Assembly: GCA_002716405.1 (NCBI GenBank)
Contig: PBBA01000004.1
Location: 2,482 to 66,481 of the forward strand
Origin: Chloroflexota bacterium
Lineage (GTDB): Bacteria > Chloroflexota > Dehalococcoidia > UBA2979
Length of the DNA stretch: 64,000 bases
Reading direction: 5' to 3'
Shown here: in pieces, positions 1 to 64,000 of the stretch
Position numbering within the stretch: position 1 is the first letter of the stretch
How the letters are laid out: every line of letters begins with the position of its first letter
Notes under the pieces: generated by a model
What the model was told of the DNA's origin: nothing
What the model saw: the letters and a program-made list of their open reading frames with translations, nothing else
Database searches by the model: none
Translations under genes and position numbers: made by a program

Positions 1-1
1 T

Positions 2-1288
2 CTGTTTCTGAACGACTTTTCTTCGAATAACTTAATAGCTTCATTCAAGGTATCAGGATATAAGCCATTCTATTTGAGTAGCACTTTTGCTGCTGTGGAC
101 ATGACCGTACGTATGGCTGTCCATGGCTGGCTAATACTTGAGTTGTCTAATGACTCAGAATTTTGGATCGGTATCTATGCCCTTTTGTTGGGTATTGGAC
201 AGTTCTTCTTCTCGTCTCTAGCTGGCACTCTTGCCGATCGGTTCCAACGCAGAAATCTGCTAATCATAGAAGGTACAATGAGTACATCGATTGCCTTATT
301 GATGACAGTAACCATATATTTTGAGGTGTTAGATCTCTGGATGGCCTTAGCTGTAGCATTTGTCATCGGCTGTCTACGTGCCACACGATTTACGGTAATA
401 AATCGATTCATCTACGATATTGTCGGCTCACAACGTCTGGTAAATGGCGTCTCACTCTGGCGTATATCCACTACACCAATGATGATTGGTGGTGCAATGC
501 TTGCAGGGGCATTAATCGAATGGGCAGGTATTTGGGCTGCCTATGCATTAATTACTATCAGTTTAGCTATTTCGCTTCCATTTCTTTCACTTATCCATGT
601 TACAGGAAGTATTGACCCTTCATCAGGGCACCTTCTACGGCAAACGATAGAAGGGCTAAAATATACTTCCAGAAATCCTTCACTCCGAGTGCTGTTCACT
701 GTCAGTGTTGTAATGGAGATGTTGGGGTTTGCTTTCCTCGTCATGGTACCTGTAATGGCCAAGAATGTACTCGAGGTAGATGCTTTAGGAATGGGCTTTC
801 TACAAGCGGGCATAGGAACTGGCATGTTTATAGGCACATTGTTTATGGCAACAAAAGGCGATTCTTTGAACAAACCTCGTATCGTGTTCCTAAATGCACT
901 TGGTGCAGGTATTACACTTATTGCATTCGCATTCTCAAGATCTCTACCCTTGTCAGTATTCCTAGCAGGAGCAGTTATGGCATTCCTCAATGCATATGAC
1001 CTTACCCTTGGAGTGCTTATCCAATTAGTTTCACCACCCAATATGAGAGGCAGAGCTGTCAGCCTTCATAGCTTAGCAATCTCATTTACAGCAGTTGGAG
1101 GATTCATAATGGGTGGACTTGGTAGCATTGTCGGCGTACCGATCATGATCGCCACAGGTGGGACAGGCATCATACTCAATACTCTATTTCGACGGCGTGC
1201 AATTTTAACAATTCATGAATACAACCAACATACTGAGACTTTTCTAGACAAATCTATAACAGCAAAAGATAATACCGATCATGACTAG
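2..1288 (+). CDS. MFS transporter (EntS/MFS_3-like), probably 5'-partial
   Basis: The frame has no stop between nt 2 and the TTG at 74, so the gene likely begins left of the window. The protein is multi-TM hydrophobic. It has the loop motif LAGTLADRFQRRNLL typical of MFS TM2-3. Confidence 0.8.
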   Translation: MFLNDFSSNNLIASFKVSGYKPFYLSSTFAAVDMTVRMAVHGWLILELSNDSEFWIGIYALLLGIGQFFFSSLAGTLADRFQRRNLLIIEGTMSTSIALLMTVTIYFEVLDLWMALAVAFVIGCLRATRFTVINRFIYDIVGSQRLVNGVSLWRISTTPMMIGGAMLAGALIEWAGIWAAYALITISLAISLPFLSLIHVTGSIDPSSGHLLRQTIEGLKYTSRNPSLRVLFTVSVVMEMLGFAFLVMVPVMAKNVLEVDALGMGFLQAGIGTGMFIGTLFMATKGDSLNKPRIVFLNALGAGITLIAFAFSRSLPLSVFLAGAVMAFLNAYDLTLGVLIQLVSPPNMRGRAVSLHSLAISFTAVGGFIMGGLGSIVGVPIMIATGGTGIILNTLFRRRAILTIHEYNQHTETFLDKSITAKDNTDHD

Positions 1289-1305
1289 ATAAAGAAAAAA
1301 TAAGT

Positions 1306-2283
1306 ATGATCCTAGATAATAAAATAAATAATCAAGAAGTCATTATACTTGATGGGGCAACTGGTAGTGAAATTGCAAGGTGGGGTGCGCCGATGGATTC
1401 CGCTGCTTGGTGTGGAGTTGCGAACAAGACCCACCCTGACATAGTTCGCCAAGTACATGAAGAGTATATTCTCGCTGGGGCAGATATAATTACGGCCAAT
1501 ACTTTTTCTACTAGCCGTCACGTTTTGGCGAGCGCAGGCCTTGCTGATGAAACTGTCAGCATCAATGCAAGGGCAGTAGAATTGGCACGTGAAGCTATCA
1601 ACAATGTATCACCTGAACGACCTGTTGCTATTGCCGGTTCAATGTCTAACATGACTGCGTGGATCCCAGGTACTGTAAGTCCTGACCCACGATTTATTCC
1701 AACACCAGAAGAAGAGTTTAACAACTACCAAGAAATTGCTCAAACACTGGCTAAATCTGGTGTGGATTTGATTTTGATGGAGATGATGAGAGATATTGAT
1801 AAGTCAAGTCTAGCAATATCTGCTGCTGTTGAAACAGGATTACCAGTGTGGATTGGTACTAGTTGCACACTACGCGATGATGGAAGTGTCTCTGCTTGGG
1901 ATCAACATTTTGAAGAACCAGCCGAAAGGCTTTCACCCAATCACTTCAAGGAAGAAGATAGATCCTATGACACCTTAATAGAGGCAATGCTCTCGTTTCA
2001 ACCCCAAGTGATGGGAGTTATGCACAGCACCATAGAAACAACAAATGTAGCACTTCAGATTCTCTTTGCGCATTGGCAGGGTTTAGTCATGGCTTACGCT
2101 GAAACTTCTTCTGAAGTGAGGAGAGGGATTAGTCAAAAGGTCGAACCAGCAATTTTCGCGACACATTGTCGAAATTGGGTTGAAAATGGTGTGCAAATTA
2201 TAGGTGGATGCTGTGGGACTACCATTGAACACATACATGCCATGGTCGATGAATTATCAGATATTATAGGTGTTCGTCACTAA
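1306..2283 (+). CDS. Homocysteine S-methyltransferase family protein (MmuM/BHMT-like)
   Basis: Motifs DGATGSEI and ANTFSTSR, plus the C-terminal zinc-ligand pair GGCCGTT, match the S-methyl_trans domain. Confidence 0.85.
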   Translation: MILDNKINNQEVIILDGATGSEIARWGAPMDSAAWCGVANKTHPDIVRQVHEEYILAGADIITANTFSTSRHVLASAGLADETVSINARAVELAREAINNVSPERPVAIAGSMSNMTAWIPGTVSPDPRFIPTPEEEFNNYQEIAQTLAKSGVDLILMEMMRDIDKSSLAISAAVETGLPVWIGTSCTLRDDGSVSAWDQHFEEPAERLSPNHFKEEDRSYDTLIEAMLSFQPQVMGVMHSTIETTNVALQILFAHWQGLVMAYAETSSEVRRGISQKVEPAIFATHCRNWVENGVQIIGGCCGTTIEHIHAMVDELSDIIGVRH

Positions 2284-2450
2284 TTATTTGAATCCTTCTA
2301 ATTACATTAATTTCTATCTACCTAAACTATCTAATATCTTTTGAATTTCAGCATTATAGAGTGCAATTAGATGGATATTATGAGTACGATACTTATTGCA
2401 CTGCTGGTTTATTTATCAGTAGTAAGTTGCTCCGAGAGAGAAATAAAAGT

Positions 2451-2645
2451 ATGTCTAGACTCACACTAACTGGAATAATATTCATTATTTTAGGAATAAT
2501 ATCTCTAATTATTCAAAATACTTTTTATGGGTATTTAGATGCAGATGGAGTGCTCCATGATAGCTTATTTCTACCTCTCACTTTTATATTTGCATTAATA
2601 GGTTTAATTATCGTAATGATAGATCTATTCCTTAAGGTTCGCTAA
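2451..2645 (+). CDS. Small two-TM membrane protein (hypothetical)
   Basis: The track ORF starts at GTG 2361. An internal ATG at 2451 precedes two clear hydrophobic helices (LTGIIFIILGIISLII and LPLTFIFALIGLIIVMI). No recognisable family. Confidence 0.4.
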   Translation: MSRLTLTGIIFIILGIISLIIQNTFYGYLDADGVLHDSLFLPLTFIFALIGLIIVMIDLFLKVR

Positions 2646-2752
2646 GAAACATCTTTTTCAATATCCTTTATAGATCTTATAGTTATTCGATTGACAAATT
2701 ATCTATAAATATGAGTAACTAAGTCAACATTAGCTCGCAACAGGAGAAATTA

Positions 2753-3832
2753 ATGTCACTCAATGTAGTTGGAATGATTGGTGCGAACCCCAGCAAAGGT
2801 GATACACCTGTCTCTATTATAGGTGGTGGTATTGATGTAGATTACCTAAACCGCTTCACACAAGCTCATGAAAAAAGTGCATTCGATGCCGTACTAGTTG
2901 GATATAGATCTGATTCTGCGGAAAGCTTTGCAGTAGCACAAGCTGCAGCTGCAGCTACTAAACAGATAAAATTCCTCGTAGCACATCGTCCTGGTTTTGT
3001 TGCTCCGACATTGGCAGCACGTAGAGCATCAACTGTTGACATCTTCACAGGTGGACGTATTGGTGTACATTTCATTACAGGAGGAAGTGATGCAGAACAA
3101 AGAAAAGATGGCGACTTCTTAGAACATGATGATCGTTATAGACGTACCGATGAATATCTAACTGTCTTCCGCAAAGCACTCAGACAGGATTCATTCAATC
3201 ATAGTGGCACATACTACCAATTGGAGAATGCCTCAAGTGCGGTGCAATCCCATCAAGAACCTTCAATCCCTATCTACTTCGGGGGTAGCTCTGACATCGC
3301 CTTAGATATTGGTGCACGGCAAGCTGATGTCTATATGTTTTGGGGAGAGCCAAGGGCAGCAATTCAACAACAGATAGAAGATCTGAATATCCGTGCTACA
3401 AGCCATGGAAGAAATCTCGAATATAGTGTGTCATTCAGACCGGTAATCGAAGATACAGAATCCTTAGCATGGGAAAAGGCACGCGAATTCTTAAATGCAG
3501 TTGAGTCTAATTTAGCATCGAACCCTATACCAAAAAGATCATCAATTGGTTCAAAAAGATTACTGGATTTTGCTAATCAATCTGATCTCCATGATGAACG
3601 TTTATGGATGCCTCTTGCTGCAGCCACTGGAGCTTCAGGTAACACTTCAGCTCTAGTTGGGACAGCAGAACAAGTAGCTGATTCACTTCTGAAATATTAT
3701 GAATTAGGAGTAGGTACTGTTCTTATTCGTGGTTGGGATCCTTTTCAAGATGCCATCGATTACGGTAAAGAATTGATACCAATCTTGAAATATGAAAGTT
3801 CAAAAGTTCGGGAGGTAGTCAAAAATATTTAA
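2753..3832 (+). CDS. FMNH2-dependent luciferase-like monooxygenase, SsuD/alkanesulfonate-monooxygenase-like
   Basis: Collinear with E. coli SsuD as I recall it: KFLVAHRPG...PT.AAR...T.D, FITGG, YFGGSSD, WGEP and ALVGT..QVA. RBS-like AGGAGA lies upstream. Confidence 0.75.
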   Translation: MSLNVVGMIGANPSKGDTPVSIIGGGIDVDYLNRFTQAHEKSAFDAVLVGYRSDSAESFAVAQAAAAATKQIKFLVAHRPGFVAPTLAARRASTVDIFTGGRIGVHFITGGSDAEQRKDGDFLEHDDRYRRTDEYLTVFRKALRQDSFNHSGTYYQLENASSAVQSHQEPSIPIYFGGSSDIALDIGARQADVYMFWGEPRAAIQQQIEDLNIRATSHGRNLEYSVSFRPVIEDTESLAWEKAREFLNAVESNLASNPIPKRSSIGSKRLLDFANQSDLHDERLWMPLAAATGASGNTSALVGTAEQVADSLLKYYELGVGTVLIRGWDPFQDAIDYGKELIPILKYESSKVREVVKNI

Positions 3833-3834
3833 TC

Positions 3835-4380
3835 CTATGTACTTGATAACTCCAAAATTTTTGTTCTAAATAAATCCTGCCCATGACTGATATTCTTACC
3901 CCAACTTTCTGATGCATTCTCATCAGCATTATCCGAAATGTATTTAAAACATAAAAAATCAACATTTTTATAAAAGCAAACTTTTGCAATAGCATAAGCT
4001 TCCATATCAACCAAATCAGTATCCAATTGCGGTAATTCAGTAACAAAACTATCACCACTACCACAGGAAAAACCTTCCCGTCCAAATGAAATTTCCGAAA
4101 TTTCATCAAACGGAGTTTTACCTACTTCTAATCCTAAAGCAGAAACATCCATATCTCTTTGAAAAAAACTTGATACCTCCACAAGTCCCTTTAAATCACG
4201 CCTTAAACTACCTGCTGTTCCATAATTTATGATGGTTTTTGGAGAAAATTGATGGATTAATTCACTGGTCTTAAATGCCGCATTTACTTTACCGACCCCT
4301 GTATATTCGATGTGAAAATTAGGTAATACCATCTGTGGCAACTCTTTCTCAAGTGCTACCAAAACAATCACCTTATCCAT
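3835..4380 (-). CDS. Short MTA/SAH nucleosidase-like (Pfs/MtnN, PNP_UDP_1 family)
   Basis: Motifs GVGKVNAA, NYGTAGS, SGDSF, DMEAYAIAKVC and ISDNAD are collinear with Pfs. At 181 aa it is shorter than E. coli Pfs. Confidence 0.7.
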   Translation of the reverse strand: MDKVIVLVALEKELPQMVLPNFHIEYTGVGKVNAAFKTSELIHQFSPKTIINYGTAGSLRRDLKGLVEVSSFFQRDMDVSALGLEVGKTPFDEISEISFGREGFSCGSGDSFVTELPQLDTDLVDMEAYAIAKVCFYKNVDFLCFKYISDNADENASESWGKNISHGQDLFRTKILELSST

Positions 4381-4401
4381 AACAATATTCTTCCAATTCA
4401 G

Positions 4402-5349
4402 CTAATTAATGCCTCTTAGAACTTCAATATGATCAGGACCAATGCCGCAACACCCCCCAATAATTTGAACCCCACTATCTTTCCATTTTTGTGCATAATC
4501 TTGAAATATAGAAGGTTCAATAATATCGACAAACTGCCAACTAGGTCTTTGAAAATAACCACAATTGGGATAGACACCTATTGCACCGTCCCAATACTTT
4601 TTTAAAGCTTCTATCCCCAAAGTTGTATCATCAACATTACTATGCATGATGTGAATAGATGCAGCATCATATTTTGTGACCGCTTCTAAGGTTTCATCAA
4701 AACTTCTATTAAGATCATCGTACATATACAATTTTTCTGCAGTTCTTAATGAACTTGAGGCAATATTCCCATCTTTTCCACTTCTGCAGCTCATTCCAAT
4801 CCAAACATCTACACCAGCCTTCATAGACTCCTCAATCGCGGGAATTGCCACCTCAGGCTCTTGCATCATTTCAAGCATGATGAGATCGGCACCAGCCTCA
4901 ACTAATATTTCGCTTTGTTCTCTATACGTTGCTCTTAATCGAGCTGGTTGAGACCATTTAGAAGCTAGACCCATACCGTCTGCAAGGAAATCGGAAATAG
5001 AACCAGCAATAGCAATTTCTGTCATACCAGTTTCACGAATTGCTTCCTTCGCAATATCGACCGCAGCTGTATTAATTGCTCTAACTTCATCTCCAAACCC
5101 TGCCGGTTCAAGCACTTGGCGAGAGGCGGCAAAAGTATTGGTGATCAAGACTTCAGCACCTGCAAAAATATAATCTTTATGAATTGATTTAAGAACTTCA
5201 CTATGAGTAGTTACTGAAGGACTACACCAAGCATTTTCATCCATAGGTACACCACGGCGCTCTAATTCTGAACCAGTAGCACCATCAAGAATAATTTGTC
5301 CACCATCACTTAATCGTTCCCTAAGCCAAGATGGTGTTGCCATAATCAA
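4402..5349 (-). CDS. Homocysteine S-methyltransferase family protein (second paralog)
   Basis: Motifs DGATGSELERRG, TNTFAASR and GGCCGIGPDHI. Paralog of 1306-2283. Confidence 0.85.
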   Translation of the reverse strand: MIMATPSWLRERLSDGGQIILDGATGSELERRGVPMDENAWCSPSVTTHSEVLKSIHKDYIFAGAEVLITNTFAASRQVLEPAGFGDEVRAINTAAVDIAKEAIRETGMTEIAIAGSISDFLADGMGLASKWSQPARLRATYREQSEILVEAGADLIMLEMMQEPEVAIPAIEESMKAGVDVWIGMSCRSGKDGNIASSSLRTAEKLYMYDDLNRSFDETLEAVTKYDAASIHIMHSNVDDTTLGIEALKKYWDGAIGVYPNCGYFQRPSWQFVDIIEPSIFQDYAQKWKDSGVQIIGGCCGIGPDHIEVLRGIN

Positions 5350-5357
5350 ACCTCATA

Positions 5358-6323
5358 CTATTCACTCAATTCAGGAATAACCCAAAGAGGATCATCACCC
5401 CGTGCAACTCTCTGTACATTATCAAACCCATTACGAACACGCGCTGAAAAACTTTCAAAAGTTGGCCCTGCTAAATGTGCAGTGAGAATAACATTTCCAA
5501 GTCGAAATAAAGGATTATCTTCAGGAGGTGGCTCTTGCTCAAAGACGTCTAATCCAGCTCCAGATATTATCCCCTCTGCAAGCGCTTTATATAGAGCAAA
5601 TTCATCAACAATTGGACCGCGCGCAGTATTTATTAGAATAGAATCGGATTTCATCAAAGCTAATTCATCCGCACCTACCATATGGTGAGTTGATGAATTA
5701 TATGGAACATGTAGTGAAATGATGTCGGAATTTAGAAAAATTTCACTCAAAAGATTAAATTTGACTCCTAATGCATCTTCCTCATCTTCAGTCAGGCGAT
5801 CGATATCATAGTAGTTGACTTTCATACCAAAGGCTAAAGCACGGCGAGCAGTTTTTTTTCCGATAGTTCCTAGTCCAATAATCCCTAATGTTTTACCACT
5901 TATTTCATGCACACGAGGAGTGACTTCACCACGCCATTTGCCTGCAGTAACAGTTGTATGCTGTTCAACTAACTTACGTGAAACAGCAAGCATTAACATT
6001 AATGCATGCTCGGAAACTGCTATTGAATTTGCACCTCCGTTATTAGCAATTGGTATAGCGTATTGTTTTGCAGCTTGAATATCAGCTTTATCATATCCTG
6101 CACTCAGTAATTGGATTAAACGAAGATGTTGGGCTTCTTGATACAGCTTTTCATTTACCAGACTATCAACAAAACCAACCAAATATTCTGCATCAGTAAG
6201 TGCTTCCTTATACGCGCTACTATGAGCCTCTGCAATTACAAGATTAAATCCAGATGGTGCTATCGAACGAGCTTCATCAGCAGCATCAGGAAAATCAGTT
6301 ACAAAAACAATCTTAGGATTCAT
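5358..6323 (-). CDS. D-isomer-specific 2-hydroxyacid dehydrogenase (NAD-binding)
   Basis: Rossmann motif GIIGLGTIGKKTARRA. The catalytic region has NTARG and a C-terminal H in TAHLAG. Confidence 0.85.
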   Translation of the reverse strand: MNPKIVFVTDFPDAADEARSIAPSGFNLVIAEAHSSAYKEALTDAEYLVGFVDSLVNEKLYQEAQHLRLIQLLSAGYDKADIQAAKQYAIPIANNGGANSIAVSEHALMLMLAVSRKLVEQHTTVTAGKWRGEVTPRVHEISGKTLGIIGLGTIGKKTARRALAFGMKVNYYDIDRLTEDEEDALGVKFNLLSEIFLNSDIISLHVPYNSSTHHMVGADELALMKSDSILINTARGPIVDEFALYKALAEGIISGAGLDVFEQEPPPEDNPLFRLGNVILTAHLAGPTFESFSARVRNGFDNVQRVARGDDPLWVIPELSE

Positions 6324-6431
6324 TATGCCTCCTGAACCACATTAAATGGATACCAAGTTTACAATTAATGACACGTTTGTAATTAAGGTTTTTTATACCT
6401 TACGATAATTTTTTTCAGTAAAGTAACACTT

Positions 6432-7037
6432 ATGCATAGAATAAATAGTATTGAAGAATTAGCACACCATGAAGCTTCACATGCTGTTGTTAACTACTAT
6501 TTCAATCATCCCGTAAGAAGACTTGACCTCACAACATACGATGAAAATTCACCAACGGTCTTTGAATACATACCCATATACGGTGAAAACCGGATGTTTA
6601 CAAAAAATGATGGAAAAGAATATGAATATATAGCTAACCAATCAATTATCGCACTTATGGCAGGGGGACTAGGTGGGCAGCTAGCAACAGGTCAATTTAA
6701 TACTGATGGTTGTATTAATGATTTGAGAAAAGCAAGAGAACTCATTTCATACTTACTGTCAAAAGACAACGAAATAGCCAGTGAAAATAAAATGCGATCT
6801 CTTTTCGGACAGTGCCTTGGAGAAGCGAAGGAATTAATTGAACAAACACCTCATATTCAAAAACAAATCTCAGCTTTAGCTAGTTCATTATTAGAAAAAA
6901 AACAACTTTCAGGTACAGAAGCTATCAATATAATTAATGCTTCTACCCCTGAAATTGTTAATCGATCAAAAGACGCTATTCCAGAAGTCGAAATCCAAGA
7001 AAGACGTATGTATAGTACTGAAAACCACTACGCGTAA
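6432..7037 (+). CDS. Stand-alone FtsH-like (peptidase M41-like) zinc metalloprotease domain protein
   Basis: HEXXH motif (HHEASHAVV, compare FtsH HEAGHA). Downstream GG..A.G....G..NDL.KA resembles the M41 core. No AAA+ module and no TM segment. Confidence 0.5.
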   Translation: MHRINSIEELAHHEASHAVVNYYFNHPVRRLDLTTYDENSPTVFEYIPIYGENRMFTKNDGKEYEYIANQSIIALMAGGLGGQLATGQFNTDGCINDLRKARELISYLLSKDNEIASENKMRSLFGQCLGEAKELIEQTPHIQKQISALASSLLEKKQLSGTEAINIINASTPEIVNRSKDAIPEVEIQERRMYSTENHYA

Positions 7038-7111
7038 GTGTCAGAACAGCAATACTATTGCTTTCTTTAACAGGACAGTTACTATGCGTACATATGTGAG
7101 AAGAGGCTACC

Positions 7112-7918
7112 ATGGACTTTGAAGATTTATTATTTGAAAAAGACGGTGATGTCGCAATTATTACTCTTAATAGACCCGATAGAATGAATGCTATGAGTGC
7201 AGCAATGACCCAAGGAATGTTAGATTTAGTCCGTGAAATGGGAAAAAATTCAGATATAAAAGTAATCGTACTGACTGGTGCTGGACGCGGATTTTGCGTC
7301 GGAGCAGACGTTAGTAATTTATCAAAAATTACTGGTGCTGATGGAAAAGAACCTGAACCGAGACCTGTAACATTGCCTCACTCTTGGGAAAGCGCTCAAT
7401 TGGTTTTTGCACAGTGTGACAAACCAATTATCGGTGCAATTAATGGATATGCTGTTGGTGCCGGTTTTGGATTGGCACTTACACCAGATATACGTATCGC
7501 ATCTGCTGATGCAAAGTTTGGTGTTTTACAAACAAAACGTGGCCGGCGACCAGATGGTGGCTTAAATTTCAGACTCCCGAGAATAGTTGGTGTACAAAAA
7601 GCCTTGGAGTTAATGTGGACAGGTGAAATGATCGATGCGGAAGAAGCCTTAAGATTAGGACTTGTATTAAGAGTGGTAGAACACGACGATCTCATGGAGG
7701 AAACACTCAAATTTGCACATGAAATTGCGAAAGGGCCATCGATTGCACAGGCATTAGCAAAACGGATGGTATATAAAACAATGTTCCCAGAGTCAGATCA
7801 CATCGCAGCAGCAGAAATGGAATATTACACAGGAATTCTTATCAACAGCACAGAAGATGCTAAAGAAGGAGTTCGAGCATTCGTTGAAAGACGTGATCCA
7901 GAGTTCAAGGGGAGGTAA
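7112..7918 (+). CDS. Enoyl-CoA hydratase/isomerase (crotonase) family
   Basis: ITLNRPDRMNA, LTGAGRGFCVGADV, INGYAVGAGFGLAL and the C-terminal EGVRAFVERRDPEF are classic crotonase features. Confidence 0.9.
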   Translation: MDFEDLLFEKDGDVAIITLNRPDRMNAMSAAMTQGMLDLVREMGKNSDIKVIVLTGAGRGFCVGADVSNLSKITGADGKEPEPRPVTLPHSWESAQLVFAQCDKPIIGAINGYAVGAGFGLALTPDIRIASADAKFGVLQTKRGRRPDGGLNFRLPRIVGVQKALELMWTGEMIDAEEALRLGLVLRVVEHDDLMEETLKFAHEIAKGPSIAQALAKRMVYKTMFPESDHIAAAEMEYYTGILINSTEDAKEGVRAFVERRDPEFKGR

Positions 7919-7941
7919 TCCTAATTTTAAGATCCACTACC

Positions 7942-9087
7942 TTAAGTACTAAATCTTTCAGGACGGAATTCTTTCAGTAACGGGTCGGGCTTGTTACCAA
8001 GAACTTCTTCTGCAACTAACCTACCAATCAAAGGGCCCATCGTAACCGCACTATGGGTCACTGCGACGTAGGCATTTTTATATTGCGGTAGTAAACCTGC
8101 AACAGTAAATCCATCAGCAGGTATCGGACGAACACCTAAATGAGCTTTTGCAATTTCTGTATTCTCTAACGCAGGAAGTACAGATTTTGCAAGATCATGT
8201 AACTCATATGCAAATGAAGGTATTGGATCAACGATGGACTTTTCATCGACGGCCATATCATATAAATCAGCACCTATTCGAATCCCACCTGAAATATCTG
8301 GACGTAAATGACAAGAGATATCATCTTTCGCTACATTGGCTGTATATGCGGCACGACCATGATGAACAACACGAGACAATGTCTCTGGAGGAACAGGGGA
8401 AGTCACAATTAAAAATCCTGGTTTACGATTAACGGGCACTGGAACTTGTATCGAATCAGCTAACAAACCTGTAGATACACCTGCACATATAATTACCGAC
8501 CCAGCTGAAAAATTCCCGCTTGTAGTTTTGATGTCTGTTACTACATCACCATTTTTGTCGAAACCAAGTACAGAAACATTTTCAAAAACATCGACATTCC
8601 CAACGGAATCATCTAACAAGGCATTGATCACTTGAGGAGGATCTACCCAAGCTTCATCATTACAGAACAAAATTTGCTCGGCGATTTCTGGGAATTTAAT
8701 ACAAGGTTCGAGTTGTTGAGCTTGTCCTCTATCCATCATTTCTACAGCATAATTAAGGGAGGTCAGGGTATTATATCGGTTAACAAGAAAATCATCATCA
8801 GCCTTCGATGCGACCCAATAAAGTGAGCCTGTGCGGTGTACATCTACCGCATGTACTCGTTCTTCCAATGAAGAATATTCCTTCATGCCTGCAACATTTA
8901 AGTCATGATAAGGCCCTGGATCTTTCCCATGTGAATTTAGCCATGCAAAACTATTATTACTTGCAGCTTTAGCAATAGTATTAGCTTCTAATAAGGCCAC
9001 TTTCTGACCTGCACGGGCAAGGTTATAAGTAGTAGTAACGCCAAGAATACCACCACCAATTACAATAGCATCGTATGCATCAACCAT
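7942..9087 (-). CDS. FAD-dependent oxidoreductase (DAO/glycine-D-amino-acid oxidase family)
   Basis: N-terminal dinucleotide fold DAIVIGGGILGVTTTYNLARAGQKVALLE. Length and C-terminal H.G...G fit the DAO family. Confidence 0.8.
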   Translation of the reverse strand: MVDAYDAIVIGGGILGVTTTYNLARAGQKVALLEANTIAKAASNNSFAWLNSHGKDPGPYHDLNVAGMKEYSSLEERVHAVDVHRTGSLYWVASKADDDFLVNRYNTLTSLNYAVEMMDRGQAQQLEPCIKFPEIAEQILFCNDEAWVDPPQVINALLDDSVGNVDVFENVSVLGFDKNGDVVTDIKTTSGNFSAGSVIICAGVSTGLLADSIQVPVPVNRKPGFLIVTSPVPPETLSRVVHHGRAAYTANVAKDDISCHLRPDISGGIRIGADLYDMAVDEKSIVDPIPSFAYELHDLAKSVLPALENTEIAKAHLGVRPIPADGFTVAGLLPQYKNAYVAVTHSAVTMGPLIGRLVAEEVLGNKPDPLLKEFRPERFST

Positions 9088-9105
9088 TCTTTTCTCCTAT
9101 CCGCT

Positions 9106-10323
9106 TTAATTCTTTCCGCGCTGCATTTGATTCTCCATGCCTTCAGGTAGTTCAACATTTGCATCATCAAAAGCTTTGCGGGTTACAGCAGCACGCGGAG
9201 AAAATATATCATCTCGATGGCTTGAAACCCAATCACGTCCAGCTTGCGTGGTTTGAATCATATTTTGAAAATGAGGCATTACAAATCGCGCCCACAATTC
9301 ATAAGAACGAAATGTTGCCTCTGGTTCAGCCCATTCATGCGCTAATCCCATAAAACCACCAAAACCTCCTGTCAGATCGATTAATCCTTCTATGAACTCA
9401 ATAGCATCATCAGGTGTTCCAACAATTGCACCACCACGTTCAATCATTGATTCGATACTTTCTGTATCAGAAGAAGGAGTTCGACCAAGAGTTTCGCCAA
9501 AATATTCAACATTATATGCATGCGATCCTTCACGAACTTCATCGATAGCTCGCTCTCTGGATTCTGCCAAATGCACTGGAATGACTAACCGCCAATCATC
9601 TCTCGATAAAGATGTCCCATGAAGCTGAGATTGTTCCATAGCCCAATTCCACGCTTCAGGAAGAGCAACTAAAGCTCCAGGTTGAAATGCAGCCATTGAT
9701 AGTAATCCTGCTCCAAATTGTCCCGCTGCCATTGGGCCAGCAGGAGAAAATCCATGTGCAACTGCAATCGGCAAATGAGGTCGTGTATATGAAGCAATTT
9801 GTAAACGTGCATCGCGAAGTGTAAACCAATCTGTTGTCATATTCACAGGTTCTTCTGCTTTCAATAAAGCAACAATAGCCTCCAATGACTCCATCATCAT
9901 TTCACGTTGTTTTGTTGCATCAATACCCAACATATATGCATCTGAAGTTAAAGCACCTGGACCCACACCAAACATTGCTCGCCCTCGTGTCATGTGGTCT
10001 AACTGCACCATTCGATCTGCAACTATGAGTGGATGGTGATACGGTAAGCTAGTCACTCCAGTACCAAGGCGTATGGTACGAGCTCGATTTGCTAAAGCTG
10101 CGATGACTAAGCCTGGATCAGCAATAAGTTCCCAACCAGCACTATGATGTTCACCTATCCAAACTTCATCGAAACCTAATCGATCAAGATGTTCAATTAA
10201 TGCCATATCGCGATCAAGAGCAAGAGTTGGATTTTGTCCTGTCTTATGAAAAGGTGCTAAAAAAATTCCAAATGACATTCTATCTGGGCGATACGTCATA
10301 GTATTCCTAATCTCTAAAAACAT
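9106..10323 (-). CDS. Luciferase-like monooxygenase (LLM class flavin/F420-dependent oxidoreductase)
   Basis: FGIFLAPFH, GFDEVWIGEHH and LGTGVTSLPYHHPL..A are LLM TIM-barrel signatures. The start may be an internal Met (M9 or M16 of the track ORF). Confidence 0.8.
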   Translation of the reverse strand: MFLEIRNTMTYRPDRMSFGIFLAPFHKTGQNPTLALDRDMALIEHLDRLGFDEVWIGEHHSAGWELIADPGLVIAALANRARTIRLGTGVTSLPYHHPLIVADRMVQLDHMTRGRAMFGVGPGALTSDAYMLGIDATKQREMMMESLEAIVALLKAEEPVNMTTDWFTLRDARLQIASYTRPHLPIAVAHGFSPAGPMAAGQFGAGLLSMAAFQPGALVALPEAWNWAMEQSQLHGTSLSRDDWRLVIPVHLAESRERAIDEVREGSHAYNVEYFGETLGRTPSSDTESIESMIERGGAIVGTPDDAIEFIEGLIDLTGGFGGFMGLAHEWAEPEATFRSYELWARFVMPHFQNMIQTTQAGRDWVSSHRDDIFSPRAAVTRKAFDDANVELPEGMENQMQRGKN

Positions 10324-10450
10324 TATTTTTAAATAGTTGTTTTCTAAACTATACTATTTCCATTACTGAAAGAGTAAAAACATTTTTACATCAGCAATAT
10401 TTGAGCTATTCTCAGCATACCTAAATCAGAATAAGGACTAGTAGGAACAC

Positions 10451-11851
10451 ATGATAGAAACAGAACGACTTACACGAACTCTTAACCCGAAAACACTCGC
10501 AGTAATCGGCGATGTTTCCAGAACCAATTATCGATGGCTCAGATGTATGAGTACGTTTCAAGGAAATATATATTCTGTTCAAATTGATCCAAATGAAATA
10601 CCTGGTATCGAAGAAATGGGAATCAAAAATTATCAAAGTTTAACTGAAATCCCAGAAGATATCGATTTTGTCCTCGTTGCGGTACCACGAGTTGCTGCAA
10701 ATGCAGTACTGAAAGACTGCATCAATAAAGGTGTTGCTGGAGCAGCATTCTTCACCTCTGGCTTTGCTGAAACACATGTACAAGAAGCTATCGATTTGCA
10801 AAAAGAATTTACAGATATCGCGCGTGAATCTGGGGTAGCAGTAATCGGTCCAAATTGCATGGGGCTATATAATCCTGCAGCAGGAGTACGTTTTGGTGAA
10901 AAACAAGCTGTAGGATTTGAAGGTGATACGACATTCATTTCACAAAGTGGAGGTCATGCTGGTGATATTTCTGCAGCAGCATATGCCAATGGTGTCCCTG
11001 TTAATAAAGTAGTCAGTTTTGGTAATGGAGTTGTCTTAGAATCTGCAGATTATCTGGAATATTTTGGCAATGATGAACAAACACAGTTTATTGGCATGTA
11101 CATCGAAGGATTACATGACGGACCACGTTTTACAAAAATTTTGAAAGATGTGGCAAAAAGAAAACCAGTAGTGCTTTGGAAAGGCGGGATGACTGATGCA
11201 GGACGTAGAGCAACAGCATCACACACAGCTTCTTTAGCAGGGTCAGATAAAGTTTGGGACGCTATGTGTAAACAAACTGGTGCACTGCAAGTAGAGTCAG
11301 TTGATGAAATGATTGACCTCATCAATGCATTACGTTTACTACCAAAATTTACCGGTAATGGTCTAGGCGTAACTGGAGGATCTGGAGGTCAATCAGTTGC
11401 CATGGCAGATACATTTGCTCGCGCAGGATTACGTATCCCTGATCTTTCAAATGAATCTCAGGAGAAATTGGGAAGTTGGTTCTCACTTGTAGGTGCCAGC
11501 TTTGGAAATCCTGTCGACATGGGATCAAATCGCGAACAGGTAGATGTAATACTTGATACCTTAACTGCAGACGAAAATGTTGACTGTCTATTAGTGCAAG
11601 TACGTCCGCCACAAGATGATGATGATGATCGAGAACGGATGCAAACACAGATTGATTCGTTAAAGAGATTAAAATCCACCACACCTAAACCCATTGCAGT
11701 CATTGCACATTCGCCCACTCCGGCACATGATGGAAGTGCAATAGCTGATCTTTCGAAGACGCTGAGAGAAGAGTCAATCCCTACTTTTATTTCCTATGAA
11801 CGAACAGCTAACGTGATACAAAAAGTTTTAGAATACAACCAAAATCATTAA
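10451..11851 (+). CDS. CoA-binding / succinyl-CoA-ligase-like domain protein (alpha-type subunit of ADP-forming acyl-CoA synthetase)
   Basis: PKTLAVIGD (CoA_binding_2), GPNCMGLYNP, SQSGG and the phosphohistidine-loop-like ASHTASLAG. There is no ATP-grasp domain in this protein or in neighbouring genes. Confidence 0.7.
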   Translation: MIETERLTRTLNPKTLAVIGDVSRTNYRWLRCMSTFQGNIYSVQIDPNEIPGIEEMGIKNYQSLTEIPEDIDFVLVAVPRVAANAVLKDCINKGVAGAAFFTSGFAETHVQEAIDLQKEFTDIARESGVAVIGPNCMGLYNPAAGVRFGEKQAVGFEGDTTFISQSGGHAGDISAAAYANGVPVNKVVSFGNGVVLESADYLEYFGNDEQTQFIGMYIEGLHDGPRFTKILKDVAKRKPVVLWKGGMTDAGRRATASHTASLAGSDKVWDAMCKQTGALQVESVDEMIDLINALRLLPKFTGNGLGVTGGSGGQSVAMADTFARAGLRIPDLSNESQEKLGSWFSLVGASFGNPVDMGSNREQVDVILDTLTADENVDCLLVQVRPPQDDDDDRERMQTQIDSLKRLKSTTPKPIAVIAHSPTPAHDGSAIADLSKTLREESIPTFISYERTANVIQKVLEYNQNH

Positions 11852-13602
11852 GTATTTCTTTGCTTTAATATTGTTTTTCGAGTTGCTATTGCACGATACG
11901 AAAATAAAAATTTCAGTGTTAATTGGTTGAACATCAATCGTGAAATTATTCCTCTAAAACCTCGATGATGTGCGTACCAAATTCGATCATGCACTTCTAT
12001 TTTATTAGAACTTAAGGCACTAAATTCATGACGATGCAACCAATATTTCATTGGACCTTCGGACATTACATCAGTAAAAACTTCCAAAAAGTTGACATCT
12101 CGATGGATTGCTTTCCATTTAATCTTAAAAGGAATAATCCCTACTTCAAATTCAACAATTGATCCATCATTTAATGGTTCATTTGTTGAAATTTGGAAAC
12201 GACTTAATGGTGGCTGTAAGTTTTCCAATGCACTCTCACTTGCATGAAACAATGCTACTTCTTCGAGGCTGCAATCGACAGTAAATCGATTTTCGAACGA
12301 AGGTCGCTCAAGAGGGATATCAACAGTACTTTCATTCTTTAAAAATTTTGCAACTCCTGCTGAAGTGGATAATCCAGAAGTTATTGCACCTTCAATAGAA
12401 GGAGTAGCTAGATAATCTCCACTTAGAAATACGCCTTTCATTGGCTGGGGGACTTCAGGGTTGATAGTCATCACTGGATTTTTCGGTAGAGCATGGTTGA
12501 TTCTATCCACACGAATCAATTGCCATTCTTTAACAGTTGCACCATACCATACCTCGAGTTCACTTAAGCATTGGATATTAAGTTCTTCGTTACTCAATGA
12601 TGGATCTCCCAAAATTGTGACGCTAACAAGTGAACGACTGTCTGAAGAATAATTTGTTGCGACGTCGCTCATACAAACCAAATGGTTAATTACACCATTA
12701 CCAGAACCATTGAGAACTAATATATTGTCATTAACAGGGGAAGTCGTCGCAGCGTATGAAATGCTAGTAACACTGTAATCACTAAAACCATCACTACGAA
12801 TATTAAGTCCTGTTAAATTTTCAGCTATTTGCCAAGGTGTAGCAACAATTACTGAGCGAGATCTTATTAATTGGTCATCTGAGAGGTGCACTGTAATCAA
12901 ATCACCTAATTGAATATCTTTGACTTCTGTATTCGTAAGAATCACATCATGAGGCAATTGAGAAGCTAACTGCCCAGGGATTGCTGCCATGCCATTCGAC
13001 GGCACTGCACCATCACCTTGTGTAAACATCCTAAAGACAAAATCAAAAAAACGAGATGAAGTTCTCAACTCTGATTCTAAAAAAATTCCCCCAAAAAATG
13101 GTCTAAAAAATGAATTGATGAATCTTGAAGTGAATTTTAGCGATTGTAATTTTTCACTCGTAGTGGTCTCTCGACGAATAAACAGAGTACTCAGTGAAGG
13201 AATAAGAACGGATTTACGAAGGCGCAAAACTTTAAATTTGTCATTAAAAGATCCAATTTTAGAGCGAATAGTCTTAACAATTTTAGAAGGTCGACGGAGC
13301 GGATCTATTACAGAAGTAAACTCTTTCCCTGTCCAAATTATTGCACCTGGAGAAAATGGTTGAAGATCAAGTTGTTCTAAATCGAGCACTTCTTGAGCCT
13401 TCGGATATGCAGTTAAGTAGACTTGGAAACCATAATCAATTTTAAATCCATCCACTACATCTGTTCGTATTCTACCTCCAATTACTGATTCTCTTTCTAC
13501 AATACGAACATTAAATCCTTCAGAATATAGTTGGGTAGCTGCAGTTAAACCTGCCATACCGGCTCCGACTATTAAAACATCAACCTCAAGTTGTTCTGAC
13601 AT
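11848..13602 (-). CDS. FAD-dependent amine-oxidase/desaturase-like oxidoreductase fused to a C-terminal SRPBCC (START/cyclase-like) domain
   Basis: N-terminus VLIVGAGMAGLTAATQL...ERESVIGGR (GxGxxG plus the GGR amine-oxidase signature). The last ~150 aa form a separate beta-rich domain (EFEVGIIPFKIKWKAIH...YWLHRHEF). Its stop overlaps the convergent gene at 11848-11851. Confidence 0.65.
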   Translation of the reverse strand: MSEQLEVDVLIVGAGMAGLTAATQLYSEGFNVRIVERESVIGGRIRTDVVDGFKIDYGFQVYLTAYPKAQEVLDLEQLDLQPFSPGAIIWTGKEFTSVIDPLRRPSKIVKTIRSKIGSFNDKFKVLRLRKSVLIPSLSTLFIRRETTTSEKLQSLKFTSRFINSFFRPFFGGIFLESELRTSSRFFDFVFRMFTQGDGAVPSNGMAAIPGQLASQLPHDVILTNTEVKDIQLGDLITVHLSDDQLIRSRSVIVATPWQIAENLTGLNIRSDGFSDYSVTSISYAATTSPVNDNILVLNGSGNGVINHLVCMSDVATNYSSDSRSLVSVTILGDPSLSNEELNIQCLSELEVWYGATVKEWQLIRVDRINHALPKNPVMTINPEVPQPMKGVFLSGDYLATPSIEGAITSGLSTSAGVAKFLKNESTVDIPLERPSFENRFTVDCSLEEVALFHASESALENLQPPLSRFQISTNEPLNDGSIVEFEVGIIPFKIKWKAIHRDVNFLEVFTDVMSEGPMKYWLHRHEFSALSSNKIEVHDRIWYAHHRGFRGIISRLMFNQLTLKFLFSYRAIATRKTILKQRNT

Positions 13603-14030
13603 TATTCACTAAATTCTTCAAATTCCAGTAAATGTTGTTTAATAAATAATTGATCTGAATCAAATTCATTAATAGAAAATGTCTGCATCAATTCTTCTGA
13701 TTGTAGCTTATTGAATTTTTCCCATTGGAGATCTGACATATAAAAACTTATATTTTCTAGTCGTTCAAATGATCCTCGAATAGAGATCCATTCTCTTAAA
13801 CGTTCGTCCCAATTGCTTAATGCATACACATAATCTTTACGAATTTTTCGGATATCCACAATATCTTCAGAACGATCTTCTAACCACATAGATAAAGCAA
13901 AAGACAATTTTTTAGAAATAGGACCAAGTTCTATCTCGCTTAATTTACGTAATTCCAATTCTCTTTCATAGTCACGAAGTAATAAATCTATCATCTTCTC
14001 AGAAGGCTCTTTTTCAAGAAATTCGTCCAT
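13602..14030 (-). CDS. Hypothetical acidic helical protein
   Basis: Clean 142-aa ORF with no recognisable family. Its stop overlaps the downstream ATG (TAATG), implying translational coupling with 11848-13602. Confidence 0.45.
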   Translation of the reverse strand: MDEFLEKEPSEKMIDLLLRDYERELELRKLSEIELGPISKKLSFALSMWLEDRSEDIVDIRKIRKDYVYALSNWDERLREWISIRGSFERLENISFYMSDLQWEKFNKLQSEELMQTFSINEFDSDQLFIKQHLLEFEEFSE

Positions 14031-14110
14031 TACTGTCCCTCATTTTTTATTCTTATATACAATACCGCCAATTATTCGCATAGACTAAATAATTTGGAGC
14101 AAGGAAACAT

Positions 14111-14971
14111 ATGCAAACTCTTAAAACGATGATCGAAAAAACTGATCCCGTAATTACAACTTTAGTTTTCAATCCTTTGATGGCAAAGCTAGCCGAACAA
14201 GCTCAATTTAATGCATTGTATTTAGGTGGAGGCATGCTGGGTTATGCAAAAGTATTTTTAGAAGCGAATCTTAATATCACAGAACTAGTCCAGATTGGAA
14301 TAGAAATACGTAGTGCCTCTCAACTGCCTCTTATCCTGGACGGTGCAACAGGATTTGGGGATCCGATGCATATGCACCGGACAATTCCTTTTGCTGAATC
14401 TGCTGGATTCGAAGCCATAGAAATTGAAGACCAAATTATTCCCAAACGTGCACATCATCACGCAGACATCGAACATATGATCCCTCAGCAATTAATGGTG
14501 GAAAAAATTAAAGAATCTATTAATGCACGTAGAAATAATGAATTTTTGATTATCGCTCGTACAAATGGAATTCGATCTACATCATTAAATGATGCTTTAA
14601 ATCGTGGGAAAGCTTATAAAGATGCAGGCGCAGATGTTCTAATGCTTTCACCAAGAAATCGAGAGGAGCTTTTAGCAATCTCGAATACTTTAGAGGGACC
14701 ATTTCAATTATTAGTTCCTAATGGTGGCTTGACTTCCTTAGAAACCGATCGAGTTGAATTAGGAAAATTAGGATTTAAAATCCTCATAGACGCTTCACAA
14801 CCAATGTTAGTGGCATTTAGAGCATGGAAAAATTTTTATGAAAGTATGGATGATAATTTCCAAAGCCCAACGCTATCAAAAGAAGATGTATCTTATTTAT
14901 CTGAAGAATTAAAAAATGTTGTTGAACTAAATAAATTTTTAGAAATTGAGACGAGAACTGTTGAAAAATGA
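14111..14971 (+). CDS. Isocitrate lyase/PEP mutase superfamily protein
   Basis: LILDGATGFGD and IEIEDQIIPKR are ICL/PEPM barrel motifs. The position of the lyase K(K/R)CGH Cys reads KRAHHH. Confidence 0.75.
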   Translation: MQTLKTMIEKTDPVITTLVFNPLMAKLAEQAQFNALYLGGGMLGYAKVFLEANLNITELVQIGIEIRSASQLPLILDGATGFGDPMHMHRTIPFAESAGFEAIEIEDQIIPKRAHHHADIEHMIPQQLMVEKIKESINARRNNEFLIIARTNGIRSTSLNDALNRGKAYKDAGADVLMLSPRNREELLAISNTLEGPFQLLVPNGGLTSLETDRVELGKLGFKILIDASQPMLVAFRAWKNFYESMDDNFQSPTLSKEDVSYLSEELKNVVELNKFLEIETRTVEK

Positions 14972-15049
14972 GCTCGAGGATAATTAATACCTAGCAAATC
15001 AATAGAAAAGTTGTAAGCTAGAAAATAACAGAAAAAGACTAATGTTAGG

Positions 15050-15823
15050 ATGGATAGATATATGTGTTTTCCTTATGAAGCCTTACCCCCGATTAAGCCA
15101 ATCGAAGGTGCTGCCATCGATACAAGCGACCTAACTTTGTCAGCTGATGATGGCAATAATTTTGCAGCTTTTAGAGCAAATTCCGATGAAAAAAAAGGGG
15201 CTGGAATAGTTGTACTCCCTGATGTCCGTGGCTTATTCCCATTTTATGAAGAATTAGCAATGAGATTCGCTGAACGGGGTTACGATGCTATCGCATTCGA
15301 CTATTTTGGGCGGACAGCAGGTGTGGGGAAAAGGGACGCAGAATTCGAATATATGCCACATGTCGATCAGACGACTTATGAAGGTCTACGTTTAGATGTA
15401 AGTGCATGCATTCAACATTTACGCGCAGATGAACCAGGTAGAAAAATATTTACAATGGGATTTTGTTTTGGTGGTAGTGGCTCATGGCAGCAAGCAGCAC
15501 AAGGTCATGGTTTATCAGGTGCCATTGGTTTTTACGGACATCCTACCCGTGAAGGACGTCCTATCGGAGCTCCAGGAGTAATAGATTTAGTATCAGATTT
15601 TGAATGTCCTATCCTTGGATTAATGGGTGGTGCTGATCAAGGTATCCCTGCAGAGATAGTAGCGACTTATGAACAGAAATTATCAGATAATGATCATCCA
15701 CATGAAATAGTCACATATACGGGAGCACCACATTCATTTTTCGATCGTGGATTTGATGAATACAAAATTGAATCAGATGACGCTTGGCAAAGAGTATTGA
15801 AATTTATAGAGACATATTCTTAA
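15050..15823 (+). CDS. Dienelactone hydrolase family protein
   Basis: GIVVLPDVRGL....E.A.RFAERGY.A.A.D.FGR, the nucleophile region GFCFGG and a C-terminal Y.GA.HSF. Confidence 0.8.
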   Translation: MDRYMCFPYEALPPIKPIEGAAIDTSDLTLSADDGNNFAAFRANSDEKKGAGIVVLPDVRGLFPFYEELAMRFAERGYDAIAFDYFGRTAGVGKRDAEFEYMPHVDQTTYEGLRLDVSACIQHLRADEPGRKIFTMGFCFGGSGSWQQAAQGHGLSGAIGFYGHPTREGRPIGAPGVIDLVSDFECPILGLMGGADQGIPAEIVATYEQKLSDNDHPHEIVTYTGAPHSFFDRGFDEYKIESDDAWQRVLKFIETYS

Positions 15824-15830
15824 GATTCTC

Positions 15831-15873
15831 TTAACAAATTCTTAAAGTATGCATAGAAAAATATACTTATAAT
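15831..15873 (+). promoter_or_regulatory. Candidate Pho-box direct repeats plus -10 element upstream of phoB
   Basis: TTAACA (15831) and TTAAAG (15842) are phased 11 bp apart. TATAAT at 15868-15873 lies only 6 nt before the ATG at 15880. Confidence 0.3.
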
Positions 15874-15879
15874 GATTCA

Positions 15880-16578
15880 ATGGTAAAAATACTAGTTGTT
15901 GAAGACGATGTCACTATTCAAGATATGGTGGCATACAACCTTGAACGCGATGGATATGAAGTCATTACAAAATCTGACGGCGCTGAAGGATTAGAAGCAG
16001 CACGTAATGAACAACCCGATCTTATAGTGCTTGATCTTATGCTTCCAAAAATGTCAGGGTTAGATGTGTGTCGAATTTTACGCCCAGAATATTCAATGCC
16101 CATTATCATGCTAACAGCACGTGACAACTTAGCTGATAAAATACACGGACTTGAATTGGGCGCTGACGATTATCTAACAAAACCTTTCTCCATGCGTGAA
16201 CTTCGAGCTAGAGTACAAGCTGCCCTTCGCCGTGAGGATATTTCAGGTCAATCCACTACACATCCAAAAACAGAGAGTTCCTCTCTTGTAGCTGGGGACA
16301 TCTTTGTGAATTTAATTGGTCATGAAGTACAATTAGATGGTAAAAAAATCTCTATGCGCCCCAGAGAATTCGATTTACTTGAATACCTAATCCGACATGA
16401 TGGACAAGCATTAACAAGAGAAATGATCCTTGAATCTGTATGGGGCTATAGTTACCCAGGGACTACAAGAACTGTGGACGTACATATACGATGGTTACGA
16501 GAAAAACTTGAAAAAAATCCTGCTAAACCAGTGCATATACTGACTGTCCGCAGTTTAGGGTATAAATTCGTGGCATGA
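15880..16578 (+). CDS. phoB: OmpR/PhoB-family response regulator, probable phosphate regulon regulator
   Basis: Receiver domain (DDD...LDLMLP...KP) followed by a winged-helix C-terminus (LT.RE..LLEYL..., TVDVHIRWLREKLE, RSLGYKF). Adjacent to a histidine kinase and the pst operon. Confidence 0.85.
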   Translation: MVKILVVEDDVTIQDMVAYNLERDGYEVITKSDGAEGLEAARNEQPDLIVLDLMLPKMSGLDVCRILRPEYSMPIIMLTARDNLADKIHGLELGADDYLTKPFSMRELRARVQAALRREDISGQSTTHPKTESSSLVAGDIFVNLIGHEVQLDGKKISMRPREFDLLEYLIRHDGQALTREMILESVWGYSYPGTTRTVDVHIRWLREKLEKNPAKPVHILTVRSLGYKFVA

Positions 16579-17774
16579 ACTTTTTGAATTGGTACCGCCT
16601 ATTTATCGTATTCATGTGCATACTTATTAGTATCTCAGTTTTTTTTGCTACCGCTGAGATAACTTCGATAATCACGCTACTAGCAATGGTAATGTTAATC
16701 ACTTTTTCTGCAAAATTAAGTCGACAAAACATTGAAAGCAGCATCGTCATCGATAATACTGCAGAAGTTCAATCAGATATTAATCGATATATTAACAATA
16801 TATCCATCCCAATTATTATGCTAGATGATCAACTCAGAGTAATTCATTACAACCACAATGCACTCTCATTATTTAGTAACCTAGCAAATAATGAATCCAA
16901 TCTTTCATTGATTCGTGCCACCTTGAATCACAATGTTGTCGAAATAGCCCGTGAAGCTGCATCAAGTATTCGTGAACTAACTCTGAACAACGGTGTCACT
17001 GTTGAAATGACTGCCGGAAAAATGTATATCGACAGTTTTGCAATGTATTGTACTGTCTTATCTTTTCAAGAAATTACCCTATTAAGAAAAGCACAACAGG
17101 CACGCTCTGACTTGGTGGCCAATGCATCACATGAACTTCGTACTCCTGTCGCCGCTGCAAAAGCTATTGCAGAAACATTGGAAGAAGGAGTCAATGATGA
17201 ATTAATGCGGCAAGATTTTCAATCAAGATTAGTTGATGAAATTACTCGACTTGAATCAATTATTGAGGGATTACTGCAACTTGCACGTCTTGAAAGTGGT
17301 ACAGAAGCTATGAATGTCGAACTCTTGTCTCCAAAAGAACTCTTTGAAATTGCTATTGAAAGATTTAATCCGCTCCCCAAACCTTTGCAAAAAATTTCTC
17401 TCGATAGTATGGCGGTATCACAAATATATGGTGATAAAGAACAAATTTTAGAAGTCATTACAAACTTGCTAGATAATGCACTACGTGTCACTCCAGAAAA
17501 TGGAAAAATTACTCTAACCACTATTGATGGAAATAATGAAGTTCGATTTGGGATATCAGATCAAGGCCCTGGTATTGCACTAATTGATCATGAGCGTATA
17601 TTTGAAAGATTTTACAGTGGCGATTTATCAAGAACAAATGCCTCAAACAGTGGCTTAGGACTAGCTATCGCACGCAATATACTAAATTTATTAGGTGGCA
17701 GAATCTGGGTAGAAAATAACTCAGGACAAGGGACAATGATGTGTTTTACATTACCTACAACAGAGAAAAAATAA
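16575..17774 (+). CDS. phoR: Sensor histidine kinase (PhoR-like)
   Basis: N-terminal TM segments. H-box ANASHELRTPV, N-box LLDNALRVT, D.GPGI and G.GLGLAIA. ATGA overlap with phoB. Confidence 0.8.
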   Translation: MNFLNWYRLFIVFMCILISISVFFATAEITSIITLLAMVMLITFSAKLSRQNIESSIVIDNTAEVQSDINRYINNISIPIIMLDDQLRVIHYNHNALSLFSNLANNESNLSLIRATLNHNVVEIAREAASSIRELTLNNGVTVEMTAGKMYIDSFAMYCTVLSFQEITLLRKAQQARSDLVANASHELRTPVAAAKAIAETLEEGVNDELMRQDFQSRLVDEITRLESIIEGLLQLARLESGTEAMNVELLSPKELFEIAIERFNPLPKPLQKISLDSMAVSQIYGDKEQILEVITNLLDNALRVTPENGKITLTTIDGNNEVRFGISDQGPGIALIDHERIFERFYSGDLSRTNASNSGLGLAIARNILNLLGGRIWVENNSGQGTMMCFTLPTTEKK

Positions 17775-17776
17775 AT

Positions 17777-18634
17777 TTATCCAAACCTTCCAGTAATATA
17801 ATCTTCAGTACGATTCTCTAGAGGACTAGTAAAAACTCGTTCTGTAGGACCATATTCAACAAGGCGACCGACGAGATCGTCTTGTGCCAACATAAAAGCA
17901 GTATTATCAGAAACTCTGGCAGCCTGCTGCATGTTATGCGTAACAATAATAATCGTATAATCCGACGATAATTCTCGCATAAGATCTTCAATACGTTGTG
18001 TGGCAATAGGATCTAAAGCGGAGCATGGTTCATCCATGAGTATGACTTCTGGTTGTACAGCTAATGCACGTGCGATACACAATCTCTGCTGTTGACCACC
18101 TGAAAGAGCCAGTCCTGAATCTTTCAATTTATCTTTAACTTCATCCCATAGAGCAGCTTGTTCAAGAGAATTTTGAACTAGTTCATCCATATCGCCTCGA
18201 TATCCATTAATACGCGCGCCAAAAGCGACATTTTCATAGATACTTTTAGGAAAAGGATTTGGTTTTTGAAAAACCATTCCGACTATTCTTCGGACCTCCA
18301 CAGGATCAACTGCAGGGCCATACAATTCTTCTCCATCAATTTTAACTTGACCTTCAATACGAGCGATAGGAATGAGATCATTCATACGATTTATACAACG
18401 AAGTAACGTACTTTTCCCGCAACCAGAAGGACAAATTAATGCAGTTATCTTATTACGTGCGACGTCAAATGAAACGTCATCAATAGCCTGTTGATTGTCA
18501 TACCAAAGTGTCAATTTTTCTATTTGCACAATTGGATCATCAATAATTAAATTCGTGCTAAGTACAGAACTTTTTTGGGGCGTATTACTCACTTCATTTT
18601 CATTTGAAGATTCTTCTTGAGTGTTTGAAATCAT
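17777..18634 (-). CDS. pstB: Phosphate ABC transporter ATP-binding protein PstB
   Basis: Walker [10 protein letters not shown] (here CPSGCGKST), [14 protein letters not shown] and the PstB-typical C-terminus [10 protein letters not shown]. Confidence 0.95.
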
Positions 18635-18687
18635 TATTTCCTCATTAAATACAAATTTAATTTACCATTTAATATATTTTTATTCGT

Positions 18688-19629
18688 TCATCTACCATTT
18701 CCATGCCCAAATCGATAGCGAAGACTTACTGCAATAGCATTCATAACGAGTAATGCAATCAATAAAACCATTATCCCAGTCGCTGCAAGATCTTGGAAAT
18801 CATGTTGTGGTCGCGCAGCCCAGTTATAAATTTGGATAGGCATTACTGTAAAATCATCCAAAAGATGTTCAGGAGTAAACGCAACAAATGTCAAAGCACC
18901 AATAGTAATTAACGGTGCTGTCTCACCAATCGCACGCGACAAAGCGAGAATAGTACCTGTCATTACACCAGGTAATGCCTCTGGCAAAACATGATGTCTG
19001 ACAGTTTGCCAACGAGTAGCACCAACACCATATGAAGCTTCACGAATTGAAGGTGGCACTGCCCTCAATGACTCCTGAGATGCAACAATAACAACAGGAA
19101 GAATCAGTAATGCTAGAGTCAATCCACCTGTAAGTACTGAACGCCCAAAATCATTTAACCCGAGATCTTCTAAAGATGGGCCCACACCAATAGTACCTCT
19201 TACAAAAATCTGTAGTCCTAGCAATCCATATACGATAGAAGGTACACCAGCAAGATTTGAAATGTTAGTTTGCAATATTTTAGTAACCCAATTTTTAGGA
19301 GCATATTCTTCAAGATATATTGCAGCGGAAACACCCACAGGGAAAGCTATCATTGCAGTTGTTCCAATTACCCAAAGTGAACCCCAAAAAGCAGATTTAA
19401 AGCCTGCTTGATCTGGCTTTCGTGATGGAAAAAGGTCAAGAAATTCTAATCGAAAATATCGGATACCATCTCGCCAAACTTCAACTAGCATAATGATTAG
19501 TACTGCGACACCAACCAATGCTCCCAATAAAGCAACAATGCCAAATATACTACCTGTTAAGTGACGACGAGCCAATTTGACATTAAAAAGGTTCGCACGA
19601 AAAGAAGTTCTTGAAGGATCTGTCGTCAT
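18688..19629 (-). CDS. pstA: Phosphate ABC transporter permease PstA
   Basis: Multi-TM protein. EAA-like loop [18 protein letters not shown]. 4-nt overlap with pstC. Confidence 0.9.
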
Positions 19630-20573
19630 TCGTAACGCTCCTTATATCGAGAAACGATACGATCGCTAATCAAGTTCATAATGAGCGTAATCGCAAACAA
19701 TGTCAGAGCAACCGCAAATATAGTCCGAAAAACAGTTGTACCCTGTGGTGTATCGCCAAGAGAAACCTGCACAATATATGCTGTCATTGTCTGAACGCTT
19801 TCAAGAGGATTGGCGGTAATACGTGGAGTTGCTCCGGCAGCTAATGTAACCGCCATAGTTTCGCCAACAGCACGTGAAACTGCAAGAATATATGAGGCAA
19901 CAATTCCACTTAATGCTGCCGGAAAAGTGACACGTGTCACAACTTCAAATTTTGTAGAACCAAGGCCATACGCTGCTTCACGAAGTGAAGCTGGAACAGC
20001 ACGAATTGAATCATCTGATATCGAAGAGACCATCGGTACAGTCATAATTCCAACGACGATCATTGCCGATAATGCATTAAATACACCTATATCAGGGAAA
20101 ATAGTTGCTTTAAGTAATGGTGTGATCCATGTCAAAGCAAAATAACCATAGACGATCGTAGGTACACCTGCTAATACTTCTAATATTGGCTTCAAAATAT
20201 TACGAACCTTAGGTTTTGCATATTCTGAAAGGTATACAGCAGCTAAAGTGCCAAGCGGTAAAGAAATTAATGATGCACCTAATGCAATAAGTAAAGTCCC
20301 ACATATTAAAGGAAGAACTCCGAAACCAGCTGACGGGAATAAGGGTGTCCAACGAGTTCCAAAAAAGAAATCTTGAGGCTTTACTTCACCAAAGAATGAC
20401 AATCCCTCGGCGAGCAAGATAGCTACAATCCCTACTGTAGTTAGTATCGTAATTGCCGCACATATCATCAAAATAGTAGCAACAATACTTTCAGATAAAC
20501 GACGGGAGCGACGACGTCGAAATCGCGTCGTCGCTCCCGAAGAATTAATTACCGGAGAAGAATCTATTGCCAT
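19626..20573 (-). CDS. pstC: Phosphate ABC transporter permease PstC
   Basis: Multi-TM protein. Loop [14 protein letters not shown]...V.FPAA. Gene order is pstS-C-A-B. Confidence 0.9.
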
Positions 20574-20604
20574 TTGGCTTCCATGTCTTCGCTTTGTTTT
20601 TCCA

Positions 20605-21600
20605 TTAACCTTTTATGGTTGCTTCAACCAAAGCTCGAGAAGCTTCAATCTCATCGTTGGCCACACTAGTGTAACCAACTTCACTAACAAGAGGAATGCT
20701 TGCATCACTCAGATAGTAACGAACAAATTCACGTACTTGTGGCTTCTCACGTAGAGAGTCTGCACGTATGTAAATGAACAATGGTCGTGAGAGTACATAA
20801 CTACCATCAGCAACCGTTTCTGCTGAAGGTGTAACACCTTCAACAGGAACTATCTGAAGTTTGTCCATATTCTCTATGTAGTATGCATAACCAAAGTAAC
20901 CAATAGTGTTTTTACCGCCGCTAATACCAGTTACCAACACATTGTCATCAGTTGATGCAGTATAATCTGCACGTGCACCACCTAAGTCTTCTGTAATTTC
21001 TTCGTTAAAGAAATCAAAAGTACCTGAATCAGTGTCTGGTGCATAAATATCAATATCATTAGATGGCCAAGATGATTCTACTTGGTTCCATTTCATTATC
21101 GTGCCCTCAGATGGAGCACCAAAAATAGTCCCTAGTTGTTTTTTGGTAACACCTGCACCTAAGAAGGCATTCTCTTTACTCGTAACAACTGCAAGTCCAT
21201 CAAGACCAACAAGAATTTCGATATACTCAACACCTTCATCAGCACAAAGCTTAACTTCTGATTCCTTAATAGGTCGTGATGCATCTGATATATCAGTCTC
21301 GCCAGCACAGAATTTCTTGAACCCGCCACCAGTACCAGAAACACCTACAGTCACACGTACATCTTTTGCGACTTTACTAAATTCTTCAGCAACTGCTTCA
21401 GTTACCGGGAATACTGTACTAGAGCCATCAACTTTGACATCACCAGAGAGACTGGAGTAGTTTCCAGTACTTGCAGTGGTCGTAGCACTTGCAGTCGATT
21501 CTGTTTCATCCTCTCCATTACACGCTATAGTAAATAGTGCTAGGCAACTCACAAGAAATCCAATGCCAAGAAAACGACCTATTTTGAGCGATGTCTCCAT
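20605..21600 (-). CDS. pstS: Phosphate-binding lipoprotein PstS
   Basis: Lipobox LFTIAC. GSSTV.P and SGTGGG..K...G..DI..ASR are PBP-like phosphate-binding motifs. A strong AGGAGG RBS lies upstream. Confidence 0.9.
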
Positions 21601-21695
21601 ATATTTTTTTCCTCCTATTTTCTGCTAAGGAAATACCGAATCAACTCCCCGCTGAATCACACTTTATTTGCTGTTATGAGGATCAATCATGTTCG

Positions 21696-21712
21696 TTAAA
21701 CGAATATTAACA
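21696..21712. promoter_or_regulatory. Candidate Pho-box direct repeats in the pstS / MIP-phoU divergent region
   Basis: TTAAAC (21696) and TTAACA (21707) are phased 11 bp apart. This is the same hexamer class as upstream of phoB. Confidence 0.3.
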
Positions 21713-21867
21713 AAAAATGTGAAATTGATTATTATTATTTGTGTGTCAGAAATATATTGACTGAAAAGTCTCTGGCCCGCATGGTAAATCTATAGAAATT
21801 ATAAGAAAAATCCGTGATGATATTTATACAAAAGTTGAAGAAATATTTGTGGAGTGGAGAATAATAA

Positions 21868-22737
21868 GTGAATAGGATGTTGCAAAACTTAATTAGCAGA
21901 GGTAATGGTGGAAAGTTTATAGCTGAGTGTATCGGAACATTTCTATTGGTATTTTTTGGAACAGGTTCAGTGGCCACTGCTGTCTTTACTGGTGCGCCGG
22001 TCGGACTTTGGCAAGTAGCTGTTATCTGGGGGTTTGGACTTACCTTTGCTATCTATGCAACAGCGAGCATCTCGGGGGCTCATCTTAACCCTGCAGTTTC
22101 TTTAGCAATGGCAGTTTTTAGATCGAAAGAATTTCCAGGTTCACAATTATTACTTTACTGGATCGCACAATTTACTGGTGCAGCTATCGCAGGAATTGCT
22201 GTATTACTGAGTTTCAGCAAATTTATTGAACGATTTGAAACTGAACACGGACTCATTCGTGGTCAAGATGGTAGTCAGCTCAGTGCAATGGCCTTTGGGG
22301 AATATTTTCCTAATCCAGCAGTATTTGGTACAGATGCATCAGCTTTTGAACTCATTTCTCCGCTTGGAGCCGCCTCAATCGAAGCGTTCGGAACGGCTAT
22401 TTTGGTTTTTATGATCTTTGCCTTAACAGATAAACAGAATCGATCTGCACCAAGTAGTGTCATAGCACCATTTTTTATTGGATTCACTCTGGCAGCACTT
22501 ATCAGCCTTTTCGCACCACTAACACAAGCAGGATGGAATCCTGCACGAGATTTTGGACCTAGAGTAATAGCATGGTTAGCTGGATGGGATTCAATGGCCA
22601 TTCCAGGGCCAAGAGATGGATTCTGGGTATATATCATAGGTCCTTGTATAGGTGGATTGGTAGGAGGGTTTATATATAGTAACTTACTAAGCAAGGCACA
22701 TATATTTAACAATTCTCTAACCGAAAAACAGAACTGA
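21868..22737 (+). CDS. MIP-family channel (aquaglyceroporin GlpF-like)
   Basis: Two NPA boxes (SGAHLNPAVS and GWNPARDFGPR), the second in the aquaglyceroporin style. Start is GTG 21868 (GGAGA 7 nt upstream) or ATG 21877. Confidence 0.85.
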   Translation: MNRMLQNLISRGNGGKFIAECIGTFLLVFFGTGSVATAVFTGAPVGLWQVAVIWGFGLTFAIYATASISGAHLNPAVSLAMAVFRSKEFPGSQLLLYWIAQFTGAAIAGIAVLLSFSKFIERFETEHGLIRGQDGSQLSAMAFGEYFPNPAVFGTDASAFELISPLGAASIEAFGTAILVFMIFALTDKQNRSAPSSVIAPFFIGFTLAALISLFAPLTQAGWNPARDFGPRVIAWLAGWDSMAIPGPRDGFWVYIIGPCIGGLVGGFIYSNLLSKAHIFNNSLTEKQN

Positions 22738-22796
22738 TATCATATAATTGACTATAATATTTTCACAGAACTACTGTTTTGTGTATAGGGGTTGAT

Positions 22797-23510
22797 ATGG
22801 TTTCATCAGATTCAATTACTCCCGAACCAACAGGGGCAGGAGGTGCACGTAGAGAATTCAGTCAGCAATTGGATTCTTTGCAAGATACATTATTAGAAAT
22901 GACTTCAATGGTTGATAGTGCAATTATTGAAGCGATGCAAGCTTTAGAAACTCGTAATATTTCACTTGCGGAAAAAGTTAATAATGCAGATCAAGATATA
23001 AATAAATTAGAGCTCAAACTCCAAAATCAGTGTGTTGAATTAATTGCTTTACAAAGTCCTCTCGCTAGAGATCTTCGCTTAATTCTTTCCGTATCACAAA
23101 TTGCTACTGAATTAGAAAGAATAGCTGACCATGCTGGTGGTATTGCTAGGATTGTCCTACTCATGGAAGACGAGCCTTTAGTGAAACCACTAGTCGATAT
23201 TCCTATTCAAGCTGAAAAAGCTAGGGCAATGCTCAATAAGGCTATGCAGGCATTCGTTGAACGTGATACAGAGGCTGCATATAGCGTAGACAAAGATGAT
23301 GATGAAGTAGATGCACTTTATGATCATATCTACAGAGACTTAATCGATGTAATGGTCGGTGATCCTTCTGTCATTGAGCCTGCAACATGGTTACTCTGGG
23401 TTGCACACAATCTCGAACGCATTGCCGATAGATCGACGAATATTGCAGAACGCACAATTTTCACTGCAACCGGGGAATTGTCACCCGATATGTCATCATC
23501 ATCTTACTAA
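22797..23510 (+). CDS. phoU: Phosphate transport system regulator PhoU
   Basis: Duplicated PhoU motif: ELERIADHAG and NLERIADRSTNIAE. I prefer ATG 22797 (AGGGG RBS) over the track TTG at 22779. Confidence 0.9.
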   Translation: MVSSDSITPEPTGAGGARREFSQQLDSLQDTLLEMTSMVDSAIIEAMQALETRNISLAEKVNNADQDINKLELKLQNQCVELIALQSPLARDLRLILSVSQIATELERIADHAGGIARIVLLMEDEPLVKPLVDIPIQAEKARAMLNKAMQAFVERDTEAAYSVDKDDDEVDALYDHIYRDLIDVMVGDPSVIEPATWLLWVAHNLERIADRSTNIAERTIFTATGELSPDMSSSSY

Positions 23511-23568
23511 TCTTCGCTAATAGTCTATACTTACAAAACTTAATGAAAAAATAAAAATTGGTATACCG

Positions 23569-24030
23569 ATGATTTTTACAAGTCAAAGAATTATTACTAT
23601 CGAAGAAATGGACCTAGCTTTAGAAATTCGTCGCCAAGTTTTTATACAAGAACAAGGTGTTGACCCTAAGGAGGAAATCGACGATTTCGATATTATTGAA
23701 AAAATTAACGACACCGTTATACATGTATTAGTTTTTGAAAATAATAAACCCATAGCCACAGGCAGATTACTACTAGATTCCCCTGAAAATGAATACGCAC
23801 ACATCACTCGAGTAGCCGTACTCCAAGAATATCGAAAAAAAGGTGCAGGCCGTGCTGTAATGCTCTGGTTGCAAAATATGGCAAAACAGACAGGACGAAA
23901 CGGTATCACTCTTGCAGCACAAACACATGCAATCGCATTTTATGAAAAATTAGGTTACAAAACACGTGGTGCAATTTTTTTAGATGCAAATATTGAACAT
24001 CGCTGGATGGACTTGGTTTTTGATAATTAG
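23569..24030 (+). CDS. GNAT-family N-acetyltransferase
   Basis: RVAVLQEYRKKGAGRAVM (the acetyl-CoA-binding Q/RxxGxG/A motif) and a C-terminal FYEKLGY. Confidence 0.8.
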   Translation: MIFTSQRIITIEEMDLALEIRRQVFIQEQGVDPKEEIDDFDIIEKINDTVIHVLVFENNKPIATGRLLLDSPENEYAHITRVAVLQEYRKKGAGRAVMLWLQNMAKQTGRNGITLAAQTHAIAFYEKLGYKTRGAIFLDANIEHRWMDLVFDN

Positions 24031-24141
24031 ATAATTTGTCACACAACTCATGACTAATGAAATATCTGAGAAAAATAAATCAAAAATTAATAATTCCCTT
24101 GAACAAATTTCTCTTCGGATATCGTGCTGTCAGAACGCCAC

Positions 24142-24963
24142 TCAATTTCTTAAACTTTCTACAACATCTGGGTTAGCTATTAATGTCGACTGCCTCCAAG
24201 AAGAAAGTTCTTCAGGATTAAATCTATCGAATGATGCCCATCCTTTTTGACCTTTAGTCCATACTTCACATTCGGCAGATTGTGCAAGAAGTATACAGGC
24301 TGCCACATCCCATATATGTGGATCGGGATTCTTTGATGCTTGCAACACACCTGCTGCAACAAGAGCACCTTCTAACGCAGTTGAACCGAGATTACGGTAT
24401 TCAAATGAATTTGACTGTCGGTTATTAATTGGTGTAGTAACAATTCCTCTTTTTTTTCCCTGATTATGGCGTCCTAATCCATCTAAAATTTGACCATCTA
24501 ATTTTAATTTTCCTCCACGATGTGTGTGATATACGCCTGGCATACCCATATGTGTAGCAATTGCCCAAATAGCTGCCGCGATAGGCAATCCTTGTTTGAG
24601 AAGCCCTATAGAACAACTATAAAAAGGTAATCCATTTACAAAATTTTGTGTTCCATCAATAGGATCAATAACCCAAGTAAATTCTTTTGAATCATCGAAT
24701 GTATCGGAAAACTCTTCACCTAAAAAAGTATGGTCAGGATATTGTTTTTTTATTTGCTCAGAAAGCATTTTTTCAACAGCTTGATCAATATCAGATACAG
24801 GATCTCGTGGATTTATATTTTTAGAACTAGAATCTTTATAACGAACATTAATTTCTTTAGAAAGACTCTCAATAATCTGCCCCCCTGCTTTATTAGCGAG
24901 AGAACAGGCAAATACTTCAAATTTTTGGGCAAGTTTTTGATCAGTTACAGAAAAATTGTTCAT
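24142..24963 (-). CDS. Inositol monophosphatase family protein (SuhB/HisN-like)
   Basis: Motifs LGEE and WVIDPIDGTQNF plus a C-terminal WD.AA. Its start overlaps the stop of the upstream mutase (TAATG). Confidence 0.85.
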   Translation of the reverse strand: MNNFSVTDQKLAQKFEVFACSLANKAGGQIIESLSKEINVRYKDSSSKNINPRDPVSDIDQAVEKMLSEQIKKQYPDHTFLGEEFSDTFDDSKEFTWVIDPIDGTQNFVNGLPFYSCSIGLLKQGLPIAAAIWAIATHMGMPGVYHTHRGGKLKLDGQILDGLGRHNQGKKRGIVTTPINNRQSNSFEYRNLGSTALEGALVAAGVLQASKNPDPHIWDVAACILLAQSAECEVWTKGQKGWASFDRFNPEELSSWRQSTLIANPDVVESLRN

Positions 24964-26993
24964 TAGTTAGTTAGAACGCTGCTACTTTCTTCGATTATAT
25001 CTAACAAAGCACCAATGACATCCACTAAATCAAAATCAGCGGGGGTAAAAATACTCTTAATCCCACGGTCCATCAGTAAAGGAATATCATCTGCAGGGAT
25101 AATACCTCCGAAAATTACGTCAATCTCATCACCTGCACCCATTTCGTTAAGAGCGTTCATTAATTGATCTGCGATTTCTATATGTGAACCACTCAAAATT
25201 GAAATGCCAATCAGATGCGCAGCTTCATCAATTGCAGACCTTACTATATCTTCAGGAGTCAGTCGAATACCAGAATAAACTACCTCAAATCCAGCATCAC
25301 GTGCAGCAACTGCGATAACCTCTGCTCCATTAGAGTGTCCATCTAATCCAGGCTTCCCTACTACAATTCTCGGTCTACGTCCTGTTGAATTAGCAAAATT
25401 ATCTGTACGTTGTCTCAAACGATGCATTTTTTCGGCTTCTAAACCTAAATGTTGACCTTCAATTCCTGTAGGTGGGCGATATTCACCAAATGCTTTTCGA
25501 AGAACATCGCTCCATTCACCAGTAGTAACCCTTACAAGTGCACATTCAATTGATGCTTCCATTAAATTACCTCCATCGATCGCTGAACGATAAAGATTAT
25601 CCAATGCTTCAGAAACTTTTTGATCATCACGATTTTTTTTAGTTTTTACTAGTGATTCAATTGTCCATTTCACATCGTCAAGATCAACTCGAAATATTCC
25701 TCCATCGTCAGTTACTAAAGGAGATTCAATCGCTTCAGTCCAACGATTAACTCCTACAACTATACGTTCCCCAGAATTAATATCGCTAACACGTTGCGCC
25801 ATAGATCCAACGAGTTGAGATTTCATATATCCCGATTCAACAGCAGATTGAATCCCACCCATTTCCAGTATTTTTTTTATCTCTTCATTAGCAGAATTTT
25901 TGAGTTCGTTGACTTTCGAATTAATTACAGGTGAACCGTCAAAAATATCTGGATATTCCAATAAATCACTTTCGAAGGCCAATATCTGTTGCAAACGCAA
26001 TGCCCATTGCTGATCCCAAGGAGTTGGCAAGCCAAGTGCCTCATTCCAAGCTGGTAATTGAAGTGCTCTGCATCGTGCATTTCTACTTAAGGTGACGCCA
26101 AGCGTTTCAAGTAAAATTCTCCAAGCATTATTCTCTGGTTGTTGCTCAGTTAATCCCAAAGAATTCACTTGCACTCCATATCGAAAGCGTCTAAATCTGG
26201 GGTTTTTTACACCATATCGACTTTCAGTTATTTCGTTCCATAATTCAGTAAATGCACGCATCTTAGACATTTCCTCAACAAAACGAATACCTGAATTAAC
26301 AAAAAAACTGATGCGACCCACTAGTGATTCAAATTGGTCACCTTCTATTTCACCTCGTGATTGAATTTGGTCTAATATTCCAATTGCATTAGCTAGGGCA
26401 AATGCAAGTTCTTGCGATGGAGTCGCACCAGCTTCTTGCAAATGGTAAGAACAAATATTTGATGGATTCCAGCGTGGAATTGCATCTAAACAATACTCAT
26501 ACATTTCAGCAATTAATCGTAAACTACCATCTGGAGGGAAAATATATGTTCCCCGAGCCAAGTACTCCTTAACAATATCATTTTGTGTTGTTCCTTGTAG
26601 CTTTGAAATATCTTCGCCACGTTCTCTAGCTAAAGCAACATAAAGGGCTAATAACCACATAGCTGTTGCATTTATTGTCATCGAAGTGTTCATTTGTTCA
26701 AGTGGAATATCTTCGAAAAGTACATGAAAATCATCCAATGAATTAATGGGCACTCCTACTTTGCCTACTTCAGGAAGTGCTAATGGATGATCAGAGGAAT
26801 AGCCGGTTTGAGTGGGAAGATCAAAAGCTATAGATAATCCAGTTTGCCCTGCAGCCAAATTCTTCCTATACAGATCATTAGAAGCACGTGCACTAGTGTG
26901 GCCGGCATAAGTACGGAAAATCCAGGGACGATCTTCAATCAGTTCACCATCATCATTATATAGATGGTGTAATTGTCGTTCTTCAACAGACAC
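24963..26993 (-). CDS. Fused B12-dependent acyl-CoA mutase (methylmalonyl-CoA mutase family; MeaA/ethylmalonyl-CoA-mutase-like)
   Basis: FRTYAGHTSA..SN.LYRKNLAAGQTGLSIAFDLPTQTGY at the N-terminus. C-terminal cobalamin domain GKPGLDGHSNGA. The single-chain ~676-aa architecture resembles Ecm/MeaA; that subtype is assigned from memory only. Confidence 0.75.
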   Translation of the reverse strand: MSVEERQLHHLYNDDGELIEDRPWIFRTYAGHTSARASNDLYRKNLAAGQTGLSIAFDLPTQTGYSSDHPLALPEVGKVGVPINSLDDFHVLFEDIPLEQMNTSMTINATAMWLLALYVALARERGEDISKLQGTTQNDIVKEYLARGTYIFPPDGSLRLIAEMYEYCLDAIPRWNPSNICSYHLQEAGATPSQELAFALANAIGILDQIQSRGEIEGDQFESLVGRISFFVNSGIRFVEEMSKMRAFTELWNEITESRYGVKNPRFRRFRYGVQVNSLGLTEQQPENNAWRILLETLGVTLSRNARCRALQLPAWNEALGLPTPWDQQWALRLQQILAFESDLLEYPDIFDGSPVINSKVNELKNSANEEIKKILEMGGIQSAVESGYMKSQLVGSMAQRVSDINSGERIVVGVNRWTEAIESPLVTDDGGIFRVDLDDVKWTIESLVKTKKNRDDQKVSEALDNLYRSAIDGGNLMEASIECALVRVTTGEWSDVLRKAFGEYRPPTGIEGQHLGLEAEKMHRLRQRTDNFANSTGRRPRIVVGKPGLDGHSNGAEVIAVAARDAGFEVVYSGIRLTPEDIVRSAIDEAAHLIGISILSGSHIEIADQLMNALNEMGAGDEIDVIFGGIIPADDIPLLMDRGIKSIFTPADFDLVDVIGALLDIIEESSSVLTN

Positions 26994-27046
26994 TATTTTC
27001 CCCTTTTATCCAATTCCATAATATTCACATATATCGAATTACATGC

Positions 27047-27955
27047 CTAGTCATTGCTACGAAGAAATTTTTCGACATCACGAAGAATATCATCAGAAGA
27101 AGGTAAATCATCTTCGTTAGAGGGACTATTGTCACGTCCAGTAAAATTGTTTATTACTTCTTCATAACTAGCTTCCATTTCTTCAAGGGCACGACGAAAT
27201 TCTCCAGAGCTTGACATTTCCTGATCTGCTCTGTTTTTCAGGTCATTCGCTGCATTTTCAAAGTCAGTAAGGCTAGTTTTAGTTCCCGCAACACGATCAA
27301 AAATTTCTACCAAAGCTAATACTACTAAAGGATTTGGTACCACACCAAGATAGTTAGGCACCACAGCCGTCAGACCACCTGTGCGACCACTAGCATTCAC
27401 CTGTAAAGAACTGAGTACACCACCAATATCGACAGGACCACTATAATCATTATCAATATCTGGCAAACCCAATGTTCGAGCTAATTCTTTATACTTTGTG
27501 GTTAAACGAATCAAAACTGGACGAGTATGTGGTACAGCACCAGGCCATGTACGAATGACTAACAAATCTCTAATAGATTGCTGATCGATAAAATCATGTA
27601 CTGCATTAGAAAATGTAGGCCATTTTAAATGCGGTTCAACGCCAGTCATTACCAAAATATCACGCGCAAAATTATTGGATTGTATTAATAAGATTTCATT
27701 CTTAGGCCATTCAATTAACCTTTTACCCTCGTCTGAGGAAACAACAGGAGGAGTTACTGAAAAATCATAGAAATCCTCTGGGGATATTGTCGCAATAACT
27801 TTTGCATCATGAAACTTTGCAAAGTGACTTAGCGATGTGACAGCTGTAGTGTTAAATCCATTTCTTCTAACAAAAGATGCAAACATTATCGGATCACGCA
27901 ATGTCTCCATTTTTTGAAATAGTTCCGTAAAATTTAATAATGATTCATTTTCCAT
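27047..27955 (-). CDS. PAC2 (proteasome-assembly-chaperone-like) family protein
   Basis: Pattern ...LVMTGVEPHLKW..F...V.DF...... with an acidic C-terminal tail, typical of bacterial PAC2-family proteins. Confidence 0.6.
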   Translation of the reverse strand: MENESLLNFTELFQKMETLRDPIMFASFVRRNGFNTTAVTSLSHFAKFHDAKVIATISPEDFYDFSVTPPVVSSDEGKRLIEWPKNEILLIQSNNFARDILVMTGVEPHLKWPTFSNAVHDFIDQQSIRDLLVIRTWPGAVPHTRPVLIRLTTKYKELARTLGLPDIDNDYSGPVDIGGVLSSLQVNASGRTGGLTAVVPNYLGVVPNPLVVLALVEIFDRVAGTKTSLTDFENAANDLKNRADQEMSSSGEFRRALEEMEASYEEVINNFTGRDNSPSNEDDLPSSDDILRDVEKFLRSND

Positions 27956-27962
27956 AGTTAAC

Positions 27963-28952
27963 CTAGTTAAATAGTAATTTTTCTAGTTCTAATTCTACTT
28001 CTTGTAAAGACATAATTCCTTCAAATTTTGCTGAAACTTCACCTTTTACGTTAAGTAAAAAAATAAATGGTTCTGACAAAAGGTTCCATTCAGTAACAAC
28101 TTTTGTCGGGAATAGACCTTCACCAGATCGAGCTCTTTTTAGATCAAATGGTTCAATATGTACAAAATTAATTTTATTACCGTACTTTTCATACAAAGGA
28201 TTCACAACATATTCCATAGTAGGGGCACAAAATTTCGTCTGGCAAAACCCAGGAGTTACAAAAGCAACTAGAGTAGGTTGAGGCAATTCTATTGCTTCTT
28301 TAATTGTCATATTATGTAAATCTGGATTAGGTGAAAGGCTCGAGTCTATTTCACTAATATTGTTGACGTCTGATACTAAAGCCTGAAGGGAGGCTGGCGG
28401 AATTTCTCCCAACTGCGGTTCAGATGTTCTTTCATGCACAAATAGAGAAATTTGCAGGTCTTCATAAACTTCATCATTTTTTGTGTCGATAACATTTAAC
28501 GCTAAGCCCCACCGACCAGAATTAACAAAGTCAAAGTATGCAATATATACAGTAACTTCTGCTCCATCATGTACATGAGAATGACTACTCTCATTCGAAT
28601 GGGCATGTGGTCCTATAGGAATTAAACTCACTGGATTAAAGAATTTTTGATCGATTAATATTGCATCAGATGGATTAGATTCAGGATTTTCTCCTAATTG
28701 AAAAATACGTGCCTCAACTTCTAATCCTCCAATTGGTTGCCCGTCGTCAAACATGCCTAATGATATCCTATTGACTCCTTTACCAAGGTTAGAATTCAAA
28801 ATTGTAGGTACAAAAGGTTTTTGATCAAGAGATCTCCCGATATTTTCAGCATCCCACATTAGTGATTCAGTTTCCGAAGAAGAACAACTAAGGATCATAA
28901 TAGAAATGGCCAAAATAGAAACAAAACCACATACTAGAATAGTAATACGCAT
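27963..28952 (-). CDS. Secreted lipoprotein with C-terminal thioredoxin-fold domain
   Basis: Lipobox ILSCSS. The C-terminal region FVTPGFCQTKFCAP (a Cys pair in a thioredoxin-like context) is followed by beta-alpha-beta pattern. Confidence 0.5.
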   Translation of the reverse strand: MRITILVCGFVSILAISIMILSCSSSETESLMWDAENIGRSLDQKPFVPTILNSNLGKGVNRISLGMFDDGQPIGGLEVEARIFQLGENPESNPSDAILIDQKFFNPVSLIPIGPHAHSNESSHSHVHDGAEVTVYIAYFDFVNSGRWGLALNVIDTKNDEVYEDLQISLFVHERTSEPQLGEIPPASLQALVSDVNNISEIDSSLSPNPDLHNMTIKEAIELPQPTLVAFVTPGFCQTKFCAPTMEYVVNPLYEKYGNKINFVHIEPFDLKRARSGEGLFPTKVVTEWNLLSEPFIFLLNVKGEVSAKFEGIMSLQEVELELEKLLFN

Positions 28953-29053
28953 GATCTACCTGTAACTGTAATTACTTTCTTTTAGACTACTTAGTAACTA
29001 TATCGAAATGGTTGGTTACAATACAAAAGAGACAACACTGAGTCAATTAGGAG

Positions 29054-29908
29054 TTGATAATGCCACATACAGAAGTAAATGGAATCCAATTATTTCATGA
29101 TGAAATTGGAGAAGGATCACCAATATTATTTCATCATGGTTATACAAGCTCTCACGACACCTGGTTGAATAAAATAGCCCCACAATTAAGTGGTAATTAC
29201 CGTTGTATAGTAATGGACTGCCGTGGTGCTGGTGACAGTGAACATACAGTTGGTGGTTATACAATAGAGCAATACGTTGATGATGTGATAGGGCTTGCAG
29301 ATTCTTTAGGTTTAGAAAAATTCACTTTTTTGGGGCATAGCATGGGCGGTGGTATTGGTATGCAACTCGCAATCAATCATCCTGATAGGCTAGAAAAGTT
29401 AATTTTAGTAGCTCCAATCCCCTCAGGAGGTACAACGCCACCAACCGAGCTTACTGCTGTTGCACAAGCAATGAAAGAGAGACAACGGCAATTACGTAAC
29501 GACCCTGATAGAAGAGATAAAATGATTCAAGAACGTAAAAAAATGCAAATCCGAGAAATTTCCATCCAAGATATTGAAAACTCTGTTGATCGTGCAATAT
29601 CTATATCTGAAGGACACTTTGAACAATCATTAGAGACCATGGAACAATTTAATGTCACCAATCAATTAGGCAATATCCTCACACCTACATTAATGATTTC
29701 TGGTGCAGCTGATGTATTGGCAAAAGCAAATATGGAAGATTTACAACGCTTACCTAATGCTACAATTCATGTTTTTAGTAGAGTTGGGCATAGTCCACAT
29801 AATGATGTTCCCGAAGAATTTGCCACTGTAGTGAAGGATTTTTTGAAGTACGGTGTAGTCAATTCAGAAACCATGCAAAATAAGGCATTAGAATCTCTTG
29901 CTGAATAA
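29054..29908 (+). CDS. Alpha/beta hydrolase
   Basis: HG.. oxyanion region (ILFHHGYTSS), nucleophile elbow GHSMGG and C-terminal GHSPH. Confidence 0.85.
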   Translation: MIMPHTEVNGIQLFHDEIGEGSPILFHHGYTSSHDTWLNKIAPQLSGNYRCIVMDCRGAGDSEHTVGGYTIEQYVDDVIGLADSLGLEKFTFLGHSMGGGIGMQLAINHPDRLEKLILVAPIPSGGTTPPTELTAVAQAMKERQRQLRNDPDRRDKMIQERKKMQIREISIQDIENSVDRAISISEGHFEQSLETMEQFNVTNQLGNILTPTLMISGAADVLAKANMEDLQRLPNATIHVFSRVGHSPHNDVPEEFATVVKDFLKYGVVNSETMQNKALESLAE

Positions 29909-29927
29909 TTAACTTGAATTTCTTACT

Positions 29928-30359
29928 TCAAGATTCAACAATTCGAACACGTGACGCTGGAGTATTATGTAAACAAATTTCACAACGATAGTGCACTTCA
30001 ACTTGATGTCCACATTCTTGATCAATTAGCTGGAGATCATGATCGGCCCATCGTTGTCCCCATTCAGACATAGCACCAATGACTTTACCCAGACCGTGCC
30101 CTTTACGAGTTAATTGATAGTATCGACGTACAGAAACCTTATTTGGATCAGATTCACGTACAATAATATCTAAGGATTCTAACTTTCTAAGACGGTCAGT
30201 TAATACGTTAGAAGCAATGCCTGTAATAGAAAGTTGTAGTTCAGAAAATTTTGTACGGCCACGCAAAAGATCTCTTACAACCAATAAACTCCACCTATCA
30301 CCTACTATGTCTAAAGTTGCACCAATCGGACATCGCGGTGCATGTAAATTTCGATCCAT
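29928..30359 (-). CDS. HxlR-family winged-helix transcriptional regulator with Cys/His-containing C-terminal extension
   Basis: CPIGATLDIVGDRWSLLVVRDLL...F.EL is the HxlR signature. An extra ~35-aa tail carries C..H....H..C..C.H. Confidence 0.8.
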   Translation of the reverse strand: MDRNLHAPRCPIGATLDIVGDRWSLLVVRDLLRGRTKFSELQLSITGIASNVLTDRLRKLESLDIIVRESDPNKVSVRRYYQLTRKGHGLGKVIGAMSEWGQRWADHDLQLIDQECGHQVEVHYRCEICLHNTPASRVRIVES

Positions 30360-30397
30360 AATCTATACCTCATGAAAATTGTTTTCTCCTATTGCAT

Positions 30398-30420
30398 TTT
30401 ACTTGTTTTATACAAGTAAA
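30398..30420. promoter_or_regulatory. Perfect 9-bp inverted repeat (TTTACTTGT-N5-ACAAGTAAA) in the hxlR/fbiC divergent intergenic region; candidate operator
   Basis: Read directly from the sequence. It lies 39-61 nt upstream of the HxlR start and 51-73 nt upstream of the fbiC start. Confidence 0.45.
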
Positions 30421-30470
30421 TAAACAGAGAAAGTTGTTACAGTTATGGACGCAAATCACGGAAGCGTAAC

Positions 30471-32966
30471 ATGGGAAATATAAAGCAATCTATCGCAAAA
30501 AAATTACTCAATAACGAAAAAATCTCTCTACTTGAGGCATACGATTTAATTGATTTAGATACTGATACAAATATTTTTAAATTAGCTTCTTCCATTCGCG
30601 ATCACGGATTTGGGAATACTGTTACGTATTCAAAAAAGGTTTTTATTCCTCTTACTAAACTCTGCAGAGATGTTTGCCACTATTGCACATTTGCACAACC
30701 ACCTCAACCTGGTGAAAACGCATATTTAAGGCCTGAAGAGGTATTAGAAATTGCACGACAAGGAAAAGCTGCTGGCTGCCATGAAGCGCTTTTTACACTA
30801 GGTGATAAACCTGAACTACGTTATCCGTCCGTAAGAGAAGAATTAGCCCTACTTGGATATGCAACAACTATTGACTATCTGATTGCAATGGCAGAATTGG
30901 TATTCCAAGAAACTGGTCTGTTACCGCATGCAAATCCCGGTGTAATGAGTAGAGAGGACATGATTAAACTTAGAGCCGTATCTCCCTCTCAAGGAATCAT
31001 GCTTGAAACAATCTCCAATAGACTTTCTGAAAAAAATATGCCGCATTTTGGTTCACCAGATAAAGATCCTGTAAAACGCTTAAATACTATACGTTTAGCT
31101 GGGGAACTAAAAATTCCATTCACTTCAGGAATTCTTATTGGGATTGGAGAAACTAGAAAGGAACGAATTGATTCACTTTTCGCACTCCGTGAACTTAATG
31201 ATGAGTATGAGCACATTCAAGAAATAATTATACAGAATTTCCGTGCGAAACCTGGTACAAAAATGGCCTCAGCACCTGAGCCTGATCTTGATGACTTACT
31301 TTGGACTATCGCAATTACAAGATTTATTTTCGGACACACGATGAGTATTCAAGCTCCACCAAACTTAACTCCCCATATCTTTAACCAACTAATCCATGCA
31401 GGGTTAAATGATTGGGGAGGAGTCTCCCCAATCACACCTGATTACGTAAATCCTGAAGCTCCTTGGCCGGAATTAATTGAACTATCCGAAAGAAGTGCTC
31501 AACAAGGAAAAGTTTTAGTAGAACGATTGACTGTTTACCCTAAATATATACATACCTCTGAAGAATGGGTAGATAAGAAATTCTGGCAACCAATTTTCAA
31601 CACCATTGATACTGAAGGATTGGTTAGATCGGACAGTTGGAGTCCTGGCGACGAATTATCGAACCCACCTGCTTCCTTAACACCTGACCAAAATGGGATT
31701 TGGCCACTCGATGGCCTCACTGGAACAAATGAAGTTACAAATATCTTGGAGAAAATTTCACAAAAAATAGAACTAACAGAAGCCGAAATAATCCGACTCT
31801 TCCAAGCGCGCGGAGATGATATAGCTAAAATTAATGAAGAAGCGAATAAGTTAAGAAAACATGTTTCAGGTGACATAGTGACTTATGTCGTAAATCGTAA
31901 TATCAATTATACAAATATCTGTTACTTCAAATGTCAGTTTTGTGCATTTTCAAAAGGAAAGCTGGCAGAAAATCTTAGAGGAACACCTTATGACCTTGAT
32001 TTAGAAGAAATAGCAACTCGTACTCAAGAGGCTTGGGAAAGAGGTGCTACTGAAGTTTGTATGCAAGGTGGTATTCACCCAGATTATACTGGGAGCACTT
32101 ATTTAGAAATTCTTGAAACAGTAAAAAGTGTTCAACCCAATATGCACGTGCATGCATTCTCTCCTTTAGAAGTGTGGCAAGGTGCTGCAACTCTTGGAAT
32201 TCCTTTAAAAATATATCTTACTCAGCTTCACGCTGCTGGATTAGGATCTCTACCTGGAACTGCGGCTGAAATATTAGATGACGAAGTTAGAAAAAACCTC
32301 TGTCCTGACAAAGTTAATACAGAACAATGGTTACACGTAATGGAGACTGCGCATTCAATTGGTCTTCCTTCAACTGCAACAATAATGTACGGGCATATAG
32401 AACAGACAAAGCATTGGGCGCGCCACTTGCTCCGTATAAAAAAGTTACAACAAAAAACAGGAGGTTTTACAGAATTTGTTCCTTTACCATTTGTACATAT
32501 GGAAGCCCCCATCTATCTCAAGGGACGTGCACGAAAAGGTCCTACATATCGTGAAGCGATACTCATGCATTCTGTATCACGCCTAGTTCTCCATCCTGAC
32601 ATTAAAAATATTCAGGTGTCTTGGGTGAAAATGGGGCCTAATGGTATCCGTGCATCACTTCTTGCAGGTGTCAATGATCTTGGGGGTACATTAATGAACG
32701 AAAGCATTACAAGATCTGCAGGGGGAGAATTTGGGGAGGAACTATCACCAGAAAAAATGGACCACATAATCGATTCAATTGGACGCAAGCCACAACAGAG
32801 AACAACAAAGTATGTAAATTCCAAAGACGATCAAATCTCGCGATCATATGGAACATCACCTTTACCAAAACGTACAGTGAAAGCTTCAAAAAACTGGCTG
32901 CGCAAAACTGATCAAATGCTTATACGACCAGGTTTTGAAAAAGAAGTGCTCGATCCTCATCGTTAA
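30471..32966 (+). CDS. fbiC: Bifunctional FO synthase (7,8-didemethyl-8-hydroxy-5-deazariboflavin synthase, CofG+CofH fusion)
   Basis: Two radical-SAM CxxxCxxC motifs (CRDVCHYCTF and CYFKCQFCAF) in an 831-aa protein. The domain order matches fused FbiC. Confidence 0.9.
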   Translation: MGNIKQSIAKKLLNNEKISLLEAYDLIDLDTDTNIFKLASSIRDHGFGNTVTYSKKVFIPLTKLCRDVCHYCTFAQPPQPGENAYLRPEEVLEIARQGKAAGCHEALFTLGDKPELRYPSVREELALLGYATTIDYLIAMAELVFQETGLLPHANPGVMSREDMIKLRAVSPSQGIMLETISNRLSEKNMPHFGSPDKDPVKRLNTIRLAGELKIPFTSGILIGIGETRKERIDSLFALRELNDEYEHIQEIIIQNFRAKPGTKMASAPEPDLDDLLWTIAITRFIFGHTMSIQAPPNLTPHIFNQLIHAGLNDWGGVSPITPDYVNPEAPWPELIELSERSAQQGKVLVERLTVYPKYIHTSEEWVDKKFWQPIFNTIDTEGLVRSDSWSPGDELSNPPASLTPDQNGIWPLDGLTGTNEVTNILEKISQKIELTEAEIIRLFQARGDDIAKINEEANKLRKHVSGDIVTYVVNRNINYTNICYFKCQFCAFSKGKLAENLRGTPYDLDLEEIATRTQEAWERGATEVCMQGGIHPDYTGSTYLEILETVKSVQPNMHVHAFSPLEVWQGAATLGIPLKIYLTQLHAAGLGSLPGTAAEILDDEVRKNLCPDKVNTEQWLHVMETAHSIGLPSTATIMYGHIEQTKHWARHLLRIKKLQQKTGGFTEFVPLPFVHMEAPIYLKGRARKGPTYREAILMHSVSRLVLHPDIKNIQVSWVKMGPNGIRASLLAGVNDLGGTLMNESITRSAGGEFGEELSPEKMDHIIDSIGRKPQQRTTKYVNSKDDQISRSYGTSPLPKRTVKASKNWLRKTDQMLIRPGFEKEVLDPHR

Positions 32967-33065
32967 ATAAAATATATTTTTTGAAATTATTTAATATTTT
33001 TACTTGATACTAAGTCTCATTTCGATACTATACTCTGACAAACAAATATTGAGACTAGGTATCAT

Positions 33066-34043
33066 ATGAAAAAAATACTATCAAGCATCGCAACATTGAT
33101 TATTATGGGGACTGTTCTTATAAGTTGTTCTGATGATAATTCAGACAGCAGTACGAGCAGTAGTAGCAGTACAGAAAACACAGAAGTAGCTAAGATTGAA
33201 GTTTCTGCGACTATTTTCCCAATCTATGACATCGCACGACAAATTGCAGGTGATCAGATTGAAGTGCATTTATTAATTGCACCTGGAGAATCTCCACACA
33301 CCTTTAATCCCACACCTTCTACAAAAGAAGAAATTGAACACTCAGAACTTATCTTTGCAATTGGTAATGAATTAGATACGTTTGCAACTGATATTAGTTC
33401 AAATCAAGAAAAAATCATCATAGTTGATAAAAATCTTACGCTTATAAAATATGAAGATGACCATGATGACCATGACGATGATAAGCATGGCGACGAAAAG
33501 CATGACGACCATGATCACCATGCCCACGGTGAATACGACCCGCACTACTGGTTAGATCCTATGAATGCAAAAGTGATGGCAGTAACTATTGCTGATGCGC
33601 TTGCACAATTAGATCCAGCGAATGCAGAAAGTTACAATTCACGAAGTAGTGCTTTTGCTACAGAAATAGACGCACTGCACACTGAGTTAGTTGAATTGGC
33701 AGAGTTAGCTCATGATAAAAGCTTTATCACGTTCCATGACTCAATGGCGTATTTAGTCGCAAGATACGACCTAAGCCTTGCTGGAACTTTTGAGCCTACA
33801 GGAGCAGAAGAGCCTTCATCTCAATATTTGCATGAACTGAGCGAAGTTGTAGAACATGATAATGTACTGGCAATTTTCTCAGAGCCACAATTATCGAGTT
33901 CGTCTCTTGAGCCATTTATGAAAGACAATAACTTATCCCTAGCCACGTTAGATCCTCTTGGTGGTGTAGATGGAAGAGGTTCATATCAAGCATTGATTCG
34001 CTATAACATCGAAACAATTACCGAGACGCTCAAGGATAAATAG
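33066..34043 (+). CDS. znuA: Zinc ABC transporter substrate-binding lipoprotein ZnuA-like
   Basis: Lipobox LISCS. ZinT/TroA-fold motifs (PGESPHTF, DPHYWLDP). A long His/Asp-rich loop DDHDDHDDDKHGDEKHDDHDHHAHGE (about nt 33453-33530) is typical of Zn-specific ZnuA. Confidence 0.85.
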   Translation: MKKILSSIATLIIMGTVLISCSDDNSDSSTSSSSSTENTEVAKIEVSATIFPIYDIARQIAGDQIEVHLLIAPGESPHTFNPTPSTKEEIEHSELIFAIGNELDTFATDISSNQEKIIIVDKNLTLIKYEDDHDDHDDDKHGDEKHDDHDHHAHGEYDPHYWLDPMNAKVMAVTIADALAQLDPANAESYNSRSSAFATEIDALHTELVELAELAHDKSFITFHDSMAYLVARYDLSLAGTFEPTGAEEPSSQYLHELSEVVEHDNVLAIFSEPQLSSSSLEPFMKDNNLSLATLDPLGGVDGRGSYQALIRYNIETITETLKDK

Positions 34044-34066
34044 TACTTAAAATTTTATGATGTGAT

Positions 34067-34137
34067 TGCGCATCTTTATCGAGATTAGAAAGTCAGAATC
34101 CCTTCTTTTGGCTTTCTAATATTGATAAAGATGCGTA
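34067..34137 (+). promoter_or_regulatory. Large intercistronic stem-loop between znuA and znuC
   Basis: A 14-bp lower stem (TGCGCATCTTTATC / GATAAAGATGCGTA, one G-U), a 3x3 internal loop, a 9-bp upper stem (ATTAGAAAG / CTTTCTAAT) and a 19-nt loop. No trailing U-run. Confidence 0.55.
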
Positions 34138-34166
34138 TCATACTATTCGGCCCAAAGGAAAATTTT

Positions 34167-34925
34167 GTGACATCCAAAGTATTTAGTAGTCAAGCAAACA
34201 TTATTGAATGTGAAGAGATTACTGTCATTAGAGACAATAAAGAAATCCTTTGTGCAGCTTCCTGCTGTGTACCAAGGAATTCATTAACATTTCTCGTAGG
34301 TGAAAATGGAACAGGTAAAACAACACTTGTCCAAACGATGTTGGGAATATTACCGCAGCGTGAAGGAAAAATTTCTGTACACTCGTTAAATAGAGAAAAA
34401 GTAAATATTGGATATGTTCCACAAAGTATAGAATTTCCCAAACAGTTACAGTTAACAGTTGCAGAATATCTTCGATATGTTTCTAACTTAGATACGGAAG
34501 ACATACATAATTCCCTGAAAACTGTCGATTTTCCTTTATCGCACCTACGTAAAACTATTAATCAATTGTCAGGTGGACAGCGACAAAAATTATTACTAGC
34601 TGCAGAACTTTCAAGAAAACCTGACATTTTATTTTTAGACGAACCGCTCTCAAATGTTGACGATACGGGTGAGAAACACATTCTCGATGTCATTCTTGAG
34701 ATTAAAAATAAAGGCGTCACAATCATACTAATAACACATGACTGGCAAATGGTATCTACCTATGCAGATCATGTTATTTGTTTAAACAAAAACTTCCTAT
34801 GTGAACAAGGAACTTCATGTATCTGTAAAAATTCGTTATCAAAAGTGAATATAAAACAAATACAAAAAATTACCCCAGACCCCCTGAATACACATGATGG
34901 TTATTGCTATATTGAAAATGTGTGA
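34167..34925 (+). CDS. znuC: Zinc/metal ABC transporter ATP-binding protein ZnuC-like
   Basis: Walker A GENGTGKTT, signature LSGGQRQK and Walker B ILFLDEP. I prefer GTG 34167 (AAGGAA RBS). The track TTG 34122 and ATG 34131 lie inside the intercistronic hairpin. Confidence 0.8.
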   Translation: MTSKVFSSQANIIECEEITVIRDNKEILCAASCCVPRNSLTFLVGENGTGKTTLVQTMLGILPQREGKISVHSLNREKVNIGYVPQSIEFPKQLQLTVAEYLRYVSNLDTEDIHNSLKTVDFPLSHLRKTINQLSGGQRQKLLLAAELSRKPDILFLDEPLSNVDDTGEKHILDVILEIKNKGVTIILITHDWQMVSTYADHVICLNKNFLCEQGTSCICKNSLSKVNIKQIQKITPDPLNTHDGYCYIENV

Positions 34926-34928
34926 CCT

Positions 34929-35774
34929 TTGTATTTAATTGAAATAATTGAAATTCCCTTCATGCAAAGAGCACTTGTAGGAGCTGCCCTTCTAGCAGTC
35001 ATACTTGGGCTTTTTGGCGTATTTATGGTGCCACGCAAACTTTCTTTTATGGCAGATGGTATAGCACATGCCTCTTTATTCGGGATAGCTGTAGGATTAC
35101 TTGTTGGTGGAATGCCTTTACTTTGGGCAATAGGATTAGCAGCAATTTTAGGCTGTTTCCTCGCAAAAATTAGCGATAATGAATCCATCCCAATGGATGC
35201 TGTAATTGGAATTTGTCTTGTAGGTGGTATGAGTGGCGCACTAATTACTATGACTTTTATCCCGGGTTACAAACCAGAACTTTTTAGTTATCTGTTTGGA
35301 AGCATACTTGGTATCGAATGGGGGGACATATATATCCTTGGCACATTAACTGTCGTGACACTCGTTATGTTCAAATTACAGTGGCGTACATTAGTAATAA
35401 CTACAATACATAATGATCTTTCCAAGGTCCTTGGCCTCAAGGCCAACACGGCAAAATATTTCCTCTTTATTGGAACATCTATAGCGCTAATTGGAGGAGT
35501 GAAATTACTAGGAGTAATCTTGATCTCTGCACTACTAGTAATACCTTATTCAAGTGCCAGTCTGATTGGAAAATCATTGAAATCATGTGTGATTCTAACG
35601 CAAATCATTGCAGTAGCTGGGACGATAGTTGGGATATTCATTTCATACATTTTTGATTTTCCAACAGGACCAGCAATCGGACTATTATTGGTTGCAATCT
35701 ATATACTGTCTGCCACATATGCAAAAATTAGATCGCAACCAATATGGAAATCTCAACACACACCATCAGACTGA
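34929..35774 (+). CDS. znuB: Metal ABC transporter permease ZnuB-like (ABC-3 family)
   Basis: Multi-TM protein. N-terminal ...PFMQRAL.GA.L and ADGIAHASL.G are typical of ABC-3 permeases. Confidence 0.85.
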   Translation: MYLIEIIEIPFMQRALVGAALLAVILGLFGVFMVPRKLSFMADGIAHASLFGIAVGLLVGGMPLLWAIGLAAILGCFLAKISDNESIPMDAVIGICLVGGMSGALITMTFIPGYKPELFSYLFGSILGIEWGDIYILGTLTVVTLVMFKLQWRTLVITTIHNDLSKVLGLKANTAKYFLFIGTSIALIGGVKLLGVILISALLVIPYSSASLIGKSLKSCVILTQIIAVAGTIVGIFISYIFDFPTGPAIGLLLVAIYILSATYAKIRSQPIWKSQHTPSD

Positions 35775-35784
35775 ATATCATTCT

Positions 35785-36918
35785 CTACCATTGAACAAAC
35801 ATCGGCATCACTACATGAACAAAAGATTCATCTGCTATTGGTCGAATTATTCCAGGGCTAGATGGAGAAGAAGTGTCAATAATTGCACGATCTGTGTCCA
35901 TTACTTGTAAAGCATCAAGTAAATATCTGCCATTAAATGCAATTTGTGTTGGCTCTCCTTCAACGATAGCGTCAATCTCACCTTCATTATCGCCAACTTC
36001 ATCCGCACGAGCGGTAATCTCTAATCTCCCTGGAGAATCCCCTTCACCTGGGCTACCAACCAAACGTACAATCCCTGAACCATCTCGAGCAAAAATTGAG
36101 GCAATCCTAGTCTCACGTATTAACTCAGACACTGAAAATTCAGTATGTGTTGCCGAATCACTCGGAATTAACTGATTATAGTTTGGAAAACTACCTTGAA
36201 TGAGCTGAGCAACTAATTTTGCATGCCCTAAATCAAATTGCACCTGTGTCCCGGATGAATTAAACGTTATCACCACATCAGCATTAGTTTCTGTCAACAA
36301 ACGACTCAATTCACCTAGAGCACGTGCAGGGATAATCACAGACCGAGGTTCAATATTTTGTTCAATCTCCATTGTATGAACTGATAATCTAAAACCATCT
36401 GCAGCAGCAAAACAAATTTCATCAGAAGAAATTTCAACATTAACTCCAGTAAGTACGGGACGTGAGTCATCAGTCGCAGCAGCAAAAACAGTTTGATTAA
36501 TCGCCTTACGTAAATTTTCACTATTCAAAGTTAAGCTAGCAGCATCATCAACAGGGGGAATTGGAGGAAAATCTTCAGGATCAAGACCTCCAATAGATGC
36601 CGTATTCCTAGCGCAGGATAAACTTACTTGTTTAGCACGACCAGCGAGACTAAGAGTAATTGTTTCACTTGGAAGCGTAGCAACAAAATCTGCTACCAAT
36701 CTTGATGGCATGGTAATCGAACCTGGCTCTTCAATTTCAGCTGGAATACTATAAGTTATAGCAATTGTTTCCGCATCCGTTGCAGAAAGCAGAACTCGAC
36801 CATCAGAGGCATCAAACAAAATATGTTGAGTAATAGGTAAGGTAGTACGAGCTGGAATGGCGCGAGCCACCGCAGAAAGACCACGATGCAGATATTCTTG
36901 TTCACAGGAAAGGCGCAT
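35785..36918 (-). CDS. dnaN: DNA polymerase III beta sliding clamp
   Basis: 377 aa. N-terminus M.L.C....L...L..V.RAIP.R.TLPI..H.L. Three-domain repeat pattern. The C-terminus ...P......MPM.V is typical of DnaN. Confidence 0.9.
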   Translation of the reverse strand: MRLSCEQEYLHRGLSAVARAIPARTTLPITQHILFDASDGRVLLSATDAETIAITYSIPAEIEEPGSITMPSRLVADFVATLPSETITLSLAGRAKQVSLSCARNTASIGGLDPEDFPPIPPVDDAASLTLNSENLRKAINQTVFAAATDDSRPVLTGVNVEISSDEICFAAADGFRLSVHTMEIEQNIEPRSVIIPARALGELSRLLTETNADVVITFNSSGTQVQFDLGHAKLVAQLIQGSFPNYNQLIPSDSATHTEFSVSELIRETRIASIFARDGSGIVRLVGSPGEGDSPGRLEITARADEVGDNEGEIDAIVEGEPTQIAFNGRYLLDALQVMDTDRAIIDTSSPSSPGIIRPIADESFVHVVMPMFVQW

Positions 36919-37043
36919 TTTCTGCCTTACTTTGATTAATACTTAAATGTTTTCTCAAGTACACGACAATTACATAGATTATTATAAAACTGATTACACA
37001 CTTCAGCAATACTATTTATAATGAGTGCTTCACTGACCTTAAA

Positions 37044-37832
37044 TTAGCAATTAATAATTTCTGGAATAGAAAGTAGTGAATCTGAAACAAAATCAGGATC
37101 TGGTAATTTTTCCAACATTAAAGCAAATTTATCGTCATTTTTTACTTTTTCAGCATTTTTCGTTGAATTACGTCTAATCCATAGAGTTTTTAGCCCAGCA
37201 TTGTGTGCACCACCTATATCGGCAATAGGTGAGTCCCCTACATATAAAATTTGCTCTGGTGAAAATCCAGATATTTTACAGATATTAACAAAGATATCTC
37301 TATGAGGTTTATATATACGTAATGATTCAGAACTTTCGACAATATCAAATAAAAGACCAGCTTTACTAAGTGAGGCGTTTAGAAAATCATTATCTGCATT
37401 AGATAGAAGGCCCAAATCAATTTTAATTTTTGATAACAATGATAATGTTTCTCTAACATCAGTATATAAGTCTGCTTCAGCAATTAGTTCGCGCACAGTA
37501 TTAGCAGCACTTACTGAATCACCTATCAAATGATAGTGAAAAAATGCTTTTTCAAATTGCCGACGCCATATTTCCCATTGTGAATGCCATTCGGGAAGAG
37601 AACCATTAAGAACAGTGGATGGATAAGGATCTTCTTTATTAGGTCCCGACAAACCCCAAACTCCAGATTCGGAGTATTTATCAACCCAAATTTTATAAAA
37701 CTTTTCATAGTCAAAATCAATTCTTTGATCATCCAAAATTTGCGCGATAGCACCACGGAATTGATCACCTTCAAATTCAAAAAGTGTTCCGTAAGCATCA
37801 AATAAAATTAATTTTATATCTAAGTTTTTCAC
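37044..37832 (-). CDS. HAD-superfamily hydrolase, L-2-haloacid-dehalogenase-like (type II)
   Basis: Motif I reads LFDAYGTLF (DxYGT as in L-2-haloacid dehalogenases). SN.. and YVGDS..D..GA are motifs II-IV. The cap is enlarged. Confidence 0.65.
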   Translation of the reverse strand: MKNLDIKLILFDAYGTLFEFEGDQFRGAIAQILDDQRIDFDYEKFYKIWVDKYSESGVWGLSGPNKEDPYPSTVLNGSLPEWHSQWEIWRRQFEKAFFHYHLIGDSVSAANTVRELIAEADLYTDVRETLSLLSKIKIDLGLLSNADNDFLNASLSKAGLLFDIVESSESLRIYKPHRDIFVNICKISGFSPEQILYVGDSPIADIGGAHNAGLKTLWIRRNSTKNAEKVKNDDKFALMLEKLPDPDFVSDSLLSIPEIINC

Positions 37833-37841
37833 AGCAACATT

Positions 37842-38465
37842 CTATCTGTCATAGGAAGATGCCACACTTAATAAAACACGATCTGCCAATTCAGCAATTT
37901 CTTTACGTGCCAATTCTGCTTCAGACTCTTGTAGTTTATTTCTTACGACTAAATGTCGAGCAGTTTCATCTAATGATCTTCTAAAAAACACAACAGCCTG
38001 TATTGCCTGCAATAAAGTTACTTCGAGTTTTCTTAATTCCAAACCATACATCATTCCAATTTCATCCACTTCTTGATCTAAGGATTTTCTATCGCCTCGA
38101 CCAGTTATATAATCGTTAACGATCTCAGCCAAACGATGACCTAAAGGTCTTAGTTTCGATCTTTTCTCATTACTTAAGTGACGGTACCAAATTGGTTCAC
38201 CTGAAATTTGTGCTAATTCATTTCTAATTCGGCTTACAGCTTCATTAGCAATTTGGTCGACATTTTCATTATTATCTACTAACGCTAAAATATCCCCCCA
38301 AGAAAAGCGTCTGTGCCCACCTGGTGTTCTGAACACCCGTAACTTACCAATATCTGCCCATCTTCGAACAGTACTACCATTTACACCCAAGTATGAAGAA
38401 GCTTGACTTAAAGTTACCCATTTTTCTGTAAAATCTTCATTGAGATGAATTCGCTTCTGGTTCAT
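37842..38465 (-). CDS. MerR/excisionase-type HTH DNA-binding protein with helical C-terminal domain
   Basis: WVTLSQASSYLGVNGSTVRRWADIGKLRVFRTPGGHRRF is an excisionase/MerR-type HTH. The C-terminal ~140 aa are helical with no recognised family. Confidence 0.6.
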   Translation of the reverse strand: MNQKRIHLNEDFTEKWVTLSQASSYLGVNGSTVRRWADIGKLRVFRTPGGHRRFSWGDILALVDNNENVDQIANEAVSRIRNELAQISGEPIWYRHLSNEKRSKLRPLGHRLAEIVNDYITGRGDRKSLDQEVDEIGMMYGLELRKLEVTLLQAIQAVVFFRRSLDETARHLVVRNKLQESEAELARKEIAELADRVLLSVASSYDR

Positions 38466-38508
38466 AGGCTCTGGCTATCTAGATCTTATTGCTAAAACAG
38501 TACAAAAA

Positions 38509-38820
38509 TTAATCAGAGTTATTTTTTTTCTTTCGTTTATCAGATTTAGGAGTTTCTAGTTCCTCTTCAGTAATATCAGCGACAGCTTCTTGCGCTGTTA
38601 GACCACGACGCATTCTTCGTGCAATGGCGACTGCTGCAATTATTACTAAAGACGAAGATATCGCTGCACCTCCAGCAATAAATTTATGTCGCTTAACTAA
38701 ATCAGGAAATCGTTCAAGAAGATCATGCGCTAATTTAATAGCATCACGAGTAACATGATCAACTGTCTCACCTCCACTTGCCCGATCTTCATCAGGTGAA
38801 TGATCTAATTCATCTTTCAT
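38509..38820 (-). CDS. Hypothetical single-TM protein
   Basis: Central hydrophobic helix AAISSSLVIIAAVAIA followed by a basic tail KRKKKNN. No recognised family. Confidence 0.4.
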   Translation of the reverse strand: MKDELDHSPDEDRASGGETVDHVTRDAIKLAHDLLERFPDLVKRHKFIAGGAAISSSLVIIAAVAIARRMRRGLTAQEAVADITEEELETPKSDKRKKKNNSD

Positions 38821-38822
38821 AA

Positions 38823-39287
38823 TTAAAAGCCTTCGAATAGTGAAGCCATTCTAATTGCGGCTTCCATTGCATCGCTACCCATATTAGTTTTAGAACCGCC
38901 AGCTCGCGCTTCGGCTTGCGATCGGTTTTCTGCAGTTATCACACCTAACGTTACTGGCACTCGATATAACCTACTGACATCAGCAATACCGCGAGCACAT
39001 TCACCTGCGACATAATCAAAGTGAGAGGTTTCACCTCGTATTACACATCCTAAGCAAATTACCGCATCATATGAATAAGATGATGCTAACGCCTCTGCTA
39101 CTAATGGAATTTCAAAAGCTCCAGGGCAATAAAAGACAGAAATACTAGAATCAGAAACTCCGGCTTCTTTTGCTTTAGTCAATGCACCTTCAAGTAAGCG
39201 TTCAGTTATATCTTCGGTAAATCTTGAAACTATAATAGCTAGTCGAAAAAAAGATCCATCTAGATCACCTTCATAAAATTTAGGCAT
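38823..39287 (-). CDS. ribH: 6,7-dimethyl-8-ribityllumazine synthase
   Basis: PGAFEIP, G.VIRGET.HFDYV. and the T.GVIT...Q.A..RAG motifs. I prefer ATG 39287 (MPKFYEG...). The track start at 39320 would overlap ribBA. Confidence 0.9.
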   Translation of the reverse strand: MPKFYEGDLDGSFFRLAIIVSRFTEDITERLLEGALTKAKEAGVSDSSISVFYCPGAFEIPLVAEALASSYSYDAVICLGCVIRGETSHFDYVAGECARGIADVSRLYRVPVTLGVITAENRSQAEARAGGSKTNMGSDAMEAAIRMASLFEGF

Positions 39288-39291
39288 CGGA

Positions 39292-40590
39292 TTAACCAAA
39301 ATCTGGCATGGGCATTTCAAACATGTGCCCCATTTTATCTCTTTTTGCAGTTAAGTAACGAACGTTGTGTTCATTTGGCTCAATTTCAATAGGTATCCGC
39401 TCAGTTACTTGTAACCCAAATCCATCAAGGCCAGCACCTCTTAAGACCCCCATAGTATTTAATTCCTGAATTTTTATAGGGTTATTAGTCATCAACCGCA
39501 TCTTACGAACACCAAGATCTACTAATATTTGAGCACCGATCCCATAATCTCTACTTTCTGCAGGTAACCCAAGTGCTTCATTTGCCTCTACTGTATCTAA
39601 ACCATCATCTTGCAAGTTATAGGCTCTTAACTTGTTATGTAATCCTATCCCTCTTCCTTCTTGATCCATATACACGACAACACCACTACCTTCATCAGCA
39701 ATCATCCGTAATGCCGCTTGCAACTGCTCGCCACAATCACAACGTAGCGAACCAAAAACATCACCAGTGAGACATTTATCATGAACGCGCACTAAAGTGG
39801 GTTCTTCTGGATTGATATCACCAAACACCAAGGCGACATGCTCTTTAGAATCTATCCCTGTACTGAAACCGATAGCTTTGAATTCACCGTAAAGTGTAGG
39901 AAGATTTGTTTCACCTTTACGGTGAATTAGACGTTCTGTTTGCATACGGTACCTAATCAAATCGGCAACTGTTGCTATCTTCAAGTCGTGCTTATCAGCA
40001 AATTTAATTAAATCTGGCATTCTAGCCATCGTACCGTCTTCATTCATTATTTCACAAATTGAAGCTACAGGTGTGACTCCTGCAAGACGACATAGATCAA
40101 CTGAAGCTTCTGTTTGCCCTGCCCGAACTAGAACACCTCCTTCTTTAGCTCTTAGAGGAAATATATGTCCTGGACGTGTGAAATCTGTTGAAATACTTTT
40201 TATATCAGCTAAAACATTAATTGTACGAGCACGATCAGGAGCTGAAATTCCCGTTGTAACTCCTGAGGCAGCTTCCACACTAATAGTAAATGCAGTGCCC
40301 AAAGGCGCATTACCATGGTCTGTCATTAAAGGTAAAGCCAAGTGGTCTGCGCGTTCTTCCGTCATAGGAACGCAAACTAATCCTCTCGCCTCGCTAACCA
40401 TAAAATTAACCAATTCTTCAGTAACAAACTGAGCTGGTATTGCAATGTCACCTTCATTCTCTCTATCTTCATCGTCAACAAGAATAATTGGTTGTCCTTC
40501 TTGAAACATTTTTATAGCTTCATGTGTCGAAATTAAGCGATCGGAAAAAGCTTCAATCTCTTGTGGCTCTTCCTTATTAAGATCATTCAT
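39292..40590 (-). CDS. ribBA: Bifunctional 3,4-dihydroxy-2-butanone-4-phosphate synthase / GTP cyclohydrolase II
   Basis: N-terminal DHBP synthase (DDEDRENEGD, RAGQTEA) and C-terminal GCH-II (CLTGDVFGS.RCDCG.QL, EGRGIGL). Confidence 0.95.
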   Translation of the reverse strand: MNDLNKEEPQEIEAFSDRLISTHEAIKMFQEGQPIILVDDEDRENEGDIAIPAQFVTEELVNFMVSEARGLVCVPMTEERADHLALPLMTDHGNAPLGTAFTISVEAASGVTTGISAPDRARTINVLADIKSISTDFTRPGHIFPLRAKEGGVLVRAGQTEASVDLCRLAGVTPVASICEIMNEDGTMARMPDLIKFADKHDLKIATVADLIRYRMQTERLIHRKGETNLPTLYGEFKAIGFSTGIDSKEHVALVFGDINPEEPTLVRVHDKCLTGDVFGSLRCDCGEQLQAALRMIADEGSGVVVYMDQEGRGIGLHNKLRAYNLQDDGLDTVEANEALGLPAESRDYGIGAQILVDLGVRKMRLMTNNPIKIQELNTMGVLRGAGLDGFGLQVTERIPIEIEPNEHNVRYLTAKRDKMGHMFEMPMPDFG

Positions 40591-40614
40591 AAAAATCCTT
40601 AATCCGAAGATTAA

Positions 40615-41199
40615 CTAGTTTTCTCTATTTTCAAGTATTTGCTCCACATAGCGAGCAAATATATCAGTTTCTAAGTTAACATGATCACCGATATTCCTAC
40701 GTGTTAGATTAGTATTTTCTTGAGTATATTGCACGAGTGAAACAGAAAAAGAATTTTCATCACGCTCCATAACAGTCAATGAGACTCCATCAAGACATAC
40801 AGGACCTTTCATAACAATATACTTCAAATACTCCGATTCAACTTCATAGCTGGCAATAACAGATTCATTATCATCCTTAAATTGTGTAACTTCACATGTA
40901 GTTTCGACTACACCTCTCACGATATGACCAGATAATTTGGTACCTGTTGTTACAGAACGTTCAAGATTAACTAAATTACCTTTTATAAGATTTTGCAAAT
41001 TTGAACGACTATAAGTTTCATTCATTACATCAAAAGAGAGACTACTCTCGCCTACAGAGCGTACAGTAAGATCTACTCCATTTACTGCAATCGAATCCCC
41101 TAAATTAGCATCAGAGGTAACCAACGGGCATTCCAAAATTAACTCACCTATATCATGTGAGAGAACGGTACCAATTTCTTCTATAATTCCTGTAAACAT
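40615..41199 (-). CDS. ribE: Riboflavin synthase (alpha chain)
   Basis: N-terminus MFTGIIEE.G and the duplicated lumazine-binding repeat (GDSIAVNGV.LTV and CLDGVSLTV). Confidence 0.95.
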   Translation of the reverse strand: MFTGIIEEIGTVLSHDIGELILECPLVTSDANLGDSIAVNGVDLTVRSVGESSLSFDVMNETYSRSNLQNLIKGNLVNLERSVTTGTKLSGHIVRGVVETTCEVTQFKDDNESVIASYEVESEYLKYIVMKGPVCLDGVSLTVMERDENSFSVSLVQYTQENTNLTRRNIGDHVNLETDIFARYVEQILENREN

Positions 41200-41267
41200 A
41201 AGAAAATTCTAACTCGAATTAGTATTGACTGCTTGATTATTATAGAAATCCTCCAAAAATAAGTTAA

Positions 41268-42428
41268 TTAATTCCATTCTGGAATACCTGTAACCAATAA
41301 ATCATCTCCTAAGGTTTGAATTTGAACTTGTTTAAGAGATATTGCTTCATTCATATACATAGCGCCATGCCCTGAGATTGCCGAAGGAGCAGTTCTAGCA
41401 CCAATCAAAATAGGTGCTAGAACTGCATGAACTTTATCTACTAGCTGACGGTCAAAAAGTGATCCTAGTAATACTCCACCACCTTCAAACAAGATATTAT
41501 GCATACCTCGCTGACCACATACTTCAACCAATGCCTTCAAATCAACCCGAGAAATACCATTACCATCTTCATAAAGTGGTAATAGTAAAATTTCTGCGCC
41601 CGTATTTTCTATCGCATCACACCATTGTTTAGAAGATAGATTAGTTGTTGCAATGATCGTTTTTTGATCTCCATTAAATATCTTCGCCATAGGGCTAACC
41701 GTGCCGCGAGAATCAACAGCAATTCGAATAGGTTGGTGTACAGATGAATCAATAGGAGCCTCAGGATTATTCGGACGTGCAGAAAGTTGAGGATTGTCTA
41801 AAGCTACTGTATTAGAACCAACAATAATTGCATCGTATGTGGGTCTGTTTTTGTGTGCCCAAAGTAAAGTTTCACGCCCAGATACCCAACGAGAATCTCC
41901 GGATCCAGAAGCAATTTTTCCATCAAGTGAGGCAGCATATTTCACAGTCACTAACGGTAATCTAGTTTCTACATACTTAAAATATCCACCCAGCTGATCA
42001 AGTACATCCTTTTCACATTCTCCCTCGTGTACCGTTATTCCTGCATTTTCAAGTACACTATGACCACTTCCATTACCATGATCATATGGATCTCTCACTG
42101 CATAATGCACACTTTTAATTCCAGCTCGAATAATGGCATCGACACATGGGGGAGTCTTACCATAGTGAGCACATGGCTCTAAAGTAACGTACATCTCACT
42201 ACCTTGAGCTTTGTTTCCTGCATCTCTGAGTGCCATAATTTCTGCATGCGCTGAGCCCACAGGTTGAGTATTTCCAACACCAACAATAGAACCATGGCTT
42301 ACAATCACAGCACCAACTGCAGGGTTGGGCGAAGAAACGCCTAAAGAAACAAATGCTTGCTCTATAGCCATCGTCATAAAATCAAAAGAAATAGAATCAA
42401 ATTTAGGTAAGTTAGAGCTACCCATCAA
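41268..42428 (-). CDS. ribD: Bifunctional riboflavin biosynthesis deaminase/reductase RibD
   Basis: Deaminase zinc motifs HAE and PCxxxxxxPPC (LEPCAHYGKTPPC), followed by the reductase domain (KYAASLDGKIA). Confidence 0.9.
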   Translation of the reverse strand: MMGSSNLPKFDSISFDFMTMAIEQAFVSLGVSSPNPAVGAVIVSHGSIVGVGNTQPVGSAHAEIMALRDAGNKAQGSEMYVTLEPCAHYGKTPPCVDAIIRAGIKSVHYAVRDPYDHGNGSGHSVLENAGITVHEGECEKDVLDQLGGYFKYVETRLPLVTVKYAASLDGKIASGSGDSRWVSGRETLLWAHKNRPTYDAIIVGSNTVALDNPQLSARPNNPEAPIDSSVHQPIRIAVDSRGTVSPMAKIFNGDQKTIIATTNLSSKQWCDAIENTGAEILLLPLYEDGNGISRVDLKALVEVCGQRGMHNILFEGGGVLLGSLFDRQLVDKVHAVLAPILIGARTAPSAISGHGAMYMNEAISLKQVQIQTLGDDLLVTGIPEWN

Positions 42429-42440
42429 AAGACTACCTAA

Positions 42441-43004
42441 TCATCTATAATCACGATGAATGCGACTAGCTGTTGGACGACTTTGCCCTTGATATCGAGA
42501 TTGCAAATCTGTATGGCCATAAGGTTTTTCAGCAGCTGTAGTAAGGTTTTGGAATGAAAGTTGCCCAATTTTCATTCCAAAATACAATCGAATAGGTAAT
42601 GTCGCAACATTTGAAAGTTCAAGAGTTAATTGACCTTGCCAACCTGGGTCAACATATCCAGCAGTTGCATGAACAAGTAATCCTAACCGACCCAATGATG
42701 ACTTACCTTCAACACGTGCAACTAAATCATCACCAAGTTCGACATATTCCAGAGTAGAACCTAGAACAAATTCTCCTGGGTGAAGAACGAATGGTTCATC
42801 ATCACTTACTTCATGTTCTTCAGTAAGTGCTTCTGCAGATTCCCTAATGTCTATATATGCGTCTTTATGATTGCGAAAAACTCTAAAATATCTATCTAAC
42901 CTGATATCAATAGATGCAGGTTGCACCGCATTATCACCAATAGGATCAATGATTAATCTTTTACTTGCGAGAGCTTCAATAATTGAACGGTCACTCAGAA
43001 CCAC
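42441..43004 (-). CDS. dcd: dCTP deaminase
   Basis: LSDRSI...., [16 protein letters not shown]...H.TAG..DPG..G..TLE. I prefer GTG 43004 (GAGG RBS, N-terminus VVLSD) over the track ATG at 43034. Only 12 nt separate it from ribD. Confidence 0.85.
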
Positions 43005-43118
43005 ATCTAACCTCAGAACGGAGAGAGCTAACATTAAATTTCGTCGATATCTTGAGACTACCTCGATGTGTCGCAGTAGTCATCTTAAAATGCCACCATT
43101 TTCAAATATTTCATGTAG

Positions 43119-43958
43119 TTATCTAATCGAAAATGTCACACTTACCTGAACTGATATGTCTTGCTCACCGGGAGAAATAGGCGTTGATGAAAAACTACTA
43201 GGAGCTGCCATTTCTAAGGACATCCTAGGCATAGGATGTCCAAGAGTGGATGATTCAGATATATGTACTACCGAACCAAGTTCAATATTTGCAGCATCAG
43301 CAAATATTTCTGCTTTCTTACGAGCATTTTCAATAGCCGATTTACGTGCACGATCAAAAAAATTATCAGAATTTTCAACACTGAAATTTATATTATTAAT
43401 ACGTATATTATTACCACCACTTAAAACAGCATCATCAATAAAAAATCCTATATTATCAAGGTCGCGAAACTTTACAATTATAGAATTGGTCACACGAAAA
43501 CCTGTTATTTCTGGTCCTGATTCATTGCGATAATTATATTGAGGAGCGATATTAAAACGAGAGGTTTTTATATCATCATCTTCAATGCCATATTGATCTA
43601 CTACCTTTATTAAGCGTGACATGGCTAAGGAAGCTTCTTTATTTGCATTCTTAACTGTTTTAGCTATTACTTCTATACCTAAGTTTATTTCAACAATATC
43701 TGGCTTTGATGTAACTACTCCTACACCTGTGACATTTACGACGTTATAGCTATTTGAATAAGAATGTGTACTTTCATTTTCTGTTATAGGCAAATTGTTA
43801 TGATCATTTAAGGATGAATTCGTATCCACAGTATCATTATTAAAAATCACTAATACGGAACTGATAATAATTATCGAACTCAATGTTATCCCTATGACAA
43901 CGGCAATAGAAAGACGTAAATCTACCATCACAACCTCGGAAAAATTAATAGCTGCCAA
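43119..43958 (-). CDS. SIMPL/DUF541-domain secreted protein
   Basis: N-terminal TM anchor. The pattern V.G.G.V...PD...I.LG.E........A......A...V...... and a C-terminal P..PGE....V.V.V.F are typical of SIMPL proteins. Confidence 0.65.
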   Translation of the reverse strand: MAAINFSEVVMVDLRLSIAVVIGITLSSIIIISSVLVIFNNDTVDTNSSLNDHNNLPITENESTHSYSNSYNVVNVTGVGVVTSKPDIVEINLGIEVIAKTVKNANKEASLAMSRLIKVVDQYGIEDDDIKTSRFNIAPQYNYRNESGPEITGFRVTNSIIVKFRDLDNIGFFIDDAVLSGGNNIRINNINFSVENSDNFFDRARKSAIENARKKAEIFADAANIELGSVVHISESSTLGHPMPRMSLEMAAPSSFSSTPISPGEQDISVQVSVTFSIR

Positions 43959-44078
43959 TATGCACGATTGCTCATTTTCACAACTATGTTTGTTTTTACA
44001 TAATTACATTCTAAAGATTTAATACAAATTCATCCATTTGAGATGCAATAGAATCAAATTTCTAGCACTATAGTACTA

Positions 44079-44819
44079 ATGAATGATAACGAAAATAAAG
44101 AAAACAGAGACGCTACTCTAGAAGCATTAGAGTCACATAAAAACTCAGAAAATGTATTTTCTGAAACTGATCTTTACCCTAATCATATTGGCTTAGAGTC
44201 TGAATACAATAATCTTTTTGCAGACAATTCTGCAAAAAGATTATTTTTCTCACCCAAACAATTATCGGAAACTTTAGAAATAATCGCTTTAGCGTTAGTT
44301 ATATTTCTGGGAGTTAGAGGCTTAGCACAAAATTTTATCGTCAGTGGTGAATCAATGTCACCCACTTTCCAAGCTAATCAATTACTCATCGCAAATAGAT
44401 TAGCTTATATTGACATCAATACAACATGGATCCCTTGGGAGAAGGATGATCGGTGGCAACCATTTGGTAATCCGAAGCAAGGAGATATAGTTATATTTAG
44501 ATTCCCAGGTGATACCGAAAGAGATTTTTTGAAAAGAATACTTGCGGTACCTGGACAGACTATTGAAATTCGAAATGGAACAGTCTTTGTAGATAACCAA
44601 GCATTAATTGAGCCTTATGTGGTAGATCCTTGGTTCACAACAATGGTTCCACAGACTGTCCCACCAGATAATTTTTTTGTTGTGGGCGATAACCGCAAAA
44701 ATTCTTTTGATTCAAGATCATGGGGAATGTTGAAAAAAGAACTATTAATCGGCAGGGCGGATTTTAGATATTGGCCTATTAAAAAAATGGGGTTCATAGA
44801 GCATTATGAATACCAGTAA
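44079..44819 (+). CDS. lepB: Signal peptidase I
   Basis: Catalytic Ser box GESMSPTF, Lys box KRI.A.PG and VGDNR.NS.DSR.WG. Confidence 0.9.
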   Translation: MNDNENKENRDATLEALESHKNSENVFSETDLYPNHIGLESEYNNLFADNSAKRLFFSPKQLSETLEIIALALVIFLGVRGLAQNFIVSGESMSPTFQANQLLIANRLAYIDINTTWIPWEKDDRWQPFGNPKQGDIVIFRFPGDTERDFLKRILAVPGQTIEIRNGTVFVDNQALIEPYVVDPWFTTMVPQTVPPDNFFVVGDNRKNSFDSRSWGMLKKELLIGRADFRYWPIKKMGFIEHYEYQ

Positions 44820-44855
44820 AACCAATTATTAAAATTAATAGAATGGGGATTCTAT

Positions 44856-45434
44856 ATGAAATCAAATGAGGAACTTAGAACTAAACTCGAAACACTTTGC
44901 ATCTTAAGAGGTGATTTTACATTAGCATCAGGGAAAAAAAGTAACTACTACTATAACGGTAAGGCAGGAATGCTTTCGGGCAAAATAAAAGTAAATTTAG
45001 CAAGGGCTTTACTAAGATTAGCAGAAGGAATCGATTTTGATGTGGTGGGAGGACCTGCCGTTGGCGCTGTGCCTTTGGTTGAACATATGTCGATGATTTC
45101 GGCATTAGAACAAAATAATGCCTTTGATACTTTTTATGTTCGAAGTGAAACAAAAAAACATGGAACAGCTTCTTCTTTATATCAAGCAAAAAAAATTAAT
45201 GGTGATGATATTCTAACCAAAGACACAAAGGTACTAATCGTTGAAGATACTTTGACGACAGGTGGTTCTATTCAAGTTGCATTAAACGCTGTCGAGGAAC
45301 TTGGTGCAGAAGTTGTTGGAGTATTAATTGTTGCAGATAGACAAGATACAGATGCCGATTGGATTAGAAATAAATATAATTACCGCGCTTTATTTAACGT
45401 AAGTGATAGTGGTCACCTCATTAACACTAACTAG
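44856..45434 (+). CDS. pyrE: Orotate phosphoribosyltransferase
   Basis: F.L.SG..S.YY.., and the PRPP-binding loop VLIVEDTLTTGGS. Confidence 0.85.
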   Translation: MKSNEELRTKLETLCILRGDFTLASGKKSNYYYNGKAGMLSGKIKVNLARALLRLAEGIDFDVVGGPAVGAVPLVEHMSMISALEQNNAFDTFYVRSETKKHGTASSLYQAKKINGDDILTKDTKVLIVEDTLTTGGSIQVALNAVEELGAEVVGVLIVADRQDTDADWIRNKYNYRALFNVSDSGHLINTN

Positions 45435-45594
45435 AAGTAATGGATTTTTTTAATTTGAAACAGCTGTTCTGACAAGTTTTTCAAAAATCAGGTATGGTAT
45501 AAGTGTTCAGACATGCGGCATTTGGACATGTAATTTTACTCTAATTATTTCACTAACAAGCAATTGTTGTGAAGTTCGCATATGGGGGGGATAT

Positions 45595-45772
45595 GGTTGA
45601 TAGTGCGAAAACTTCTAATGAATTATGTGTACACCATTGGGTTCTGCCTGCACCAGGCAACAAAGATGCGAACAGTATCTGCAATAGGTGTGGTGCAGAG
45701 AAAAAATTCCTAGATTCTTCAAGTAACACTTCAGGACATTGGATGCGTCAAAAAGGCCAACAGATCAATTAA
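45595..45772 (+). CDS. Small Cys/His-containing protein (hypothetical, possible zinc ribbon)
   Basis: ATG 45595 is preceded by a G7 tract acting as an RBS. The motif C.HHW...(13)...C..C suggests a small metal-binding knuckle. No family recognised. Confidence 0.4.
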
Positions 45773-45898
45773 AAAAGATGGTTTTATGTCAAATAAATTC
45801 TTTGATTAAAAACTATCTTAATTGAAAAAAAAGAAAAAAAAAGAAATTTTTTTCGAAAAGGGCTTCCATCTGAGCGATTCATTGTGAATACTGCTCAT

Positions 45899-45972
45899 GG
45901 GCCCGTAGCTTAGTGGTAAAGCAGGCGGCTTTTAACCGCTCGATGAGAGTTCGATTCTCTCCGGGCCCACCA
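45899..45972 (+). tRNA. tRNA-Lys (anticodon UUU), CCA encoded
   Basis: Hand-folded cloverleaf. Acceptor stem GGGCCCG/CGGGCCC. D arm GCTT-AGTGGTA-AAGC. Anticodon stem GGCGG/CCGCT with loop CTTTTAA. T arm GAGAG-TTCGATT-CTCTC. Discriminator A followed by CCA. Confidence 0.9.
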
Positions 45973-45989
45973 GTACAAGGAATCACAAT

Positions 45990-47285
45990 TTGCTCTCACT
46001 CTACCGAGACATTCGGACCGGCATCATTGATCAATCTACGGGGAAAATTTTCTACGGCTGGTATATAGCTCTTAGTGGCATTGTAATTATCACAATCGCA
46101 ACTGGATTGATTAATCAAGCTTTTGGAGCATACTTTGTTTTGCTTCAGGCTGACTTTGGTTGGAGTAAAACTTTGCTCTCGTCAGGATATGCATTTGCAC
46201 GTATAGAAAGTGGAGTACTGGGTCCCGTTCAAGGATGGTTGATCGATCGTTACGGTCCAAGAATAATCATGACCATTGGACTACTCATCTATGGGTTAGG
46301 GTTTATCGCATTCAGTCAAATTTCTAGTCCACTCACTTTTATTATCACTTTTGCAATTATGTCAGTCGGATCAAGCTTAGGCGGTTTTATGGCATTACAA
46401 GTTGCAGTTGTAAATTGGTTCAATCGTCGCCGTGCACGTGCTCTTATTTTACTTTCAGTCGGACTATCTATGGCTGGTTTTACTGCGCCAATCGTAGCTA
46501 TCGCTCTAGATTATTTTTCATGGAGAAATGTTGCTATTTGTTCAGGTCTTGTAGTTTTATTTGTAGGACTACCATTAGCACAACTAGTACGCCATCATCC
46601 ACATGAAAAAAATACATATGTCGATGGAATTATCAGTAATGGTGATGATAATTCACCTAACATCACAGAGATTTCACCACACCAGTCAAATGACTTAACT
46701 CCAAGACAAGCTCTCAAAACTCAAGCTTTTTGGTTTATTTCATTAGGCCATGCTGCTGGAGTGTTAGTTGTTAGTGCAATTATGGTTCACATGATTCCGC
46801 ATCTCACGGAAGAATTAGATTACTCTCTAAGTAAAGCTGGTTTAATTACTGCTATCATCCCGTTTGCTATGTTACTAGGAAGGTTTACTGCTTTATTTTT
46901 TGGAGAAAAGTATGACAAAAGAAAAGTAGTTGTTGTCGCAATGCTTGGGCATACGATTGCTTTACTTTTACTTGCTTATGCGCAATCAACATGGATGGTA
47001 ATTTTATTTGCATTAATTATAGGAACTTCTTGGGCAACCAGAGGCCCTCTCACTCAAGCCCTTCGTGCTGACTATTTTGGAACTAAAGCGTTTGGAACGA
47101 TCATGGGATTTTCTTCAATGATAGTGATGCTAGGCTCAATAGCAGGCCCCATTACCGCAGGTATTCTGGCTGATCTCACAGGAGATTACAAATTTGGTTT
47201 TACACTCTTGGCAATCTTAGCTGGCTTAGGATCAGTATTTTTTCTAACAGCCTCTCCACCGAAAACATCCATCCCGCAAAGTTAA
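45990..47285 (+). CDS. MFS transporter (oxalate/formate antiporter-like family)
   Basis: 12-TM pattern. N-terminal FYGWYIA and G.L.DR.GPR loop. The TTG start lies only 18 nt after the tRNA, and there is no ATG before the first TM segment. Confidence 0.75.
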   Translation: MLSLYRDIRTGIIDQSTGKIFYGWYIALSGIVIITIATGLINQAFGAYFVLLQADFGWSKTLLSSGYAFARIESGVLGPVQGWLIDRYGPRIIMTIGLLIYGLGFIAFSQISSPLTFIITFAIMSVGSSLGGFMALQVAVVNWFNRRRARALILLSVGLSMAGFTAPIVAIALDYFSWRNVAICSGLVVLFVGLPLAQLVRHHPHEKNTYVDGIISNGDDNSPNITEISPHQSNDLTPRQALKTQAFWFISLGHAAGVLVVSAIMVHMIPHLTEELDYSLSKAGLITAIIPFAMLLGRFTALFFGEKYDKRKVVVVAMLGHTIALLLLAYAQSTWMVILFALIIGTSWATRGPLTQALRADYFGTKAFGTIMGFSSMIVMLGSIAGPITAGILADLTGDYKFGFTLLAILAGLGSVFFLTASPPKTSIPQS

Positions 47286-47288
47286 TTC

Positions 47289-47867
47289 CTATGATTCTTC
47301 TGGTCGAGCAAAGCCATGAAAACCTTCAGAACCAGGTTCAACGTCAAAGGAACGTAACTGAAAAGCAACCATAGTATAGAATCCTAATAGACTAGACATT
47401 TCTGTGAGCCCACGCTCTCCAAAAAGTCTAATGACCTTACTATACAAGTCATCAGATAATGATTTACCTCCTAACAAGGTCATTGAAAGATCATAGGTTA
47501 CCAGGATATCTTCTCTGTCTGAAACAGGGCGATTCCCTATTTGAACATCGTCTAGTACCGACTGAGGAATCCCATACTCCACAGCACGATCAGCATGTGT
47601 CCACTCAACATTCGATTGCCAATAATACGCAGCAACTGAAATAGCTAATTCTACAATCCCTCGATGAAGCGATGTTTTCTCCCAAAACCATAGCCCAAAT
47701 GTGCGCATTTGGTGACATAATTCAGGGCTACGGAACCATGGATCATAAGGACCACCCCAATAACCAGATTCGGGTACACCTTTATAAAAACGTACTAAGC
47801 TGTCAAATTCTGTTTTAGTGACTTCATCCATAGTATCTGGATCAGGTATCGGACCTAAGCGACTCAT
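47289..47867 (-). CDS. Carboxymuconolactone decarboxylase (AhpD-like) family protein
   Basis: About 190 aa and helical. Collinear with CMD-family proteins (...W..SPEL......G......SL.....ELAI...A..W....EW..H...A...G.........FGERG..E...L.GFY.MVA). Confidence 0.6.
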   Translation of the reverse strand: MSRLGPIPDPDTMDEVTKTEFDSLVRFYKGVPESGYWGGPYDPWFRSPELCHQMRTFGLWFWEKTSLHRGIVELAISVAAYYWQSNVEWTHADRAVEYGIPQSVLDDVQIGNRPVSDREDILVTYDLSMTLLGGKSLSDDLYSKVIRLFGERGLTEMSSLLGFYTMVAFQLRSFDVEPGSEGFHGFARPEES

Positions 47868-47991
47868 AAATTTTCCTATCTGTACTGATTAAATTTCAGA
47901 GAATAATATTCTTCAAAACATTACCACCATCTGCATATAATTACCTTAGAATATCTTGCACATAACATAATTAATTTAGATCGGATTCTTC

Positions 47992-49074
47992 ATGCCACTC
48001 GAAATTTTTAAAGTATCAGAAGATGATGCAGTTCATGTATCAGATGCATGGCTGTTCGACATTACAAAAAAAATATTTGAGTACGTAGGAGTTCCTTCTG
48101 AAGATGCCTCGCAAGCCGCAGATGTACTTGTCCAGGCTGATCTACGAGGTGTTGATAGTCATGGGGTTTCAAATATGCTTCGTAATTACGTGGCATCTTA
48201 TCAAGAAGGAGCATACAACCCCACTCCTTCTTGGGAAATTGTACGAGAGCGAGCCTCTACTGCAACTATCGAGGCTGATCAAGGACTTGGTATCATTATT
48301 GCACCTAAAGCAATGAAAATAGCTATTCAAAAAGCCAAAAAAACCGGATTCGGTGTTGTCACAATCCGCAACAGTGCTCACATGGGTATGGCTTCTTATC
48401 ATGCCATGCTAGCACTTGAACATGACATGATCGGAGTATCTATGAGTGCAATAGGTTCAGGTGTCTTCCCTACCTTTGGTTCAGAAGGAAGGTTTGGTAC
48501 TAATCCTATTGCTATTGCTGCTCCTGCATTAAATATGCATCCTTTTGTATTTGATATTGCCACTAGTATTGTTGCTGGTAATAAATTAAGACTAGCCAAA
48601 AGATTAGGCACTGTTATGCCGGCAGGCCTTTTTGCAGATGCTGACGGAAATATTGTCGATACTGCAGGACAAGTCCCTGAAATATATAACATGATCCCCA
48701 TTGGCGGAACTCGAGAACATGGATCACATAAAGGGTATGGTTTTGCTCTAATGGTCGAGATACTTTCAACATTGTTATCAGGTGGGATACCATGTACTTT
48801 ACTCGAGACAGGGCGTCCTGCAACTCACCATGTCGCTGCATACGATATCGATGCATTTACTGATGTTCAAGAATTTAAAGAAATGATGGACAAATGGCTT
48901 AAACACCTAGAAGATACACCACCTGCTCCAGGACATGAGAGGGTCCTTACACCCGGCCTAGAAGAAGAAGAGGCCACGATAAAACGTAAAGAAGAAGGCA
49001 TACCACTACACCCAGAGGTAATAGACTGGTTCAAGGTAATCTGTGATGAATTTTCTATTCCGTTTAAGTTATAA
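47992..49074 (+). CDS. Ldh_2-family oxidoreductase (malate/L-lactate/sulfolactate/ureidoglycolate dehydrogenase type 2)
   Basis: ADLRGVDSHGV, R.S.H.G....Y, G.NP.A.A.P and HKGYG.A.MVE are hallmark motifs. Confidence 0.8.
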   Translation: MPLEIFKVSEDDAVHVSDAWLFDITKKIFEYVGVPSEDASQAADVLVQADLRGVDSHGVSNMLRNYVASYQEGAYNPTPSWEIVRERASTATIEADQGLGIIIAPKAMKIAIQKAKKTGFGVVTIRNSAHMGMASYHAMLALEHDMIGVSMSAIGSGVFPTFGSEGRFGTNPIAIAAPALNMHPFVFDIATSIVAGNKLRLAKRLGTVMPAGLFADADGNIVDTAGQVPEIYNMIPIGGTREHGSHKGYGFALMVEILSTLLSGGIPCTLLETGRPATHHVAAYDIDAFTDVQEFKEMMDKWLKHLEDTPPAPGHERVLTPGLEEEEATIKRKEEGIPLHPEVIDWFKVICDEFSIPFKL

Positions 49075-49082
49075 ATCAATAT

Positions 49083-50084
49083 TCATTGAATAACCCAATG
49101 GAGAGGTTCACTTTTACGCCATCGCATCAAGTTTTCAAAAAATCTTTGCGCTGATCTCTCATGATATTTATCAGAGATTGCCGAATTATGTGGAGTTACA
49201 ATTACATTAGGTAGTGTCCAAAGAGGTGAAACTGGTGGCAAAGGTTCTTCTTTAAAAACATCAAGATAGGCACCACCTAGATGTCCCGAAATTAATTTTT
49301 GCGTTAGAGATTCTTCATTAATTACAGGACCACGAGATACATTTATTATTCGGGAACCTTTCGGTAACTTTGACAAACGCTCAGCACTAATCAAACCTTC
49401 AGTTTCATCATTAAGTGGGCAAGAAAGTACTAACCATTCTGCCCTATGTAAAAGATTGTCTAACTCACTATTATCATATATCTCATCGACACCTTCAGGT
49501 ATGTCACTGACATTGCGTCTAATCCCAATCACATGCATCCCAATCGATTTTGCATATCGTGCCACACGTCTCCCTATCTCACCTAAACCAATAATCAACA
49601 ATGTTTGACCACCGATATCAGGAGGTGCGTCATCATAATGAATCGGAGCCCAAACACGCTCGATCTGAGATTCTCTCCAATACTTAAAAGGGCGTCCCAA
49701 CCAAAGTATAGCCGCCAATACATTTAGTGCTATCGGCTCTGCATTGGCACCAGGAGAATTTGTAATTGATATATCTCGATTACTAAGTTGAGGGAAATTT
49801 TTGGGATTTATACCCACAGCAAAAAAATGTAACCATTTTAAGTTTTTTGCACGCGCTAAAGTTTCCAAAAATATATCACGCCTATACCGAATATCATTCG
49901 AAAAAAAAGCAACTTGTACATTACTTAAAATGTCCTCGGGTATTATTTGATCATTATCAACATCAATAATAATGCGAGTTGTTTGTACACCGGGACCTGA
50001 TTCTACTACAGATAATTCCGAATCAAATCTCTCAACAAATTTTTTACTAAGTAGTACACCAAAATCCATTATCTTTTCCTGCAA
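49083..50084 (-). CDS. D-2-hydroxyacid dehydrogenase (NAD-binding), last gene of the selenoprotein operon
   Basis: LLIIGLGEIGRRVARYAKSIGMHVIG Rossmann motif. N.SRGP.I.E..L, YLDVF..EPL and TPH. Confidence 0.8.
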   Translation of the reverse strand: MQEKIMDFGVLLSKKFVERFDSELSVVESGPGVQTTRIIIDVDNDQIIPEDILSNVQVAFFSNDIRYRRDIFLETLARAKNLKWLHFFAVGINPKNFPQLSNRDISITNSPGANAEPIALNVLAAILWLGRPFKYWRESQIERVWAPIHYDDAPPDIGGQTLLIIGLGEIGRRVARYAKSIGMHVIGIRRNVSDIPEGVDEIYDNSELDNLLHRAEWLVLSCPLNDETEGLISAERLSKLPKGSRIINVSRGPVINEESLTQKLISGHLGGAYLDVFKEEPLPPVSPLWTLPNVIVTPHNSAISDKYHERSAQRFFENLMRWRKSEPLHWVIQ

Positions 50085-50096
50085 TATATAACCATA

Positions 50097-51179
50097 TTAA
50101 AATGAAACAATTGGGCGAGTTATAGCTTTCTCAGTAGCCCCCCATGTTGGAACAAAAGTAGCTTTAATACCCACCCCACCTGTAACGATAATAAGTATAT
50201 CTTCAGGTGATATTGCAGAAAATATATGCTCTGATTCTGCAATACCAAGTTCAATACGATTAGCTGTTATTCGAGAAACAGCGTGTGGAGACAACCAAGA
50301 TAAAGGCGTTTTTGATTCATCATACAAAGCTTCTTGAAATCTTTCTCGATCCCAGCCTTGTTCAGAAAGGAATTGTGCAGCTTCAGGGGGAAGAAGAATT
50401 GCAGGTTGACCTCCACCAAAAGATTGCCTTCCCAAATTACCTGCGATGAGCATCGATCGAGACATAGTACGCACCAAATCTTCAGCTGTGGTCTGTGGAA
50501 GTACAACTTCCACACTCCCAACACCTGCTATGACTGTCACCGTACTCTCATCAAGTTTAAATCCTCTTGTAGTATGAAAAGGTGGCCACACACTACCTTC
50601 TTCATTTTCTGCGATTAACCAAGTATATTTACCAGAATGACCATGTGTTGCCATATCACCACTACCGGGAATAGCAAAGGCGATGTTTTGTAAAGCCAAA
50701 CGAATTGCTCGCCCTATAGTTGCATTTGGTTTCGATCCTTGCCCGAGAACATTATGAGAGTTGTTAATACGGAGTTCGTTAATTATTGGACCATTGAGAG
50801 TGATTAGTGGTGCGGCAGCTCCCGTGGTCGTTTGAATGCCGAGAAGATTGAACTCAGGATCTGTCATAGCGTCTAAAGCTGAGGCAATTAATGGAACAAC
50901 TCCAAGATCACAGCCAGCCAAAACTGCACATGCAGCAATATCTCTTAAGTTTGGAATCACAAAGCCTGGGGGAAGTGGCATTTGAGTCGCAGATAATGTT
51001 GGATCCAAACTACCCAGCATTTGGTCAATTTTTTCAGCAGTAGGTGCAATTACAGGTAAACCGTCTGTAAGTCCAGCATTATAAAGTACTATATTAGCAC
51101 TATCTGCACTTGTGAATTCATCTTCAAGGTCAACTAATCGTTCACAGATAGGACGGATATCTAACGGTGGAGTTGTCAT
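50097..51179 (-). CDS. Uncharacterised conserved protein, paralog B of a tandem pair
   Basis: Shares ordered motifs with 51193-52269: TDGLP(V/I), AGC, EFNL.GIQ.TT, LNGPI, G.G...N.TIGRA.RLAL.NI, PG.GD.ATHG, AENE and GG.G......PT.G. No family recognised. Confidence 0.6.
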   Translation of the reverse strand: MTTPPLDIRPICERLVDLEDEFTSADSANIVLYNAGLTDGLPVIAPTAEKIDQMLGSLDPTLSATQMPLPPGFVIPNLRDIAACAVLAGCDLGVVPLIASALDAMTDPEFNLLGIQTTTGAAAPLITLNGPIINELRINNSHNVLGQGSKPNATIGRAIRLALQNIAFAIPGSGDMATHGHSGKYTWLIAENEEGSVWPPFHTTRGFKLDESTVTVIAGVGSVEVVLPQTTAEDLVRTMSRSMLIAGNLGRQSFGGGQPAILLPPEAAQFLSEQGWDRERFQEALYDESKTPLSWLSPHAVSRITANRIELGIAESEHIFSAISPEDILIIVTGGVGIKATFVPTWGATEKAITRPIVSF

Positions 51180-51192
51180 CAGTAACGTCTAG

Positions 51193-52269
51193 TCAGGAGA
51201 AAATAGAACGAACAGGATCACCATTTGCCGTCTCTATTCTACGTGAAACGGTATCAGTACCTCCAAATGTAGGTAACCAACATGAATGTTTACCTGGTCC
51301 CCCAGCTACTATTACATCAATATCATTCCAAGTTTCAGCGACACGAAAACCTTCTGGATGTACTGCACCAGCCGTGCCGCTTCTTCCTCCGTCTAACCAA
51401 TCTTGAGCTTGATCGCTAAATTTGAGTATCGTATTTTCCCAAACAAACTTTTTCACATCGTCTTTAGAATAACCATCGTGAGCTATTTGCTCAGCATGCT
51501 CAGGACCAAAAATTATCATTGGTTCACCTCGACCGCCGATATTATTACTACCAGACTGTCTTAATGATGTGGTCACTGTAGTTAAAAGGCCCTTACCACT
51601 AATGCTTCCATGATCATTAATGTTATGTGGAGCTTCACAAGCTAACACCGTAACAACATTATCATCCTTAGCAAATCCATTTTCCACATGAAGTGGTTCC
51701 CAAGGGTTTGCGGTTTCGTTTTCTGCAGTACAAAAAGAAATTTTTGCTGGTGTACCGTGGGTAGCACGGTCACCATCACCAGGAGTGCCTCCTCCTATGT
51801 TAAGAAGTGCCAAACGTACAGCACGTCCTATTGTCATATTAGATCTAGTGCCTTGTCCAAAACAGTTCGGGCCACTGTTTATCCCTATTTCTTGTGCGAT
51901 TGGACCATTCAAAAGTACAAACACTGCACAAGGGTGTGTAGTAGATTGGATACCATTTAAATTAAATTCATCTTCAGCAACGGCTTGCAATGCAGCAATT
52001 ACAACAGGGAAATATTCTGGACGACACCCTGCCATCACCGCATTCGTGGCAATCCGTTCCAGAGTTGCTTCACCGTTGCGTGGACCCAAAGTTGCGATTA
52101 CATCATCGTTACTCCAATCAACGTACTGACAAATTTCTTCAACACGTGAGCGAGTCGGTGGCACAATGGGTAAACCATCAGTCCATCCTTGTGTTTCAAA
52201 AAAGTCTTGCACAGCTTCTAATGAATCTTCTAGTTCAACAATTGGTGGCAGATCAAGATTAACTGACAT
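51193..52269 (-). CDS. Uncharacterised conserved protein, paralog A of a tandem pair
   Basis: See 50097-51179. A GAGGAA RBS lies 4 nt upstream of the ATG. 13-nt gap to paralog B. Confidence 0.6.
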   Translation of the reverse strand: MSVNLDLPPIVELEDSLEAVQDFFETQGWTDGLPIVPPTRSRVEEICQYVDWSNDDVIATLGPRNGEATLERIATNAVMAGCRPEYFPVVIAALQAVAEDEFNLNGIQSTTHPCAVFVLLNGPIAQEIGINSGPNCFGQGTRSNMTIGRAVRLALLNIGGGTPGDGDRATHGTPAKISFCTAENETANPWEPLHVENGFAKDDNVVTVLACEAPHNINDHGSISGKGLLTTVTTSLRQSGSNNIGGRGEPMIIFGPEHAEQIAHDGYSKDDVKKFVWENTILKFSDQAQDWLDGGRSGTAGAVHPEGFRVAETWNDIDVIVAGGPGKHSCWLPTFGGTDTVSRRIETANGDPVRSIFS

Positions 52270-52333
52270 ATTTCCTCACACACAACTAAGCCCTCTGGGC
52301 AATATATAAACAAAAAGGGTGCAAATTTATAAG

Positions 52334-52855
52334 CTAATCAGCACCCATTAAGCTACTTACTGAAGAAGCAGCATCTGGAACTTTTTTCAACACTTCTTCA
52401 GGATCGATACCTCCAAGCGGATGTTCGATAGTGATAATCCGTAAATCAGGAAAACCCATAGCACGAGCCTGGAGGTGTGCTAACTGAATAAAAGCACTAG
52501 TAGCTAAAGTAACTGTTGGAGTTCCTCTTTTTTCAAGTTCTACTGAAGCGTGGATACTCCACGCTGTGCAAGAACCTCAATCAGCACTCCCAACCATTAC
52601 CCAGTCATTTTCAGCAGCCAACTCGTCAAGTATCGCTGGGTCAGCGGGAGTTGAAACTGGCTTGTGACGAGTCATGGAGTGAATTACTCCATATCGCTGA
52701 CCTAATTCTTCGGCAATAGAAGTCATCACAAGTTCTGCATGTTGTTTCCCATTTTCCAGAACACCAACTATCGATTCCCTTATTTCAGGAAAATCTTCTA
52801 GTTCACCTACAGCTGCAGGTTCTGGAGCAGTAGGGTTATGTAATTCAATAACCAT
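52334..52855 (-). CDS. Predicted selenoprotein with UGSC motif (in-frame UGA = Sec at 52577-52579), 173 aa
   Basis: The track ORF 52577-52885 ends at TGA. The same frame continues ...VMVGSAD-U-GSCTAWSIHASVELEKRGTPTVTLATSAFIQLAHLQARAMGFPDLRIITIEHPLGGIDPEEV... for 80 codons to TAG 52334-52336. A hairpin lies immediately 3' of the TGA. Start taken as ATG 52855, which has AAGGAG 6 nt upstream; the track start was TTG 52885. Confidence 0.75.
52536..52576 (-). promoter_or_regulatory. Candidate bacterial SECIS hairpin directly downstream of the UGA
   Basis: Read on the minus strand: lower stem GGUUCU/AGAACU (6 bp, one G-U), a 5x5 internal loop, a perfect 8-bp upper stem AGCGUGGA/UCCACGCU, and apical loop GUA about 20 nt after the UGA. 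Confidence 0.6.
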
Positions 52856-52917
52856 GTCATTCTCCTTAACGTTACTTGTATCCAAACATAAACCGAAAAA
52901 CTTCTCAAGTATTTATC

Positions 52918-53802
52918 TTAAATACCTATTAAGTTTTCTGGATTTTTACATACCATTTGATGTACTTGATCAGCGTCAAAGCCTACTTCTAAAAGGCATT
53001 CAATCCACATACCCATCCCTAGAGGTGGTGACGGATTATTGATCTGTCCCAAGTCAGTTGAGGCGATAATTTGCTCAACACCAACTGCTTTAATTTGTTC
53101 AGCAATAGATCGTACTGACTCACCATCATCATTCCGAAATGCAGCTAACCCACAGTGTTCAATATATACACCAAGACCTGCAAGTTCTTGTTGAACTTCG
53201 ACAGGAATACCAAATGAAGCATGAGTTATGACACTACGTATTCCACGCTCACGAGCTATTCGCAACAACACCAAAGTTTCTTGAGGTGAAATATGACCAC
53301 TGGCTAAAACAGCATCGTGACTAGCTATTTCATCTAAAATATCATGGCATTCAGGTAACAATTCACCCGCATCATTAAGAATTGGAATACCAGCACCCTT
53401 ACTAAAAAAATTACCACCTCGATCGCGATAAGCTGCTGAATCAAAAGTAGGCATCCAAATTACTGTTGCACCAATAGCAAGAGAGACTGCAACTGCGTCA
53501 GGATTCAAGCCTCCAACTCCCCAATCAAGAGCTACGCTACCATAGACATCTATACCATCAAATTCCGTATCAAGTGCCCAAGCAATAGGTTGTGTCGCAT
53601 AATCATGACTCTTCAGGACCAACCCACCCATCCCAGCTTCGATCGCTGAAACAACTAGTTCACGAGAGTCGGTCCGCCTTTCTGTATAGGGATCTGGAGC
53701 AGCATGAACATGCATATCTATCGCACCGCGTATAATATCCTTTACCTCAGGTCTTAATTCATCTAAGTTCGTTGCTTGTAAAGCTGAAAAAGTCATTTGC
53801 AC
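52918..53802 (-). CDS. Amidohydrolase-fold metal-dependent hydrolase (DUF6282-like by recollection), first gene of the selenoprotein operon
   Basis: N-terminal metal motif IDMHVHAAPD, then GMGGLVLKSH. Further His/Asp positions (ASGH, ITHASF, STDLGQ) are spaced as in TIM-barrel amidohydrolases. Confidence 0.6.
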   Translation of the reverse strand: MQMTFSALQATNLDELRPEVKDIIRGAIDMHVHAAPDPYTERRTDSRELVVSAIEAGMGGLVLKSHDYATQPIAWALDTEFDGIDVYGSVALDWGVGGLNPDAVAVSLAIGATVIWMPTFDSAAYRDRGGNFFSKGAGIPILNDAGELLPECHDILDEIASHDAVLASGHISPQETLVLLRIARERGIRSVITHASFGIPVEVQQELAGLGVYIEHCGLAAFRNDDGESVRSIAEQIKAVGVEQIIASTDLGQINNPSPPLGMGMWIECLLEVGFDADQVHQMVCKNPENLIGI

Positions 53803-53897
53803 CCACCTTTGTTAATATTTTGAAAACATAACAGAATTCCACAGGAATGAGTACTATAGATCCTTGAAAATGATGAAAGTGTAATCCAAATCACAAA

Positions 53898-55079
53898 ATG
53901 AGAAGAACATTAAATATTTTTTTTGTTGCCCTGAAATTAGGCTTTATTTCCTTTGGTGGTCCTGTAGCTCATCTCGGATATTTTCGTGAAACATATGTAC
54001 AAAATTTAGAGTGGCTTGACGATACAACATTCGCAAAGTTGGTTGCTTTATGCCAAATATTACCTGGGCCAGCAAGTAGCCAAGTCGGAATGGCAATTGG
54101 AGCCTTGCGTGGAGGTGTATGGGGAGGATTATTTTCATGGGCCGGATTCACATTACCCTCTGCCGTAGTATTAATATTTTTCGGATTTGCTATAGATAGC
54201 TTTAATTTACAAGATAGTGGGTGGATGGTAGGTTTAAAAATCGCAGCAGCAGCAGTAGTCGCCAATGCATTATGGGGAATGTCTCGCTCATTAACACCAG
54301 ATAGAGCACGTATTACAATAGCGATAATTGCTGCGATTTTATTGCTTTACGAAAGAACAATTATTACACAAATACTTATTCTTGTTGCTGGAGCAGTTAT
54401 TGGATGGAGATTAAAACTATCACCAATTAGTAATTTTAAACCTACTCAAAATCTTCATTGGAAACTAAACAAAATAATCGCTATCAGTTCGATAGTGATA
54501 TTCTTTTTATTGTTGATACTTTTGCCGATTTTGAGAGAATTTTATACTTCACAATACACATCTTTATTCGACAGTTTTTATAGAACTGGCTCTCTAGTTT
54601 TTGGAGGAGGTCATGTTGTATTGCCTTTACTTGAATCAGAGGTGGTCTCATCAGGTTGGTTAAGTAAAGATGAATTCATTGCAGGTTATGGAGTTGCTCA
54701 GGCCATTCCAGGACCTTTGTTCACATTTGCTGCATATATAGGAACAGTGGCAAATATTGAACCAAATGGATTAAGCGGTGCACTTATAGCATTATCTGCT
54801 ATTTATTTACCTTCTTTTTTATTATTAGCTGCTGTTTTACCGTTTTGGCAACAATTTACAATGAACCACAAATTAGAAGCTGCCTATGCAGGGATGAATG
54901 CTGCAGTTATCGGACTTTTGGTGGCGGCTTTTTATAATCCAATATGGACACATACAATCACAACTGCTTCATATTTTTCATTATGGTTAATTGCAACAAC
55001 ACTATTAATGGTTTGGAAAACCCCACCATGGATAGTAGTTTTACTTTCTGCCGTAGGTGGATACGTTTTAGAATTATAA
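53898..55079 (+). CDS. chrA: Chromate transporter (CHR family, ChrA-like)
   Basis: Duplicated CHR domain with FGGP.AH.GYF and a second-half FGGGHVVLPLL. Multi-TM protein. Confidence 0.8.
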   Translation: MRRTLNIFFVALKLGFISFGGPVAHLGYFRETYVQNLEWLDDTTFAKLVALCQILPGPASSQVGMAIGALRGGVWGGLFSWAGFTLPSAVVLIFFGFAIDSFNLQDSGWMVGLKIAAAAVVANALWGMSRSLTPDRARITIAIIAAILLLYERTIITQILILVAGAVIGWRLKLSPISNFKPTQNLHWKLNKIIAISSIVIFFLLLILLPILREFYTSQYTSLFDSFYRTGSLVFGGGHVVLPLLESEVVSSGWLSKDEFIAGYGVAQAIPGPLFTFAAYIGTVANIEPNGLSGALIALSAIYLPSFLLLAAVLPFWQQFTMNHKLEAAYAGMNAAVIGLLVAAFYNPIWTHTITTASYFSLWLIATTLLMVWKTPPWIVVLLSAVGGYVLEL

Positions 55080-55086
55080 CAAACTT

Positions 55087-56331
55087 CTACCAAGCTGCTT
55101 CCATTAAATCAATCGCACCTTGGAGTGCTTGATCTGCATCTCTTAAACCTGAATTGAAATTGAACACTTTGATAGTCTCTTTTGCAATTTCAGGAAAGTC
55201 TTCTTTGGGAATATTTAACTCACTAATTCGAGTTGGCATTCCCACTTTTTTATACAAGTCTTCTATGCCATCAGCGATTGCCAATTTAGCGTCTTCAGCA
55301 GACATACCTGTAGCCCATACATCCATAGCTTGAGCAACCCTACGTGCTGTTTCTAAATCAGGAGCAGGGCTTCTTCGTGCGACTGTGGCTGTAAGGACTG
55401 AAGTAGATTCACCTTGCCAGACATGTGGGTAACGAATGTGTAAAGCAGTAGATATGGCATAGTTCCCTGAAAATGCCTGAGTAGCAGGATTTTGACGACC
55501 TCTGACCTGTTCACCATCATCTTGGACTCTATTACCTAAAAGAGCTGCGACGCATAAATCCATACGTGGCCCAATATCGTCAGGGTTTTCATAAATCCCC
55601 AGGTAACCTCTTTTCAGTAAACGAAGAATATGTTCTTTGTCTCCTTCGACTAAGGGATTAGAGGGAACTGCAACAGCAGCAACTGAACCAGCAAACCCTG
55701 TAGTCGCAGTAGATCTAAATAGTTCATAGGGAGAATCCAATATCGACTCGTGATCAAAGATCAAACCGATTGGGCGGGTTTTTGGATCAAAGTACTCCAT
55801 ACGTTGGTCAAGATCGGGATTAGCTAATCCCGAACCTCCGCGATTCATAGCACCTGTCGGCGTCGTTATAACATTAATAATAGGTAGCTTTGGGGCATTT
55901 AGCCGTGGACTATAAGCAGGTTTACCTTCAGGATACTGAGTCATAATTTCAAAAGGATCGCCTTCTTCACAAAGAAAAATATCAATTACACGTGTTGCAA
56001 CAATCACACTGCCACCGCCAACTGATATCAATAAATCTGCACCTGCTTCCCTGGCAGCTTCAGTCGCTGCCATAACTGAATTGTATGTTGAATCTATTTC
56101 GATACCATCAAAATACCCTGCGAAAGAATCTCCGAGTGCTCCCTTAATACGCTCAATATTTCTTGTTTTACTGGAAATTGACTTAGAACAAATTACAAAA
56201 GGTCTTTTCGCACCTGCTCTAATTACTAATTCCTTCAAACGATCTTCTATAGCTTCTTCTCCGGCAAATAAACGCCAATCAAATCCTCGTGCAGCAAAAG
56301 AATTAATATCGCCCATATAAAGACCTTTCAA
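55087..56331 (-). CDS. Iron-containing alcohol dehydrogenase family protein
   Basis: ..VGGGSVI..A and I..I.TT.TGA are Fe-ADH fold motifs. Paralog of the partial gene at 63562-64000. Confidence 0.7.
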   Translation of the reverse strand: MKGLYMGDINSFAARGFDWRLFAGEEAIEDRLKELVIRAGAKRPFVICSKSISSKTRNIERIKGALGDSFAGYFDGIEIDSTYNSVMAATEAAREAGADLLISVGGGSVIVATRVIDIFLCEEGDPFEIMTQYPEGKPAYSPRLNAPKLPIINVITTPTGAMNRGGSGLANPDLDQRMEYFDPKTRPIGLIFDHESILDSPYELFRSTATTGFAGSVAAVAVPSNPLVEGDKEHILRLLKRGYLGIYENPDDIGPRMDLCVAALLGNRVQDDGEQVRGRQNPATQAFSGNYAISTALHIRYPHVWQGESTSVLTATVARRSPAPDLETARRVAQAMDVWATGMSAEDAKLAIADGIEDLYKKVGMPTRISELNIPKEDFPEIAKETIKVFNFNSGLRDADQALQGAIDLMEAAW

Positions 56332-56364
56332 ATATCGCTCTCAATAGATCCATAGTTAGTATTA

Positions 56365-57654
56365 CTATCCTGATCCAATAACACCAGACTGAATCAATTT
56401 CTCCACATGTTCAGGATCGATGCCGTGCTCGATCAATACTTCTGCACTATCTGCACCTAAAACTGGTGCATGCCTTTGTATAATCGTAGGAGTTTCGGAC
56501 ATTGTTGCTACAGGACCAACAACTTTTTGAGGACCAGTAATTGGATGGATAAGATCTTGCATGATTCCCAATGCAACTACTTGAGGATCTTCTGACATTT
56601 CCTCAGGTATATTCACTGGGGCACATGGCACGCCTGCCGCTTCAAGTTCCACAATCCATTCATCAATAGGTTTAGTCAAAATTATTTCAGCAACTCTATT
56701 TCTTAAATCTTGAGCTGCGACTATGCTAGCCGGATCGTTGGCATCAAATTCAGGATCATCGCTATGATCGTCTGTTATCCCAAGCACTTTTCTTGCAGAT
56801 TGGCGTGTCGCAGGTGTCAAAGCTCCTAATACTAGAAAACGGCCATCTGCCGTCTGATAACCACCATAGTAAGATCGAAAATGCGCTCGCATACCACGAC
56901 CTTTAGCACGAGCAGCTAATATTTCTGGGTACGAAGCTTTATTATCACGTAAGAGTGATATTTCTTCCATCATCCCATCACGTGTTACAGCATCGTGCAC
57001 AGGTTCACGCATTACATTGGTGTCTTGAATTGCCAAACCTGCACGTAACAATGAAGTTTCGATTTTTTGACCTTCGCCGGTTTTTTCTCTATGTAAAAGA
57101 GCGGCATTAATAGAAGTAGCAGCAGAAAATCCTGCACAATAATCTGCGATTGAAGAACTAGTCACACCAATAGGCAAGCCGTTTTCATCAACCTTAGCTT
57201 CGCCAACCATTAAACCTGTATATGCTACACCAACAACATCTGTTCCTGCGCGATTCTTTAGCGGTCCCTCCGATCCGAAACCAGTAATTTCGCAGTAAAT
57301 TAACTTTTCATTCAATTTCTTTAACGATTCGTAATCAATACCTAAGCGTTCTGCTACACCAACACGAAAATTAATTAACACCACGTCATAATCAGGAATA
57401 ATTTGATAAATCAAATCTCGACCATCAGGGGATTGTAAATCAACAACTAAACTACGTTTTCCACGATTAAGGGATTGCCAACGTTTCCCTAACCCTGGTA
57501 TTACAGCACCGGCATTACGATGTGGATCGCCTTTTGGGCCTTCTACCTTAACTACATCTGCACCTTGATCTGACAAGATACAACCACAAAAAGGGGCAGC
57601 AACAATTTGAGTAAATTCCAAAACACGAATGCCTCGAAGAGGACCTGCAGCCAT
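56365..57654 (-). CDS. Family III CoA-transferase (CaiB/BaiF type)
   Basis: N-terminus GPL.GIRVLEFTQIVAAPFCG..L.D.GADV.KVE. and the downstream D....N.RK.S. pattern. Confidence 0.85.
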   Translation of the reverse strand: MAAGPLRGIRVLEFTQIVAAPFCGCILSDQGADVVKVEGPKGDPHRNAGAVIPGLGKRWQSLNRGKRSLVVDLQSPDGRDLIYQIIPDYDVVLINFRVGVAERLGIDYESLKKLNEKLIYCEITGFGSEGPLKNRAGTDVVGVAYTGLMVGEAKVDENGLPIGVTSSSIADYCAGFSAATSINAALLHREKTGEGQKIETSLLRAGLAIQDTNVMREPVHDAVTRDGMMEEISLLRDNKASYPEILAARAKGRGMRAHFRSYYGGYQTADGRFLVLGALTPATRQSARKVLGITDDHSDDPEFDANDPASIVAAQDLRNRVAEIILTKPIDEWIVELEAAGVPCAPVNIPEEMSEDPQVVALGIMQDLIHPITGPQKVVGPVATMSETPTIIQRHAPVLGADSAEVLIEHGIDPEHVEKLIQSGVIGSG

Positions 57655-57706
57655 AATTACCTCACTACACCTTAGAGAAACCCAACTTAACTCTAAGATA
57701 TATAAA

Positions 57707-58564
57707 CTAAGTACCTGTAAAGGTTGGGTCTCGTCGTTCCATCAGTGCAGCTTTTGCCTCTTTAGCATCATTAGAAACATTTAATACATGAGCAGCATTT
57801 GATGTCAGTACTGCAGCTGTTTCTAAATTACTATCAACTGCTGCACGCAAATTCCTTTTGTTAATCCATTGTGTAATTGGTGGATGTTTAATCATTCGTG
57901 CACAAAGGTCACGTACTTCCGATTCTAGATCTTCAGCAGGCACTAATTTATTTAATACTCCCCATTGATATGCCCTCTCAGCATCTAAATGGCCCGTGTA
58001 AGCAAATTCAAGTGCACGCCCAAGGCCTGCCAATTTCGTTAAATGATACGCTCCACCATTTTCAATGATCTGACCAACTTGGTGATAGGAAATATACCGC
58101 ATGTGCTCAGAGCCATAACGAATGTCACAAGCAAGTGACAGGTCCATACCAAATCCTGCAGCTACACCATTGATCATTGCAATAGTAGGTTTACGTATAT
58201 AATTGACGTCTTTGATTAGCTTAGTCACTCCATAAAGGAAGCTTTCACGAGTTTGGTCAGGGCTATCAGGATGCTTGACAGATCCGAGGAACGGGCCCCC
58301 TCCATCATATCCTTCAACTCCACGAACATCCACGCCAGCAGAAAAAGCTCGACCTACGCCTGTCAAAACGATAACGCGAACATCAGGATCGTCATCACCT
58401 GCACGCATATATTCGCCAACTTTTGCTAATGTACCAAATCTTTCAGATTCACCAATGCATGCATTCAATCTCTCTGGTCGGTTGAATTTAATCCACAAAA
58501 TTCCATTATCTTCTTTTTCATATAGCAAATAAGGAACTAAATCTAAAGCGTGATCGGACATCAA
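57707..58564 (-). CDS. Enoyl-CoA hydratase/isomerase family protein
   Basis: I.FNRPERLNA, LTGVGRAFSAGVD and INGVAAGFGMDL.L.CD. C-terminal AKEAKAALMERRDP.F. Confidence 0.85.
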   Translation of the reverse strand: MMSDHALDLVPYLLYEKEDNGILWIKFNRPERLNACIGESERFGTLAKVGEYMRAGDDDPDVRVIVLTGVGRAFSAGVDVRGVEGYDGGGPFLGSVKHPDSPDQTRESFLYGVTKLIKDVNYIRKPTIAMINGVAAGFGMDLSLACDIRYGSEHMRYISYHQVGQIIENGGAYHLTKLAGLGRALEFAYTGHLDAERAYQWGVLNKLVPAEDLESEVRDLCARMIKHPPITQWINKRNLRAAVDSNLETAAVLTSNAAHVLNVSNDAKEAKAALMERRDPTFTGT

Positions 58565-58623
58565 AACCCTCTCTTTCTATGCGCAATAAAACGACAATAT
58601 ATCAACACCAAATCCTAAAATAT

Positions 58624-59760
58624 TTACTCATCATCCAACTGCAACGTAGGCATTAATTTTGCTAGTTGCCTACGGTGATAGCGTGGTTCGCCTAAAGCAT
58701 GGAACAACGAACGAGATTGCCTAGTGTATAACGTTAATCCATATTCACGAACCACCCCTGTACCTGCATGAACTTCATGACCATAATCACATGCATGCCG
58801 ATAACCATCACTGGTTACTGCCTTGGCAAGGTGAATAGCAGCCTCAGTTTGACGTCCAGTATCCATCTTCCACAATGCTTCGTAAGTGGTCCAACGTGCA
58901 GAATCCAAATGAATAACCAATTGGACTATATGATTTTGAACAAATTGGAATCGACCTATTGGACGCCCAAACTGTACTCGATCACGACTATACTGCACTG
59001 ATAGGTCGAATACAGCCTGTGCTCCACCAACTTTGTATGCACACAACAACGGAGTTGCGCGCATTAGTGCTACATGTAATCCTTCAGCAACTGCATTAAC
59101 TTCACCCAATAAAGCTGATTTAGGAACGCGCGCATTCTCAAATGTCACAGAACTTTCTGAAGATGTAAAACCTTCTAATTTCCGTGCTGATACACCTGGA
59201 ATACTGGTGTCGACCAACAATAAGCTAATATCGTTGTCATCTGAACCAGTACGAATAGCTGTAATTATTAAATCAGCGGCATGGCCATCATAAACAAATG
59301 ATTTTTCACCGTTTAATATATAATCATCACCTTCTTCATTAGGAGCTAATTGCACACCGGCATTTCCCCATTGGTAGTCTGGCTCAGCCATGGCTAATGT
59401 GGCAATTAGTGATCCATTCGCAATTCTAGTTAAATAATTCTCTTTTTGGGCATCATCACCCAATTCTTTTATAATTTCACCTGCAAGAACTGTTGAGAAA
59501 AATGGTCCTGGAACTGGTCCTTTACCCAAAGCTTCAAATACAACCCCTGCGTCTGTATAACCAGTATTACTGCCACCATATTCTTCAGGAATCAGCATAC
59601 CAAGCCAACCAAGCTCCCCGGCAGTACGCCACATTTCATCTGAAAAACCACGCTCAGTTTGTTGTAATTCAATTAATGTTTCTATCGGAGCATCACGACT
59701 AACAAAGTCATCAACTGCCTGTTTTAACATTTCTTGTTGGTCAGTTAAAGAAAGATCCAT
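58624..59760 (-). CDS. Acyl-CoA dehydrogenase
   Basis: Three-domain ACAD pattern: E.GW.G...PEEYGG, a beta-domain, then the C-terminus Y...R.QFGRPIG.FQ. Confidence 0.85.
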   Translation of the reverse strand: MDLSLTDQQEMLKQAVDDFVSRDAPIETLIELQQTERGFSDEMWRTAGELGWLGMLIPEEYGGSNTGYTDAGVVFEALGKGPVPGPFFSTVLAGEIIKELGDDAQKENYLTRIANGSLIATLAMAEPDYQWGNAGVQLAPNEEGDDYILNGEKSFVYDGHAADLIITAIRTGSDDNDISLLLVDTSIPGVSARKLEGFTSSESSVTFENARVPKSALLGEVNAVAEGLHVALMRATPLLCAYKVGGAQAVFDLSVQYSRDRVQFGRPIGRFQFVQNHIVQLVIHLDSARWTTYEALWKMDTGRQTEAAIHLAKAVTSDGYRHACDYGHEVHAGTGVVREYGLTLYTRQSRSLFHALGEPRYHRRQLAKLMPTLQLDDE

Positions 59761-59842
59761 TTTCTACCCCCCGTTTGAGAAAACACTCCCTCTGCATCAA
59801 GAAGATATAGGGGAGATTTCTAATTTAAAAAATAATAGATTT

Positions 59843-61066
59843 CTATTCGACAGTCTTACCTGCTTTATAACGTTCAGCTTCAGAACGACCCATACCAATT
59901 CGTCTAGCCATTAATACTTTCTGAACATCTGCAGTACCACCAGGGTGAAGTGCAACAATCGCACTTCGTTGGTAAGCATCAAGTGCACCTTCAGAGAAAT
60001 CTGTAATTTCATCATTAGTCAGGGCATATGGACCAAAGAGCTCATGCAAAGCAGTAGTAATATCCAAACCTGAAAGCTTTCGGAAATAAGAAGACTGAGG
60101 TCCTTCATACGTCATAGATTGATGAGTTCTATTCATCCAGAAATTTCGGATTCCAAATAATCTCTGAATTTCGGTCTTTTCATATATTTCGACCAATCGA
60201 TCTTGAGCATCAGAATCTTCAACTAAAGGCCTACCATTCAATTGACGTGCTCGAGCCCATTCTAGTGCACGGGAGAACCAAAGGTTACGAGAAACTGAAC
60301 CACCGGCACCGTGCTCAAGTTCGAGGTGTGTAGTTGCAACTTGCCACCCATTATTTTCTCCACCAACTAAGCGCTCAGCTGGAACTCGAACATTGTCAAA
60401 GTAAACGGTGTTTTTGACACCAGATCCGACACCTTCACCTCCGTCTCCTAATAAATCCATAGGACGGATAGTAATACCAGGAAGATCGGCAGGTATCATA
60501 AACCAACTCAAATTCTTATGTCGTTCGCCTTCGGGATCCGTTCGTGTAAGAGTCCAAAGCATATCAACACCATTTGAACCGCCTACATAAATCTTCTCAC
60601 CATTTACAATATAATCATCACCATCACGTACAGCGTCTGTTTGTGTACCAGCAAGGTCCGATCCTGCTTCTGGACCAGTTAAAAGTTGCCAAGTAACAAC
60701 ATCACCCTTGAATATAGGAGGAAGAAGTGATTGTTTCTGTTCGTCAGAACCCCAAACTAGTATTGAGGCGCCACCAAGCCAACCACCTGAATCATAGTAA
60801 GGAGGAATCGAAAGGTCACGTCGACTCATTTCTTCATAGAGCACGACAGTTTCTTCAAATCCCATACCTCCACCACCGTATTCAACTGGTGCAGTAGGGC
60901 GTAACCATCCTCTTTGTCCTAAATCACGCCCTAATTGACGAAATTTAGCATAGTTTTCCGGAGAATCTTGATCCCCTTCAATAACTGGAGCATGATCATC
61001 CAGCCAACTTCGAACTTCTTTTCGAAAAGCCTCCTGTTCAGGAGTATATGATGGTGCAAAATCCAT
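59843..61066 (-). CDS. Acyl-CoA dehydrogenase
   Basis: ACAD pattern: P.EYGG.G, TGPEAGSDL, G.K.Y.. I prefer ATG 61066 (MDFAPSYTPEQEAFR, GAGGA RBS). The track start at 61171 adds 35 non-homologous residues. Confidence 0.85.
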   Translation of the reverse strand: MDFAPSYTPEQEAFRKEVRSWLDDHAPVIEGDQDSPENYAKFRQLGRDLGQRGWLRPTAPVEYGGGGMGFEETVVLYEEMSRRDLSIPPYYDSGGWLGGASILVWGSDEQKQSLLPPIFKGDVVTWQLLTGPEAGSDLAGTQTDAVRDGDDYIVNGEKIYVGGSNGVDMLWTLTRTDPEGERHKNLSWFMIPADLPGITIRPMDLLGDGGEGVGSGVKNTVYFDNVRVPAERLVGGENNGWQVATTHLELEHGAGGSVSRNLWFSRALEWARARQLNGRPLVEDSDAQDRLVEIYEKTEIQRLFGIRNFWMNRTHQSMTYEGPQSSYFRKLSGLDITTALHELFGPYALTNDEITDFSEGALDAYQRSAIVALHPGGTADVQKVLMARRIGMGRSEAERYKAGKTVE

Positions 61067-61192
61067 AATTCCTCGATTCTTAACACTATTCGGTATAAAC
61101 AGCTCGTTAAATACGAGCTTGGTGATCCGACTACGAACTGCTATTACAGCTATTTCAGGGCTGTTTGTCAACTCATTTAATACAAACTTTGA

Positions 61193-62635
61193 CTACTTCA
61201 AAGCATGAATGTTATTTCCACCAACAATATAATAAGTACCTGATTTGATTGATATAGGAGAAGAAATATCTTGTTTATAATCTAAAGCTTTGATTAATTC
61301 CCCAGAGTCAGGATCCAGCAAAACCAAGCTAGAACCTGCAGCAATCAAAAGTCCATCAGATGTAATTAAAGGAGCACTGGTAATCTGGTCTAATGTCTGC
61401 TTCCAGTTAATTGTACCGTCATTACGATTATATGATTGTATGCGTGCGTCAGTGGAGTATCTAGATGCACGTTCCCCAGCTACATAAACACTCGTAGAAC
61501 TAACCGCAGGTGCAAAATATAAACGAGGCGGATTAAAATTTCCCCATAATCTTTCAGGTAAAGGGGTAGGGGGTGCTACACCCCAAACATAAAGTTGTAA
61601 CCAGAGACTTCGTAATCTTCCTTCCCACCATGGATTACGTGAGTTTTCATTAACTGAAAAGATCAACCAAGGTGAGATAGATATAACTTCATCATTATCA
61701 ATAGCAATTTTTGTAGGGAAAGAAACTGAATTATACCAATAGGTTTGTTCTCCGGTAAGCCTATCAAAAATCAGTAATTTCTGACCTAAACCCACTGCTA
61801 TGTAATTATCATTCATTACTGGACTCTCAAATCGTCTACCACTTCTATGAACAACAGTATCCATAGGTTTTTCCAATAATTTTTGTCCATTTCCAGCATC
61901 AAAAACGTACCAAACATCTTTCCCGAAAAGATAAATTCTTCCGTCATAAATAAGAGGTGTCGATTCAAGCAAGGGACCAGCTTCAACTGACCATAGTTCA
62001 TTGCCATTAGATGAATCTAAGGCGTACAAAATCCCATTGGCTGAAGGGACGAATATCACATTTTCAATAGCTAAAGGTGATGTGAATAGAAAATTATCAA
62101 ATTGTCTTCTCCAAATTTCTACACCATTGGATTGAGAATATGCAATAAGCAACCCATTAGATAATGAAACATATAGATTCTGCGAATCAGCTACTAGAGA
62201 AGTTTCGGCATTTGCAGGTAGCTGCGTTTCCCAGGCAATTGGTTGTTCTATCCGGCTCGCATACAATGATCTTCGTAAGCGACCACTACCACCATCACTA
62301 TTTTCCCAACCTGCATCAGAAGATAAACGTCCACTAAGATTTGTAGTTGCTGTAGGTAAAGTGCCTACCTCACTTATAAAAGTACTATAGACCCAGAAAA
62401 CAACAAAAATAAATGAAAAAACAAAACCAGTAATTCGTATCAATTTAATAAGTTGCTTTCGACGATGATCACGTTGCATGACCCTTGCACGATGTACTTT
62501 AACTGATACTGCTTCTTCACCTGATAAAGGTTCTACTGCTCGTATGTCAGTTAAGCAATAAGAACAACGTCGTACACCAAACTCGATAGTACGCCCACAT
62601 GTTGCACAAACTATTGAATCAGGTTCTTTATCCAT
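61193..62635 (-). CDS. Zinc-ribbon / single-TM / PQQ-like beta-propeller repeat protein
   Basis: N-terminal CATCG...(11)...CSYC ribbon and the TM helix ITGFVFSFIFVVFWVY. Repeated (G.)(L/I)YA(L/I)D..(N/T)G..(L/I)W blades follow. Confidence 0.7.
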   Translation of the reverse strand: MDKEPDSIVCATCGRTIEFGVRRCSYCLTDIRAVEPLSGEEAVSVKVHRARVMQRDHRRKQLIKLIRITGFVFSFIFVVFWVYSTFISEVGTLPTATTNLSGRLSSDAGWENSDGGSGRLRRSLYASRIEQPIAWETQLPANAETSLVADSQNLYVSLSNGLLIAYSQSNGVEIWRRQFDNFLFTSPLAIENVIFVPSANGILYALDSSNGNELWSVEAGPLLESTPLIYDGRIYLFGKDVWYVFDAGNGQKLLEKPMDTVVHRSGRRFESPVMNDNYIAVGLGQKLLIFDRLTGEQTYWYNSVSFPTKIAIDNDEVISISPWLIFSVNENSRNPWWEGRLRSLWLQLYVWGVAPPTPLPERLWGNFNPPRLYFAPAVSSTSVYVAGERASRYSTDARIQSYNRNDGTINWKQTLDQITSAPLITSDGLLIAAGSSLVLLDPDSGELIKALDYKQDISSPISIKSGTYYIVGGNNIHALK

Positions 62636-62716
62636 CTGTTTAGTAAATACCTAACTCCAAAATTAATTAGTTAACCTATATAATGTACCTAACAATTAGT
62701 TTATGTATGAGGTCCT

Positions 62717-63526
62717 ATGTTCAATAATATTAATACAATCCAATTGGTTACCAATAATAATGATTTAGTCTGTAACCAATGGCAAAAATTACTATCGGCT
62801 CAGAAAGTATCTCAAGATACCGTAGACACACTCAATGCAAAAAGAACAATTTTATATGCTGGTAATGCAAAAGTAGAACTATTAGAACAATTAGGTGATG
62901 GTGAAGTAGCCAAATTTTTATCAAGTAATCCACGTGGAGGTTTATTTTCTGTAGGTTTATCGACCACTAATCTAGAAAAATTTACCGCCTCATTGGACTC
63001 AAAAAATATCTCATATATTACTGAGAAAGAACAGATCTATATTGACGAAACTTTGACAACTGAAGGTGGATTACGTGTGGTTGTTAGTACTTTTGAAAAG
63101 AACGAAATAAGTGGTTTGTTGAATCGTTTTTTTGAGGTTTCCTATTTAGTTTCAAGCCCTGATGCTATCTCATCTGAATTGGCAACTAAATTTCGACTTA
63201 ATCAAGCAAGTTTCGATCTTACTGAATCAAAAGAGTTTGGATTTACGGGATTTCATACGTATATCAATGATTCATGCACGGATGATATTGAGGTAATACA
63301 TCCTCTAGATGAAACAAACACCATGGGAAGATTTTTTAAAAACAAAGGTCCAGGTTTGTATATGTGCTTCGCAGAAAGCAGCAATATGAATGAAATTCGA
63401 TCACGCGCAAATGAAATTCTTCCAGGAGGATGGATCGGTAGTACGGATGAAAACACTATCCCTGAATCAGCCTTTTTACATCCAAAATTACTTGGTGGAG
63501 TTATGGTCGGAGTCAAAGGAAAATAA
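62717..63526 (+). CDS. Two-domain VOC (glyoxalase/epimerase-like) family protein, tentative
   Basis: VELLEQLGDGEVAKFL....GGLFSVGL resembles the VOC/methylmalonyl-CoA-epimerase beta-alpha-beta-beta-beta module. A second module has IEVIHPLDETN.MGRFF...GPGLYM. Confidence 0.45.
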   Translation: MFNNINTIQLVTNNNDLVCNQWQKLLSAQKVSQDTVDTLNAKRTILYAGNAKVELLEQLGDGEVAKFLSSNPRGGLFSVGLSTTNLEKFTASLDSKNISYITEKEQIYIDETLTTEGGLRVVVSTFEKNEISGLLNRFFEVSYLVSSPDAISSELATKFRLNQASFDLTESKEFGFTGFHTYINDSCTDDIEVIHPLDETNTMGRFFKNKGPGLYMCFAESSNMNEIRSRANEILPGGWIGSTDENTIPESAFLHPKLLGGVMVGVKGK

Positions 63527-63561
63527 ATTGTAGAAAGTAGTGATAATGGTACGGAGTAAAA

Positions 63562-64000
63562 ATGACAGAACGTAATTATAAGTATAGAGGTTTTGGAACA
63601 AGAGTATTTGCAGGTAATGAAGCTTTAGGAAATCTAAGAGCAGAGGTCGAAAGATTGGAAGCAAAAAAAGCTTTCGTAATATGCGGACAATCGATATCAA
63701 AAGAAAAAAAATTGCTTGAACGAGTTAAAAATGAATTAGGCTCCCGTTTTATTGGAATATTCGAAGGATTGCAAACTGATTCTCCTGCTCCTGTTGTGGA
63801 AGAGGCAGCACAGGCAGTGGAAAAAGCAGGTGCTGACTTAATTATCCCTGTCGGTGGTGGCACTGCTGCAGTGAGTGCACGTGCAATTGCTATGCGAATC
63901 GGAGAACAAAAATCATTTCATGAAATGGCGACAAAATACCCACCAAATCAATTACCATTTAGCCCTAAATTATCTGCGCCAAAAATCCCAATAATTCAAG
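63562..64000 (+). CDS. Iron-containing alcohol dehydrogenase family protein, 3'-partial (runs off window)
   Basis: Absent from the ORF track because it has no stop. ATG 63562 has GGAG upstream. The translation MTERNYKYRGFGTRVFAGNEALGNLRAEVERLEAKKAFVICGQS...LIIPVGGGTAAV...PKIPII is collinear with 55087-56331. Confidence 0.7.
   Translation, partial: MTERNYKYRGFGTRVFAGNEALGNLRAEVERLEAKKAFVICGQSISKEKKLLERVKNELGSRFIGIFEGLQTDSPAPVVEEAAQAVEKAGADLIIPVGGGTAAVSARAIAMRIGEQKSFHEMATKYPPNQLPFSPKLSAPKIPIIQ

Follow-up and report, generated by a model that had tools for sequence, protein, structure and literature searches.

The window is a 64,000-nucleotide stretch of a Dehalococcoidia (SAR202-like) genome, and at 49083-53802 it carries a minus-strand run of five genes: a DUF6282-family protein, a UGSC-family selenoprotein, two uncharacterised paralogs (A and B) and a 2-hydroxyacid dehydrogenase (Table 1). 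This cluster had been proposed in an earlier note on the same DNA, and ORF coordinates and translations bear it out. The genes are separated by 60, 64, 13 and 12 nt, the first gap lying between DUF6282 and UGSC; that one had been given as 62 nt, a figure that depends on the start codon chosen, while the other three are exact. No terminator-like site was found between the five genes on the minus strand. Pfam recognises DUF6282, UGSC and the dehydrogenase; A and B match nothing there. No NCBIfam equivalog scores above its cut-off for the 2-hydroxyacid dehydrogenase, and the best NCBIfam matches of the neighbouring Ldh_2 gene likewise fall below theirs. On the flank, the convergent Ldh_2 and transporter genes are as first described, but a 192-aa ORF at 47289-47867, once read as CMD/AhpD-like, has zero Pfam or NCBIfam matches.

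Table 1. Genes and features of the UGSC locus, in window coordinates
Feature	Position	Strand	Basis or remark
MFS transporter	45990..47285	+	PF07690, E 6.5e-45
Ldh_2-family dehydrogenase	47992..49074	+	PF02615, E 1.4e-99; convergent with operon
D-isomer-specific 2-hydroxyacid dehydrogenase family, 333 aa	49083..50084	-	PF02826 (2-Hacid_dh_C), E 4.3e-49
Paralog B, 360 aa	50097..51179	-	divergent second A-family copy; C82 kept, Leu at 180
Paralog A, 358 aa	51193..52269	-	near-obligate UGSC partner; conserved C82 and C180
UGSC-family selenoprotein gene, 172 codons and stop	52334..52857	-	translation; Pfam PF24696, E 3e-39
SECIS-like hairpin from UGA	52532..52580	-	folding energy versus shuffles
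In-frame UGA as selenocysteine, residue 93	52577..52579	-	conserved family sequence resumes past TGA in frame
DUF6282-family protein, 294 aa	52918..53802	-	PF19799, E 1.9e-57, 194.6 bits versus cut-off 26.8
Family III CoA-transferase	56365..57654	-	Pfam; first of catabolic run
Enoyl-CoA hydratase	57707-58564		Pfam; in run begun by CoA-transferase
Two acyl-CoA dehydrogenases	58624-61171		Pfam; in run begun by CoA-transferase

The UGSC gene starts at an ATG at 52857, preceded by AAGGAG, and stops at a TAG (52334-52336). Its product matches PF24696 over the full length and NCBIfam NF041046 with 121.2 bits, slightly below the cut-off of 125; the motif is SAD-U-GSCT. In more than 90 related loci a TGA interrupts the UGSC profile at exactly position 98, and Sec and Cys interchange in the U/CxxC motif: the Sec column holds Sec in 44 copies and Cys in 41 others. 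The gene shows a Sec decoding signal. The SECIS-like hairpin has the apical stem AGCGUGGA/UCCACGCU with a GUA loop, about 20 nt downstream; its minimum free energy of -21.6 kcal/mol (z -3.2) was equalled by 0 of 200 shuffled sequences. Across loci, with the same codons compared at similar GC content, the local hairpin averages -13.2 kcal/mol in 91 Sec-type genes and -7.5 kcal/mol in 46 Cys-type genes (p 1.6e-16). UGSC is an abundant selenoprotein of the ocean. Zhang and Gladyshev, in the GOS selenoproteome, took it for a redox protein, likely thioredoxin-like, and their 2008 paper noted its fusion to an uncharacterised domain named 'Unknown_1' (PMC2398784); its function is listed as unknown (PMC1976440, PMC13188914).

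Paralog A belongs to a family without a name. Sequence matches were sought in Pfam, NCBIfam and the PDB and none was found, yet the family comprises 5200 clusters at 50% identity (E<=1e-3). An AF2 model of A is confident (pLDDT 94.4, pTM 0.93); a Foldseek search with it returned no convincing structural relative in the PDB (best E 0.011, TM 0.28). The family conserves the residues of a polar pocket (D31, T110/T111, R149, D167, K176, E183) and two cysteines, C82 and C180. Of 180 copies next to UGSC, 166 retain both cysteines, and loci that have A only retain them too. B is 34% identical to A (E 5e-58), and of 27 second A-family copies 18 are without C180. The putative heteromeric pair of A and B put forward earlier is plausible on that account, since B copies typically miss the second conserved cysteine; the likely role of B is that of a non-catalytic or asymmetric partner.

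The earlier note had also asked how widely the neighbourhood is conserved, and here the answer divides: adjacency of UGSC to the A family is near-obligate, while the hydrolase gene and B are found at a minority of loci. An A-family gene adjoins UGSC in 80 of 80 genome loci seeded with UGSC, UGSC adjoins A in 78 of 80 metagenome loci seeded with A, and overall the two are adjacent in 134 of 138 non-redundant loci from Chloroflexota, Actinomycetota, Alpha-, Beta- and Gammaproteobacteria, Bacillota and haloarchaea. These are the loci closest to the window's A (33-57% identity). Fusions of UGSC to A, in either order, make up 54 of the 150 top-ranking A-family representatives; there are also three A-A tandems and one fusion of A to a thioredoxin-reductase (TrxR)-like protein. 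In the AF2 model of a natural fusion (P0158), which reaches a pTM of 0.93 despite a disordered linker, the UGSC and A domains show confident predicted packing. Near-obligate adjacency in both search directions, together with so many natural fusions, supports a functional link between UGSC and the A family. It is the pair of UGSC and A, not the set of five genes, that is conserved.

The remaining genes vary. Just 26 of 127 non-redundant loci have a second A-family gene; within 5 kb of the module, an amidohydrolase-fold gene occurs in 15 of the 127, a 2-Hacid_dh gene in 8 and an Ldh_2 gene in 5. SDR genes (26 loci) and TrxR-like genes (about 14) are equally frequent or commoner, and most UGSC-A pairs have quite different neighbours. 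The DUF6282 hydrolase and the 2-hydroxyacid dehydrogenase are thus variable accessory genes rather than core. Behind B, the 2-hydroxyacid dehydrogenase is conserved only in L009-L011; in Acidimicrobiales a TrxR-like gene fills that slot. The place of the MFS transporter is taken elsewhere by TRAP, TTT or ABC carriers. CoA-transferase III, ACAD and ECH genes accompany 15, 13 and 7 of the 138 loci, the CoA-transferase also in Roseovarius, Halalkalicoccus, Halorientalis and Haladaptatus, and UGSC/A loci include LysR-, GntR- and IclR-type regulators, which respond to substrates.

One way to understand the cluster is as a single dedicated pathway, in which the DUF6282 enzyme would open or deacylate a substrate, UGSC with A and B would reduce or cleave it, and the dehydrogenase would interconvert a 2-oxo and a 2-hydroxy acid. 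The same five genes stand in the same order in two near-identical MAGs (L009 and L010) and, with 50-76% of amino acids identical, in L011, a Dehalococcoidia chromosome of high GC content; the arrangement is therefore beyond chance, and the tight spacing has been kept in L011 at a very different GC content. The DUF6282 protein, classed in the earlier note as amidohydrolase-fold, carries an HxH motif (DMHVHA), and homologs with 32-37% identity lie in UGSC/A loci of three haloarchaeal genera: Natrinema (gene string UGSC-A-DUF6282-NAD(P)-binding protein-MFS), Haladaptatus and Halorientalis, in the last of these within the UGSC/A string itself. Amidohydro_2 accompanies 2-Hacid_dh and Ldh_2 in L007 and in the soil contig L092 (Amidohydro_2, Ldh_2, UGSC-A, 2-Hacid_dh), and Iso_dh in L091; Ldh_2 recurs near A/UGSC in the distant loci L105 and L129 as well. 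Because accessory genes recur in lineages as distant as Natrinema, Halorientalis and that of L092, a shared five-gene pathway in this lineage is possible. As the account of the whole system it is doubtful, given the low counts above, and the order of its steps is not derivable from sequence.

The most informative partner is thioredoxin reductase, with or without thioredoxin, which the earlier note did not mention. In 11 Acidimicrobiales loci B is directly followed by a TrxR-like gene with a CATC or CAAC motif; TrxR-like genes come after B in L012-L025, and one with a CATC or CAAC motif precedes UGSC in L001. The gene order is trxB-trxA-A-UGSC in Arthrobacter and A-UGSC-trxB in Roseovarius; in Variovorax trxB shares a gene string with A and a UGSC-like neighbour, and in Haloterrigena a 303-aa TrxR-like oxidoreductase lies downstream of A. 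The placing of UGSC-A beside such genes suggests a selenium-dependent reductase that has gone undescribed. The window itself contains no thioredoxin-reductase gene.

From gene context and conserved residues, our preferred reading, which we hold to have somewhat better than an even chance, is that UGSC and A would form the functional unit, a two-protein (seleno)thiol redox enzyme carrying out a thioredoxin-fed reductive step in organic-acid catabolism. The Sec-x-x-Cys pair of UGSC (Cys-x-x-Cys in many relatives) would sit at the start of a helix, and UGSC would bind A. Electrons would pass from NADPH to a thioredoxin-reductase-type flavoprotein, sometimes on to thioredoxin, then to the Se-S bond of UGSC and finally to A; A would be the catalytic partner, effecting the two-electron reduction of a bound substrate, presumably a carboxylic acid. 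B, in which C180 has been lost, would be a degenerate copy and probably the non-catalytic subunit of an A-B pair. Within this genome the cassette would be co-transcribed with the DUF6282 enzyme and the D-2-hydroxyacid dehydrogenase and probably gives one reductive step in the breakdown of an imported organic acid; the role in organic-acid catabolism is suggested by those operon mates and by the Ldh_2, MFS, CoA-transferase, hydratase and acyl-CoA dehydrogenase neighbours. As the window is without a reductase gene, the housekeeping thioredoxin system would be the electron source here. Given how much the accessory genes differ between loci, the substrate of UGSC-A may vary by lineage.

Such a unit would share with thioredoxin-dependent two-cysteine reductases that have their own redoxins the path from NADPH through TrxB and a small dithiol carrier to an enzyme whose Cys pair is redox-active, and dedicated trxB and trxA copies lie inside some UGSC-A operons. 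It would differ in that the carrier does not have the thioredoxin fold and is often fused to its enzyme. The likeness to NrdH with class Ib ribonucleotide reductase, to ArsC, to MsrA and to PAPS reductase would be one of logic only. The window gene is a member of the UGSC family by its motif, its SECIS-like hairpin and its marine Chloroflexota source; the literature, however, treats the family as stand-alone and likely thioredoxin-like, whereas here UGSC is predicted to be a flavodoxin-like alpha/beta domain, from Foldseek matches to the AF2 model of a natural fusion homolog, and is paired with A and often accompanied by TrxR genes. The initial impression that no characterised system has this composition agrees with the literature, reviews up to 2026 included, in which no description of a UGSC-A system was found, and with the lack of a Pfam or NCBIfam model for A.

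A second perspective, which we consider unlikely, supposes Stickland-type chemistry: UGSC would be a miniature selenoprotein B (GrdB/PrdB-like), with A in the role of PrdA or GrdE; the selenolate would attack the alpha-carbon of a substrate bound to A, a C-N or other C-X bond would be cleaved, and the neighbouring Cys would resolve the selenoether. The reducing power of Grd comes from the thioredoxin system, and the pairing of a selenoprotein with a larger non-seleno subunit (GrdE, GrdG, GrdI or PrdA), together with the thioredoxin association, fits the logic of the glycine, sarcosine, betaine and D-proline reductases. Their Sec-x-x-Cys proteins (GrdB, GrdF, GrdH and PrdB) are matched weakly but recurrently: GrdB (TIGR01917) by 12 of 15 UGSC members (best E 4.4e-5), GrdF by 10, TIGR01918 by 9, GrdH by 7 and PrdB by 1. 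Residues 79-148 of the window's UGSC, with U93 inside, align to positions 333-397 of the 431 in the GrdB model, and the UxxC motif is common to PrdB (PMC2398784 Table 2; PMC1088965). The scores, however, lie well under the family cut-offs (17 bits versus 602), and UGSC has about 170 residues versus 240-440. A is unlike every Pfam and NCBIfam model, those of the pyruvoyl proproteins included, and gives no sign of self-cleavage, C82 lying between two predicted helices; grdA, grdC and grdD were not found among the neighbours; and most of the carriers are aerobes from among marine and soil bacteria and haloarchaea rather than fermenters of amino acids.

Less probable still is that a metal or iron-sulfur cluster would be bound where UGSC and A meet, with the two Cys of A and the Sec/Cys and Cys of UGSC as ligands, A as a hydro-lyase remotely akin to class I fumarate hydratase or aconitase X, and the thioredoxin genes serving repair or regulation. 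Four conserved thiol or selenol ligands are at hand, and aconitase X and DUF126 genes adjoin UGSC-like/A fusions in Vibrio europaeus and Sporomusa termitida. In the PDB the A model comes closest, though weakly, to class I fumarate hydratases of Leishmania (E 0.011-0.03, prob 0.57), but the TM-score is 0.28 with an rmsd of 16 A, and an hhalign comparison of the A profile with E. coli FumA yields a probability of 0.1%. A also has only two conserved Cys, and the identification as a class I fumarate hydratase was rejected; the interchange of Sec and Cys in UxxC, like the dedicated TrxB/TrxA genes, is moreover typical of dithiol redox chemistry.

That UGSC is a general antioxidant or redox sensor, with A merely its target or chaperone and no dedicated reaction, would suit a UxxC motif common to many redoxins and a grouping with thioredoxin-like redox proteins (PMC2398784; PMC13188914), but is very improbable for a protein near-obligately adjacent, and often fused, to one specific family, modelled as flavodoxin-like rather than thioredoxin-like, and encoded in catabolic loci with transporters and regulators. 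In some fusions the U/CxxC motif is missing and the cysteines of A are kept, so that in those members of the family UGSC may be structural.

The five-gene block at 49083-53802 has the composition and order that the earlier note gave it: coordinates and Pfam matches together bear out an amidohydrolase-fold (DUF6282) gene, a UGSC gene, the paralogs A and B and a gene of the 2-hydroxyacid dehydrogenase family, all on one strand, separated by 60, 64, 13 and 12 nt. A promoter and terminator scan found no terminator-like site inside the block (counts at or below shuffle expectation). A and B are paralogs, as proposed (34% identity, E 5e-58), and uncharacterised in that neither matches a Pfam or NCBIfam model. 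The DUF6282 protein matches PF19799 over its full length (194.6 bits; cut-off 26.8), and its haloarchaeal homologs carry the same name from PGAP. The dehydrogenase exceeds the Pfam thresholds of PF02826 (166.7 bits) and PF00389 (29 bits); the NCBIfam equivalogs all fall short of their cut-offs (205 bits against 400 for the best). Literature searches under the names DUF6282 and 'UGSC family' returned no papers. The complete five-gene order is found in Dehalococcoidia only. Two MAGs (L009 and L010; Dehalococcoidia/Chloroflexota), recovered from Station ALOHA and a further marine sample, have it and are nearly identical to the window (98-99% in UGSC); a high-GC chromosome (L011) has it at 50-76% identity.

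Features of the five-gene block and its surroundings (window positions)
Feature	Position	Strand	Match or remark
tRNA-Lys (UUU)	45899-45972	plus	just upstream of MFS gene
192-aa ORF between MFS and Ldh_2 genes	47289-47867	minus	no Pfam or NCBIfam match at E<=0.01
D-isomer 2-hydroxyacid dehydrogenase family protein	49083-50084	minus	E 4.3e-49
Paralog B	50097-51179	minus	no Pfam or NCBIfam match
Paralog A	51193-52269	minus	no Pfam or NCBIfam match
UGSC-family gene	ATG 52857 to TAG 52334-52336; in-frame TGA 52577-52579	minus	PF24696, E 3e-39
DUF6282 protein	52918-53802	minus	Pfam, E 1.9e-57
Chromate-transporter-family gene	53898-55079	plus	TIGR00937, E 4.6e-100; divergent from DUF6282 gene
Fe-ADH, family III CoA-transferase, enoyl-CoA hydratase, two acyl-CoA dehydrogenases	55087-61171	minus	catabolic run

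Small selenoproteins with a U/C-G-S-C motif make up the known, catalogued family UGSC, to which reviews as late as 2026 assign no function, the 2026 one stating that it is unknown (PMC13188914). The window protein belongs to the family by its Pfam score (135.4 bits; cut-off 25; residues 7-169 of 172) and falls slightly below the cut-off of the NCBIfam equivalog NF041046 (121.2 bits; cut-off 125). Its motif reads SAD-TGA-GSCT, and the in-frame UGA is a selenocysteine codon: past the TGA the reading frame encodes the conserved sequence of the family, and a SECIS-type hairpin lies directly 3' of it (-21.6 kcal/mol, z -3.2). At identical codon positions across related loci, the local hairpin averages -13.2 kcal/mol in 91 distinct Sec-type sequences versus -7.5 in 46 Cys-type ones (Mann-Whitney p 1.6e-16), with GC content alike (0.62 vs 0.65). 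Both types are common among UGSC copies (44 Sec, 41 Cys).

The constant companion of UGSC is the A family. With the UGSC alignment as query and one genome per species, all 80 loci recovered carry an A-family gene directly beside UGSC. The reverse scan, of metagenomes seeded with A-family motifs, gave 80 loci with 39-57% identity to A; UGSC is adjacent in 78 of them, and both exceptions lie at contig edges. When A proteins at least 90% identical are collapsed and records from cultured organisms added, the pair is present at 134 of 138 non-redundant loci, in a sample that favours relatives of the window A protein. Two layouts occur: UGSC-A-B in Dehalococcoidia and some Acidimicrobiales, always Sec-type, and A-UGSC in other Actinomycetota and elsewhere, Sec- or Cys-type. 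The earlier note had asked whether the paralog pair and the amidohydrolase travel with UGSC. Pairing with the A family proves near-obligate; the rest of the block does not follow it. Within 5 kb, targeted tblastn and HMM panels found a second A-family gene at 26 of 127 loci, an SDR at 26, an amidohydrolase-fold gene (DUF6282 or Amidohydro_2) at 15, a thioredoxin-reductase-like gene at 14, 2-Hacid_dh at 8 and Ldh_2 at 5, all of them lower bounds, as many contigs are short.

Some loci depart from the simple pair. Several contigs (L092, L141, L151, L119) carry two UGSC-A modules near each other, in L092 (6444-11019) convergent around a 2-Hacid_dh gene; such paired modules suggest duplication and divergence of specificity. 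In the Methylomirabilota-type loci L004 (6989-7480) and L104, a gene of the LMWPc family (low-molecular-weight phosphatase/arsenate-reductase type), a further thiol-redox enzyme family, stands directly upstream of UGSC. On plasmid pBEN of Paracoccus versutus (L176, 5378-6969), a Sec-type UGSC gene with TGA at the motif position is followed by an A gene; both are absent from the gene table of NZ_CP038196.1, and the host is cultured and genetically tractable. Conversely, A-family genes with both conserved cysteines occur without UGSC nearby, in L007 (5996-12391) beside Amidohydro_2, 2-Hacid_dh and Ldh_2, and in Haladaptatus halobius (L180) beside DUF6282, a CoA-transferase and a CoA ester lyase; apparently A does not always need a dedicated UGSC to function.

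The A family is extensive: clustering at 50% identity leaves 5200 clusters with E<=1e-3 and 1356 with E<=1e-30. In 54 of its best 150 representatives UGSC is fused to A. Fourteen of these are full Cys-type UGSC-A proteins, 37 start just past the Sec codon of UGSC-A, and three are A-UGSC proteins ending at the Sec codon; the same 150 include three A-A tandems and one fusion of A to a thioredoxin-reductase-like flavoprotein. That fusions exist in either order, and that adjacency is near-obligate, is strong evidence for a physical complex of UGSC and A. The AF2 model of one natural fusion, P0158 (pLDDT 93.6), has a pTM of 0.93 despite a disordered linker, which implies that the two domains would pack confidently into one unit. 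The UGSC domain of this model is alternating beta-alpha, with PDB matches to lumazine synthase, PurE, flavodoxin and the alpha/beta domain of GH3 enzymes. The thioredoxin-type fold supposed in 2008 (PMC2398784) is thus set aside for a predicted flavodoxin-like one, modelled on a homolog of the window protein. The sole earlier hint of a partner also dates from 2008: Figure S1A of the GOS survey labels a 'UGSC/Unknown_1 fusion' (PMC2398784), and Unknown_1 may correspond to the A family. Two more fusions, in Vibrio europaeus (L177, 5374-7059; 561 aa) and Sporomusa termitida (L178, 5323-7047; 574 aa), join an A domain to an N-terminal domain that is UGSC-like but very divergent (E about 4e-4); their genes adjoin those for aconitase X and DUF126.

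The A protein itself is predicted with confidence (pLDDT 94.4, pTM 0.93) and resembles little. In the PDB, Foldseek found nothing at E<=1e-3, its best match being class I fumarate hydratase (E 0.011, TM 0.28). Sequence searches of the PDB, whether by individual A and UGSC proteins or by profiles of the two families, yielded nothing meaningful, and the A-family profile returned no hit at all. When 97 A-family members were scanned against Pfam and NCBIfam at E<=5, no family recurred. Assignment to the class I fumarate hydratases, or Fe-S hydro-lyases, was rejected on the TM score of 0.28 and on an hhalign probability of 0.1% against E. coli FumA; those enzymes have three cluster-ligating cysteines, whereas in A only C82 and C180 are conserved. 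Among 164 representatives of less than 60% mutual identity, seven residues never vary (D31, G32, G81, G122, R149, E183 and G323); only two cysteines are conserved, C82 in 94% of the sequences and C180 in 88%. Both are kept in 166 of 180 UGSC-adjacent A copies; C180 is missing from 18 of 27 second copies, window B among them. We favour A as the probable catalytic subunit because its cysteines are kept in loci without UGSC and in fusions whose UGSC motif has decayed, and because B has lost one of them.

A source of electrons is suggested by the company the pair keeps. Thioredoxin-reductase-like genes with a CATC or CAAC redox motif lie 3' of B in 11 Acidimicrobiales loci, and another precedes UGSC in locus L001. 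In Arthrobacter sp. ERGS1:01 an all-Cys operon at NZ_CP012477.1, 130715-133889, has the order trxB-trxA-A-UGSC, and Roseovarius sp. THAF8 has the order A-UGSC-trxB; in Variovorax sp. SRS16, trxB shares a gene string with A and its UGSC-like neighbour, and in Haloterrigena turkmenica a 303-aa TrxR-like oxidoreductase lies 3' of A. The window contains no thioredoxin-reductase gene; in Dehalococcoidia the 2-hydroxyacid dehydrogenase fills the slot after B. We rate the UGSC-A unit as a putative thioredoxin-linked Sec/Cys reductase. UGSC and A would be a dedicated redox pair: a thioredoxin-reductase-type flavoprotein would reduce the Sec-x-x-Cys of UGSC, directly or via thioredoxin; UGSC would pass two electrons to A; the substrate would be handled by the cysteine pair and a carboxylate-friendly pocket of A; and B would be a degenerate partner subunit. 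Other neighbours of the pair are organic-acid or peptide transporters (MFS, TRAP, TTT, ABC), regulators of the LysR, GntR and IclR types, NAD(P) dehydrogenases, amidohydrolase-fold enzymes, CoA-transferases and hydratases/lyases. From these transporters, regulators, dehydrogenases and CoA enzymes we infer that the reaction belongs to carboxylic-acid catabolism, with a substrate that may vary by lineage.

Another perspective is that of the earlier note, in which the five genes encode successive steps of one selenium-dependent pathway. For the window lineage this is possible: DUF6282 recurs in three haloarchaeal cassettes, and Amidohydro_2, 2-Hacid_dh and Ldh_2 recur in L007 and L092; across UGSC loci, however, it is not the general rule.

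A third perspective would have the selenocysteine attack a substrate held on a PrdA-like partner, as in Stickland reductases. This fits the resemblance of UGSC to GrdB: of the 15 UGSC members scanned, 12 match selenoprotein B of glycine reductase and the related sarcosine, betaine and proline proteins, always below threshold, and Sec-x-x-Cys is common to UGSC (U93-G-S-C96) and PrdB (UxxC in Table 2 of PMC2398784). The models concerned are TIGR01917, TIGR01918, TIGR04483 and PF07355; the matches come from NCBIfam TIGR models alone, a Pfam scan of UGSC members giving none to PF07355 (GRDB); the window protein scores 17 bits against TIGR01917 (cut-off 602.2), local to the Sec-containing stretch. 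We take the likeness as a pointer to possible remote kinship, not to family membership. Grd and Prd have a pyruvoyl-proprotein partner (GrdE or PrdA), and Grd has grdA, grdC and grdD besides; the UGSC locus lacks this set and gives no sign of a pyruvoyl proprotein. Its partners A and B are instead without Pfam or NCBIfam match, and around them in the window lie genes for DUF6282, dehydrogenases, transporters and enzymes of CoA pathways. A metal or cluster site at the UGSC/A interface could draw on four thiol/selenol ligands and on the weak fumarase and aconitase X hints, but beyond these little speaks for it. So specific a pairing sits poorly with a generic antioxidant role.

The reductase reading can be extended, tentatively: UGSC and A may constitute an unrecognised, globally abundant class of selenium- (or cysteine-) dependent reductases in Bacteria and Archaea, driven by the thioredoxin system, with a catalytic subunit that no PDB structure clearly resembles. 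Such a class would be the aerobic equivalent, outside Stickland metabolism, of the glycine and proline reductases. If so, UGSC, which ranks among the most abundant selenoprotein families of the sea, would acquire a biochemical role. There is a real chance that A, as the putative catalytic partner, defines a new enzyme class. We found no report in the literature of the near-obligate pairing with A, of its link to the thioredoxin system, of a flavodoxin-like model for UGSC or of asymmetry between A and B. A constant partner family, and trxB/trxA genes in many cassettes, make the function of UGSC an experimental question, with cultured, tractable carriers at hand (Arthrobacter sp. ERGS1:01, Roseovarius sp. 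THAF8, Variovorax sp. SRS16, Paracoccus versutus, several haloarchaea). The A family, with its 5200 clusters absent from Pfam and NCBIfam, merits a database model. The reading also suggests a way in which selenium availability could affect the catabolism of organic acids, both in Chloroflexota of the SAR202 type and in marine Actinomycetota.

The block is flanked by a convergent Ldh_2 gene and an MFS transporter, as the earlier note had it, and by the divergent chromate transporter, which is kept beside the block in L009 and L010 and not in L011. The CMD/AhpD-like label given to the 192-aa ORF was reproduced by neither Pfam nor NCBIfam; the ORF has relatives (93-94% identity) in L009 and L010 only. 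The tRNA-Lys gene, the one Rfam match in the whole window, separates the catabolic block from housekeeping genes, among them those for riboflavin synthesis and signal peptidase. On the other side, CoA-transferase, ECH and ACAD genes like those of the catabolic run recur near UGSC-A pairs in other loci, and another Fe-ADH-like gene, which begins at 63553, extends past the window end.

Follow-up and report, generated by a model that had tools for sequence, protein, structure and literature searches.

The proteins encoded by two tandem genes of the window, by which we denote the whole 64,000-nucleotide stretch of DNA analysed, are most probably the catalytic partners so far lacking for the abundant UGSC selenoprotein, as genes of their family are almost always found beside, or fused with, the gene for UGSC, to which a 2026 review still assigns no function (PMC13188914). 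The family and UGSC constitute a near-obligate gene pair across phyla. Both genes lie on the minus strand; protein A (358 aa, 51193..52269), the "type 1" and catalytic-looking member of an unnamed family, is followed after an intergenic gap of 13 nt by its "type 2" paralog, protein B (360 aa, 50097..51179), and at the related locus L005 the stop codon of the A gene overlaps the start of the B gene by 4 nt. A BLASTP comparison aligned A with B over 354 columns at 34% identity and 53% positives (E 5e-58), a sequence similarity that is far above chance expectation and extends over the full length of both paralogs. The original prediction had described two tandem homologous genes with an ordered set of common motifs and a dissimilar middle part. 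Their coordinates, the alignment and each of the motifs named (TDGLP(I/V)xxPT, AGC, EFNLxGIQxTT, LNGPI, GQGxxxNxTIGRAxRLALxNI, PGxGDxATHG, AENE and GGxGxxxxxxPTxG) bear this out, and the two proteins are indeed least alike around residues 200-300. In A itself the motifs are TDGLP, AGC (C82), QSTTH (H112), NxTIGR, PGDGDxAT, PAK, CxAEN, CEAPHNIND, GPEHA and GGPGKHSCWLPTFG. A and B are genuine and conserved: 30 contigs carry B at 100% identity (P0121, a Chloroflexi MAG protein), A has a relative with 95% identity (P0001), and the gene order of the window recurs on independent contigs of TARA and other marine origin.

The family is large, unnamed and without a match in solved structures. It comprises 7,577 clusters at 50% identity and more than 8000 homologs of A, all of which are annotated as "hypothetical", and the phyletic survey that had been advised found it spread over many bacterial phyla and some archaea. 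A profile of 97 family sequences matches A at E 1e-157 and B at 3e-137, and both proteins show, over their full length, the ordered motifs by which membership was defined (TDGLP...AGC...TT(H/G/N)...NxxIGR...D-x-(A/S)-T...K...AEN...PE(H)A...GGxG). No match was obtained when A and B were scanned against Pfam and NCBIfam, when the 97 relatives were scanned against Pfam at E <= 1, or when the PDB was searched by sequence, whether from single sequences or from a profile. The AF2 model of A (pLDDT 90.9, pTM 0.91) found no significant Foldseek match in the PDB, the best being a class I fumarase at E 0.08 and TM 0.25, and nothing in the viral BFVD library, so that the earlier statement that the proteins belong to no recognisable family holds at the level of both sequence and predicted structure. 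Being absent from Pfam and NCBIfam, the partner family merits a family definition of its own. Foldseek matches of A to MmgE/PrpD, Rid/YjgF, PurM-like proteins, FtsZ and encapsulin all had E > 0.1 and were regarded as noise. Class I fumarate hydratase and MmgE/PrpD enzymes, whose Foldseek matches to A span E 0.08-0.3 and TM of about 0.14-0.27, act on small di- and tricarboxylates, which matches the operon context described below; a class I fumarate hydratase/aconitase-type Fe-S hydro-lyase was nevertheless rejected on the above Foldseek values and on the presence of only two well-conserved cysteines instead of the three needed for [4Fe-4S], as was homology to MmgE/PrpD, for which hhalign of the family against an alignment built from neighbouring MmgE/PrpD genes gave a probability of 2.3% and Foldseek an E of 0.18 with TM 0.14. 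The "Q-TTH" motif of A recalls Ntn-hydrolases and gamma-glutamyltranspeptidase, a resemblance which we take to be coincidental; the idea was dropped because no Ntn fold was found among the 50 Foldseek PDB matches listed for the pLDDT-91 model, and there was no Pfam match either. Proteins of about 710 aa with two tandem copies of the family domain also exist, yet these are not A-B fusions, as neither half is of A- or B-type; they represent a divergent subfamily, of which one member, P0241, has no adjacent UGSC gene, and they back a two-domain architecture only loosely.

The UGSC-family gene of the window (52334..52855, minus strand; 173 aa by read-through translation) is situated 64 nt upstream of A and contains an in-frame UGA (Sec93) at 52577-52579 within the motif D-U-G-S-C-T. 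Pfam PF24696 and NCBIfam NF041046 match the N-terminal half of the protein, and a UGSC HMM covers positions 2-172. Directly 3' of the UGA lies a candidate bacterial SECIS stem-loop (52532..52580, minus strand) with an inner hairpin GCGUGGA-GUA-UCCACGC, a minimum free energy of -20.9 kcal/mol and a z of -3.4 against shuffles; when 79 distinct UGSC genes from other genomes were folded, a hairpin CGUGGAGU(A/G)UCCACG was present 14 nt past the UGA in most UGSC genes listed. In 77 of 82 aligned UGSC genes an in-frame stop codon occupies the U position, and a motif scan of all UGSC matches identified the stop at this position as TGA in 81 of 82 cases. A predominance of the Sec form had also been recorded in the GOS survey, with 255 Sec against 21 Cys forms (PMC2398784). 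While that study suggested a thioredoxin-like fold for UGSC, no thioredoxin fold was among the top 50 Foldseek matches listed for the AF2 model of a Cys-form homolog (pLDDT 87, five beta-alpha units). This model predicts a flavodoxin-like fold in which the N-terminus of helix 3 bears the U-x-x-C; its flavodoxin-like matches reached E of about 2e-4, and its top 50 matches included flavodoxin-like and other Rossmann-like alpha/beta proteins at TM of about 0.3-0.5. Beyond the DUGSC motif, UGSC has few invariant residues.

The original prediction had proposed that co-occurrence with Sec or Cys forms of UGSC be examined, and this association proved to be very strong. Related loci were gathered with A-type sequences only, and among 80 GTDB species-representative loci a UGSC homolog was adjacent and on the same strand in 76, or 76 of the 78 evaluable, two of the four exceptions ending at a contig edge. 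The UGSC gene next to a family gene is nearly always of the Sec form, and, with adjacency taken as a UGSC gene next door on the same strand or fused, the window itself shows this arrangement. A search with the UGSC HMM at E <= 10 found nothing within 6-7 kb in the A-like loci L079 and L090, nor at the orphan B-like genes of L007 and L008, and these four are therefore either true exceptions or have UGSC more than 6 kb away. In the reverse test, an A-type gene and, after it, a B-type gene came behind each of two Cys-form UGSC genes (for P0398 and P0400). Fusions connect the two partners in either order, as UGSC-family proteins (P0246 and P0256, the latter identical to WP_431428495.1, together with the Sec-truncated P0243 and P0244) and as family-UGSC proteins (P0248 and P0250), and in Robertmurraya sp., a cultured organism, a single reading frame runs through the UGA and joins the UGSC part to the A part. 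A third component is suggested by P0282, a fusion of the family with a Pyr_redox_2 (TrxR-like) domain found on two contigs, the start codon of which is overlapped by a Sec-UGSC gene. Genes for such flavoproteins of low Mr, which resemble thioredoxin reductase (TrxR-like) and keep the CxxC motif, flank 12 loci, directly upstream of UGSC in 11 and downstream in L006; an adjacent TrxR-like gene is thus present in only about 15% of loci, and none was found within the 64 kb of the window. Several genomes hold multiple diverged modules, such as the three in L041. By its description, the family resembles "Unknown_1", which Zhang & Gladyshev (2008, PLoS Genet, PMC2398784) reported as a conserved domain of unknown function fused to UGSC; that domain contains one or more conserved Cys and is encoded on its own in some aquatic organisms. 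The family, too, is found both fused to UGSC and alone and conserves C82; it differs from the limited occurrence given for "Unknown_1" in its 7,577 clusters and near-universal link to UGSC. What had been an orphan selenoprotein can thereby be placed in a defined multi-component system with a specific partner of about 350 aa, fusions with UGSC and TrxR-like domains and, in several phyla, the degenerate paralog B.

The conserved residues bear on how A and B may divide the work between them. The AGC cysteine (C82), which had been called invariant, is conserved family-wide, in 87 of 89 A-like and 12 of 16 B-like proteins, and together with C180 it is one of only two well-conserved cysteines in A. 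The histidine of "ATHG", by contrast with its earlier designation as an invariant residue and candidate catalytic or metal ligand, occupies a variable position (Q in 39, H in 16, F in 16 and M in 6 of 89), and the conserved histidines are found elsewhere, at H112, H194, H215, H258 and H328 in A numbering, four of which are lost in B. We infer from these sequence patterns a catalytic role for the conserved Cys and His residues. B retains the polar core that is invariant in both types (D31, T110, T111, N144, R149, D167, T170, K176, E183 and E257, A numbering), including the invariant T110-T111 pair; H112 is replaced by G, the E212/H215/N216/D219 motif by GVGSVEVVL and H328 by K, and H258 is lost, and the residues that B has lost are nearly invariant in stand-alone A-types. 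The B-type signature, which consists of TTTG for TTH, GxxG(S/T)xEV for xEGPHNxND, GxK(A/M)T for GKHS and a gene position right after the A-type, is evident in B of the window as IQTTTGA, AGVGSVEVVL and GGVGIKAT. In a neighbour-joining tree, B-like proteins form an exclusive clade of 16 tips which includes B of the window and whose hosts are Chloroflexota, Acidimicrobiia, Alphaproteobacteria and Actinomycetes, and in 14 of the 16 members sampled the gene is located directly downstream of an A-like gene. B is consequently an ancient paralog, and the view that it is not a recent duplicate is upheld. Its A-adjacent clade and the loss of four histidines fit an A/B heterodimer. The "obligate heterodimer" of the original prediction is consistent with these genetic data insofar as pairing is concerned, but does not extend to the family, since an A-type gene stands without B in about 65 of 80 species loci and the B paralog is present at only about 16% of loci; a heterodimer would thus be a lineage-specific elaboration.

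The genes surrounding the module point to catabolism. A DUF6282 protein (294 aa; 52918..53802, minus strand; Pfam PF19799, E 1.9e-57), whose HxH motif suggests an amidohydrolase-like enzyme, is encoded at the head of the same-strand cluster and is also present beside the module in L005, L011, L040, L043, L062, L071 and L080. The last gene of the cluster encodes a D-isomer-specific 2-hydroxyacid dehydrogenase (49083..50084, minus strand; Pfam PF02826 and PF00389), the probable ATG of which is at 50069, 27 nt past the B stop, and which takes the same position in L005 and L011. A promoter and terminator scan of the operon found no minus-strand terminator-like site across the five cluster genes. 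Convergent with the cluster is a gene for an Ldh_2 family dehydrogenase of malate/L-lactate/sulfolactate type (47992..49074, plus strand; Pfam PF02615, E 1.4e-99), which probably belongs to the same pathway, and the Robertmurraya operon with the UGSC-A fusion likewise contains an Ldh_2 gene. Recurrent neighbours of the module comprise DUF6282, Ldh_2, 2-hydroxyacid dehydrogenases, MmgE/PrpD (in 6 loci), CoA-transferase III, crotonase and TRAP, TTT and MFS transporters, and these families, like the Robertmurraya operon, overlap with the neighbours in the window. A sigma-54 PrpR-type regulator occurs in module operons, and the natural Sec fusion of Robertmurraya sp. is located inside a sigma-54-regulated operon. 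We infer from this operon placement that the module serves the catabolism of imported small carboxylic acids; as neighbours other than UGSC differ widely by lineage, no single substrate or reaction can be read from the context. A literature search on DUF6282, on selenoproteins with SAR202 and on uncharacterised selenoprotein neighbourhoods yielded nothing relevant.

Our preferred reading, to which we give an even chance of being correct, is that A and B belong, as subunits, to a multi-component enzyme centred on the UGSC selenoprotein, whose gene lies immediately upstream, and that the components act as a relay. A, which has C82, C180 and a family-specific group of residues rich in His, would be the substrate-binding catalytic subunit, and B, as an ancient degenerate paralog, would form a pseudo-symmetric heterodimer with it in those lineages that have B, A probably homodimerising in the others. 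The flavodoxin-like UGSC, with its Sec-x-x-Cys at a helix N-terminus, would either attack the substrate bound to A or act on A itself by reducing a disulfide or an adduct there, and would finish as a selenenylsulfide. The Se-S bond would then be re-reduced by NAD(P)H through the TrxR-like flavoprotein, which is module-encoded in some lineages and may be encoded elsewhere in the genome in the SAR202-type organism of the window, so that electrons would flow from NAD(P)H via the TrxR-like protein and the U-x-x-C of UGSC to A, or to A and B. Given the catabolic operon context, an organic acid would most likely be the substrate of the net reaction, a selenol-dependent reduction.

Such a scheme has precedents in two groups of enzymes. 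Glycine/sarcosine/betaine and D-proline reductases (GrdA/B/E, PrdA/B) likewise combine a small selenoprotein with larger non-seleno subunits and a small acid substrate, which for A, B and UGSC is a proposal, and in them, as in UGSC, the Sec form dominates over the Cys form. These reductases receive their electrons from TrxR-type flavoproteins, being recycled by thioredoxin and thioredoxin reductase. A U-x-x-C motif is also carried by PrdB (Table 2, PMC2398784). No sequence relationship exists, however, as A, B, the 97 relatives and the UGSC homologs lack GRDB, Gly_reductase and GRDA matches, and the hosts of the module are largely aerobic heterotrophs as opposed to Stickland fermenters. Sequence membership of A, B or UGSC in component B of such a reductase was discarded, since scans at E <= 1 of 97 family members and 15 UGSC homologs gave no match to PF07355 or PF09338 (GRDB, Gly_reductase). 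Nor was there any sign of a pyruvoyl proprotein, of the kind whose self-cleavage yields the pyruvoyl group in PrdA and GrdE, or of processing at the invariant T110-T111 pair. The second group consists of relays from TrxR through thioredoxin to a terminal reductase (AhpF/AhpC, Trx-dependent MsrA/B, ArsC), with which the module shares a CxxC flavoprotein, a terminal protein with conserved Cys residues, a fusion of flavoprotein and partner as in AhpF, and a (U/C)-G-S-C at a helix N-terminus that resembles the C-G-P-C of thioredoxin; the module is distinguished by a putative carrier, UGSC, whose predicted fold is flavodoxin-like and not that of thioredoxin, and by a putative terminal protein, A, without a relative of solved structure.

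It is possible, if unlikely, that the module catalyses a non-redox reaction as an isomerase, racemase, lyase or hydratase; Sec93, together with Cys96 or C82, would then serve as catalytic nucleophile or acid/base in the manner of two-thiol racemases or maleate isomerase and the TrxR-like protein would only keep the selenol reduced. The catabolic operons are rich in isomerase and dehydratase families (MmgE/PrpD, crotonase, MaoC), a dedicated TrxR-like gene is absent from most loci, and the weak top Foldseek matches of A are a hydratase and an epimerase; these matches are, however, not significant (E >= 0.08, TM about 0.25), and the hhalign result against MmgE/PrpD is negative. Stoichiometric electron input instead of occasional repair is favoured by the covalent A-TrxR fusion, which has UGSC translationally coupled upstream of it, and by the order TrxR-UGSC-A-B seen in 11 loci, and U-x-x-C at a helix N-terminus is a classic dithiol/selenenylsulfide redox motif. 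Rather unlikely is also that A and B are independent enzymes which form no mutual complex and each act together with UGSC, on separate substrates or steps. The occurrence of A alone in most lineages, the orphan B-like genes of L007 and L008, and the full length and purifying selection of B are in line with such independence, but 14 of the 16 B-like genes directly follow an A-like gene which itself comes after a single UGSC gene, the A-B spacing is tight or overlapping, B is without residues nearly invariant in stand-alone A-types, and tandem two-copy domain proteins exist. An electrophile or peroxide detoxification relay from the TrxR-like protein via UGSC to A, with A as a terminal peroxidase or reductase for reactive species, like AhpF/AhpC, and no catabolic role, is improbable: the architecture resembles that of TrxR/Trx/target relays, antioxidant defence often involves selenoproteins (PMC13188914) and the orphan B-like gene of L007 adjoins Redoxin/AhpC-type genes, whereas the operons that hold the module are catabolic and substrate-specific and include transporters and a sigma-54 PrpR-type regulator, and multiple diverged modules per genome fit substrate diversification better than a housekeeping antioxidant. 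Very improbable is that A and B are accessory or maturation factors, for instance in cofactor or selenium handling, with UGSC as the real enzyme, for despite the strict co-occurrence the partners are retained where UGSC is of the Cys form, A is double UGSC in size and has the larger set of invariant polar residues, and the 173-aa UGSC has a predicted generic flavodoxin-like fold and few invariant residues outside its motif.

If the relay reading is correct, UGSC and A, with or without B and the TrxR-like flavoprotein, may represent an undescribed class of selenoenzyme, with a large subunit unmatched in solved structures, for the selenol-dependent reduction of organic acids in mostly aerobic heterotrophs, a wider claim that we advance tentatively and with less confidence. 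The hosts named in this connection are SAR202, Rokubacteria, Burkholderiales, Alphaproteobacteria and some haloarchaea. Cultured organisms offer a handle on the system, namely Natrialba asiatica and Actinophytocola for the Cys forms, Robertmurraya sp. for the Sec fusion and Vineibacter terrae for the UGSC-A-B arrangement.

Genes A and B of the window are conserved members of a family of proteins of about 350 aa, designated here the A/B family, which forms a near-obligate pair with UGSC, a (seleno)protein family with a U-x-x-C motif. A (51193..52269, minus strand, 358 aa) and B (50097..51179, minus strand, 360 aa) are arranged head to tail with a gap of 13 nt, and these ORF positions, coupled with BLASTP (34% identity over 354 columns, E 5e-58), confirm the two homologous tandem genes of the original prediction, all of whose motifs were found in both proteins in identical order. 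Copies of B with 100% identity are present on 30 public contigs, and P0121, a database protein of 100% identity to B, is recorded by one source as a hypothetical protein from a Chloroflexi MAG of marine origin. Relatives of A were found at 95% and 79% identity, and the gene order of the window recurs entire on independent TARA and other marine contigs, as well as in a Dehalococcoidia MAG from station ALOHA (locus L011). P0148 (MBM3139693.1), an incomplete B-type ortholog encoded by a Chloroflexi MAG, bears the GenBank name 'thioredoxin, partial', the sole name other than 'hypothetical' met for the family, and this looks like an annotation artefact. Directly upstream of A, on the same strand, lies a UGSC-family selenoprotein gene (52334..52855, minus strand; Pfam PF24696, NCBIfam NF041046) with an in-frame UGA at 52577-52579 in the context ..VGSAD-U-GSC-TAW... 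A stable stem-loop (-20.9 kcal/mol, z -3.4) starts directly after this UGA and resembles a bacterial SECIS element; in a comparison for which 79 distinct UGSC genes from other genomes were folded, the same hairpin, CGUGGAGU(A/G)UCCACG, was seen 14 nt past the UGA in most of the genes listed. The 64-kb window holds no tRNA-Sec, and a single tRNA-Lys(UUU) gene is located at 45899-45972 (plus strand).

The pairing was established in 80 loci taken by an A-type profile from one-genome-per-species GTDB contigs, the six-frame translations of which were searched with the window UGSC protein and with a family HMM. A same-strand UGSC homolog adjoins an A/B family gene in 76 of the 80, about 71 times upstream and 5 times downstream; two of the remaining four have the A/B family gene at a contig edge, and loci L079 and L090 gave no UGSC by HMM, even at E <= 10. 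The U position is an in-frame stop in 77 of 82 aligned UGSC genes and Cys in four (Natrialba, a Sphingomonas MAG, a Binatia MAG and an archaeal MAG), and a motif scan of all UGSC hits found the stop to be TGA in 81 of 82 cases. In the reverse test, with UGSC as query, two Cys-form UGSC proteins each had an A-type gene next downstream and a B-type gene after that, one of these loci also having a second module of Sec-UGSC and A/B family on the opposite strand. UGSC is still listed as a selenoprotein of unknown function in reviews up to 2026, and the tight link of the A/B family to this long-standing orphan merits follow-up. Fusions were likewise observed, by Pfam scans of the best 150 of 7,577 cluster representatives of the family. 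Within these 150, full-length Cys-UGSC is joined N-terminally to an A/B domain in P0246 and P0256 (RefSeq WP_431428495.1, which carries only the name 'UGSC family (seleno)protein'), while the ORFs of P0243 and P0244, Sec-form fusions cut short by gene callers, open directly behind the Sec codon, cover the C-terminal half of UGSC and continue into the A/B domain. P0248 and P0250 have the reverse order, the A/B domain leading into UGSC and ending exactly at the Sec position, and P0282, found on two contigs, unites an A-type domain with a complete low-Mr thioredoxin-reductase-like (TrxR-like) module in which CxxC is kept, its start codon being overlapped by a Sec-UGSC gene. In the cultured Bacillota Robertmurraya sp. 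2P01SA (NZ_CP154845.1) the UGSC and A parts share one frame through the UGA (L080, 5400-7017), and this Sec-containing fusion, set in an operon, offers a ready experimental system. In 11 loci a separate TrxR-like gene immediately precedes UGSC and in one it lies downstream, with the order TrxR-UGSC-A-B in Alphaproteobacteria and Blastococcus; in the 64-kb window no such gene was detected at any position. A 'UGSC/Unknown_1 fusion' having a conserved Cys was noted by Zhang & Gladyshev (2008; PMC2398784), and Unknown_1 probably corresponds to the A/B domain.

The A/B family is undescribed and very large. Neither A nor B matches Pfam-A or NCBIfam, 97 aligned relatives share no consistent Pfam family even at E <= 1, and sequence and profile searches of the PDB gave zero matches. 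The AlphaFold2 model of A built from the 97-sequence alignment (mean pLDDT 90.9, pTM 0.91) had no significant Foldseek match in the PDB and none in a viral library, the best two being the non-significant class I fumarate hydratase (E 0.08, TM 0.25) and MmgE/PrpD epimerase (E 0.18). A relationship to MmgE/PrpD was rejected on direct profile-profile comparison (2.3% probability). A word-indexed search with A returned at least 8,000 candidates, every one named 'hypothetical', and when 1.84 billion cluster representatives were searched exhaustively by HMM, 7,577 clusters fell within the family at E <= 1e-3, of which 2,380 reached E <= 1e-30. Among the carriers in species-representative genomes are Chloroflexota/Dehalococcoidia, Methylomirabilota/Rokubacteria, Binatia, Burkholderiales and other Betaproteobacteria, Gammaproteobacteria, Alphaproteobacteria (including Reyranella, Vineibacter terrae, Acetobacteraceae and Sphingomonas), Acidimicrobiia, Actinomycetes (Blastococcus), Bacillota (Robertmurraya) and the haloarchaeon Natrialba asiatica. 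In some genomes two or three entire modules are present, L041 having three. Divergent subtypes, with motifs such as 'AGSTPG ... SGDPGRNxGYVQN' or 'VQCTSGQ ... AMSWQDLV', occur at L043 (9624-11039 and 11504-12844), L049 (9814-11160), L071 (160-1506) and L085 (4089-5657), each preceded by a UGSC-like ORF matched weakly or over partial length. Proteins of about 710 aa (P0241, encoded at L095 5001-7154, P0253, P0267, P0329, P0350 and P0378) consist of two tandem copies of a divergent domain, neither half being A- or B-type, and lend loose support to a two-domain unit. The P0241 gene comes after an SBP_bac_5 solute-binding gene with no UGSC nearby, and this branch may be a UGSC-independent part of the family.

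Two subtypes were resolved when 110 members from the loci were aligned. The 89 A-like proteins share (numbering of A) C82 (87/89), H112 (69/89), C180 (82/89), H194 (76/89), E212 (75/89), H215 (74/89), N216 (80/89), H258 (84/89), H328 (84/89) and S329 (80/89), whereas the 16 B-like proteins invariably have G at 112, E at 216 and K at 328, with S or V at 212, V, A or I at 215 and L or M at 258; D31, T110, T111, N144, R149, D167, T170, K176, E183 and E257 are kept in both. The His of 'ATHG', originally taken as invariant, is variable (Q in 39, H in 16 and F in 16 of 89). In a neighbour-joining tree all 16 B-likes fall into an exclusive clade, made up of window B with its SAR202 orthologs, one Acidimicrobiia member (L006), ten second genes of Alphaproteobacteria and Blastococcus, and two orphans; B is therefore an old paralog and, as predicted, not a recent duplicate. 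In 14 of 16 cases the B-like gene comes immediately behind an A-type gene whose own upstream neighbour is UGSC; this arrangement, the tight or overlapping A-B junctions and the loss from B of four A-type His would suit a catalytic A with B as its degenerate partner. The original interpretation, largely right once corrected, favoured an obligate heterodimer; about 65 of the 80 loci, however, have A without B, and the heterodimer is therefore not a trait shared by the family as a whole. Neither UGSC nor an A-type gene was detected within 6-7 kb of the orphan B-like genes (L007 7001-8029; L008 3062-4114), and that of L007 adjoins Redoxin/AhpC-type genes.

A Trx-like fold was proposed for UGSC in the 2008 GOS paper (PMC2398784). 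This is not supported by the AF2 model of a Cys homolog (P0391, pLDDT 87), which consists of five beta-alpha units and for which Foldseek returned flavodoxin-like proteins (E about 2e-4, TM about 0.5) and no thioredoxin; UGSC is thus predicted to be flavodoxin-like. The model puts the (U/C)GSC motif where strand 3 leads into the N-terminal end of helix 3, the classic place for a redox-active dithiol or selenenylsulfide. Whereas the pairing, the fusions and the subfamily structure are shown, subunit roles, electron path and reaction type of the UGSC + A(/B) module are inferred. The best model, which brings together the TrxR links, the U-x-x-C motif and the very strong bias towards Sec, is an electron relay: NAD(P)H would feed electrons to the TrxR-like flavoprotein, which would hand them to the UGSC selenenylsulfide/selenol and so to a substrate bound on A(/B). 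The Sec of UGSC would either attack as the nucleophile in the active site of A, for which the Sec of PrdB/GrdB is a precedent, or serve as a reductant reserved for a disulfide or adduct of C82/C180. Such logic would be akin to that of the glycine/proline reductases and of the TrxR-Trx-target relay; however, neither the 97 A/B family members scanned nor 15 UGSC homologs match GRDB, Gly_reductase or GRDA, and the modelled UGSC lacks a Trx fold.

In the window a DUF6282 gene upstream of UGSC and a D-2-hydroxyacid dehydrogenase gene downstream of B complete a five-gene cluster with short gaps, across which no minus-strand terminator-like site was found. An Ldh_2 dehydrogenase and an MFS transporter come after it; farther upstream are CoA-transferase III, crotonase and two acyl-CoA dehydrogenases. 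The region just upstream (53898-58564) encodes a chromate-transporter-family protein (plus strand) and Fe-ADH, CoA-transferase III and enoyl-CoA hydratase (minus strand), beyond which matching TARA contigs carry acyl-CoA dehydrogenases. Recurrent neighbours among about 85 loci were TTT/Bug solute-binding proteins (20 loci), CoA-transferase III (11), SDR (10), crotonase (9), TrxR-like (7 by clustering, 12 by tblastn), luciferase-like monooxygenases (7), amidase (6), MmgE/PrpD (6) and DUF6282 (6-7). The Robertmurraya operon encodes thiolase, a sigma-54 PrpR-type activator, crotonase, MmgE/PrpD and the UGSC-A fusion, followed by TRAP DctM, DUF6282, an NAD-dependent dehydrogenase, Ldh_2, a thioesterase and a MaoC dehydratase, and despite the phylogenetic distance has DUF6282, Ldh_2 and crotonase in common with the SAR202 window. 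Such surroundings place the module in pathways that break down small carboxylic acids taken up by the cell, which are later handled as CoA esters. Between the MFS transporter and Ldh_2 genes of the window, a 192-aa ORF (47289-47867, minus strand) with no Pfam or NCBIfam match is conserved at the same position in TARA contigs L001-L004.

Follow-up and report, generated by a model that had tools for sequence, protein, structure and literature searches.

The minus strand of the window (the whole 64-kb stretch of DNA analysed here, from a marine Dehalococcoidia bacterium that is probably SAR202-like) carries an intact gene of the UGSC family of selenoproteins at positions 52334..52855, delimited by its translation and by matches to the family models NF041046 and PF24696. 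Its 173 codons are followed by a TAG stop, and an in-frame UGA at codon 93 (52577..52579, minus strand), in the column that is Cys in full-length homologs, is to all appearances read as selenocysteine (Sec). We consider it highly probable that this gene of a known family encodes a selenoprotein whose Sec is specified by a SECIS hairpin; the protein would carry out redox or nucleophilic chemistry in a complex with the product of its neighbour, a 358-residue protein referred to here as N358.

As the preliminary description had stated, the minus-strand reading frame meets the TGA and then runs on through 80 further codons before reaching TAG at 52334-52336, and our translation of this extension is identical to the peptide given there. 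The TGA lies in the context GAT TGA GGT TCT TGC, corresponding to D-U-G-S-C, residues 92-96 of the 173-residue product. In the list of open reading frames the frame begins with TTG at 52885, but ATG at 52855 is the likelier start, because a Shine-Dalgarno sequence, AAGGAG (52862..52867, minus strand), can be seen directly in the sequence 6 nt upstream of it, and because six public assemblies call the same ATG. Gene callers in these assemblies start there and stop after 92 residues, leaving an N-terminal fragment, and call a spurious 41-residue ORF further on; that the gene is still truncated in this way in all six is the sole practical lesson of the identification. The open frame is weak evidence when taken alone, since 80 codons would stay open by chance with a probability of ~0.005 per frame at the local base composition and the 64-kb window contains 59 TGA-split frames, almost all of which merely shadow real genes. 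Two observations place this frame beyond chance: PF24696 matches across the TGA, and the TGA itself recurs in a related MAG and in six independent metagenome assemblies.

Profile searches with the 173-residue product gave 129.5 bits against NF041046 (cut-off 125; TGA taken as Sec/Cys) and 142.9 bits against PF24696 (cut-off 25; E=1.4e-41), the latter over residues 7-170, across the TGA, on a model of 172 positions. With both scores above cut-off, the identity suggested earlier, 'UGSC family (seleno)protein', was borne out, and this is the name in use at NCBI. Cys homologs align full length through the TGA, where they carry a nearly invariant D-C-G-S-C, and where a homolog seems to stop here, it is another Sec form that gene callers have cut short. 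The window protein shares with the family a length of about 175 residues, the U/C-G-S-C motif at the same conserved column, a preponderance of Sec over Cys forms and a marine habitat. UGSC proteins have been described in the selenoproteome literature since 2007-2008 and are among the most abundant marine selenoprotein families (Zhang & Gladyshev; PMC1976440, PMC2398784); the gene is therefore neither new nor unusual in aerobes, and the earlier remark that a GrdB-like module would be unusual among aerobic-looking genes does not hold for it. Judged by these profile and motif matches, the window protein is a member of an already catalogued family, and its identification is routine, not new. Neither PMC2398784 nor PMC13188914 reports 75Se labelling or mass spectrometry of the family.

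Compared with L043, a 99%-identical Dehalococcoidia MAG, the gene shows 15 synonymous and 0 non-synonymous differences 5' of the TGA, and 22 synonymous and 0 non-synonymous differences 3' of it, so that the downstream 80-codon frame is conserved. We also searched genome contigs with a degenerate DNA pattern for the UGSC motif in which TGA, TGC and TGT were all accepted; the homologous loci recovered from GTDB genomes of many phyla carry TGA in 110 cases and TGC in 5. A true stop at this position, be it in a pseudogene, at the end of a 92-residue gene with non-coding remains behind it or through an assembly or sequencing error, would agree with the 92-residue calls and the spurious 41-residue ORF in the public assemblies. 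It would also agree with the lack of visible Sec machinery, as selA, selB, selD and tRNA-Sec were not seen within the 64-kb window, where the sole tRNA is a tRNA-Lys. However, six independent metagenome assemblies agree on the TGA, which recurs in a diverged MAG and in the 110 loci; the differences beyond it are exclusively synonymous, the Pfam alignment and the Cys homologs cross it, and a conserved SECIS hairpin follows it; we therefore regard a true stop as extremely improbable. Taken together, the alignment of Cys homologs through the codon, the 22 to 0 ratio downstream and the conserved hairpin show that the UGA at codon 93 is decoded, presumably as Sec in this host. SelA, SelB and SelD domains were likewise not found in the adjoining part of the 167-kb TARA scaffold, and two scans of the 64-kb window for a second selenoprotein candidate, looking at TGA-split frames and C/U motifs, returned only shadows of real genes. 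A search of the literature on Sec use in SAR202 yielded nothing relevant.

The hairpin, AGCGUGGA-GUA-UCCACGCU (52547..52565, minus strand), is of SECIS type, with 8 bp and a GUA loop; its start lies 11 nt downstream of the UGA, its fold z-score is -3.0, and a weaker lower helix is formed on the same strand by the pairing of 52571-52577 with 52535-52541. It is encoded within the codons for T-A/S-W-S-V/I-H-A/D, lies at a fixed position and is retained, with compensatory changes, in 107 Sec-form genes. Across 69 Sec forms, 97.6% of the cells are paired, three pairs show compensatory change and 14 cells are changed on both sides. The window copy, which belongs to a Dehalococcoidia sub-branch, differs from other UGSC members in two such changes, with A-U in place of G-C and G-C in place of U-A, and these alter amino acids on both arms. 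The U of the loop, and with it the loop G-U, occurs in 107/107 Sec forms against 0/5 Cys forms, and Trp is followed by AGU (101) or UGU (6) in the Sec forms and by AGC in 5/5 Cys forms, a contrast that involves only five Cys-form DNA sequences. An apical-loop G is conserved among bacterial SECIS elements (PMC2398784). The UGSC hairpin is unusually constant across phyla, because the peptide encoded by the same nucleotides is the best conserved of the whole protein. In the SECIS of the E. coli fdhF type, the distance from the UGA to the helix is 11 nt and the apical loop holds a G-U; the UGSC hairpin has this spacing, the loop G-U and the location within the coding region in common with it, whereas its loop is only 3 nt long and its stem lacks the bulged U. 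At gathering thresholds, Rfam returned the tRNA-Lys only and no SECIS match, which we do not count against the hairpin since its bacterial SECIS models are probably lineage-specific. The hairpin is a SelB-type SECIS inside the coding sequence, and its 8-bp stem and G-U-N loop would direct Sec to codon 93.

It is also conceivable that the UGA is recoded without always being read as Sec, for instance as Cys under selenium limitation in the open ocean, with the CGSC form then often being the functional protein. Oligotrophic surface water is poor in selenium, and other lineages have functional Cys forms of the family. Yet TGA outnumbers TGC/TGT by 110 to 5 and the SECIS is strictly kept, which together argue for selection for the Sec form and leave such recoding very improbable in our estimation.

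The segment following the Sec had been likened in the preliminary description to selenoprotein B of the glycine/sarcosine/betaine reductases (GRDB family), and of this claim a remote homology stands. TIGR01917 matches the window protein with E=0.0026 and 16.7 bits (cut-off 602), residues 79-149 falling on profile positions 333-397. Among 15 UGSC members, weak matches were found with TIGR01917 in 12 (best E 4.4e-5), with GrdF in 10, with TIGR01918 in 9 and with GrdH in 6, and the PrdB model is also matched weakly by members of the family. All these matches, at 16-30 bits, lie far below the curated family cut-offs, and Pfam GRDB (PF07355) matches none of the 15 members, even at E<=10. The sub-threshold TIGR01917 alignment would place U93 near profile position 347, and the Sec of GrdB, which we take to be at about position 350 (Sec350), lies within the same stretch. 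UGSC and selenoprotein B (GrdB/GrdF/GrdH/PrdB) have in common the U-x-x-C centre and a weak, recurrent profile similarity of about 65 residues surrounding and following the Sec. Selenoprotein B works with a second, substrate-binding subunit, and UGSC may well do the same.

These shared features, with 12 of the 15 members matching TIGR01917 and others matching GrdF, GrdH, TIGR01918 or PrdB, are what one would expect of a true glycine/sarcosine/betaine/proline reductase protein B, which would here be the subunit of a Stickland-type reductive deaminase in an aerobe. The scores tell against membership, as does the size of the protein: 173 residues, compared with about 240 in PrdB and 430 in GrdB. 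The second Cys of the UxxCxxC motif of GrdB (PMC13188914) is also missing. Furthermore, UGSC differs from selenoprotein B in its aerobic hosts and in having no recognisable pyruvoyl partner (GrdE/PrdA), GrdA, GrdC or PrdC: neither the Pfam assignments within +/-10 kb nor the 26 window proteins scanned include GrdA, GrdC/D, GrdE, PrdA or PrdC, and the adjacent N358 matches no known family. Membership in the protein B family is a claim that has already failed, and we consider it highly unlikely; as far as sequence comparison goes, UGSC would be at most a distant relative of that family. We infer that the broader reading drawn earlier from the same resemblance, that of a substrate-reducing selenoenzyme, may still apply to the UGSC protein.

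The AF2 model (pLDDT 93) is that of a 38%-identical Cys homolog of the window protein, with the two window fragments included in the alignment, and it consists of five beta-alpha units. In the PDB it matches azoreductase, WrbA and flavodoxin domains best (E ~1e-4, TM ~0.45), and the 50 best matches listed, which are mostly flavodoxin-like and related alpha/beta domains, include no thioredoxin-fold protein. The fold is accordingly predicted to be flavodoxin-like, not thioredoxin-like, with the five-stranded parallel beta/alpha architecture of WrbA, FMN-dependent azoreductase and the flavodoxin domain of flavodiiron proteins. The likeness is one of fold only, as the UGSC model differs from these proteins in sequence (11-20% identity) and in having a Sec/Cys pair as its functional centre; we found no evidence of a flavin site in the UGSC protein. 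PDB sequence searches with UGSC, N358 and DUF6282, the product of the upstream gene, gave nothing significant. In the predicted model, the Sec caps the N-terminus of helix 3, at the beta3-alpha3 junction, with the resolving Cys three residues on, in the first turn of the helix, a geometry that would suit a selenol/selenenylsulfide redox centre or a nucleophile.

The same-strand neighbour of the UGSC gene, N358 (51193..52269, minus strand; 358 aa), belongs to a large family without a Pfam or NCBIfam model, with 7,444 representatives at 50% identity. In 109 of ~119 UGSC loci the UGSC gene has an N358-family gene as its same-strand neighbour, and in 24 loci the two are fused in frame, as they also are in library proteins. 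Fusion of UGSC with a domain named 'Unknown_1' has already been noted (PMC2398784), and this domain probably corresponds to the N358 family. N358 itself matched no family even at E<=10; its AF2 model (pLDDT 84, pTM 0.88) found no convincing PDB match, and its Cys82, in the motif MAGC, is invariant, as is a cluster of His, Asp and Glu residues. A class I fumarate hydratase-like Fe-S enzyme was considered for N358 on the basis of the best Foldseek match (E=3e-3) and rejected, as the superposition is poor (TM 0.26-0.31, rmsd ~16 A) and only one Cys is invariant. The window differs from the usual UGSC locus, which has a single N358 gene, in that a diverged paralog, N360 (50097..51179, minus strand; 360 aa), follows; it is 33% identical to N358 and lacks the HN, PEH and GKHS motifs. 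Both paralogs are also present in the closest relatives (L119 and L124), and two-domain fusions such as P0247 exist.

This near-constant adjacency, with fusion in 24 loci, points to a dedicated partner for UGSC. In the 2008 literature the protein was read as a thioredoxin-fold oxidoreductase (PMC2398784), and its U-x-x-C redox motif would indeed suit a generic, stand-alone thiol-disulfide oxidoreductase of that fold, engaged in antioxidant defence or redox buffering with no dedicated partner or substrate. The confident flavodoxin-like model, the linkage and fusion to N358, and the fact that the weak profile matches recur with selenoprotein B models and not with Trx, Prx or Grx all make this unlikely. 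From gene neighbourhood and fusion, UGSC seems more likely to pair with an N358-family protein, as the smaller subunit of their complex, than to act as a free thioredoxin-like protein, and N358 would then be the catalytic or substrate-binding subunit.

The genes discussed above belong to a five-gene unit within a catabolic island, comprising DUF6282, UGSC, N358, N360 and a 2-hydroxyacid dehydrogenase, with inter-gene gaps of 12-64 nt and no terminator predicted on the minus strand. The first of them (52918..53802, minus strand) matches PF19799 (E=1.9e-57), is separated from the UGSC gene by 62 nt and encodes a DMHVH motif, suggestive of an amidohydrolase-like protein; a DUF6282 gene also adjoins UGSC in two other loci (L012 and L093). 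The last (49083..50084, minus strand) belongs to the D-2-hydroxyacid dehydrogenase family (PF02826, E=4e-49) and lies 12 nt from N360. The adjoining part of the 167-kb TARA scaffold holds more CoA-transferase, enoyl-CoA hydratase and ABC-transporter genes.

We propose a complex in which UGSC is the small subunit and N358, probably accompanied here by N360, would carry the substrate site; N358 has the invariant Cys82. The U-x-x-C centre would attack or reduce an N358-bound substrate or intermediate before being re-reduced by a thiol system, in a chemistry broadly analogous to that of the distantly related Sec region of the glycine and proline reductase B proteins. N358 has no informative structural neighbour that would hint at its chemistry. 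The question of function is accessible to direct test, since the fused TGA form is present in at least one bacterium in culture, Neobacillus bataviensis LMG 21833; Hyphomonas neptunium is another cultured carrier.

Beyond what was known of the family, this analysis adds the remote link to reductase B, the predicted flavodoxin-like fold and the adjacency and fusion to N358. Its value lies in the question of UGSC function, which is narrowed here to a probable complex with a large unannotated family. It is possible, though we advance this only tentatively, that UGSC and N358 (with N360 here) form a widespread, uncharacterised selenoenzyme of two or three subunits, distantly derived from the Sec module of reductase B set on a new catalytic partner, which would contribute to organic acid or amine degradation in aerobic heterotrophs by catalysing a reductive or nucleophilic step. 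If so, the hosts of such a selenoenzyme would include marine Dehalococcoidia, Acidimicrobiia, Rokubacteria and Burkholderiales.

The window carries an intact gene of the UGSC family of selenoproteins (52334-52855, minus strand) with a conserved SECIS hairpin, which is linked, and in other genomes fused, to a gene of a second family, here called N358 after its 358-aa member in the window. Translation from 52855 to 52334 gave 92 residues, an in-frame TGA (52579-52577), 80 further residues and a TAG at 52336-52334, the minus-strand codons around the TGA being GTT GGG AGT GCT GAT TGA GGT TCT TGC ACA GCG TGG. This confirms the TGA-truncated gene with an open frame beyond it reported in the preliminary description, whose quoted read-through peptide is identical to the translated extension and whose main interpretation, a UGSC protein with Sec at the TGA, is supported. 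In the ORF list the part before the TGA begins at TTG 52885; ATG 52855 is preferred as start codon, since it has an AAGGAG 6 nt upstream and is used by gene callers in six public assemblies holding the same locus. In these assemblies (L001-L006; e.g. L001, 9415-9693 and 9811-9936), the UGSC call ends at 92 aa, and a spurious ORF of 41 aa is called inside the true C-terminal half. Of the 59 TGA-split frames listed for the window, nearly all shadow real genes; an 80-codon open frame is by itself unremarkable, and it is the family match and the decoding evidence that carry weight.

For profile scans of the 173-aa protein, Cys was put in place of the TGA. As first proposed, the protein belongs to the UGSC family: NCBIfam NF041046, 'UGSC family (seleno)protein', was matched at 129.5 bits (cut-off 125) and Pfam PF24696, 'UGSC', at 142.9 bits (E=1.4e-41), the latter over residues 7-170 on a 172-position model, so that the match crosses the TGA. 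Profile searches recovered 625 family members, several of which are named 'UGSC family (seleno)protein' by NCBI, and in rare cases UGSC is joined to a NifU domain (PF01106) or to a lumazine-binding domain (PF00677; P0184, P0195). In a collection of 5.8 billion proteins, full-length homologs with C-G-S-C at the TGA column, which answers the earlier question of whether that column holds Sec or Cys, align to the end of the protein. Two homolog clusters, one of them the window's own, end at ..SAD; they represent Sec forms that gene callers have cut short, and not homologs that genuinely stop at this position.

The family is already known and curated, and the window gene is a correct re-discovery of it. 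A 'UGSC-containing protein' was described in 2007 as a selenoprotein of unknown function in Hyphomonas neptunium and North Pacific gyre metagenomes (PMC1976440); in the Global Ocean Sampling analysis, where Sec forms outnumbered Cys forms by 255 to 21, the family stood among the marine selenoprotein families of highest abundance (PMC2398784); and a 2026 review lists it, as NF041046, among selenoproteins with uncharacterised functions (PMC13188914). Its occurrence in an aerobe, initially thought unusual, is thus to be expected of an abundant marine family. The gene content of the window, with a flavin amine oxidase, acyl-CoA dehydrogenases, CoA-transferases and methylmalonyl-CoA mutase, is consistent with a SAR202-type aerobic marine heterotroph. 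The window further holds a fused radical-SAM FO synthase (CofG/CofH type, 831 aa; 30471-32966, plus strand) together with several luciferase-like monooxygenases (coordinates given: 2753-3832, plus strand, and 9106-10323, minus strand), which fit the catabolic repertoire of an F420- or flavin-rich marine Chloroflexota (SAR202-like).

Evidence that the UGA is decoded comes from conservation. The identical locus, TGA included, is present in six independent marine metagenome assemblies (TARA Oceans, JGI, NCBI). In a Station ALOHA MAG labelled Dehalococcoidia bacterium ALOHA_A2.0_7 (L043), the UGSC protein is 99% identical to that of the window while the DNA has diverged, with 15 synonymous and 0 non-synonymous codon differences before the TGA and 22 and 0 after it. 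The frame beyond the TGA is therefore under purifying selection and, with Cys homologs aligning through it, is conserved, a point the preliminary description had left to be checked. We also searched a single genome of each GTDB species with a degenerate pattern accepting TGA, TGC or TGT at the critical codon, which gave at least 119 stretches, five chance matches without UGSC homology being removed. Among the matches listed, the codon is TGA in at least 110 loci and TGC in at least five; the hosts include Acidimicrobiia and other Actinomycetota, Rokubacteria/Methylomirabilota, Burkholderiales, Chloroflexota/Dehalococcoidia, Dormibacterota and Myxococcota. SelB would deliver Sec at UGA93. The only tRNA gene of the window is a tRNA-Lys, and scans of the window for TGA-split frames and C/U motifs found no second selenoprotein candidate.

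The helix of the hairpin, AGCGUGGA-GUA-UCCACGCU (52565-52547, minus strand; fold z-score -3.0), begins 11 nt past the UGA, and the same hairpin occupies the same position in almost every Sec form. Its spacing and G-U loop match those of the E. coli fdhF SECIS, which has an 11-nt spacing and a G-U loop. Across 69 distinct sequences, 97.6% of cells pair, against 20-49% with the partner arm shifted by 1-3 columns, and both-sided changes occur in three of eight pairs (14 cells), a result matched by none of 500 shuffles. The common form is GUCGUGGA/UCCACGAC; that of the window differs at two base pairs, each changed in a compensatory way (G-C to A-U, U-A to G-C), so that each arm encodes a replaced residue (S to A, D to A). 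The loop reads G-U-N; its U is present in 107/107 Sec forms, and the Ser codon that supplies it is AGU in 101 and replaced by UGU in six. All five Cys-form sequences have AGC, and the helix is gone from two. Bacterial SECIS elements are recognised by a conserved G in the apical loop (PMC2398784).

A Cys homolog was modelled with AF2 on a 66-sequence alignment to which the two window fragments belonged. The model has five beta-alpha units (pLDDT 93, pTM 0.89); the Cys equivalent to Sec follows strand 3 and precedes helix 3, whose first turn holds the second Cys. Among PDB structures the model is closest to FMN-dependent azoreductase, WrbA and flavodoxin domains from flavodiiron proteins (E about 1e-4, TM about 0.45), and no thioredoxin-fold protein is among the best 50 listed. 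The predicted structure does not support the thioredoxin-like fold suggested in 2008 (PMC2398784).

N358 itself (51193-52269, minus strand) is followed by a 33% identical paralog, N360 (50097-51179, minus strand). It has no Pfam or NCBIfam match, none being consistent among 31 members even at E<=10, although the family comprises at least 8,000 clusters at 90% identity and 7,444 representatives at 50% identity (4,926 with E<=1e-10), all called 'hypothetical protein' by the sources that name them. N358 and UGSC are very strongly linked: among the loci listed for the UGSC motif, 109 have a homolog of N358 adjoining UGSC on the same strand (80 downstream, 29 upstream), and the five without one are cut by the locus edge. 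In 24 loci the two form a single reading frame with no stop except the Sec codon. Library proteins of ~540-565 aa are complete Cys-form fusions (P0256); those of ~420-450 aa, which begin within the UGSC C-terminal half (P0248, P0255), are Sec-form fusions cut by gene callers, which start at an internal GTG past the TGA; and those of ~710-740 aa carry two N358 domains (P0247), comparable to N358 plus N360. A UGSC fusion with a domain called 'Unknown_1' has been observed (PMC2398784), and N358 is very probably this domain.

Invariant residues of N358 include D31-G-L-P, P38-T39, A80-G-C82, Q108-x-T-T, R149, D167, K176, E183, H194 and P256-E257, followed by a nearly invariant H258, and a G-G-x-G-K-H-S motif lies near the C terminus. 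Its AF2 model (pLDDT 84, pTM 0.88) has class I fumarate hydratase as best PDB match, which is too weak to accept (E=3e-3, TM 0.26-0.31). Fused copies occur three in tandem on one Chloroflexi contig (L032, JACPQD010000044.1, about 2370-7700) and twice each in L030, L065 and L117. A fused gene with TGA and the standard hairpin is found in Neobacillus bataviensis LMG 21833 (L014, NZ_AJLS01000097.1, about 1420-2990), a cultured aerobic Bacillus-group isolate and possible experimental model. A MAG labelled Candidatus Nitrosocosmicus sp. (L007, DASRWT010000003.1, about 4170-5680) holds a UGSC-N358 pair with a bacterial-type in-frame SECIS; since archaeal SECIS elements normally lie in untranslated regions, this contig looks like mis-binning or recent transfer.

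The proposed likeness to GrdB held as remote homology and failed as family membership. The window protein matched TIGR01917 (GrdB) at E=0.0026 (residues 79-149, profile positions 333-397), and among 15 UGSC members scanned singly, 12 matched this model (best E 4.4e-5), 10 the GrdF model, nine TIGR01918, six the GrdH model and one the PrdB model. As no unrelated family recurs likewise among their matches, we accept a remote relationship around the Sec region, as judged from these profile similarities. Membership is rejected, with scores hundreds of bits under the cut-offs and no match by UGSC members to Pfam GRDB. GrdB and PrdB are, moreover, much longer proteins, the second Cys of the GrdB UxxCxxC motif (PMC13188914) is absent from UGSC, and no reductase partner genes lie within 10 kb on either side.

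In the window, DUF6282, UGSC, N358, N360 and a 2-hydroxyacid dehydrogenase form a five-gene unit with gaps of 12-64 nt and no terminator predicted within it. A chromate-transporter-family gene (53898-55079, plus strand) separates this unit from an upstream minus-strand block of Fe-ADH, CoA-transferase, enoyl-CoA hydratase, acyl-CoA dehydrogenase and PQQ-propeller genes; a 192-aa ORF without Pfam match (47289-47867, minus strand), between MFS transporter and Ldh_2-family dehydrogenase genes, is kept in 6/6 assemblies. Among UGSC-motif loci no neighbour is conserved as strongly as N358, the next commonest being short-chain dehydrogenase (23 loci) and Bug-type binding protein (15), then amidohydrolase, enoyl-CoA hydratase, acyl-CoA dehydrogenase and CoA-transferase (8-11 each).

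We propose that the small flavodoxin-like UGSC protein would dock on N358 (with N360), and that its U-x-x-C centre would cycle between selenol/thiol and selenenylsulfide, attacking or reducing a substrate or intermediate held by N358 before being re-reduced by a cellular thiol system. A loose parallel would be the chemistry of the glycine and proline reductase B proteins. The catabolic surroundings of UGSC, which vary between loci, suggest that it helps to process small organic acids or amines, and it is the UGSC-N358 partnership, with the unmodelled N358 family, that makes the finding worth pursuing.

Follow-up and report, generated by a model that had tools for sequence, protein, structure and literature searches.

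Gene content of the locus and family membership

The analysed window, which is the whole stretch of 64,000 nucleotides, carried on its minus strand a UGSC family selenoprotein gene at positions 52334–52855 (ATG at 52855–52853, stop codon TAG at 52336–52334), recognized by its translation, family scores and alignment. A Shine-Dalgarno-like AAGGAG could be read 6 nt 5' of the ATG (52862–52867, minus strand). The gene product had 173 aa including selenocysteine (Sec), with an in-frame UGA as codon 93 (52577–52579, minus strand). Upstream, on the same strand, was a gene for a DUF6282 protein (52918–53802; PF19799, E = 1.9e-57). Downstream, after 64 nt, followed the gene of a 358-aa protein from an uncharacterised family (51193–52269, minus strand), here called the partner. 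A paralogue of the partner gene, encoding 360 aa with 34% identity, was found at 50097–51179 (minus strand), as a second copy in the window.

With C put in for U, the read-through product scored 129.5 bits against the NCBIfam model NF041046, “UGSC family (seleno)protein” (curated cut-off 125), and 142.9 bits against Pfam PF24696 (curated cut-off 25). The whole-protein score was thus above both cut-offs. In the alignment, 14 full-length Cys homologues read ...GSAD-C-GSCTAWS where the window has ...GSAD-U-GSCTAWS, with the UGA opposite the first Cys of their ADCGSCTAWS. The UGA is therefore the predicted Sec, the U of the UGSC motif, and the predicted protein around it reads ...VGSAD-U-GSCTAWSIHASVELEK. 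Two homologues, P0001 (102 aa, publicly labeled “hypothetical protein”) and P0015 (97 aa), were truncated at ...GSAD, where the gene callers had halted at the UGA.

Among prokaryotic selenoproteins, the UGSC-containing protein is an established family. It has 255 Sec forms and 21 Cys forms in the GOS data, and it ranks with the most abundant selenoprotein families of aquatic metagenomes (PMC2398784). It has also been entered, together with NF041046, in PMC13188914. We searched a portion of the GOS supplement for UGSC-family sequences and for the “Unknown_1” fusion domain, and found no UGSC-family sequence in that portion. The gene in the window shares with the family the protein itself, the U-G-S-C motif and the position of a hairpin within the ORF. 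The genome in the window is AT-rich (about 40% G + C), whereas most other members are GC-rich.

Near the Sec motif, the protein was weakly and locally similar to the selenoprotein B of glycine and D-proline reductase (GrdB/PrdB; TIGR01917, E = 0.0026). The UxxC motif is common to both proteins (PMC2398784), but the UGSC protein is much shorter. The match covered residues 79–149 of the window protein against positions 333–397 of the model, with 16.7 bits, far below the cut-off of 602, and membership in GrdB/PrdB was rejected.

The predicted fold of a Cys homologue (P0002) was a generic flavodoxin-like alpha/beta sandwich, with a TM score of at most 0.5 to any PDB entry. It says nothing on the function. 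The UGSC profile gave no significant match with the PDB sequences.

A hairpin directly downstream of the UGA

The original prediction placed a two-tier hairpin at 52536–52579 on the minus strand, in which a lower stem of 6 bp and a perfect upper stem of 8 bp are separated by a 5x5 internal loop, and the apical loop has G as first base. All of these could be read in the sequence. The lower stem is formed by GGUUCU (52571–52576), which spans the codons for Gly-Ser and is perfectly paired in the window, and AGAACU (52536–52541), which lies within codons for Val-Glu-Leu and is not Sec-specific. The internal loop, recognized from sequence and fold, has UGCAC (52566–52570) on its 5' side and UCAGU (52542–52546) on its 3' side. 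The upper stem pairs AGCGUGGA (52558–52565; nt 15–22, counting the U of the UGA as 1) with UCCACGCU (52547–52554), the latter defined by fold and conservation. Between the two arms is the apical loop GUA (G23, U24 and A25; 52555–52557). All these parts are on the minus strand. Together, the lower 5' arm and the 5' side of the internal loop separate the UGA from the upper stem by an 11-nt spacer, GGUUCUUGCAC. The upper stem-loop itself is a 19-nt RNA, AGCGUGGAGUAUCCACGCU, with 8 bp and the GUA loop, from nt 15 to nt 33. The apical loop, predicted at about 20 nt from the UGA, lay at 19 nt (6 + 5 + 8).

In RNAfold, the two-tier fold was the minimum free energy (MFE) structure of the 56-nt segment, with -20.9 kcal/mol. 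Shuffled 56-nt sequences reached -11.95 ± 2.55 kcal/mol, and only 1 in 200 was as good as the hairpin (z -3.5). The fold was retained in both the MFE and the centroid structures of a 161-nt context.

The original prediction also argued that a perfect 8-bp GC-rich stem was unlikely to be fortuitous. Perfect 8-bp hairpins were not rare in the window: we counted 26 matches including nested registers (about 15 distinct sites), compared with 9.5 ± 3 in shuffled sequences. That argument thus needs a caveat. What speaks for the hairpin is not the stem length alone: it follows an in-frame UGA that is aligned with Cys, and it is conserved in Sec forms. At Rfam gathering thresholds, nothing but tRNA was found in the window. 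At E <= 10, the hairpin remained without a match, SECIS-type families included.

Comparison with known bacterial SECIS elements

The hairpin was proposed to fit the general bacterial SECIS (bSECIS) model, and indeed it fell within every published constraint. The model (bSECISearch consensus of Zhang and Gladyshev) allows a loop of 3–9 nt, an upper stem of 4–16 bp, a distance of 16–37 nt from the UGA to the loop and an MFE of -7.5 kcal/mol or lower, with a G at loop position 1 or 2, usually followed by G or U (PMC13188914). The window has a 3-nt loop starting with G-U, an 8-bp upper stem, a spacing of 19 nt, an energy well below the limit and a hairpin that begins with the first nucleotide after an in-frame UGA, with 80 further codons open. 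The model accommodates every feature of the hairpin, but it is a loose one, and the fit is weak evidence when taken alone.

The determinant in the SECIS of Escherichia coli is the upper stem-loop, placed at 11 nt from the UGA; its minimal form has 17 nt (nt 15–31), with a bulged U17 and loop G23 and U24 (PMC8659212). The hairpin in the window shares with the elements of E. coli fdhF and fdnG an upper stem-loop starting at nt 15, 11 nt past the UGA, as well as the loop bases G23 and U24. It differs in that its stem is a perfect 8-bp helix, with no bulged U at position 17. Its loop has 3 nt, whereas that of the E. coli SECIS is the 4-nt GGUC, and the sequences are unrelated. By analogy, the element would be functionally alike to the E. 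coli SECIS, but of a different sequence type.

Evidence for translation beyond the UGA

A related Dehalococcoidia MAG (L050) had 92.9% nucleotide identity to the window over the UGSC gene. Between the two there were 37 codon differences, all 37 synonymous: 15 lay 5' of the UGA, 21 affected sense codons 3' of the UGA, and one changed the true stop from TAG to TAA. Judged from this substitution pattern, the segment 3' of the UGA is translated. Only two of the differences were within the hairpin, both in the internal loop (TGC to TGT on the 5' side and TCA to TCT on the 3' side). TGA was the ordinary stop codon of 10 of the 50 long ORFs in the window. A search of the window for other genes with in-frame TGA gave no plausible candidate, only adjacent-gene or spurious cases.

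Conservation of the upper stem-loop in Sec and Cys forms

We compared 121 distinct UGA-containing family sequences from many phyla, among the matches listed, with 91 Cys-codon genes, collected with IUPAC motif patterns containing TGA and TGY, respectively. Sec and Cys forms were drawn from separate collections and are phylogenetically non-independent, so that the p-values overstate the significance.

The upper stem-loop was near-identical in Dehalococcoidia, Acidimicrobiia, Beta- and Gammaproteobacteria, Rokubacteria/Methylomirabilota, Dormibacterota and a Neobacillus. All eight upper pairs were present in 75 of the 121 listed Sec forms and seven pairs in another 31. The pairing of the upper helix reached 91.9% in the Sec forms (alignment A2), compared with 67% in the Cys forms. 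The conserved Ser-Trp...His-Asp residues give the UCG-UGG/CAC-GA pairing for free, and this is why even the Cys forms were paired to such an extent.

The expectation that the stem would covary in orthologues was borne out for the upper tier: the Sec forms kept the stem-loop through compensatory changes, and the Cys forms did not. Two-sided changes occurred at three pairs: G-C to A-U (six times) at one, U-A to G-C (three times) at another, and G-C to A-U (nine times) or C-G (once) at the third. For the covarying pairs, the observed pairing was reached by 0–2 of 1000 column shuffles. No covariation was detected in the upper stem of the 91 Cys forms, where 756 of 1000 shuffles were as high. The upper 23 nt had a mean MFE of -10.6 kcal/mol in Sec forms and -5.4 kcal/mol in Cys forms (Mann-Whitney p = 2e-19, which overstates the significance, as noted above). 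The Cys set had the higher G + C content, yet it folded more weakly. The apical loop was GUN in 105 of the 121 listed Sec forms. In the Cys forms, GUN was absent from the eight most frequent loop triplets, which cover 89 of the 91 sequences.

In a matched comparison, the protein was held at TSWS[VIL]HD, leaving 71 Sec forms (among the matches listed) and 22 Cys forms. For the Ser codon of the loop, whose third base is the loop U, all 71 Sec forms used AGU and all 22 Cys forms used AGC. The [VIL] codon had C as third base in 71/71 Sec forms, compared with 6/22 Cys forms, and the full 8-bp stem was present in 63/71 and 5/22, respectively. In the window, the stem is built on minority codons of the genome (GCG, 8% of Ala; CAC, 24% of His; ATC, 20% of Ile; AGT, 21% of Ser). 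Cys paralogues within Sec loci, sought as an internal control, were not found. By these comparisons, the upper stem-loop alone was supported as an element under selection at the RNA level. The codon usage of Sec and Cys forms offers a clean example of one mRNA segment with two codes, one for the protein and one for a predicted SelB-binding structure.

In most family members, the two pairs at the base of the upper stem are G-C and U-A; the window and L050 had A-U and G-C there instead. Their proteins read TAWSIHA instead of TSWSVHD. For the basal pairs to be rebuilt in this way, Ser and Asp each had to be replaced by Ala. Two compensatory pair changes forcing two replacements beside the active site would be a case of RNA structure driving protein sequence.

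The lower stem

The original prediction treated both tiers as one element. This was upheld for the upper tier, for which we found conservation and covariation in Sec forms and relaxation in Cys forms; the lower 6-bp stem showed neither covariation nor Sec-specificity. Its pairing was 60.7% in the 121 listed Sec forms and 60.3% in the Cys forms, and shuffles were as high in 64 of 1000 cases for Sec forms and 416 of 1000 for Cys forms.

We consider it unlikely that the whole two-tier structure is the functional unit, with the lower helix required for recoding. The lower stem is perfect over 6 bp in the window and L050, it is part of the MFE and centroid folds of the window, and 10 of the 121 listed Sec forms have all six pairs and another 22 have five. 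Against such a role speaks the equal pairing of Sec and Cys forms, and the apparent “compensation” between GGU/GAA and GGC/GAG follows the G + C content of the genomes. In addition, the lower 5' arm lies 1–6 nt past the UGA and, given the geometry of the ribosome, would be unwound while the UGA is decoded. In E. coli, too, it is the upper stem-loop that acts as determinant.

Interpretation and proposed mechanism

We conclude, with a probability of roughly 0.9, that the hairpin is the bSECIS of a UGSC-family selenoprotein gene, whose UGA is read as Sec. The original call of the hairpin is correct and the element is an ordinary one, in a selenoprotein family that the Sargasso Sea and GOS surveys had already brought to light.

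Three other readings were weighed. The hairpin could be a by-product of the conserved residues T-A/S-W-S-V/I-H-D/A, with no function at the RNA level. The codons for Ser-Trp (UCG UGG) and His-Asp (CAC GAC) are inherently complementary, and Cys forms with the same residues have 6–7 of the 8 pairs, five of them even all 8. This reading is nevertheless very improbable: with the amino acids fixed, the Ser and [VIL] codons still separated the Sec from the Cys forms, compensatory double changes were confined to Sec forms, and the stem uses rare G/C-ending codons in an AT-rich genome. Most Cys forms moreover have SWLMRD, which is incapable of forming the stem.

It is extremely improbable that the UGA is a true stop within a split gene or pseudogene, and the hairpin a terminator, attenuator or stability element between two ORFs. 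The public gene calls of P0001 and P0015 do end at the UGA, and the Sec machinery was not seen in the window, whose ORFs were partly annotated and where a tRNA search of the 64 kb (ARAGORN and Rfam) found tRNA-Lys only. On the other side, the frame runs on past the UGA for 80 codons with homology to the C-terminal half of Cys homologues that are single chains, the 21 sense-codon differences from L050 in this part are synonymous without exception, and at least 120 genomes have the same TGA. A scan for terminators and promoters around the hairpin found nothing, and there is no U-run after the stem; the hairpin as a terminator was rejected. Hardly credible, finally, is a read-through of the UGA without Sec, by a near-cognate Trp or Cys tRNA or a reassigned code, with a hairpin that merely slows termination. 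Stable downstream hairpins are in general able to stimulate read-through, and Sec is here predicted from the sequence. However, the use of TGA as a stop by other ORFs of the window indicates the standard code. Further, the position is a Cys in the homologues, within the UxxC redox motif typical of selenoproteins (PMC2398784), and the loop is of the SelB type, with GU at the canonical distance from the UGA (PMC13188914, PMC8659212).

For the bSECIS reading, we modeled the mechanism on the E. coli and Moorella systems, and infer from them that SelB binds, that Sec is inserted and that the lower stem plays no part at the moment of decoding. The C-terminal domain of SelB, carrying GTP and Sec-tRNA(Sec), would bind the 19-nt upper stem-loop. 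Once the UGA has reached the A site, the mRNA channel would enclose the 11-nt spacer, including the lower 5' arm, and hence keep it unwound, and the upper stem-loop would be at the channel entrance. The tethered SelB would then compete with release factor 2 as it brings Sec-tRNA(Sec). Afterwards the ribosome would melt the hairpin, translating it as Thr-Ala-Trp-Ser-Ile-His-Ala, to give the 173-aa protein with the U-G-S-C redox motif.

The result has a value for annotation: public calls end at the UGA, and the correct predicted product is the 173-aa selenoprotein. Such a product implies the use of selenocysteine by a marine Dehalococcoidia-like organism.

Neighboring genes

The DUF6282 gene is probably in the same operon as the UGSC gene. 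Of 120 Sec loci (among the matches listed), only 4 had it close to the UGSC gene, and it is thus not a conserved neighbor.

The gene directly downstream of the UGSC gene, with the same orientation, encoded a homologue of the partner in 73 of the 101 Sec loci that could be tested (among the matches listed) and in 63 of 80 Cys loci. The 358-aa partner gave no match with Pfam, NCBIfam or the PDB. In a fold search with its model, the best hit was a class I fumarate hydratase (E = 0.02, TM 0.27), which we rejected as meaningless. Tentatively, the UGSC (seleno)protein and the ~355-aa partner may form a widespread, undescribed two-gene module, a possible uncharacterised Sec/Cys-dependent redox enzyme. 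The ~355-aa partner family is very large, lacks a Pfam or NCBIfam model and a solved structural relative, and is duplicated in the window. Its tight linkage to the UGSC gene is a usable lead to the function of the UGSC family.

A UGA codon within a UGSC gene

On the minus strand, an ORF of 173 aa ran from an ATG at 52855 to a TAG at 52336–52334, with AAGGAG 6 nt upstream of the ATG and a UGA (52579–52577) as codon 93. With Cys put for the UGA, the product passed the cut-off of 125 bits for NCBIfam NF041046 (“UGSC family (seleno)protein”) with a score of 129.5, and it matched Pfam PF24696 (“UGSC”) at 142.9 bits. When aligned with database homologues, the UGA fell in the column of the first Cys of ADCGSCTAWS, a motif invariant in full-length Cys forms. 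The gene calls for two protein homologues, P0001 (97% identical) and P0015, ended exactly at ...GSAD and were therefore called up to the UGA. These public entries had 102 aa (P0001) and 97 aa (P0015, a 49%-identical relative), both as “hypothetical protein” (window 52577–52885). Since such calls stop at the UGA, the UGSC selenoprotein is mis-annotated as a truncated ORF in the source databases. TGA was the ordinary stop in 10 of 50 long ORFs of the window, which held no other credible in-frame TGA; therefore, the recoding is local and the genetic code unchanged.

A close relative, L050 (contig JAKUNM010000008.1), was found by genome scan in a Dehalococcoidia MAG from Station ALOHA. The UGSC genes shared 92.9% nucleotide and 100% protein identity. 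The 37 codons that differed were all synonymous; 15 lay 5′ of the UGA, 21 were sense codons 3′ of it, and the last was the true stop, TAG in the window and TAA in L050. Judged from this comparison, the reading frame 3′ of the UGA is translated. The hairpin differed at only two positions, one per internal-loop strand. The proteins of the adjoining genes were 86–98% identical, so that a related marine organism of the class Dehalococcoidia is very likely the source of the window.

The hairpin 3′ of the UGA

The minus-strand sequence agreed with the original prediction of a two-tier hairpin directly after the UGA, its elements being, in order and down to 52536, GGUUCU, UGCAC, AGCGUGGA, GUA, UCCACGCU, UCAGU and AGAACU. 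RNAfold returned this same hairpin as the MFE structure of a 56-nt piece (−20.9 kcal/mol). Dinucleotide shuffles gave −11.95 ± 2.55 kcal/mol (z = −3.5), with 1 of 200 equally good, and both stems were still present when a 161-nt context was folded, in its MFE as well as its centroid structure. The prediction had also held that a perfect 8-bp stem was unlikely to be fortuitous. By itself this argument is weak, because the window had 26 perfect 8-bp hairpin matches, including nested registers (9.5 ± 3 in shuffles). No Rfam family fitted the hairpin, and there was no terminator-like site around it.

Conservation of the upper stem-loop in Sec forms

Scanning a species-representative genome collection with the pattern A-D-UGA-G-S-C-T-[A/S]-W gave at least 120 UGA loci. 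The matches listed included Dehalococcoidia, Acidimicrobiia, other Actinomycetota, Beta- and Gammaproteobacteria, Rokubacteria/Methylomirabilota, Dormibacterota, Myxococcota, Desulfobacterota and a Neobacillus. In the set of 121 distinct Sec sequences, 75 had all eight upper-stem pairs and 31 had seven, and the loop was GUN in 105. In the ungapped alignment of Sec forms the upper helix was 91.9% paired. Three pairs had changed on both sides (G-C to A-U six times; U-A to G-C three times; G-C to A-U nine times or to C-G once), and only 0–2 of 1000 column shuffles were equally high, so that the covariation expected of orthologues was found for the upper stem. The window and L050 combine the two rarest double changes, AG...CU for GU...AC, for which the protein had to exchange a Ser and an Asp, each for Ala.

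Several Sec forms deviated from the common structure. In 22 Dehalococcoidia sequences with the motif GSCTAWGLHD (e.g., L005, L007, L017, L024) the upper stem was weaker: the second pair was mismatched (G-A) and the closing pair was G-U, so that 6–7 of 8 pairs were left, and the GUC loop was retained. Desulfovibrio/Syntrophobacter-type members (L023, L066, L073, L093 and L109, motif GSCTSWLVVDQ) lacked the common GUCGUGGA/UCCACGAC stem. They had another 7-bp hairpin about 5 nt further 3′, GGCUGGU-AGUUG-ACCAGUC, with G then U near the loop start. In this subgroup, one SECIS seems to have taken the place of another inside a single protein family. One archaeon-binned contig, L002 (DASRWT010000003.1, labelled Candidatus Nitrosocosmicus sp.), carried a UGSC gene with a bacterial in-ORF hairpin. 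Locally, the encoded protein resembled Rokubacteria, Methylomirabilota and Dormibacterota members, a likeness suggesting that the contig is probably mis-binned.

Comparison with Cys forms

The hairpin could be a mere by-product of conserved residues, and the residues Ser-Trp...His-Asp do by themselves supply a portion of the stem (UCG-UGG with CAC-GA). With TGY in place of TGA, the scan pattern recovered 120 metagenome loci, giving 91 distinct intact Cys-form genes. The upper stem was paired to 92% in Sec forms and to 67% in Cys forms; pairing as high overall occurred in 0 of 1000 column shuffles for Sec forms, whereas it did in 756 of 1000 for Cys forms. The 23-nt upper element had a mean MFE of −10.6 kcal/mol in Sec and −5.4 kcal/mol in Cys forms (p = 2e-19), the latter folding more weakly despite their higher GC. 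Of the loop triplets listed for Cys forms, the top eight (89 of the 91 sequences) included no GUN.

The sharpest test was at fixed protein, with TSWS[V/I/L]HD present in 71 Sec and 22 Cys forms. The second Ser codon was AGU in 71/71 Sec forms and AGC in 22/22 Cys forms, its U being loop nucleotide 2. The [VIL] codon, whose final C closes the stem beside the loop, ended in C in 71/71 Sec but only 6/22 Cys forms, and the full 8-bp stem was present in 63/71 and 5/22, respectively. Moreover, in its AT-rich genome the window stem uses minority codons (GCG 8% of Ala, CAC 24% of His, ATC 20% of Ile, AGT 21% of Ser). Together, these results exclude the by-product explanation.

The lower stem behaved differently from the upper one. 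Its 6 bp were perfect in the window and L050, but its cells were paired equally in Sec (60.7%) and Cys forms (60.3%), and covariation was not detected in either set (shuffles as high in 64/1000 and 416/1000, respectively). An apparent compensation, GGU/GAA here and GGC/GAG elsewhere, tracked genome GC content. Because its 5′ arm covers nt 4–9 after the U of the UGA, it would have to be single-stranded inside the ribosome while the UGA occupies the A site. We conclude that selection acts on the upper stem-loop and not demonstrably on the lower stem. Of the predicted two-tier SECIS, only the upper tier is thus borne out, by Sec-specific pairing and covariation.

Relation to known SECIS elements

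The bacterial SECIS model describes a loop of 3–9 nt, an upper stem of 4–16 bp, an MFE of at most −7.5 kcal/mol, a G as the first or second loop nucleotide, usually with G or U after it, and 16–37 nt between UGA and loop (PMC13188914). As originally proposed, the hairpin fits this model, with a 3-nt GUA loop, 8 bp, 19 nt and −20.9 kcal/mol. The essential upper stem-loop of E. coli occupies nt 15–31, separated from the UGA by 11 nt, and its loop contains G23 and U24 (PMC8659212). The window likewise has an 11-nt spacer, a stem-loop at nt 15–33 and loop nucleotides G23, U24 and A25, but lacks the bulged U. Identification of the upper stem-loop as the SECIS of the UGSC gene is supported.

By analogy, the mechanism is most likely SelB-mediated Sec delivery. 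SelB with GTP and Sec-tRNA(Sec) would bind the upper stem-loop and, tethered there, would hand over Sec in competition with RF2 upon arrival of the ribosome at the UGA. The ribosome would afterwards unwind the hairpin, translating T-A-W-S-I-H-A. Among tRNAs, the 64-kb window had only tRNA-Lys.

The UGSC family and its gene neighborhood

The GOS data held 255 Sec and 21 Cys forms of the UGSC protein, with a UxxC motif (PMC2398784). The family was tabulated in a survey of sequenced bacteria (counts 26 and 33; PMC5029168) and appears in later reviews (PMC13188914, with NF041046; PMC9312934). This is therefore a known element recognized in a known family, its mechanism also known already, and adds at most one further member with a locally rebuilt stem. 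The predicted fold of P0002, a Cys homologue of the window protein, was a five-stranded parallel alpha/beta sandwich (pTM 0.83) in which a helix starts at the CGSC motif. Its best PDB matches were flavodoxin-like or SIS-type domains (TM ≤ 0.5). The model weakly resembles flavodoxin-like folds; the thioredoxin fold suggested by an earlier paper was not obvious in it.

The UGSC gene is part of a minus-strand cluster, in the order DUF6282 (52918–53802), UGSC, a 358-aa protein (51193–52269), its 360-aa, 34%-identical paralogue (50097–51179) and a 2-hydroxyacid dehydrogenase (49083–50084). The pair formed by UGSC and the 358-aa protein, its conserved neighbor, is the most promising thread. Of the 101 testable Sec loci among the matches listed, 73 had a homologue of the latter directly downstream in the same orientation and 95 had one anywhere in the locus; in Cys loci it was directly downstream in 63 of 80. 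The 358-aa protein had no Pfam, NCBIfam or PDB sequence match. Its family (~355 aa) numbered at least 7998 clusters (E ≤ 0.001), none of which had a precomputed Pfam domain or any name but “hypothetical”. The AlphaFold (AF2) model of the partner was confident (pTM 0.89), and solved structures gave nothing better than E = 0.02 and TM 0.27. Near the cluster, the plus strand encoded an MFS transporter (45990–47285), Ldh_2 (47992–49074) and a chromate transporter (53898–55079). In the flank at 55087–61171 (minus strand) we found an Fe-ADH, a family III CoA-transferase, an enoyl-CoA hydratase and two acyl-CoA dehydrogenases.
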